Assembly: GCA_000934665.2 (NCBI GenBank)
Contig: JYFJ02003714.1
Span: 1-38,606, forward strand
Direction: 5' to 3'
From: Catajapyx aquilonaris
Lineage: Eukaryota
DNA: 38,606 bases
A model generated the notes under the pieces. It searched no databases and was not told the origin of the DNA. It saw only the letters and a list, made by a program, of their open reading frames with translations. The stretch's first letter is position 1. Each line of letters opens with the position of its first letter. The translations under genes were made by a program, and so were the position numbers. This document shows positions 1-38,606 of this stretch, one piece after another.

Positions 1-89
1 GGCCACACCGGCGGTGCGAACACAACGCAGCACCCGTCCCTCGGCCAAACTTGCCCTCCGCGAGTGGGAAAAATCGTCGTGACCGTGCG

Positions 90-563
90 CCCTTAACTAC
101 GTAGGTGGAGCCTGAGAGGCTCCAAGCACTATTTAAACGCATGTAACTTTTTCATTGAATTTTATTTTCCACTCTCCTTCCGTGACTTTGTCAGAAAAAC
201 CTTCCTAAGCATGAAAAGGAAATAACAAATTTTTTAGTCCCTATTCTTTGGTTTAAAAAAAATCGTAACGAGGAACAGGTCCCTCTAACCACTCAGGCTA
301 TCCCTATGCAGGTGAAGCCAGAGCGGCTCAAAGTTGTTGATGTAACCTTTTAATTAAAAATTTTTCCCTGTCAGAATATGCTGACTCAGCGTGTGATTTT
401 TACGTTTTCGGAAGCCTAATGATCTGAACTGCACATTCTGTATGTGAAAAGTCCAATATAATAATTTAGTTGATAAGCATAACTTTAAATATGCCGTTGG
501 AGCCTCTCAGGCTCCACCTACGTAGTTAAAGGTGTTTCGCCCACCTACGTAGTTAAGGGTTAA
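90..563. mobile_element. piggyBac-type non-autonomous element (MITE) in RCC2 intron 3; true left end may lie outside the window
   Basis: Perfect 33-bp inverted repeat 93-125 (TTAACTACGTAGGTGGAGCCTGAGAGGCTCCAA) / 497-529. An additional terminal copy at 541-563 ends ...GTAGTTAAGGG-TTAA, the CCC/GGG + TTAA terminus typical of piggyBac. No transposase ORF. Confidence 0.7.
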
Positions 564-1094
564 GGAAAGGTTTTAATTTGCTCCCACCTCCTCCTGTGGC
601 CATTTGAAGGTTGAACAAATTAATTTTAAAATCCAGACTTCTCAGTTAGGGATCTAACCATGCCAAAATCAAGTTTCACTTTTCCACCTAATAATTGAGA
701 ACATCCTTACTACAAGTTATTGTGACTTGAGGCAACAGTGGACTTGGCTAGCAAACAAAGTAGCAGATAGTTAAAATGGTTGGTGGATCTGGCTCTACAT
801 TTCTTCTACTGTACTAGATTTCACCAGACACAAGGTCTTCCAAGTGCAGCATGAAAAAGCAATAGAACCCTCTGCATGGCATGGTTTCTGGCCAAGAAAT
901 ATTCCATGGACCTTCTTGAGTTACACTACATACTCCCATTTTAGCAAGAGCATTGCTCACTACCGACATTACTTATAACATTCTATCCTTTGGTGTTGTC
1001 AGCACACAAAATTACATTTGTTTCACACTCGTTTATCCCGCTGTGCTTAAATCTCCTTGGAAAATGATTGTCATATTAATCTTGGCATACATAC

Positions 1095-3173
1095 CTGACA
1101 AGAACAAGCTGTGATTCCTGCCGCAAGATGCACCAACTATGTTAATCCCTTTCAATTCCGGAAGAGCCACTGGAACGTCCTTCCTTGTGGTGTCGCCAGT
1201 GCCAAGTTGTCCTCTCTCATTCCGACCTGCACAACACCCAAAAAGTTAGTAGTATTGGGAGCATATATCCCTCAATATTATTACCAACTCACCCCAGGTA
1301 AAAACTTGGCCATCTCTTGTAACAATGACACTATGGCTGCAAACGGATCCAGAAGCCACAAGACGCACCTTCAGCCCATTGAGTGCAGACAAAAGATGAG
1401 GTGTCCACAGATTTCTCCCAGCTCCACCTTTTACACCTTTAGGCAATTCTCTACGGCCAATCAGGTCCCAGTTTGTGCCACCGCAGATCAGGACAGTGCC
1501 GCTACCATCATCTACATTGTCCTCAACCTCCTTTGCCTGAAAGTAAAGGATTTAAGTGCAACTCTTACATTCCCTGTTTTTGAGAGACAGTCCTGCTGAG
1601 AATATATAATGGATGTGTGATTAACCCTTGTAATGTGAAGGACATAAGAATCAGATGTCACAATATGGTTTTGAAAATTTATTCCTACATGCAACTAATG
1701 TGTCAACTGCATAATGTGTGCTGTAATGTTGAGATAAGGAAGCTCTTCCTAGTTTTAAAGCAGCAGGGTGACTAACACTTTGAACTGTAACAACAAACAC
1801 GTTCCATTTCATAACAGAAACCTTCAACATCAATAGTGACCTCACTGTGCAAGCAAGGCCTGCAGTGACATCAGTGGTCTAGCCTGCCCTGACCACTCTC
1901 TCTCTCTGAGTCACTCTTGCTTCTTGGAATCTATTTGTGACTTCAGGGCGAAGCTTACTGTAATAGAAAGTAAGCCTGTTTCTACAAGTGATGACAAGTA
2001 CTACCATAATGGGTAATACAGTTTATGCAATTAAATTTTCTTGTGATAATAGCCATTTATCCTAATAGTGCAGCATTTGACTGCATTGCTATGATTCCAA
2101 AATTATGACCTTTGAATAGAAAATTTTCATTGCAAACATATACCATTTTAGTTGTTCACAAAGGACGAGAGAACAGCCAACCCTTACTCCACAGACTAAC
2201 TCAAGGGCAAGCTTTTGTCAAGTGTCCCCAGCCTTTGTGACAGTGCATCAAGATCTGCCAATGGCGAGGGCAACAGTTCATGCGGCAGCAAACTACTTCC
2301 AATCTTGACAGCCAGTAAATGGCCAACATTAATGGGATACTGCAATCCAAATATTTTGATACCCACTGGAATAAGACTGTGTCCACTTATTAAGGCCAAT
2401 TTGCTCCTGCATAATATATGATGCCCAGTTAATTGGGAGAACCCCCTTACACATGTTCCGCAAATACACTTATGTGGCCACACAATCATGGAACACAGGT
2501 AAAGAACTGATAACTTATTCAGTACAATAATGCAAAAAATTGTACTGTCGGTACCTGCTGAATTCAGGCTCGATTATGTTATTGCATTTAGTGTTTCAGC
2601 ATACTTTGCATAAAATCATACGTCCACTACTTCTGGCCCATGTCCAGTCCTGCATGTAAACGACCCTCCAATTATTAACCCCCCCCNCCCCACCGAGTCA
2701 CACATGAGCATCATCAGTTGAATTCGCGGAAACCAATCCATCACCCACCCATCCCACCACCCCCAAGCTTCTTTCTCTCTCTCTTTTTTTTCCTCACCCC
2801 CCACTCTCTCTCTCTCTCTTTCCCCGGGAATCGATTATACCAGCAGGCACTTTTTGCGGGTGGCGCTGATTCATCTGGGGGCCATCCCCAGCCGATCATC
2901 AACAATGGAGAGAATCATAATAAAACTCACCGGTGTTGATGCGACGCCGCCACTCTTCTTGGGCTCCTCCTCTTTGTTGTTGTCGTCTGCTGGTGCTGCT
3001 GCTTCTGCACCACCTTTGTCCTCTTCCTTCGCATCTTCCGCATCCTTTTGTTCCTCTTCTTCTTCTTCTTCTTCCGTCCTGGCCTGCTTCTTCTTGGGCT
3101 CCTGTTCCTCCTCCTCCTCCTGTTCCTCTCCTTCCTCCTGGTCGTCCTCCACCTTCCTCTTGGTGTCCGACAT
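1095..3173 (-). CDS. RCC2: Protein RCC2 (TD-60) homolog, RCC1-repeat protein; 5' three coding exons, 3' part outside window
   Basis: Exons 3173-2931 (acidic N-terminus MSDTKRKVEDD...), 1536-1293 (GTVLICGGTNWDLIGRRELPK...RNLWTPH...VASGSVCSHSVIVTRDGQVFTWG) and 1226-1095 (RNERGQLGTGDTTRKDVP...GASCGRNHSLFLS). All GT-AG with consistent phases 0,1,1. NWDLIGR and WGRNExGQLG are RCC2 hallmarks. Confidence 0.92.
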
Positions 3174-3720
3174 GACTTTGATTCTCTACCTGGGTCGGCC
3201 TACCTGGCTTGTGTGGTGGGACAGGGCCGGCCGGATCTCACCCCCTCTGTTCTGTTCTGTTTGGTTCCCCCCCTGCCTGCCCCCTCGCTGCTTCCGCCCC
3301 GACCTGAGAACCAACGCCGCTTCTCTTGTTCTAGATCCCCCCCACCCTCTCTCTCTGCCCGTCTGCCGATGGGAGGGGAGATGGAGGGGGTAGGGAGGTG
3401 GGCTGGGAGAGAGAAAAAAAGAGCCCCCCGCTTTACCACCCACTCTCACCCGGCGACTCACCCACCCACCCAATTTCCACCCACCCGTCCGGCAGGCAGA
3501 TCTCATTCTTTTGTGCATGAGCAAGTGCCGCACTTGTTCAGGTGAGGGTAATTGCACACACGGAAGCGAGATTTGAAGAGTGGCGTTCATTGCGATTTGG
3601 TTAATTGCGAGATTAATTGAGCGAGGGTGCGAATGCGGCCGAGATGCGATGGTGGCGACAGCGGGAGCTGGCGGAACTTATGGGCGCGGCTTTCAACTTT
3701 GAGAATTGGACGAGAATACA

Positions 3721-4003
3721 CAGTACTCCCGATTATCCGGGTGCGGATTATCCGTCCATCGCAAAAATAAATTCGAAACAACGTCAAAATGTTTCGCAAT
3801 CAAAGAAAATTTGCAGACATTTCTAGAACACAAATAGTATTGTAGTATAAAAAAATAGTACCGTATGTAGCCTACTGCATAGTTCACTTAAAACGTCTGA
3901 AATAGCTCATTTTACGGTGCCTATGTCATTTTCGGATTATTCGTGTTTTACGATTATCTGGCGACACCCGTGCATTCATTAACACGAATAATCGGGAGTA
4001 CAG
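3721..4003. mobile_element. Tc1/pogo(Tigger)-like MITE upstream of RCC2
   Basis: Imperfect TIRs CAGTACTCCCGATTATCCG (3721-3739) and CGAATAATCGGGAGTACAG (3985-4003); internal repeats of the GATTAT(C/T)CG / CGGATTAT motif. Confidence 0.6.
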
Positions 4004-4782
4004 CGCGTGTGGTTCAGAATATTGTTAGTTTCCAAGTCCCAACCCCATCTCCGGATGACTGAAAAAGTCTAAATCCAAAACGTGTTAAAATAGTGTTCAC
4101 ATCATTCTATTAGTAGTGAACTCATTACCAAATTTTGGAAACACCCCTTGGACCTGCCTTGGACAGGGAGCCTTGGACGTAATCCGAAACAAATGCCACA
4201 CTATTAGCTCTCCTTCTGCACACTACTGCCTCTCTCTTAGGAGCTTAGGAGGTAAGTACACTGTATTAGCAATGCTACTTATTAGTATTAGCCACGAGAA
4301 AGATAATCCTCTAGGTGAATTATTTTGTTATATTAGCCATGAGGAGGATTAAACCACTAGGTGAATAATTATCCTCCTCATGAATAATCATCCGCCTCAT
4401 GGATAATAAATCACCTCTCTTTAATTAGGAGCCGGGTGAATATTATTAACCATGAGGAGGATTAATCCGCTGAGTGAATTATTATTAGCCACGAGAAAAT
4501 TAATATGCCACATGAATTCATGATGACGATTAATCGGCTAGGATGCTAGGTGAATTATTATCCACGAGAAAGATTAATCTGCTAGGTGAACTCGCATCGG
4601 AAGATGCGATTCATGAGAAGGGTTAAACCACTAGAAGCTAGGTCAATTATTATTAGCCATGAGGAGGATTAATCCTCTAAGTGAATTATTATTAGCCATG
4701 ATAAAATCAATCTGCCACGTGAATTCACGAGGAGGACAAATCGGCTACGTGAATTATTATTTTTGAGGGGGATTAATCTGCT

Positions 4783-5279
4783 AGGCGGTTCCCAACCTGG
4801 GGTACGCGTACCCCCGGGGGTACGCCGCAGGATGGTCAGGGGTACGCGAAAGAAAAGGAGCAATGGCGGATTAATCAATATATTGCACCTGGCAAATATG
4901 TTCAGTCAGATTTCAAGAAATTATGTGCTTCAAAACAAGGTCAAGGATCCCACTGAACATTTCCTGTGTGCTATGTTATTCATGAAACAAGATTCCAAAT
5001 AATTATATGGAAGTGTGTGCGCATATTAACTATTAATAATAATTACATATGTTAATCTTTAAGTATCATTTGAATTTGAATGTAAAAATATATGCTTTGT
5101 ATATCTTATGGTTGCTTTGCATTATTATCCTATTACTGATTAATTTATTTCCAGTTACAGCCTATATTTTAAATAACAGCAGGTATTTATTACAAACATT
5201 CTCCATTAGGGATAAGGGGTACAATTTATGGGAATGGGCCGCCAGAGGGTACGTAAGTGAAAAAGGTTGGGAACCGCTG
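4783..5279. mobile_element. hAT (Charlie-like) MITE, copy 1
   Basis: TIRs GCGGTTCCCAACCT (4785-4798) / AGGTTGGGAACCGCTG (5264-5279); subterminal GGGGTAC repeats; near-identical to 5627-6086. Confidence 0.8.
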
Positions 5280-5626
5280 AATAGCTAGGTGAATTATTAT
5301 TATTATTCATGAGGAGGTTAATCCGCCATAGAGGAGCTAGGTGAATTCTTATTAGCCATGAGGAGGATTAATCCGCTGAGTGAATTTATTATTATTCACG
5401 AGTAAGATGAGTAAGCTGCTTGGTGAATTATTATTATTAGCCACGAGAAAAATTAAGTGCTGCATGAATATTATTCTTCATGAGAAGGATTAATCCGCTA
5501 GGTGGATTATTAGCTATGAGGAGGATTAATCAGCTAGGTGAATTATAAGCCATGAGAAAGATCTAGACTCTAGAGCTCTTGGAAAGATTAATGTGCTTAT
5601 TGTTCGCGAGTAGGATTAATCCGCTA

Positions 5627-6086
5627 GGGGTACGCGTATCCCCGGGGGTACGCCGCAGGATGGTCAGGGATACGCGAAAGAAAAGGAGCAATGGGGGATT
5701 AATCTGGCAAATATGTTCAGTCAGATTTCAAAAAATTATGTGCTTCAAAACAAGGTCAAGGATCTCACTGAACATTTCCTGTGTGCTATGTTATTCATGA
5801 AACAAGATTCCAAATATATGGAAGTGTGTGTGCATAATAACTATTAATAATAATTACATATGTTAATCTTTAAGTATCATTTGAATTTGAATGTAAAAAT
5901 ATATGCTTTGTATATCATATTGTTGCTTTGCATTATTATCATATTACTGATTAATTTATTTCCAGTTACAGCCTATATTTTAAATAACAGCAGGTATTTA
6001 TTACAAACATTCTCCATTAGGGATAAGGGGTACAATTTATGTGAATGGGCCGCCAGAGTAAGTGAAAAAAAGGTTGGGAACCGCTG
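5627..6086. mobile_element. hAT (Charlie-like) MITE, copy 2, lacking the left TIR
   Basis: Direct near-identical copy of 4799-5279, starting at GGGGTACGCG and ending AGGTTGGGAACCGCTG. Confidence 0.8.
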
Positions 6087-7508
6087 CGCCAAGTTTGCCA
6101 AGAGCTAATAGCTCTTGGCTGCGCTAGGTGAATTTATTATTAGCCACTAGTAGTGAACCCGCTGTCAAATTTTGGCAACACTGCCTCCCCACTTGGAAGT
6201 AGTAGTACAATATGCCACTACCGGTTGGCGCCTAGGCTCCACGTGTAGGCTCCCTCTCGCGCTCTAGGAACACTACTTCAGCACTTCTGCTCTCAGGGGT
6301 CAAGCACCAAGCAGTACCGTACTCTGTGACCGTACTACTATACTACAGTATACATGCTAACAAGCACACTGATGATGACCTATAACCACGCGTTCAAAGA
6401 CCACCAGGACGCTATAACAAGCACGTCTCTCATCGCCTCCATTGAAGTGTGTCCCAATCTCTGACCGCTATGGGTAATTTAGACCTACACCTATATCCTG
6501 TGGCCTGTCATTGTTGAACGGTAAAACGTAAACGTGACAACTATGGTAACTAACAAGATACACCTAAGTGATGACTGATGAGTCAACGTGTGTAGGGAAG
6601 GAGTAGGTACGTACGCATATCGAGTTCTGAATATGATATGCGGAACAATACCGGCATATTTGTTTAATAGCAATATTATAGCTTCAAGCAGGGTTTATAC
6701 GTACGTTACCATTAGGGTGAAGACAAGGGCCGTGAAAAAAAAAGCAGGATCGCTCAGGTTGTCTAGATGAGTAGACGAACCGTCATTTGGCTGCTACTAT
6801 GGTGACTGATAATTATGCAGTAACTGTAATCACTGAGGAGGCTGGCCAGACAACATTTCTTGTCATTACGAGTTATTGCAACATTACCCCCCTCCCCATG
6901 ATTTTTAATCTGTAATGGTTTGTATAATACAACGGAGAGAGTAGTTGAACCTTTTATAATTATTCATCTAATAAGTTAATCTTCGCACCCGCAATACGAA
7001 GTGACACTGAAAGCATCCTAATTGGAAAGGGGTCATCCTGTGGTATATGCAACCGCATCCTTGGCCAACTCGTAGCATAACGTTCAGGCGCACTGAACAT
7101 GATCCACAATCTGTATATTCATTCCTCATTATTCCCTGATCCGGAGGCAGACTCTGAATGAAATACCTGGGGGGCTAAGGCGAGAGAAAAATGACGTAAC
7201 AAATAAATGGCCGTGCGGGGGAGGAAGGAATAGGAGTGAATCAGAAATGAGAGATGGGGGAGGGAAGAGAGGAAGAAATGGACGCTTCCAAAAGAGGAAC
7301 CAATGAATGACGAATGAAGAGGGCCTTTTGGACCAACACAAGCAGCACCCCGGGCAGAAGGCGCCAAACAGAGTTCGTCGGACTTTGATTCAGTAGCATC
7401 AGTGTCCGCTCGTGCAATGGAATTGCTCGCCTGCTGTGTTCAATCCAGTGAGTGTCGGTGTCGCTGGGAAGAAAAGGGCAAATAGAGAAAACCAAGACGA
7501 GAAGAAGG

Positions 7509-10500
7509 ATGGCCAAATTTTTGTCCACTTTGAAAGCCATCATCACCAGGCTCATTTTTGGTATTCACGGCGCAGTGGCCATATTCAGAGTGTACACCAT
7601 CAAGGGCAACCCTTGGTACTGGTATCTGGCAGCCTCAATACTCGCGCTGTTCTTTGAAGCCATATTTACGCTCACCATCAAGCGCAGCCAGGAATGGAAG
7701 TGGTAGTGTGACTTTTAACCCATTGCTTGCTAGAAATAGTATGCTAGTGGAATATAATATTATGTGTGCTTACGTACATATGTAGTGCAGTGCAACAGTA
7801 AAGTAAATATGGAAACGACTTATTCAATACATATCACGTGAAAAATGCACCAGAAGCATTTTATTGCTCAGTGGTGCAGAACTTCCACTCCAGAAAGACC
7901 ATTGGAAAACCTTTACAAAATCATTTCAATTCGTGTATAGTTGTTCTAGTACTTTTTAGCTGTGAGACTTTAAACTTCAATGTTGACTCATGAAGGCACC
8001 CAATTCTTTTGCAAGGCTCTTTCCCATTCAGAGGAATCGATGGCCTAATGGGCCCCAACAGGACTGCAACCCTACGTTGCCTTGCAAACAAATTTTTCTT
8101 TTAACCCGCCAAACAACAATAATCTCGTGACAATACTTAGCCTGCCAATTGTGTATTAATAACTCATACACGATGAAATAACAGCACGTGCAATATCACC
8201 AGGTGGATGCCAGTAAATTAATTATTGCAATGAATTCATATTTTCAATGTGTAATTATTCGACTGTTGTATTTCTCCAGCTAATAATTACTACTCAAATA
8301 AATTTTCAAAATATCGCAAAACTCGACTGAGAAGATACAACGGCAACGCAGCACATTACAAGTTGGCGAGTCAAACTGTTAGACGGTGGGGGTTAGGTTG
8401 GGTAGTGGTGGGTGAACAAAAAGAGCCATCCTTTTGGCAGGTGGATTTCCCCCACCCACACTCCAACCTCTACTTTCTCACCCCTTGGCCATTATTCCGC
8501 GGGGATGATTCGCTTCCGTAGAATTGAGAGGAAAAGAGAACTAGGTCCGATAATGACGACTGCTCACCTCCCCACCCACCCTTTTCTTCTTCCTTTTTTC
8601 ACCCCCTGCTGCACCACCGAGAGATTGATGGCCACAACTTCATTAACTCTACCTCATCAGATTAATACTCACGATGCTATCTATGCGGGAACCATTTGCT
8701 CTTCCGGTTATATAAGTGTGCCTTCCATATCATCTTGTGGATTTTTTTTACTCATCCAGCTTTAAGTGATGGAGACATTTTCCAAGAATTCCGAAATTTT
8801 GATTGTTTTTTTCTATGCTAGGTTCTGCCCCAGCGTCTTCTTTTACCTGTGCAGCGTGGTGCCTGCGATTTGGCTAATTGAGCTGGACAAGTTTGACAGA
8901 AGATTGGCTCACAGGAAAGGACTTCAGGCTAACCTCACTGAAAACGAGTTTTTAGCGTTGGATAGCATTGGACTCGGGGTTAGTCGATGTCATAAGTCCA
9001 TAACCAAATGCCAATTTAATTGCTGCTTTTCTTAAAGGTTGGTGTGAAATTGCCAGCTGGAATTGACTCCGAGACATGGGCAACACTGATAGAACAAGTG
9101 CTCATGCTGATTCTGATCGTGGGACGATGGATGTTGCCAAAAGGTGAACTCACTAGAGACCAACTGTCGCAGCTCCTCCTGGTCTACATTGGTACTGCTG
9201 CAGACATCATTGAGTTTTTCGATTCGTTCAAGGATGAAAAGGTGACTCCACCTCAATTAATATATGAATTGGACATGGCCCAGAATATTTGATTTTACAC
9301 CACATTTAGGTGGCCTCCAATCGGATCTTGTGCATCCTAACGCTTTCCATCTGGTCCTGGAGTCTCATGCAATTCACTCTGGTGCTGACGGCCACCAAAG
9401 CACGCAAAACGCGCATATCCAGCGAGTTGCCAGCACCAGCGCCCAAACGGTTGCATCGTGCCAGGCGACGAATCAGACAAGCCACAGAAATCTGCTGCTC
9501 CTTAGACGTCTGGGGCATCCTCATCACCATCATACTTCAGGCCGGTATCAAGTCATACTCGTTTTGATTTATATTTTTTTTTTGCAATTTTACGGGTGCA
9601 ATTACCAATCCTTGCACTGCATAGAGCAGGACGCGCCTTTCCTGGTGTTCCGGATGCTCCTGATCTTCTACTACCGCATAATCTCCTACATGAACGTGTT
9701 CTTCACCTGCAAGAACACGTTGGTCATCGTGCTTCAGTTCTACCGCCTGTACGTCGTCCAGTCTGAGAAGATGAAGGAGCTGAAGGACGAAGGCAAAGAT
9801 TCGTCCAAAGGAAGACGGCCACCTCCTCAACCCCCAGGTAGTGCTGGTAGCAGAGCAGCAGCACTTAGGACTGCAGCATCAGCAGCTGTTATAGCTGCTG
9901 GAAGCAGGGATCGGTCTCGGAGTCGAGCTTCAGACCAAGGGTCAACTGGCAGCCCAGGAAGAACCAACAGTGCTGCGCGTCTCATGTCCTCAGATGAACA
10001 GCCCACACCGCCTAGGAATCTTTTCAGAGGACGAAGGGTGTGGCCTGGCAACCACTGAAGCAGTGACCTACGAGGTTACTTACGACTTTTCATAATTATT
10101 GCAGGCTCGTCGCAAGTCATTGTCCACCAGCAACTTGAGGGAACTGGTGGAGGATGTTGTGATGGTTGAGAGGCACCAGCAGCAGCAGCAAGGGCAAAGA
10201 CGACAAAGAGTGGTGGTTGCGTCGCCTGCTTTGACCTCAGGTTCTCCCAGCCCGCCTTTTGAGGACGATGCTCTTGACGATGAGCTTGTTCTGCAAGAGG
10301 AAGGCGACGAAGAAGACATTGATGACTTGGAGGAGGAGGAGGAAGACGAAGAAAACGCTGTCAATCAACGGCTGCTGGACGACTTTTCCTTAGCCGAGCT
10401 GCAGTCAGTTAGGAGGTACAGTACTGTGTACGAAATCTGCTGTGCACCGATATAGCTTTAAAATCTTCCAATGTGTACAGAGGCGGAAGAGGCGGCGGAG

Positions 10501-10904
10501 TGGGACGACATCAACAGCAAGTTGACATATTTCGAATTTCTGGTCGGGGGCAATGTCGGCAAGACACAGGATACTCCACTGCGTCTTCTCACGGGTCTGC
10601 TGCCGAGTCTCCTCCGATCAGAATCCGTGGACAACGGGTATTTATAGTCACATCTTGCATGGTGCTAAGCAATTTGTGTACTGCATATATCTGACCAATA
10701 TTCATGCAGGATGCAGGGCGCAGGTGGCAACAGCAGCCACCGCAGCAGCACCAGCAACAGCAAAGGAGAAGACACCGAGGAACCATGACAAACCAGAGGG
10801 ACCTGGTCCTTTCTTCTCGAAGGCTCCTGGCTGGCGGTGGGTCCGCGACTTCTTCGTCGCCTCGGGAAATGTCGTCTTCGGCGTTGGCTGACGAGAGAGT
10901 CTGA
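7509..10904 (+). CDS. TMEM26: Transmembrane protein 26 homolog with long low-complexity C-terminal tail (~618 aa)
   Basis: Exons 7509-7702, 8822-8978, 9038-9241, 9310-9540, 9630-10037, 10105-10415, 10481-10637, 10710-10904 (1857 nt, in frame). Motifs EWKW/[71 protein letters not shown] and FFTCKN match the TMEM26 family. The last three exons are less certain. Confidence 0.9.
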
Positions 10905-11963
10905 CAACGCCGGGCTGCCATTGGCGTCGTTTTCTTCCTATTCATTCTCATCTTTGCTCTCTGCATGCTCTTTATCTACGCCGGTATACAACCCATGGGA
11001 CTCGTCCTCCGGCATACGGTACTCACTAGGAACACCACCACTTTACCGTACGTTCAAATTCTATTTGCGTTATGCATGGTAATGAACAAATGAACTGCCC
11101 TGGCACGAGGTGATTTGTCACATCACAATAATTGGTCGCACTTTGCCTGGCACGTGTCGAAAGCGGCTGGCGTTCATTAAACTTCTAGAATAGGAGCTGC
11201 TCAAGTCAACATACGCTGTCGGTGCAACGTGGCTGAAAATTTTATTATTGAACCAGTCAACTCTTCACGCGTCAGTACTGTAAGCACAGTGTTTGCCCAC
11301 TTGGCACCTTTCAATCTTGGTAAGGCTATTTCCTGATCTGACGTGACACTGACGTGCTGGTATCCGGTGAAAGACACCTCTATCAGACAGGGGTATAGCG
11401 TGTAGCACGTGCATCGATTTCAACGATTGGAGCATGTCTTATCGGTGTCGATGTACTAATTATTATCTTCTTACTATTCCTTCTTCCAGAAAAGGAAACG
11501 TGAGCACTACGATCGAGCCAGTAGCAAACACCACCCTCATGGCCAATATGAGCAGCAGCAGCCCTTGAGCACAGCAGTCGACTGCGTCATCTCAGCGCAC
11601 AATGTTTCTTCTGCAATGCTTTTAATTTGAACTCACAGGCCACCCCTTTGTTTGTTTTCTCCCCAACGCATTTTCCAAGCCGATGGTAGCCCGCCTGACA
11701 TGAAAAGACAGCACAAAGCTTTCAGTGTATACTGTACCGTATGTTCGTTGTACAATATGTGATTATGCCACTGACCCCCCTCAGGGGGAGAAGGGTTCAT
11801 TTACCTACAGACATTAAATATGAACGAAAATTATGCCTTTTCTTATCGACAACATGTCTTTCCACATCTATATGTACCGTACACTAACTGACAGCCCCCT
11901 TTTCCCTGTATCTGATCCCTTTGTATTACACTGCATCATAATCATTTGCACCTGACGGTCGAC

Positions 11964-14352
11964 ATGTGCTTGAGAGTTATCCAACTAGCGGGCTTCCTAG
12001 TAACCGTTGAAGCCCGATTCAGCCTTCAGATGTTTCAGATGGCAGATTGTAATCCGACATTCGGATATATGATTCAGTCCTTCACGACCAGAGGCAGCTG
12101 CGTTGGTATTGTGTGTGCTGTGGATTTGCGGCCTAGATGTTGGTGTGTGGGTGACATATCGCGCTTCTTCTCCCACGCGTCTCCAGTGGTTACATTTGAC
12201 TCCAATAACATTCGAAGTGGAAGAGGGATTTGCCCAGTGCTGATTGCACCTGTGAGTGATCCTGCTGCTTTGGAAACATCAGTGTTGGTGGAGCGTGTCG
12301 GAGAGGAAGCTCGACAGTGCCAGAGAGTCGTGATGCTAACAAGTTCCGACGATGGACTGTCACACTTATTTATGAATCACGCAAGACATACCAGACTTTT
12401 GATTGCTGTTGCGAGCTCTTCATGTACCAATTCTGATGACAACCCAATATTTTGGATGTATTCTGGACAGAATGGACGACCCGTGGGGTACTGGTCACCT
12501 GACATTGGCTTGCAGATGGATGAAGATGGAGAATGGAGAGGAAGGATCGTGAAGGTGGGTTCCTTCCCTACACCGCCGTGGGTTGTGCGAGACGATGTTG
12601 ACGACATCGGTTATTCGACAGTTAACGGTGGTCTGTTTGGAAACTATCGTTGGAAAGGTCGGGATGTGACTCTTGTTCGTGAAGTGTCTGCATCTCTGGG
12701 TGCGGAAGTGGATCTTGTGGAGCCTCCCGATGGACTCCGTTGGGGTCGGCATTTGGCAAATGGCACCTGGACTGGTATCTTCGGCATGGTAAACCGCAGT
12801 GAAGTAGACATGGCTTGCGCCAATCTCTTCCTGACCTTGTTACACGGGCATGTAATGTCTCCGTCAAATTCGTATGCAAAAGACTATTATTGTTGGGCAG
12901 TCCCAATACCTAAAGAGTATGCGGCTTGGGAACAGCTTCTTCGGCCCTTTACGCCCCATTTGTGGGGTTTGATGGCTATGGCCATGGTTGTAACTGCAGT
13001 GGTTCTCTCGCGTGTAACATCTCTTTCACATGCTACTCATTTACTGGTCACATCTTTGCTGCAACAAAGCTGGAGTAATCCTCGGCGACTGAGGTGGCTG
13101 CTAACTTCATGGAGCTTCTTTGCAATGCTGATGATGACTGCATACAGAAGTTCCCTTGTCAGTCTGCTAGCTACTGGTGGTCATCCTCCACCAATTCAGA
13201 CTCTGAAGGAACTGTCTATGTCTGGATTGCAACTGCAAGGAGATTGGTTTGCACGAATGCTTCACCATGTGCCCTCCGAACCTGACCTGACCAGAATATA
13301 CGACAAAATGGTAGATGCTGAAGATGGTCCATTAGCCCTACAAGCTGTATCAGCTCGGAAAGCTGCTTTTTCAGGTAGTCTTTCATCTCTGTTGAACCAC
13401 CAACAAGAGGTGTACCGGGACAGTGGAAAGTCCTTAGTGTTCCACATTGCAAGGCAATGTGTAGCAGAATTTAACGTCGTCCTTTACACCCCTCATGGAT
13501 CATGCCTCCTGCCAAGGTGAGGACTTTTTTCTCATCTCGACACAGTTTACATAGAATTCAGAAACTCCTTGTATAGCAGGAAGTTTGTTTGTTTGTTCAG
13601 AAAATTCTAACCCACTTATAGACTATCTCGAGATTGGAGATTGTAGCTACCAGTATTACTGTACTGTGTACTATATCAGTCCACCAAGAATTGTCGTAGC
13701 AGCAGCGCACGAACTACAGTTACGAGCACTTCCGGGGGGAGAAGTCAATGGAGAAGTGCTCGTAGACTGTAGTTCGTGCGCTGCCGCTACGACAATTGGT
13801 GGACTGATAAGAGTGATAGTACATGCAAAATCGAAACTCAAGTTCTTTTCTTGGGTTTCAGGGCTGTAAAAATCAGGAGTTGATATGCACGAATTTCAAA
13901 CCCCTGGTTTTCACCACTCAGGAACCAGATAGGAAAATGACATTATTTTACTTTTGCTCGTAACACTAGCTACAATCTATACCAACATGACTGTGCAGTG
14001 ATGATATCAGTCCCGAAACAAATCCTTTCTTCCATGTGATATGCATTCTTGTCGCAGAGTGAACCAGAAAATAGGGAGATCTTTGGCTGCAGGATTGGTA
14101 CTCAAATGGCATGAGGATAGCTTAGAAGACAGAGCAGTAATAAGAAGAAGAAAGATGAGGGCTCCAGGCCGAAACCCAGGCGGGACTGGAGACAAGGCGG
14201 CGTTCAACCTGAACACCTTGAGTGGTGCTTTCCAGCTCCTCCTCTTTGGCTACTTCATTTCTTTGACTGTCCTACTACTTGAGTGCGGAAGAAAAAGATT
14301 TCAACTGCATCGACAACCTGAGTTGCCTATAGAACTCACTTTCAGACGCTGA
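11964..14352 (+). CDS. Divergent ionotropic receptor (IR, variant iGluR chemosensory family), ~615 aa
   Basis: Exons 11964-13516 and 14058-14352 (phase 2, GT-AG). S1 lobe FPTPPW...WGRHLANGTWTGIFGMVNRSEVDM, pre-M1 LLRPFTPHLW, pore LLQQS, M3 AYRSSLVSLL, S2 PIQTLKEL...AGLVLKW, and M4 LNTLSGAFQLLLFGYFISLTVLLLE. Confidence 0.88.
13674..13809. mobile_element. Palindromic 136-bp MITE/hairpin in the IR intron
   Basis: ~57-bp arms TATCAGTCCACCAA(GA)ATTGTCGTAGC...ACGAGCACTTC and GAAGTGCTCGT...ATTGGTGGACTGATA around a ~20-nt loop; TA at both ends. Confidence 0.65.
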
Positions 14353-14980
14353 AAATAATTCACTCCATTTGTAAATACATATCTTTATTTCTCACCTTCC
14401 AAGCGGTGCAAAAGGAATGACATAGCAAACATCTCAATAAACCTTCTTCTCTCAGTCAACAGTGTAAATTGTCATATTTGGCACCAATAAGTGCACATAA
14501 AGAGCACTCCATACATTTATTAAACTCTCTTTTCTCTATTTCTCATTTTTGTACAGCAACAGTTGATATGAACAGATGTGATTCAGTTACAGGAAAATGC
14601 AAGGTTAAACAAGTGATTGGTGCAATCAGTCTGCATTTATACTGTACTGATGACTAGGTTGTTAAGCTTCGGCCGTTTCTGGGTTCCCTTCTTTAGCCAC
14701 AGTTTTTCCCTTCCTTAAATTGGCAAGCTTAGAACAAATGGCTGCAACAGTATTGCCATGTTCTCACATCAACAATAACAAGAGCCAGGAAGATATAGAT
14801 TTGAAACAAAGCTCAATCCATTTAAAGCTAATCTTTGAAAAATTGATCCTCTGCAGGACTACCCTACACAATTTGAAAACCCAACTGTATTAAATGGAAG
14901 CTGCAACAATAACAACAGCAGAGACATATGAGCCTCATAAACTTGGTAGAAAAATCACAAATACCATTTATAAAGACGAG

Positions 14981-17900
14981 TTAAAAGCTGACCTTCCCTC
15001 GAACCTTGAAGAAACCAAGATCATTTGTGTTATGTATTAACGAGGTTAGGCCAACGTAGTTCTCGATGATTATGGGCCTGTGTTCAACCTGGAAAGAATG
15101 ATCCGACCCACCTGTCCTGTGCAGGTCATCCAAAGCTTGGGTCAACTCAATACCAAACACATCCACATCGTACAGCCGATTTGCTTCACCACCTACAAAA
15201 CAAGCAATCATGTAAAATATTATGGCTTTACATGCCAAAAATTACCTCTGTAATTGCTCACCTTTGCACCAAAGTAATGGATGAGATGCAAAAGTGACCC
15301 AAGGAATATTCTTGCTGAATGGATTCCACCTCTGGCGGAAACTCAACCGCTCGCCTTTGTTCCACATTGCTCTCACACCATTCACATTGCGAGACCTGAC
15401 ATAAAAATATTCCCATTAATAACCATCAAAACACTGCAGCACAACAAACATGCACATAACAATGCAAAATAATACATCCCAGCATTAAAATAAAACTATT
15501 CAGTGCCACTATAAGCCATGCCAACAATGAGTATTGTTGGAAATGAAACCTGGGTTCAAAGTTGTGGTAGGTGAAGTAAGAGAGAATGGGTTCTCGGGAG
15601 AGTTCCTGCGACTGCTGCAGGTGCAACAGTTGTGTTGGGGAATTGGTTGATTGTGAGTAGGTGAGTAGGTTTGAGTGATTCTTGTCTGGGATGTCATCTG
15701 TGGTCTTGCTGGACCCAGGGGCAGCCCTGAAGCGATTCCCCTTGGTCACACTGGCCACGCTCGTCACTGTGTCTTGCACACGTCGGACTAGGCAGTCCCG
15801 TACCACTGTTGCCAACCCACCAGCTATGCCATTCAAACGCCTGGCACCATTGCCACAAAATAACACTCAGATCTCAGTAGCAATAGTATAAACTATGTAA
15901 CAACACATAAATGTGGAGGATGTGACGCTACGTACAAGAATTATTTCCTGCACAATATCTAAGAGTCTCACTATAATTATATCTATGGATTATTTAAAAT
16001 GCATGCTGACATTATCTCAAGCAACAAGCATTATCAAAATTTCTAGGATTCCAACATCCAAAACACCAATCAGCTTCCATATATTTCCATTAATTCTTCA
16101 TTGCAGTAAAATCAGTACACACTAATGTTCATATGCAAAAGAATAAAATTTTTCTTCATTATTAGAACTGTAGTGGGGCCAAATTTGTATGCAGAAATAG
16201 GTTATTGACAGTGAGGAAATCAATATTGCTGTCAAAAATGTGCAAAAATGAGAATATTTGAGAGAATTGATAGGGCAGCAGTACCCTCTCGGTGAATTAC
16301 ATAATCTCATGTAGATTTCGTCTTGAGTTCATATTATTATCAGGGGTTTACTGTAATTACACTCCACTTCCTCCTTCAACAGTGTGGACTGAATTAAATT
16401 TTACTATGTCTAATTTTTATCCTATGTTTAAATTAATTCCTATTCTTCATTCTTGGAAGTGAACGGTGACAAATGCTGACACAAGCAACAGTTAACTCTT
16501 GAAAAAAAGCCAGCTTGCCAGTTTACTACTGTAGTATGAGAATAAATTATCAACATCTCCAGTATACAACAGAGTATAAAATGCATCTTCATTAATATTA
16601 AAGACTCAATAAACACTACTATAATTATTATCATGTACCACTTACGGCACAAGAGAAGCTTCTGGATATGTGAGCTCTCCTTGAACAATTTGATCCAAGG
16701 ACTTCAGTGGAATGGTCTTTGTTTCCAAACTCCGCAGTGCAATAAAATCATACTTGACCACAAACAGGGTCACATCACCTAGTAGCACCAAACGCTCCTT
16801 CTCATGATCCCAGTGGTCGATCTCAGTCAACAGCCATGCACCCCTAATGCTTCGATCAGTGGGAGGAACCTCTTCCTCTGCAGGTGAAGTGGGAGCCAGC
16901 AAATGACTGCTTACTTCCTGAATGGCAGACTGCACCAGTTGATCACGGTAGGTGAAAAATTCCCTTGCATCATTCTCATTTGCTGGGGGCATTGGTGACT
17001 GGGCTCGTCTGGACCTGTGGAGAAGGGCACATGGCAAGTTGTATGTATGTTATTATTCACTTACTAGCAGGTTACCCGGCATTGCCCGGGTATGTTGGGA
17101 TGCTGTTAAAGGTACGGGTATATTTTAGGAAGTTTGTTTGTTTGTAAAATTTGCGTTCCGTACACTGGAACTCGATACACCTTAAAATAAGGCCAAGTTA
17201 CAATAAGCCAAAGTTTGTCACTATCTGTGATAGATTGCCTGCTTTGGTTATAGCGTAGTCAATTCTGAATGGATGATTGTGTAAAAAGAGGAATGGGGAT
17301 GGAGTTGTCCCAGGAAAAGACTGCACAGCCATGTTTTTTTCCCCAGAATATTTGATTCCATGCCCCCTCAACCCCACCTCACACCCCCACCTCGTTCCAA
17401 CTGTTTGCCCTGAAGAACTTGAGAAATGTACATGCAGATGCCTGGTGGGAAATTTTGCTTTCAACACTGCGCATTTTAATAAAAAAATCAATTTTTTTGT
17501 ATTTATTTGTGTCGGGAAGTCTAATTTCAAATCTACAAAATCCGAGAATGACCATACCATATGAAATCACGTGAGGTGGCCAATTAGCGTAACTGGCGGA
17601 TGAGTTGAATAATTTATGGCGATGGGACTTGTAAAAAAAAAGAGCCGCAAGATATATAGATGCAATGCAAATGCATTACTTTGATAGGTATTGTTGCATA
17701 AGGGCATTTCCATGGGATTGCGAACTTGGGAAAAGATGAATTATTGTTGTTGTTGCTATAGAAGTTGATGTAATTATGTTAAGTAGGGAGAAGATTCGGG
17801 AATATGCGTGTTGTGGGAGTTAGGTTCATTTTTGGAAGCTGAAACATGCGGCGTTAGATTCCCTGGAAAATGTCACCCCCGATATGCTAATTTAAGGCGG

Positions 17901-19996
17901 TGTAGGGGCCTTCCCCTGGATTTCTATAAGGGACAAACATCCAAACTCACAAACTGACAAACTAACTAAAATATAAATACAGATTCTTTATGGATTTTGA
18001 TAATGGAATGAACTGAGAGGATCCCAAGAAAACCTATTCAAAGGAGTGAGATAACCCAACAAAATTATTCCCAGACAAGAATATGTTCTGCCAACCTGGG
18101 AAACAACCCTCAGAAACGCCGAGGCGGAAAACCTGGACCTAAGCCACTATACCACCATGCCACCTAAATAGTTTCCTAAGTTAAGTATCACAAATATTAA
18201 TAATAATCATGAATAAAATAACTCTTCAGAATTTTACAGTGAACTAAAGCAGGTGAGCATCATTTAGTATGTAGTGGTTTCCTTCGTTTGGCTATATTAC
18301 AACTTTCCCAGTGATCACTTAGCTGATTATGCAATACAAATACCTTTCCATATATTGCAATAAGCTGAAAGCCCGAGATAATCCACACCATGTAATTAAA
18401 AGCTTCTGCATAATCAAGGTCATTTTGTATGCCATGCATGCTGCCTTCCCAACTCCTTTGGAGGCCTGTCAGTTAAAACTAATACATTGTGTTATAGGTT
18501 CTTCAGAGCTCACAGAAAAAAATAAATCGAAATTCGGACTTTTTATTTAGTTAAATTAGCATTTTACTATTGACAACTGCATTACAAAACACTAATTTTT
18601 AACCAGTACAGTTTCGGTTTAATCAATAACAAAAATTCAGGTGTCTTATTTGGTTTCACACATAAGAATTCATTAGAAATTGCACAATTTGTGTGTTATA
18701 GGTCAAATTAATCAGGTTTGTAGGCCTACTCTAAATAACATTTTACCACATAATTATGTATGCTGAATAAATTTTATCAAAGTCTTTAAATAATCATTGC
18801 AACATTTACCTGACTACTAATTGGTACAACAAAATGGTATAAGGGAAACCTACTCCTTGCACCACATCCCCTAAACATATTGCCATAGCAGCTTTATCAC
18901 AATGATTATTATCATCCTTTGTCATAGCAGTGATATTTTATACCAGTTCTCTGTTTCATGCAGATAGTCAATAGCCTATTCACAAATGTGACACTTTATC
19001 CCTCCAAGTGGCACATTGGCAAACTACAGCATTACCCTCCAATCAGCCTACGATCTGTTTATCATCGGAAAACAATGCAGTGCAGTATAATTATCTTCTG
19101 CAAGGCAACCATGAAAGTACATCTGTTAAAACAGTATGTGTGTATGGAATCATAAGATGCAGGTGTTGAACCAGTTGGCAACCAAATCGAACGCTGAATG
19201 GCTTCTTTATAAATATTCTGCCACTCTTACTCAGGCTAGCAGTAACGGCTGTGAAATAATCCCAAGAAAACCATGACATATAGCAGGGGTTGAATCTTCA
19301 TTGTTTTGCACTCCAAACTTTCAACAGGAGTGCAGGTTACTTTCTTGGAGTGCTTAATTTTTAATTACTGGGTTTAGCCATGTTTCACAGAAGGGCCAAA
19401 TGGGGTGCAAGCTTTGCAATCTAAGGCCCACTTTGGAGTGCAAATTGCACCTTTGCACCCGAATATTTCGACCCCTGTAAAAATCACCAGCTTATGCAAA
19501 TTCTTGTTTTAATTAATAAGCTCTCCCATTGTGCTCTTATCATAAAGCCCTGCACCTGACAGTGCATATACTGGGGCTGATTTCAGCCGCAGTGCCCCTC
19601 AAGTGAACCTGCACATGGGTATACAGACCTGCGTCGTTGCTCCTTCCCCGTTGGAGTTGAGGGCAGAGATGTAGTGGTCCCAAGAGGCGACACCGCATCC
19701 TGCCCTGCTGACACTGCCGGCCTGAGCGCCCCAGGTCCATCCTTGAACTGATGGAGCGTGACATCCACCGCTTCGGACAGGGGCAGCCTGGCGTAGTCCC
19801 CTGGAGTGCTGGGACTCCTGCTGGTCATCCCAGAGGCGTCCCCGCCCCTGCCCGTGATCTGCAGGGTGGCCCCCCTGAACAGCTCGTAGTCGTCCGTCGG
19901 GGGCGGCTCCTCCAGCGAGGCCTCCTCGTCCCCATAGGGACTCCTCGCAGGGCTGGGTGGCACCCCGAGAGTCTGTCCTCCGCCCTCCACCGACAT
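14981..19996 (-). CDS. TPRG1L: Tumor protein p63-regulated gene 1-like (TPRG1L/FAM79/mover family, hSac2 domain), ~457 aa
   Basis: Exons 19996-19629, 17014-16646, 15840-15550, 15395-15262, 15192-14981 (1374 nt, in frame). Motifs GAWLLTEIDHWDHEKERLVLL...VKYDFI, RWNPFSKNIPWVTFASHP and the C-terminal IENYVGLTSLIHN...GFFKVRGKVSF are characteristic. Confidence 0.9.
17064..17983 (-). mobile_element. Non-autonomous Helitron, long copy (~920 bp), in TPRG1L intron 1
   Basis: On the minus strand: A|TC 5' start, GTTT/GTCA microsatellite-like tract, subterminal hairpin ACCCGGGCAATGCCGGGT, and 3' CTAG|T. The 5' ~190 bp and 3' ~33 bp match 37923-38236. Confidence 0.85.
18030..18161 (-). mobile_element. 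Possible tRNA-derived SINE head (degenerate)
   Basis: Minus strand starts GGCATGGTGGTATAGTGG (Pol III A-box-like), followed ~35 nt later by GGTTGTTTCCC (degenerate B-box). No intact cloverleaf; 3' boundary approximate. Confidence 0.4.
19284..19477. mobile_element. Short hAT-like MITE in TPRG1L intron 1
   Basis: TIRs CAGGGGTTGAA / TTCGACCCCTG; internal repeated TGCACTCC/GGAGTGCA motifs. No clear 8-bp TSD. Confidence 0.5.
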
Positions 19997-20179
19997 TATA
20001 TTGTGTGTCCCTCACTCCCTGCCTGCCTGCCTGCGTATCTCTCTGTCAGATGACCCGTCGACTCACACGGCCGCCATCTTGGTGCAGGTCTCTGTTCGGA
20101 TGGCTGTGGGTTCGGGAAGCAGCAGCAGCAGCGCCTCCAAGCGGAACGCCTCGAGGGTTGCATAAGCGGCAGATCAAAG
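19997..20179. promoter_or_regulatory. Bidirectional promoter/5'UTR region between TPRG1L and SARNP
   Basis: Only 183 bp separate the divergent ATGs. The segment is CpG-rich and contains GCCGCCATCTT (YY1-like; plus strand ~20070-20080) and AAGATGGCCG at the SARNP start. Confidence 0.65.
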
Positions 20180-23100
20180 ATGGCCGACACTGCGAGTTCT
20201 GCGTCGCCCGTCTCCTCCGCTCCCGCTGGCGCCGGTACACTCCCAGACGTCGCCAAGATGAAGGTGGGTTTGCCTCCCGGACACAACCCGCGTTCTCCGG
20301 AGAAAGGAAACGGTCTATAAGTGCATTCCATGTTCACACCTACGGGCTTTTGCACACTGCCGCTTCCTTTCCGCTTAAGTCGCCTGTTGGCATTCCTGCA
20401 TTCTCACTGGACTTATTCTTCTGGCTGTGTTTGGAATACTCTTGGCAGCCATACTTTTCGCCGGAACAGAACGACGGACAAACTAGTGTGAACCGAGCTT
20501 GCATTGGCTTACTGTGTCAAATTACCTGGTTGAAGTACTGAGAGGGGGTGAGACAACAGCTGCAGGCAGTTTAGATGGGCCGGAATTTAATTTTTTGCAT
20601 TTCCAATAACTTGCAGGTGGCTGACTTGAAGCGGGAGCTCAAGTCTCGTGGCCTCAGCGCGATCGGAAACAAGGGGGAGCTGACCGACCGCCTCCAGGAA
20701 GCTATTCAGATGGAGCGATTGGCTCTCGGGGAGGACTCTGCCCTGGAGGACCCGACGTTGGATCCCACGGATTCTTCTCTGGCAGATGCGGACCTGCTGG
20801 ATGAGGATGAGGTCTTGGCTGATGAGTCTGAGGTGTTTGGGGAGGAAGTGTCGTCCACTGGGGGTAAGGACGAAGAGGACGAAGCACTGTTGGCCAGCCC
20901 CACCAAGACAAGCCCACCGGCGCCGCTGCCAGCCAAGAAGATTATTCTCGACCGAACTACCCCTGTGGTGGTACCTACTCCATCTTCTGAGGCACCAGCG
21001 GCATCCACGCAGTCTGACGCAGAGAAGAAAGTCGTCAAACTCACTGAACTTACCGCTGAGGAGGTAAGCCTATTGCGACAAATCTACCATTACTTGCGGT
21101 GTAGACATATGTTCATGTTGTAAAGGTTGCAATTTATTGGTCTTGGTCAAGTTTGAAGGCCTGCATTTCATTGTTGCTGATTATTACCAAACAATGACAG
21201 TAACATACAAGTCTTCAAACCTTTTCGAAATCCTAGCTTTTACTGTTTTAGTAGCAAGCACCATTTGCACTCAGAATCTTAGTAGTCCAAGCCAAATGTG
21301 TCTCAGATTACTTATCTTACTTGCTAACATTCTTTCTGATTATGCATAACGATTCACAATACATAATGAGAGACTTCTTCATTTGAGATTATAAAACAGG
21401 CCTTGAATAATATTGTAGTGTTGGTGCTTATTAGTAAGTTTTTTGAAATACAGGGTGGTTGGTAAATGGTGTACAAGCTTCTTGTAATGAGATTCCTTGT
21501 GAAAAACCTGTATATAGCAGTGAAGGTCTGACTGCTCTATGATGTGTGGTTATCGCTCGGGAGGCCTCCGAAAGTTCGAGCCAAATCATGACGTCATGTC
21601 CACCCGCGAACTTCAAACGCTACTGTATGCGGTATGTTGCCATGCCACCGTCCCCCACATTCCCACCCTTTACTCTTGAACGCTATAAACACGCGGGAAT
21701 GTAGGGGATGGCAGCATGGCAATGCCTGGTAACACACCGCATACAGTAGCGTTACGACAGTGCTTGCATTTCGCAGGTGGACGAGACGTCATGATTTGGC
21801 TCCAACTTTCTGAGGCCTCGTGAGCGATAACCACACATTGTATGGCACTCGGACCTTCACTTCCATATACAGAATGTCCCAGTCTACAAACGGGTTACGT
21901 TCCTGAAAACATCCATTCATCGGATTTGTACGTAACTCGGATCTCTGAGGAACAGGGCATATATGCGAAGTAAAGATGCTGCTTCAACAAACCGCTTACG
22001 TCAAGTATGTTCGTTCACATGTGCAGAAGAATGTAGTTTCCCAGTTATTTATTTATTACACAGTATTTATGTCGAACTTGGTGTCTGTTAACATATACAG
22101 AAGTGATTGAAAGTGGTGGGATAATTAAATATTATCCTTCTGGGGAGCCTTGGCAGCCCATTCGTAAGTACGGATCGCTGTAAGTCAGACCGTTCGTAAA
22201 CCGGGGACCTCCTGCTGGTTTTTCATAAGGAATCTCGTCATGTGAAGCTAGTATGCCATTTACCGATCACTCTGTATTTGTTAGCCCTAGTGCTTTTGTT
22301 AAAATGCTGAGTACACATGTTACGTGTCGAGCCATTTAAAAAAATAATTATACACTTGCCCCTTGAATAAGTAAATTGAAGACCTGAATTGCAAAAGTCC
22401 CAAGTCCAGGAATGAAAACTTTTCAGGAGAGCCAAAAAATCATGCAACCTCCCTCCTTCTGATCTTCTCTATCTTGGCAAACAGTGAATCGCAAGGTAAA
22501 AAACTGTGCCCACTTGTTGGAAAATAGTGGTGTACAGTACTAAACCTGCCTTCCTGCATGGAAAAACATCACATGTCCATGGACGTGGAACTCTATTCCA
22601 TGCCACAAGAACCAAGGATAGCCAAAATTCTGTAGTTCCTTGCGGTCTTGGGATGATTTTGCATTCGGGCCAGATGAGTCCTTCGCTGTAGAACAAATTG
22701 GCGACAAAAAAGCAAATTGACAGAAAAATGGACTTGGGACCTTTTGCAATTCAGGTCTTCAATTGCATGTAAATTTTATCTTCAATAGCGTCTGAAGCTT
22801 CGTGAATCCAAGTTTGGTGCAACTGGCACAGCTGTGGATGGAGCAGAAAAGAAGGCAGCACGCGCCCAGCGGTTTGGAATCACTGGAGACTCTGCCACCT
22901 CTGCAGCCACCGGAACTACTGGTGGAACTGTGACAAAAGACCTGGAGCTTCTTAAGAAGAGAGCCACCCGGTTTGGAGTCACCCTCTCCAAAGATATCTC
23001 CTCGGTACGTACATGAACTGCAGTGGATGAAATGTTGGAGAGATTAATCTTTTTGCAGGATGGCAAAAACTTCATTTGAACACCAATAATTCCTCAACTC

Positions 23101-23459
23101 CAAGCATTATACAAATGTCATCCTAGGAGCCCAGATACATATTTGTCTGTTACACTTGTTAGAACCAGGCAACATGAATTCTCCTCCATAATTTTGACCA
23201 CCAGGGCACCCTGCCATATCTTGAGTTCCTTCTCAGTAATGCTGAAGAAAATTTAATTACTTCACAGCTGGAGCAAGAGGAGAAACTGAAGAAGCGAAGG
23301 GAGCGTTTCGGCCAAAGTGAGGTGGAAGTCGTCTACAAGAAGGTCAAGTTAAGTGCTGGGGGGAGCACAGGTACAAACGGGGCTGTACAGAAAGGACCAG
23401 ATCCAGATGCAGAAAAGAAACTACAGCGAGCCAAGCGGTTTGCTCAGTCTTCGAAGTAG
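20180..23459 (+). CDS. SARNP: SAP domain-containing ribonucleoprotein (CIP29/Tho1 family), ~312 aa
   Basis: Exons 20180-20263, 20617-21063, 22789-23004, 23268-23459 (939 nt, all phase 0). SAP domain KMKVADLKRELKSRGLSAIGNKGELTDRLQEA; repeated Tho1/MOS11 motifs RESKFG, RAQRFG, RATRFG, RRERFG and RAKRF. Confidence 0.93.
21489..22236. mobile_element. Long foldback (palindromic) MITE in SARNP intron 2, interrupted by a nested element
   Basis: Imperfect arms ~21489-21665 versus 21695-21869 plus 22215-22236 (GAGATTCCTTGTGAAAAACCTG / CTGGTTTTTCATAAGGAATCTC). Confidence 0.75.
21870..22214. mobile_element. Tigger/pogo-like MITE nested in the foldback arm
   Basis: Left end TA-CAGAATGTCCCAGTCTACAAACGGGTTACGTTCC; right end GTTCGTAAACCGGGGACCTCCTG; internal TTCGTAAGT-type repeats typical of Tigger derivatives. 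Confidence 0.65.
22378..22760. mobile_element. 383-bp TIR element flanked by AATT
   Basis: TIR GAAGACCTGAATTGCAAAAGTCCCAAGTCCA / TGGACTTGGGACCTTTTGCAATTCAGGTCTTC (one indel); AATT on both sides (22374-22377, 22761-22764). Confidence 0.8.
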
Positions 23460-23790
23460 GGTGTGTGTGAATAGATATTTTTTTTCTTTTGTTCTCCATC
23501 CCACCTTTTACCAACACATCACAGTGTGACATTGTGAATCATAATCATTTTTGCAAATGTCACTTTGCATTGATAAAACTTAACTTGCTGAAAGCCTTCC
23601 CTGTCTGTTCTTAAATCATGGAAGATCATTCCGTTTCCTATGCTTTATATTCTGTTTTAATTTGTTCAACATGATGAGGATTAATAATAAACAATTGTGC
23701 AAATGTGTTTTTTTAACATCAACCATTTAATATAAACAATGTGTATTTACATGTAAGTGCATATTTACAGTAATGTGTTCCTGGGGATGG

Positions 23791-26484
23791 TTACGAAGGT
23801 GGTTTGCCTCCATCCGGAGTCTTCCTTTGCCCTCGGTCTTGTCTCTTATCCTTCTCGGGCTTGCCTCGCAGGAGTGGCTTTGGCCTTCTGATGTGGTCCA
23901 CGCTGGCCTGCCATCGTAAGCGCTTTGGCCTTCCTGTCATTGTCGCCTCCACCTCTTGGATGCCATTTCTACTTCCCAAAGGCAGTTCGACTGAAAATAT
24001 ATTCATAGCACAGGATGTACCCTTCACGTCAGTAATTGTGTTACCAAATCAGGTCCTACGCTGAATTAGTCAAGTCACTCTGTTGGAATGCCTCGACTTC
24101 CCAGCCCGTAGAAGGGTATAATTTATTAACTGTGGCCCAAACAGACTGTAGGTCAGCCCAAAATGCAGACTTTGAATGCATTTACAACTGCTGAAGCAGA
24201 GATTTGATCACTTTCTTTTTTTTCACGTGTCATTGAAACTGAACGTAATTTATGAGCTAGCTGTACAAGTAAATTACAGTGCTGCATTTTACTTTTCAGT
24301 TCCGTCCCTGGTTCCGTAACATAAGTCAATGCACACTTTCAGTGGTATCCTACCTGTTTCACGCCTTGTTGAATGAGTGAAGGAGGGGGTGTGCATAGGT
24401 GTGTCCACAGGTGTGTGTACAGGTGTCTGAGAGGGTGAGGTATGCACAGAGGCCTGCACTCCTACAACACGCGTGGCTAGCATGGCCCCACCAGAAACGG
24501 ATCGCCGCAGGGCTGAAGGAAGAAACCGGTTGAAACGTCGGAAGGATCGAGATGATTCAGTCAACGAATCTGAAAAATAGGACGATTGTATTAATGATCT
24601 GTTGGAAAACCTCATCATTATTGCACATACACATTTCTCTCACATGCTGTGATCTACATCTGTGCCATTGCAGTGGCTTACAACCACTTGGGTGAATCAA
24701 CCATTGTAATGAGTATGAGTGCGTTTTTTCTTGCAAGGCAGTGATGCAATACGCTCCTGGTCAGACACTTTCTCAATGTCTTATTATGACCAAGGGATGC
24801 ATTTTCATCAGTGAGAGCTATGCAGAGTCAAAGACATTTTTTTGGTGTGTTAACTAAGTTAGCATGCTACACTTCATTTGGTGTTATGTGTGTTATTTGC
24901 CATGCCGATCTTCAAAGTGGACAGTATAGTGTACCTTTCCTAATGGGACACACATTCGTGGCCTCTTTGGAACCGCCTCGTCGCTTATGCCTGTAAACAT
25001 GTTGTTTATGCAAGGGAATTTATTTCAAATGCCACTTAGTGCATGTGCGTGTACATGTGTGTACCTGTCTCCTGCAGGGTATCATCTGGTGTGTTTCCCT
25101 GCTGCCAGACTGAGCTCCGCCTGCTAGCTGGCAACCCTACTGAAATTCACACATTAAGAAGTTCAGTTATGATAGTTTTCATCTCAACTAACCTCCATAA
25201 AGAGCTCCTTTCGGTCGACTGCAGATGATTTCCAAGTATCCCTGTCTGAATGATGGGCTTCTAAATGCGTAGATGATAGGGTTGCATGCAGAATTTAGGT
25301 AGCCAAACCAGTATGACTGAAATAATTATGCAGGTGAATTGTAATGTGATTAACAAAGGAGTCAAAAACACTCCCCCATATTACATATTGAGAGGTTAAC
25401 GACTGTCATTTTCATGTATACTCACAATAGGGTTGAGGATAGCCGGCACTGCTCCTTCCCCTTTTGCCATGAGTGTGCATGAGTATACAAGGTATGTGGC
25501 CCAGCAGGTGACAAAGCAGACCAAGACAATGACCAATGTTTCAGCAATTCTCTTTTGCTGAACAACAGTCACAGACATCTTCAGATCAAGATTGGATGTC
25601 TCTCTCATTCTGTTGAAGCAATTAGTCAAACATATCCATCATTGGTACATGTGGTTGCAGGTGCAATCTCAGGATCCACAGCTTATATTCCAGTACACAT
25701 ACCTGGACATATGCTGCCGCACCTCTTGGAAAATGCGGTAGTAGCAGAAGCACATAACCACAAATGGTATGGCCACATTGACAAGGGTGTTGACCAGTGA
25801 GTGTGTTTGCTGCAGGGTCGTGTTAGGGATGGCTGGTCCACACTGGCTGGCTCCATACTTGTACACTGGCATGAAAGTTTACATTCATTAATATTGTACG
25901 CACATTTGGACCATATATTTTACTGAATACACACCTGTCCGTGTCCATCCGTAGATTGGGGCTAGATTGTATATAGCACTCCATATCCAGGCAGCAGCAA
26001 TCATTAGGAGGATCCTCGCTGGAGTCATGGCCCTGCTGAAAGGCCTGGTGATGGACACATACTTATGCACGCTGATCAGCATGAGTGTGTGCGTGGAGGT
26101 GTGTAACCCAAGACCAATGGTGAACCCATTGAACATGCAGAGAGCACGAGAGAAGGGCCACCACCGACCCCTGGAGAATGTGGCAATGGCCAAGGGCATG
26201 TCCAGCACAGCCACCATGATGTCTGCCACAGCCAGGTTGGCCAGGAACAAGTTGGTGCGCGTCCTCATCCCCCTGTGACGGGCTATTGTCACCAGAACCA
26301 TGACATTGCCCAGGATGGCCACTGTCATTCCCACTCCCAGAAGAATGCACATTGGGTACGTGAGAAATGGGCTGTTGTAGAATACCTTCCCATGGCTCTC
26401 ATCCCAGGTGTCTTCTTCTGGATCAGATTCATTCAGAGACGTTCCCAGCAGCGGGCTGGATGATGTCGATTGTGACATGTCCAT
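23791..26484 (-). CDS. Orphan rhodopsin-like (class A) GPCR, ~503 aa
   Basis: Exons 26484-25935, 25865-25703, 25609-25426, 25316-25193, 25139-25065, 24569-24354, 23990-23791 (1512 nt, in frame). TM1 GN, TM2 NLAVAD, C3.25, TM4 W, ECL2 C, TM5 P, TM7 NSACNPIIY and helix 8 FRQGY are present. The last three (tail) exons are less certain. Confidence 0.88.
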
Positions 26485-29400
26485 TGCTCTGAAATGATGA
26501 AGAGTCCTGTTTTATCCTGACAGTTCAGAAGCAACATTTAGGCCGTCTACGTATAGTCTACGTATAGTGTACACAAGTTGGTGAGCCTCCCATGCCTAAT
26601 CATTATGATCAATACCTGATGTGTATTGGCAATGAGTCGACGATTGACTCGTCTCAGAACTCAACTCACTTTCCAGCCAGTCAGCCAATTTCCAGACTCA
26701 ATAAATAAGCTATGAACGTGCGGATATGAGAATCCTGCTACTGTCTGAGAATCTCTTGAGGCACTGACTGGTCCACATTCCTAGGGCATTCTAGGTCCAC
26801 ATTGTGCAGAACCGGCACAGCTGGGTTTCATCAACATATTTTTGGGCTCATTCTTCTCTCACTGCAGAAGCAATGTTTGGATGTTACAACATTCGCGGCG
26901 GTTTTCTCGGTTTTGTTTGGATTCTTCAGATGCAAACCCCCTCATCATTCGGGATATTTATACGAAATGTCACAACTATGCTATGCACATGTTGTATATA
27001 ACACGAGGTTCCTCCCTATAGATTTGTGCATTTTTGTGCCACCGTGTGTCGAGACGATGTCTACGTGACAAGGGCATGTTTGACTTTGCGGCGTGTTCCG
27101 TCTATCCATAGCCTGCGTACACCACAGTGCATAGATTTATGTGCGTCTTCGAGGTCACCTTGCTTTGTACGATAGTACTTCCAGGAAAGCAGGAAGCGGT
27201 TCCCCGGAGAATTACCCACTTTTCTTATGGCGCAAATAATGAACTCGATTCCCAAGCTTCCTACGTGTTTTTAGTATACGTGAACTTTCCTAGTTATGGG
27301 AATTTTACCCTGCCGTATCAGGTAGTGATAATACACACTGAAAGGTCGTTCACCACTCATCGACTCATGCATATAATGCAACGTCGCTAAAACTGGTTTG
27401 CACTCTATATTGTGCTGGAACATTGTCGCATAATCTACATTAGCTCTTACGGAGAACATATCCCATCCATCCCATCCACTCTGCACTACTCACACATGAT
27501 ACGATGCGTTTATTGTTGTACATTAATACTACAGACATGATGAAATTCTGAATGAAATATGGTGTGACATCAGGCGTACGCACGTCTACTAAATTCAACG
27601 AATCGATGAAGCTTGGAAGCAGCAATTAAGCAACTTGCTATGAAATATTGCAATGCACTTTACTGCCAAACGTTATAAAGATAAGCCTGTATCAGTCAAA
27701 TCCGGAAATTATTAAGGAGATATGAATGGAGACCGAAGCAAAAAGTGACCTCGTCCGTAAGAGATCACGATTCTCGTTATTGTTCCGGTTTTGACTCGAA
27801 GAAATAAGCCAAAAACAAGCAAGACTAATGCCACTCTGAAGTACACACATGTGTAGCATCTGCCATGTTACCGGCCGAAAATAGGGTCTTTCCTTTGCAT
27901 TCTGCTCAGGCTGACACCAGGAACATATTGGACAGGAGAGATCTTCACATTCATTTTGACTGAAAAATTAGGGTACTCGTAACACATAGCCATGCTCTAG
28001 GAATAAAAATAAACTGAGAAACCTGTATAATGTTATGACGAGAAAAGAATACGTAATCCAACAGCTCATCTATCTACAGAGGCGTATCTATGCAGCACAG
28101 CAAAAATAGCCCCATTAGCAAGCTGAACAAGTGAAACTTGACGCCTACAAGTAATCCATTATCGCAGGTACAATGTGATGAGGATGCAATTTCCTAGAAT
28201 CAAATTCGCAACACAAAAAGCCTGTTAGAGTAACAACGATCGCTTCCAATTTCGTCTAATGCAGGTCCGCTGTATACGGGATACTCTTATCTGCGGAAAG
28301 GTCGGCTATAGATTGTGGTCATTCATGTCTTATTATCAGCTAGGCAAATAAGGTACCGTATAGACGGAAAATCCATAGTCGCTCTTGGTGGAATAAGAGA
28401 TGAAAAATCTTTGCAATGAAGAAATTGTTGTAGCCTCGGAGGAAAAGGAAGTGGAAGTGGTGGGCGACAGGAAAACCAAAAACTTTAGTAATCATTTCCT
28501 CCCAAAAGTTGACAGATACACCAGCTAACAAAGAAAACAAGTTCGTCTGCACCACGGAGTTGACAAACTTCTGGAAGAACAAGAGTTATCCGCCCCCAAC
28601 ACCTGCGGACACATTAGCAGGATCATTGCTGCTAATTGGAAGCATGTCACTGCTGACCATGTTGTGTAAAGATAAAGAGCAAGATAACCCCGAAGCGGTG
28701 ATTGAGGTCAGCCACTGGTCCCTTGACCTTTTTGCATACACCACTACGATAACGTACAATAGACTGTACTATCAAAATCCAGTAGTGTCAGACAAACATA
28801 TACTGCCGGAGTCAACAGCACTCTAGCAAGGTAATGGAGAAATCCACTTGTCGGAGTACTGATGCTGATGTATTGCACTGTTGCGCATAATTGGTCATAC
28901 AGTAATACAATGGTAACACAAGACAGCTTGTCAGACTCCTCAATGACACTAACATATCAGGTGACACAAAGTGACACGCGCACTTACACACATACAACAA
29001 AAAATGAACGGATGTACAGTCTCACAACCGCAAGATATGGAAGGTAAACGTACGCTAAAAATCACTGTACTTGCTTGTCAAACATCCTCTCCGGGATAAT
29101 GTCCGCCAGCATATAAATTCAGCAACCGTGCTCTACTACCTGACCATCGTCGACTCATCTGTACCGGTACCCCGATGTGGCAAAAAAAGGACCATTGTCC
29201 CATGATTCACACTCGACAGATAAACAGATAGGAGAAGTAAGTCAAGCACAAGTCTCACCTGATATTACAGTACAGTGTGCGACGAGTGTGTCGTCGTGTC
29301 CCGGTTGCGCTGTCCGGAATGCACCTTCCCAGTGCGGAGGCCGGACAGGAGCGCGTCCCATGCGCACACACGCACTCGCAAACTCGCACTGTTCGCACAC

Positions 29401-30176
29401 CAGGTTCGTCTTGACTGCAAACTACGTCATCACCACGCTTCCTGGGAGGAGACACACACACGCTCACAAATGACAAAGGGTGTATCGGAATGTTTAAGAC
29501 CAACCGGAGATACGCTCGTCTCTTCGGAGCCATACAGGGTGTTTCATTACGTACTGTACAGGTATACCATAAGAAATATATGTTACAATATCCTGTATCA
29601 TCGACAGTTTCCCAGACACTGGAAGTGTTGAAAGCTATATCAACACATATATGGTGGGGATTAATGTTAATTAGGCCTACCTCTAACTAGGATGCGGAGG
29701 GTAACAGGCTCTTTTAAAGGCTGAATCATGTTGGAGCAACGTATATGCTGACACAAGCCTGGTGCCTGTTACGTCTGGTGTATAGTTTAGTGCCACCACC
29801 GAGAAAATAAATCGGCTTCCATAAACAAACAAACCAACACCAAGAACCTCAGTTGTGGGCACAAAAATGCGAGAGGTTACATCTTCGGTCGGAGGCCTGG
29901 CTCATCGCATGGCAGATGACACCCATCAGATGATTACAATTCCAACAGGGTGCTACCGCTGCGCTGGGACAATCTAATCAATGAGCAGAAGCTGCTGGTG
30001 GATGAGATAGACGCCGAGATAATTGGTCAGACCGTAGCATATGAACCTATATATTACGTAGGCGAATCTGCAGGGCGCTTCATTATTTGTCTGCGCTGCA
30101 CTTGTCGCATGCTGTTCAGTTTACGGTTCATTAGGATCTTAATTAATTCTACCACGAGTTCATCACGTGCGGTTAT

Positions 30177-30279
30177 TACAGGGTGGTGCATTGCACCAGT
30201 TAGGAATTGTTCACCCCAGCAACCACATGTGTGGATTCCAACGAATGAATTCGGGTATTGGACAGTGCAGCACCCTGTA
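30177..30279. mobile_element. ~100-bp Tc1/mariner-like MITE
   Basis: TA-CAGGGTGGTGCATTGCACCA ... TGGACAGTGCAGCACCCTG-TA imperfect TIRs with TA flanks. Confidence 0.55.
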
Positions 30280-32205
30280 TTCACGCCATGCATTAAAAAT
30301 AAAACGCAGAAGTTACGCCGATCGAAGATGGAAAAGAATAGGGGGCCAGTGGCCCAGTTATGTTGCAGCGACCTTTTCACGAATTAAGTGACACGAACGT
30401 GCAACAACACGCTACATGAATTGGCAATAAATTACAATTTCACGTGCCCGCGGGAATTTTTCTGCTGGGTTCTTGGTGACGTCAGGACGACCAAATGAAG
30501 GATATCTACGTACAGACGAGTGAGCGACGCAAAAATAATCTCGCGGAGGGAAATGGCGCACATAGCACATGCTTTTTTTTCTAGTATAAAATTTGAACCG
30601 ACCTCATGGACGACATTACGAGTTCAGGCTACAAATCCAGCTCGACCAGAGGTGATTAAAAATAAATAAACTTGTTAACAAGAATTACAGCCATTATCTT
30701 AGGCGGATGGCTTATTTGTGTTGATCAATACAGCAGACGAGACCTTCAAAAATAAGCTATACGGTATGTTTGCGAAACATACGGCCCAGTATAATGTATC
30801 CTTGTGACAGCATACTAAATAGAGGAGACAATGCTCTCTATTCACTATCCGCTGTGCATAAAATGGAATATGTCAATTAACCAATAAATTAAATCCAATT
30901 GGTCGTCTTCAAAGTGACAATTTTTAACCTCATTTTTCGACAGCTGATATATACAGAAGACATAAAAATGTTGCTTGTTAGATGAGGTTTGTTTTGGCGT
31001 AGGATTTTCTGTGTCCAACTTCACTAATTAATTAAAAATCTGCATTATATCGTATAGACGCAAGTAGCTTTGTAAATACTCTAATATCAGTTATCACATA
31101 TACAGTAATTTCACAGCATGACCGTCAAATAAGAAACAACGCCCCTTCTTCGTGATACAAAATAGTGCAAATGTCAGAACCTGAGTACATAATATAAGAT
31201 GAGTGACCATGTACCTCTCTGTAGAATGGCAATTATCTGATTCCGTATACTGTAGACTGAAAGTAATATTAGGACAATATATTCATGGGGTTGGGTGTGG
31301 TTTCCCTTAGGTGTATATTTCCCCCCCCCACAGCATAACTTGCGTGATCAGACACTCAGAAAGGCCTATCTCCTCTCATAGGCCCAGCATGCACTTGTTT
31401 GATTAAACCTACTAAAGATGGCCTTTTTTTTGGTAGCCCATCTGCAGAATAACCACACGCATCCGTGCCTGCACGCAGTCTGGACATTTCATGGACTCAG
31501 AACTGACTGATGATGCACGCAAATGTGGAGCCGAACCTTGGAGTCTAATAAGAACACATAATCCTTCAACAATATTAGCATCACTTACCAAATGGGCATT
31601 AACTGCTGATGCAAAAGGTGATACTATTACTGTAAAACTTATTCGAATTTAGAACTTAATAAAAAAGCATACTGAAGAATGTAATAAAGGATGTCATAAT
31701 GCCATGAGCAATTCTAACTATAATTAAAGTTAGCTAATAACTTTGTCAACACTAAGCCTCAGATATCATTAAATCGGGCCAAAAGAATGCATTACGTTAA
31801 ACACTGCAGCATCAGTTTAGCACTGTACACAGTTTACTTGATGTGCATTTCCAAAGCATACCAAGGTTGTTTGTGGTTTTCTTTGTATATTTCAGGCATG
31901 CTCCGAGGTATTTTCAAGTGTAAGCTACTATCTTTTATGCACTTTTGACGCAAATAAAGTGCAGATGTTGCGAACGAAACTATCTCTCTCTGAGTGAGCA
32001 GCTGAAAAGAGGAAAAATGTGCTACGCTTTCCTTATAGTTCAGAATAATTTTAGCCATGTTTTGTGTGAAACTTCTTTATTTTATGGGTGGCATCCTCAC
32101 GGACACCAAAATAAATAACATTCAATCGCCTTTACTTGAGCCTTCCTTCTCCTTCCTCGATTGCATAAACTCTCACAATTCACCCGAAATATGTTGACCA
32201 CATTC

Positions 32206-35200
32206 TTACTGCCAGGATGGGCACCTTTCATCCGGGTTCATAGGGCTGTCATCGTAGCAGTGGAAAGCCTTCCCAAACTCTTCAAAGTTGGACAAGGCTC
32301 CAAGAACCCTGAATAGTGAACAATGTTGTTAAAAAAAACTTGGAAAAACTCTTTCTGAATGACTCTTGAAACAACAACTGACCTGATGCCAGGTGGAGTG
32401 TGAACTCCTCGAGATGCATCCCAACCACCGAGGATGTCTTTGCCAGTAGGCTTTTGTCCAGAGCACCACATTTGAGCGTAGGCCACGAAGAAAAGCTGCT
32501 TTGGCTTCAGGTTTGGCAGTGCATCGAGTGCTTCCGTGGCCTTCTCCTCATCCGTGTACTTCGTGCTCACATGTCTGTATGCCCTGAACGCATGTCCCAC
32601 ACCAGCGATATCAGCCATGTCTTCTCCTACTGAAGCTGCAATTCTGGCTGCCTCCATCGCGCTTACTGGCTGCAACTTGCTGTACTTTTCTGAAATGAGA
32701 TGTTACATTGCATCACTTGCGGCACATTTCTTTGTTGGCAACAATAAATTAACAGCCATCGAGAAATTCTCACCTTGGACACAGAGGGATCGGTTGTTGA
32801 AGCTCTCGACATCCTCAGGGTCCCACCAGTCATTCAGCTGACCATCGGCATCAAAAAGTCGGCCACGTTCCTCCAAAGCGTGCGACATTTCGTGTCCGGC
32901 AATGCTTCCAAGAGCTCCGTAGTTGATGGACATGGGCAGCAGGTTGTGGAAGAATGGTGGACTGAGCATTGCTGCAGGGATGGTCATCCTGTTGTGGTCG
33001 TGTGAGAATATTGCGTTCATTACAGTGGGTGATGCTCCCCAGTGCTCATTCTGGATCGGGTGGTTCAAACGGGCGTGCTTCCTCTTCACTCGGGACTTCT
33101 GTATCTTGGCCACGTTCTGGAGAAGCTCGTCCATCTGGACGTTTATGCTCTTGAAGACGATCTCTTGGTACTTTTCGTCCAGCATCTCGTCAGCGTAGCC
33201 AATGTTGAGGGCCATCTTCCTCAGCTTGTTTCTGGCCATCTTCCTAGTGGAGTTGGAGATCCAGTCAGTACGGTCAACCGACCTAGAAAAGGCCTTCCTG
33301 ATCTCGTCCGCCACTTCTTCAGCTTCTTCCTTCGTGTCCTCGGGTAAGAACTTGGGTGCAAATACTGCTCCAAGCGCAGACGGCAGAAGCGAATTAGTGT
33401 GCTGCAGACAGACCCTCCATCGTTCAGGTGCCTTTGTGACCTCTGCCCCCATTGCTTGACTCAGTCTGTCATTCAAGCTCCAGAATCGCTGAGTCATGTA
33501 TGGCAGCATGGTCTGGACTATGCGCCAACCGATAACATTAGCCAAAGTCGTCTGGTCAGTATTGGCAATCAGCTCGGACACTGCCTGCAGGTACGGCAAG
33601 GCAAAGGTGACCACAGGAAGGTTGGGGGTCAACATACTGGGCTCCAGAACCAGGCTGGTCAGGTATCCAGAGAAGTTGATTCCAGGTACGGCGTCCTCCA
33701 GTTCTCTCAGAGTGGTTCGGACATAGTGGGCTGTGAGGTTGCGTCTTGCTCCCCTAGGAAGCATGAGCTTGGCCAGGGACATCTCAAACTGGAAGACCTT
33801 GTTCATCTGCTCCCTTGCATTGACGATGTCTGCGCCAAGAAGATTTGCGGTCTGGGACATCATGTTGAGGTACGCGTCTCGTGCCTTCTGGGCAGCCGGC
33901 TTGGTGAAGTACGAAGGGCTGGGGAATCCAATAGATGTTGGTTGATCGAACTGAATCACGTAGACTCCATCTGGTCCAAGGGCTGGTCCGACCTTCTCTC
34001 CAATGATGGCCTGAACCTCTAGCTTCCTGGCAGCGGCCACGGCCTCCTCCCACTGGAAATTGTCAGGGTTCCACTTGGAGTCCATAACCGGCCAACCTCC
34101 GAGGACCTCCTCCAAGATGGAAAATATTGGCTCGCTTCCCTTTTCCTCCACAGCTTCTGTAAGCCAGAAACACTCGTTATAGGTTTGTGATAGAGAATGA
34201 TATTTGGTGATAGGTTAGTGTGTGTATGAGCAGTACCTTGGTTCATACAGGATTTGTAGAAAGTCGAGATAAGTTGGAAAGCCTTGCTGTCGTGCAGTTT
34301 TTCATCTTGTTCCTTCTCGGTTTCTATCAAATCTTTTATGGCTGTCTGAAGGTGCAGGGTAGCTTTCATGAAAGGAGTCTGTTCTGTCACATCGTCAGGG
34401 AAGCGGTTTTGGTTCGACCACCTTCCGCAGGCGTAACGATAGAAGTTCATGCATGGATCCACCTCTTGGTCCATGGCACTGGCCATCTGCTTACCTGTGT
34501 ACAACAGTTGACACCTATGGTTAGCAAAGCAAAGGGCAGCAGCAGATGATACACAAGTACGTACCAACCATGCGTCTGATTTCCTCCTCAGCACGTTCAG
34601 GTTCAAGCTGGTTTATGCGCACCATCTCCTCAAATATGTTGACGTTGTTGACATTCTTAACAAGGCTGTTCATTTCCTTGCCAAAAATGATCTTCTTCAT
34701 GTCTTTCCCTTTAGACAACATAACCTTCTCACGTTTGGAACGAGAAAGAACAGATCCATGTGGCTGTAAATGAATCAATATTATCAGTTGCAGAGCAACG
34801 ATTTACTCCAAGTGTTAAGATACTTACAGCAGCAGAATCATTTTCATTCAACTCATTGTTTTGTACAGTTTCGTCAGACATAACATCGATTGGCACGAAA
34901 TCAAGAGAAACTGCGTCCATGGATATATCTGGGGAAAAAATCCGCATAATTGACATTCCATTCGCGATTCTCATTCTCCAAAACAAGTCAGTGACAGGAA
35001 AGGAATAGAAACTCGAAATGGCATTACCTTGCTGAACCTCCGTCTTCTCCTCATATTGGTCCTGGGGCTGCCCCATGCCGTTGACCACGACCATCATGGA
35101 CACCAGGAGGGAGAAGGCCACCACGACCAGAGCTCCGCTCCACAAAACAGCTCTTCCTCTGCTTCCTGCTGGGTAGTGCATCCTGTCTCTGAAGGTGAGG

Positions 35201-35274
35201 CTTCGAGGTGTAGTTACTTGGAAGCTTGGTGAGACTAGCTGGACCTGGTGCTGAGAAAGGTCCTCCCTGGTCAT
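32206..35274 (-). CDS. Neprilysin / endothelin-converting enzyme-like M13 metallopeptidase, ~865 aa, type II membrane anchor
   Basis: Exons 35274-35028, 34928-34828, 34763-34565, 34494-34237, 34156-32774, 32689-32383, 32308-32206 (2598 nt, in frame). N-terminal [43 protein letters not shown] (HExxH), [38 protein letters not shown]. Confidence 0.93.
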
Positions 35275-35755
35275 GCTCAGTAGCCGTTGACCGTCTTAGA
35301 GCAGCTGTGGCTTGGCTTGGACCAGACCGGGAATAAATACGCTGGCTTAATCTATGGGAAGCATTTGTTTTGGGTATCAAATCCTGTTCAACATTACGAT
35401 CGTCGTCTTTTGGGCCGAGGAACAGTAGGGGGCGTATCTCCTATCTCTATGGACAAATGCACATTTCTCGCTTCTGCGTGGGTATCTTTCTGTAAGCAGC
35501 CGCCACCTTATTGTCCAGTTATTGTCCTCTGGTAATCTGCCGACGCAGCCGGACAATAGCCAAAGATAGGCGCTAACTTTCAAATGTAATCAAAATTGTT
35601 GTCTCAAAACCAGCAAATGCCACATTCCATTTTACATGATAACAATGCGGATATAGGAATGCGACCAGCACATAATATGGTGTTACATACTTTAAACCCG
35701 CTTAAATACGGTATTTACTCCATGTCTAATAATACCTGTCAGGGGCTGTCATGAC

Positions 35756-37100
35756 CAGATGCCTGAAACCTTCATTTGTCATCTACTATCCTGGCAGACC
35801 AGACATGGAAAGCATTACACTTGGTATGTTACATTGTAGCAATTTTGGTCAGTACAATCATGGCAAAATGTCTCTCGATGCTAATTTTTTTCTGTTGGGA
35901 AGTAAAGTACATTCTTTGAAAATTATTACGACAGTCCGATGTGCCAAACAGATGGTTATTTCCAGAAATAATTATGCAACAAAAATTGTCCAGTTAATTT
36001 TCCAATTATTTGCAGGCGTCAAACATATCTTGGTGGAATTTGTAGTCTGCTAATGTCATTCAAAATTTCTAAGACAAAACACTTGATTGTATGGCAATGT
36101 AACCTATAATCAGTACAATAGCTAATGCTTTTGATAACCACTATTACACGCAACTACACAAAAGTCACTGCATGGCCAAGCATACAAGTGTCACAAATAC
36201 ACAATGATCGAGCACTCTCAATAACAGTCATGTCTCATGTGACCTATACTCATTACAGCTTGCATAATGATGATGCATCTGATTGGTCTCTGGACATCAC
36301 GTCCCTGATTCTGCCAAACCAACAACCACTTTGGCCTCATCCAAATCAATTTATGGAATCAAGCGATGTGAGATGATGCCTCAAACCTTCATTTGTCATC
36401 TACTATCCTGTCAGAGCAGACATGTACAGTACGTAATAAACTATATGGTAAGCATTACACTTGTACACCTCATGTGTTGAAGTGCTGAAGCTGTACATGA
36501 ATCTGGAAGCCAGCGGATATGGGAAGCTAGTGCTTGGTCAATGAAAACAGTAGCTTTTAGAAGGAGTAGAGTGATAAAAGTAATTCAAAAATTCCCTAAC
36601 GAGTGATTGGCATCACTCGTTATAAAATGGATTGATTCATTTGCCATATTCTCCAGGCCTATTTGTTTTCCATCAATATTTCCTCCCCAATCTTCCTAAT
36701 TGCATTCATTTCCATCATACATCAGTACACTGCATCTAAAATAGTTAATTCGAAAATTAATTCCATCTTGAAATGAATGGTGTCCATCACTGCCCACAAC
36801 TGTTGACAGTACAGGGTTACAAACTATTTCAGTTCTGCACAAAAAGAGTTGAGCATTGTCGAGTTACAGTCCAGATACATTTTCAATGTTGCAGTGTTTA
36901 ATATTGGTCATATAATCATGGAAAAACATCTAATGCTGAATTGTTTTGTTGCAATTATTTTTCTGATGCAATATTGTTGTATTCTTTATGGCTTGGAAGT
37001 AAAGTACATTCTTTAAAAGTTATTGTGCCACTTTGTGCCAAAATGATGTTATTTTCCAGCAATTATTATGCGACAAATATTCTACCAGTTAATTTTGAAA
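35756..37100 (+). repeat. Old local direct duplication upstream of the neprilysin gene
   Basis: 35758-35823 resembles 36375-36463 (GATGCCT.AAACCTTCATTTGTCATCTACTATCCTG). 35841-36001 resembles 36901-37096 (GGAAGTAAAGTACATTCTTT.AAA...AATTATGC.ACAAA...CCAGTTAATTTT). Confidence 0.6.
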
Positions 37101-37922
37101 GCTTGTACTTATTTCGTCACAAGCCTTTAATTGCTAGTTGCATTGATGATGATGTTCCCAGTTGTATTAATAGTTTCCTAGTGCGATGCCAGTACTACTG
37201 TATTCGAAGGCTGAATACATTATTCTGGGGAGATTCAAGAATTTATATGATGCTAAGACTATCACATGTGGTGCCATTTTGGCATCAAAATGTCAGTTTG
37301 CAAACAATCAAATATACAGGGTGTTTCTTACTAGTATGGCAAACGGCAGTCAGCGTACTCCATGGCCAAATCAAGTCGAAAATCTAGGGGGCAGAAACTC
37401 GCAAATTAATTCGATAGAAGTAATACCTGGATCCATTGCTTTTTCCTCATTCGCTTCCTTTGTGTCTTGCGTCCATTCATTTCAGTTCACCAGAGTGAAT
37501 TAAATTCGCCAATTCAGTCAAAGTTCTTTGACGCAGGAGTGATTATGTTGAAATTGTTTTTGGAACTAACGGAGATCTTGATTGTGTCACGTGATGACAT
37601 GGGAGGATTTGAAAAGTACAGTAATTTTCAAGACTTGGCTTATCAGCATCTTGCAGAAACTATTCCAGTCTCATAATATGCAAATAAGGTACTGGGTCGT
37701 TTGCAGGCAGGAAAGAATTTGTAATCTGCTAATGCCATTAAACATTTCTGAGACTATGGCTCGACAGCATTGTGGTGATTGATCGAATATGACTAAGTTT
37801 TTAATGTCAAATTTTTGAGAGAAAGTTACATGTAGCCTTCTGTATTTCCAGTAAAATTTACTGTGAATAGTGTGAAAAGAAAATCACAATGAAATTGTCT
37901 CCTTCTGCAGTGAATAGCTCAA

Positions 37923-38236
37923 TCTCTATCTCTATAAATAAGGAGGTTTGTCAGTTTATTTGTCAATTTGTCAGTTTGTTTGTCCCTTATAGAAATCCGG
38001 GGGAAGGCCCCTACACCGCCTTAAATTAGCATATCGGGGGTTACATTTTTCAAGGAATTTAATGCCGCATGTTTCAGCTTCCGAAAATGAACCTAACACC
38101 CATAACACGCATATTCCCAATTAACCAATTATCAATTACCTATTTAACAATATTCATAGATTTCCATGGTAATGCCCTCATTACATTGTAGGCCTACCTC
38201 CATAACATACCCGGGCAACGCCGGGTAACCTGCTAG
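37923..38236 (+). mobile_element. Non-autonomous Helitron, short copy (~314 bp)
   Basis: A|TCTCTAT start, GTTTGTCA tract, hairpin ACCCGGGCAACGCCGGGT and CTAG|T end; same family as 17064-17983. Confidence 0.85.
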
Positions 38237-38606
38237 TTCATTCTAAAATTGTCTTACAAAAATAATTTTCATCCTTTTAATTAGATTGTTTGGCAGCCTG
38301 AAGCATAATTGTTTTGTACATCCTGGAAAGGTATGGAGCAGAAATCAGAAGAGCAACCATTATTTTGGACATCTTTATTGCAGAGCCTGGAAAGGATCAA
38401 GCAGCCTGAAGCATTTTTAAGACACCTGCTTAATGGGAGGGGGCGGCCACTTTTCGAAGATAAAAGTCAAAGAAATAAAAAGTCAGTTAAATGATCAAGT
38501 GGCTTCGCTTGTGTTGTCCATCCCGGCAGCCCCCACCCTACACACCCCATAGTCCCTACATTTATCTTATACCAGGGAGTTCCATTCTCAAACCTATCAT
38601 TCCCCC

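Follow-up and report, generated by a model that had tools for sequence, protein, structure and literature searches.

The window analysed, a 38,606-nt stretch of Catajapyx aquilonaris DNA (contig JYFJ02003714.1), contains on its minus strand the 5′ portion of an RCC2 gene. Exon 2 matches human RCC2 (PDB 5gwn) at E 1.7e-18, and spider and gastropod RCC2 are the closest named relatives among the clusters examined; a protein homolog search at E 1e-10 gave no match, although the representative-sequence search did. A spliced RNA contig from run X5 sets intron 1 at 1537–2930 and intron 2 at 1227–1292, exon 3 ends at 1095, and no exon following exon 3 was found within the window. These boundaries place the first of the two segments considered here (A, 720–944) in intron 3 and the second (B, 1935–2151) in intron 1, in agreement with a preliminary description of this DNA. 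The spliced RNA contigs of run X5 leave A and B uncovered, which has no bearing on their expression either way. No RNA inside RCC2 introns is reported in the literature searched, the coverage of which stops short of the snoRNA host tables in supplements. The features discussed below are as follows.

2931–3326, minus strand: RCC2 exon 1 (5′ UTR and acidic N-terminus, ATG near 3175), from the spliced contig
1293–1536, minus strand: RCC2 exon 2, from the spliced contig and the PDB 5gwn match
1095–1226, minus strand: RCC2 exon 3, from the spliced contig and translation
1932–2162, minus strand: segment B, candidate copy (core 1935–2151), with a predicted 7-bp terminal stem 2162–2156/1940–1934; folding z −1.75 to −2.5
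2067–2089, minus strand: shared UGCAG/CUGCA helix in B, pair probability 0.97
2039–2044, minus strand: ANANNA of B that resembles an H box, with a predicted stem 14 nt away
1935–1947, minus strand: 3′ shared motif of B, with ACA at 1938–1936, the ACA 14 nt from stem 1975–1969/1959–1953
717–960, minus strand: segment A, candidate copy (core 720–944), which reaches the shared GUGARCAA word at 960–953 and folds no better than shuffles
936–944, minus strand: 5′ shared 9-mer of A, complementary to 772–779; counterparts in B at 2143–2151 and 2008–2012
843–880, minus strand: shared UGCAG/CUGCA helix and 10-nt identical word in A; counterpart in B at 2067–2089
720–732, minus strand: 3′ shared motif of A, which holds ACA at 723–721 and is 12/13 identical to 1935–1947

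The two segments had been singled out as sharing seven motifs in the same order and over a similar span, and all seven do lie at the claimed coordinates, with starts in A/B of 720/1935 (TTGTGACTT), 757/1967 (AAAGTA(A)GC), 775/2008 (AATGG), 843/2067 (AGTGCAGCAT), 872/2081 (CTGCAT), 909/2107 (GACCTT) and 936/2143 (CCATTTTAG) and spans of 225 nt (A) and 217 nt (B). Three further common words lie on the same chain, and a GUGARCAA word stands directly 5′ of both segments on the host strand. The host-sense 3′ ends both carry ACA, also as described, at the same place in each 3′ motif (723–721 and 1938–1936). Outside these words of 5–13 nt, nothing aligns between A and B.

Sequence islands of this kind might be what is left of a repeat. 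If A and B were very old, decayed copies of one miniature DNA transposon or local duplication, the 7-bp inverted repeat that brackets B and the stems of B would be leftovers of it; B is partly palindromic (its own covariance model matches its own plus strand at E 0.87), and the window does hold several miniature elements. Against such an origin, one sample's three DNA runs show flat, single-copy depth over 536–2681, and no additional contig turns up at 85% likeness; A and B are single-copy at 85% identity or more. No third copy was found in the 38.6 kb, where the motif profile scores at best 9.0 bits elsewhere, against 63, and no target-site duplication was seen by eye around A or B. Neutral decay would also leave even similarity and not islands with unalignable spacers, and a decayed repeat is an unlikely source of the two segments. 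A possible third copy at 4080–4360, hinted at by two short inverted matches, did not align.

Repeats are common elsewhere in the window. Intron 3 also contains a high-copy miniature inverted-repeat element at 90–563, with a 36-nt terminal inverted repeat (90–125/497–532) and a second right end at 541–559; its summed contig depth is about 600–1800 times that of a single copy, and copies are found in the RNA run too. Upstream of RCC2, an array of 14 copies of a 32–36 nt repeat (4270–6180) is broken by two elements of 460–490 nt with 14-nt inverted ends (about 4785–5277 and 5627–6084), which are 96–98% identical. Further dispersed or inverted repeats (about 17,600–18,100 and 37,750–38,300; 35,500–37,100; 21,340–22,360) dominate the tails of the control distributions used below. 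The only allelic bubble seen in 536–2681 lies at 1862–1926, where one run has five differences in 65 nt (three substitutions and two insertions) around a CT microsatellite; A, B and the rest of 536–2681 are free of allelic differences. Four long open frames bear a resemblance, judged by eye, to known proteins: that at 11,916–13,517 to an ionotropic receptor, that at 20,575–21,120 to a SAP-domain protein, that at 25,891–26,511 to a GPCR and that at 32,241–35,295 to a neprilysin.

The most likely account of A and B is that they are ordinary intron sequence, and that the ordered words are a somewhat lucky chance chain drawn from many window pairs. Nothing would then be processed from either intron and no mechanism would be needed; the modest hairpin of B would be of the kind that AT-rich intron DNA often yields. 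The excess of the match over chance varies with the statistic used. When A and B are treated as a single pair, 15 of 1000 shuffles equal or exceed their score in a lenient local alignment, in which four other stretches of the window beat B as partner of A; an exact-word chain as good as theirs occurs in 3 of 9916 random window pairs (two of the three are real repeats); and a local pair-HMM is matched by 305/6000 and by 85–163/3000 controls. The end-to-end pair-HMM score is reached by 68/20,000, and against the rest of the window A finds an equal partner in 1 of 4000 cases and B in 5 of 4000, so that equal partners do exist elsewhere.

The fair test is the family-wise one, in which the sense-strand RCC2 introns are block-shuffled and the search over all of the gene's introns is counted. 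By sequence alone, 96 of 1336 such shuffles reach the A/B score; with longer words the counts are 115/4963, 629/8535, 144/6377 and 255/5211 (2.3%, 7.4%, 2.3% and 4.9%), and with mismatches allowed they are 98/3335, 352/2253 and 431/5799 (2.9%, 15.6% and 7.4%), a range of 2–16% of trials that speaks for a chance chain. So does a different pair in the same introns (about 603–843 and 2111–2350), which scores 35.5 on the 5-mer chain against 33.4 for A/B. On the other side, each of the seven stricter statistics ranks A/B first among the pairs in these introns, and the rate falls to 13/1336 (1%) when at least 14 bp of motif-to-motif pairing in nested helices are also demanded, a criterion chosen after the data were seen. 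This joint rate is suggestive for one gene and is not so for a scan of many genes; a match at the 1–16% level that emerges from a scan of many genes and windows would more often be chance than homology. The A/B similarity is marginal, slightly above chance.

The main competitor of the chance chain takes A and B for RNAs. Many H/ACA RNAs are released from host introns by debranching and exonuclease trimming, with dyskerin, Nop10, Nhp2 and Gar1 protecting the ends, and long intron-encoded examples include SNORA53, SNORA73/U17 and SNORA74/U19. A and B may be anciently duplicated H/ACA-type RNAs encoded on the host strand, B the more intact and A rearranged or decaying; we regard this as a tentative possibility that falls somewhat short of probable. 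B would consist of a long 5′ hairpin, an H box at 2044, a 3′ hairpin and the ACA at 1938. RCC2 splicing and debranching would be followed by trimming to about 220–230 nt, with an end 3 nt after the ACA, the ends would be protected by the same four proteins, and the conserved words would serve in protein binding or processing and not as pseudouridylation pockets of the ordinary kind. The roughly 1% joint rate, the single-copy depth and the corresponding place of ACA in the two 3′ motifs all agree with this proposal.

Its predicted structures are a mixed body of evidence. The helices named in the preliminary description are complementary as claimed, and the 12-bp plus-strand stem 721–732/914–925 that it placed in A has a mean pair probability of 0.9; this stem has no counterpart in B. 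The claim that both segments can fold is borne out weakly for B (z −1.75 for the whole and −2.47 for 2021–2137) and not for A, with z +1.33 for the minus strand and −1.16 for the plus strand; whole-segment folds on the plus strand are not significant for either (z −1.16 for A and −0.98 for B). The shared words can be arranged in a nested host-strand model with a terminal GUGA/UCAC pairing, AAUGG/CCAUU, a bulged UGCAG/CUGCA and a weak ACUU/AAGU. In this model the partner of AAGGUC differs between the copies, being GACCUU in A, while in B the helix is GGUCAU/AUGGCU, and one G-C/C-G swap occurs between the copies, in the weak 5-bp ACUU/AAGU helix. These nested helices, the exchanged partners and the swap are features that a chance chain accounts for poorly. 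On the host strand both copies have the AAGGUC domain as their local minimum-energy fold (A only when 830–916 is folded alone, at z +0.07), and the GGUCAU/AUGGCU helix of B, which needs G-U pairs, forms on the host strand only; both points fit an H/ACA-type RNA, and the second weakly favours the host strand on the predicted fold.

The energies are less kind to a common fold. In B the core of the nested model lies no more than 1.2 kcal/mol above the minimum, and z for the 5′ hairpin is −1.9 to −2.5. In A the shared fold has −42.9 kcal/mol against a minimum of −57.5 (a cost of 14.6) and a shuffle mean of −61.2, with pair probabilities near 0; these energies of the shared fold refer to its P1–P3 core only, since constraining all helices returned the unconstrained fold. 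The 3′ 74 nt of A are less structured than shuffles (z +1.7), and RNAalifold on a MAFFT alignment of A and B finds a folding energy of only −2.7 kcal/mol. When the window or 564–1900 is searched with a covariance model of B, A is not among the matches at E up to 10, and a model of A overlaps part of B only, at E 1.9 and rank 7 of 31, beneath five chance matches. The results for A, the alignment and the cross-models are as expected of a chance chain and tell against H/ACA paralogs, although models built from a single sequence miss relatives with large insertions. Within A, 791–869 (minus strand) forms a 29-bp imperfect hairpin with pair probabilities of 0.7–0.98, in which the shared 10-mer is paired differently; this hairpin is absent from B.

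The boxes of B come closest to an H/ACA RNA. The usual distance from box to stem is 14–15 nt (PMC8763049), and in B the ANANNA at 2044 and the ACA at 1938 are each 14 nt from a stem, a predicted geometry that appears H/ACA-like and that counts for the H/ACA proposal and against chance. The preliminary description had been unable to place a canonical H box; an ANANNA does occur at the matching internal place in both segments (A 812/807, B 2044/2041), but the motif is common, at 4 per ~270-nt segment. The A matches are 812–807 and 807–802, and the B matches overlap a predicted 9-bp stem. Before the ACA, B has a 3′ hairpin (a 7–8 bp stem at 13–14 nt), whereas A lacks both a 3′ hairpin and any local stem 13–16 nt before its ACA, so hairpin and pocket, present in B and not in A, fail as a feature of the pair. 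The putative 3′ guide bases also differ between A and B, and the two strands of the putative 5′ pocket of B pair with each other. Antisense and pocket searches of 11 rRNA loci of other eukaryotes (the animal-like 28S among them being partial) and of a 45-nt U2 piece found no guide target common to A and B, a result that weighs against H/ACA RNAs and toward chance. B 1944–1957 has a putative 14-nt complement to U1 stem-loop II (as in human U1), beside CUGA; it is absent from A. A hairpin followed by ACA 3′ of B (1926–1848, minus strand) was rejected as a candidate for an additional H/ACA domain: its z is −0.5, A has no counterpart, and the five allelic differences fall inside it.

Compared with animal intronic H/ACA RNAs, then, A and B are alike in being intronic, candidates in host sense, two in one housekeeping gene and about 220 nt long with ACA near the 3′ end, and in B stems lie 14 nt from an H-like box and from the ACA; they differ in having no Rfam match, in that no common target was found, in the missing 3′ hairpin and pocket of A, and in being known from sequence alone. 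They also resemble the cis-duplicated intronic snoRNA paralogs of single hosts treated in PMC2653536, with one copy per intron on the same strand, and depart from them in aligning only in words of 5–13 nt and in the failure of the cross covariance models.

A relationship to a known large RNA is very improbable. A and/or B would in that case be a divergent intronic RNase P RNA, U17/snR30, telomerase RNA, or C/D or composite scaRNA, and their length is near that of U17. Across the whole window no Rfam family reaches its gathering score; among the 17 weak matches at E up to 10 in 1–4000 none lies over A or B, and a scan of 20 of the 30 RCC2 loci described below gave no match. The lack of a family match is equally what chance predicts. 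The earlier statement that RNase P/MRP, U17 and telomerase-template motifs are missing agrees with motif scans. Neither segment has a C box (RUGAUGA) on the host strand, and the D-box sequence CUGA is found at 1946 in B only, where A has CUCA. The m1 and m2 motifs of U17 flank its 3′ hairpin; the m2 word was found in A only (887, in the 5′ half), and m1 is absent from both introns. CR-I/CR-V motifs of RNase P/MRP were not found within A or B, and the only host-strand match of at least 6 nt to the TTAGG telomerase template, at 651/650, lies downstream of the ACA of A, with none in intron 1, so that no template stands inside or upstream of either segment. Intronic RNase P RNA was tested because, according to PMC4287351, RNase P RNA genes of insects and crustaceans are intronic, a single gene sometimes hosting two copies in separate introns, with Rcc1 as the host in mosquitoes. 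That precedent matches A and B in intronic position, in the possibility of two copies in different introns and in an RCC1-family host, but the host here is RCC2 and not Rcc1, and A and B have neither an RNase P match in Rfam nor the conserved-region motifs. The known-RNA reading is already largely refuted.

Homologs were sought in other RCC2 genes. Among 143 pattern matches in metagenome contigs, 30 proved to be RCC2 loci, whose best protein segments are 40–76% identical, and none contains a homolog of A or B by BLAST, nhmmer, a seven-motif profile or either covariance model. The best score of the seven-motif profile in these loci is 14.5 bits, on the antisense strand (A and B score 63 by construction). 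A cross-group comparison of the introns of 22 of the 30 loci with those of the window (92 kb; the other 8 loci were duplicate or intron-poor) found a simple repeat only, and the intron that matches intron 3 is present, whole or in part, in 7 loci. Viral contigs gave no RCC2 locus and no match to a three-motif pattern. These results count for a chance origin and against a structured-RNA reading, but as weak evidence, since the loci are all distant, many of their introns are incomplete, and snoRNAs can move from host to host. A 260-nt element doubled in the RCC2 introns of another animal (L006/L007) was rejected as a relative, being unrelated to A/B and bounded by terminal inverted repeats; in L006 the two copies of this transposon (6051–6314 and 7713–7970) are 72% identical and lie in neighbouring RCC2 introns. 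Eukaryotic 18S and U2 pieces were seen inside viral contigs (L031–L034), and at least 47 prokaryote genome records (L035–L081) carry eukaryotic rDNA contigs, apparently as contamination.

The preliminary description took A and B for a paralogous structured RNA and not a decaying repeat. In its favour are the 1% chance rate with pairing, the single copies and the geometry of B; the cross-models, the fold of A and the search for homologs go against it. The words are real, and an RNA family is not demonstrated. Chance is the most likely single reading, its truth and its falsehood being about equally probable in our judgement, and this is not a disproof of the feature. These weightings are matters of judgement that set the per-gene chance rate of about 1% against a low prior for paralogs this diverged. 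It is also conceivable, though quite improbable, that A and B represent an undescribed class of intron-encoded RNA of ~230 nt, of which they would be ancient paralogs, and in which mutually pairing conserved words surround freely replaceable insertions. Such an RNA would end in ACA and, in the manner of U17/snR30, would act in a processing or chaperone RNP with no normal pseudouridylation pocket.

If the match is due to chance, it shows no more than that the introns of a single gene can give rise, at the percent level, to ordered words of 5–13 nt spread over 220 nt. If A and B are ordinary orphan H/ACA paralogs, the gain would be one more invertebrate snoRNA, so far uncatalogued, and a new host gene, a minor advance. 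As a non-guide RNA that ends in ACA, they would represent a new animal RNP class, and the two natural variants would mark its essential bases.
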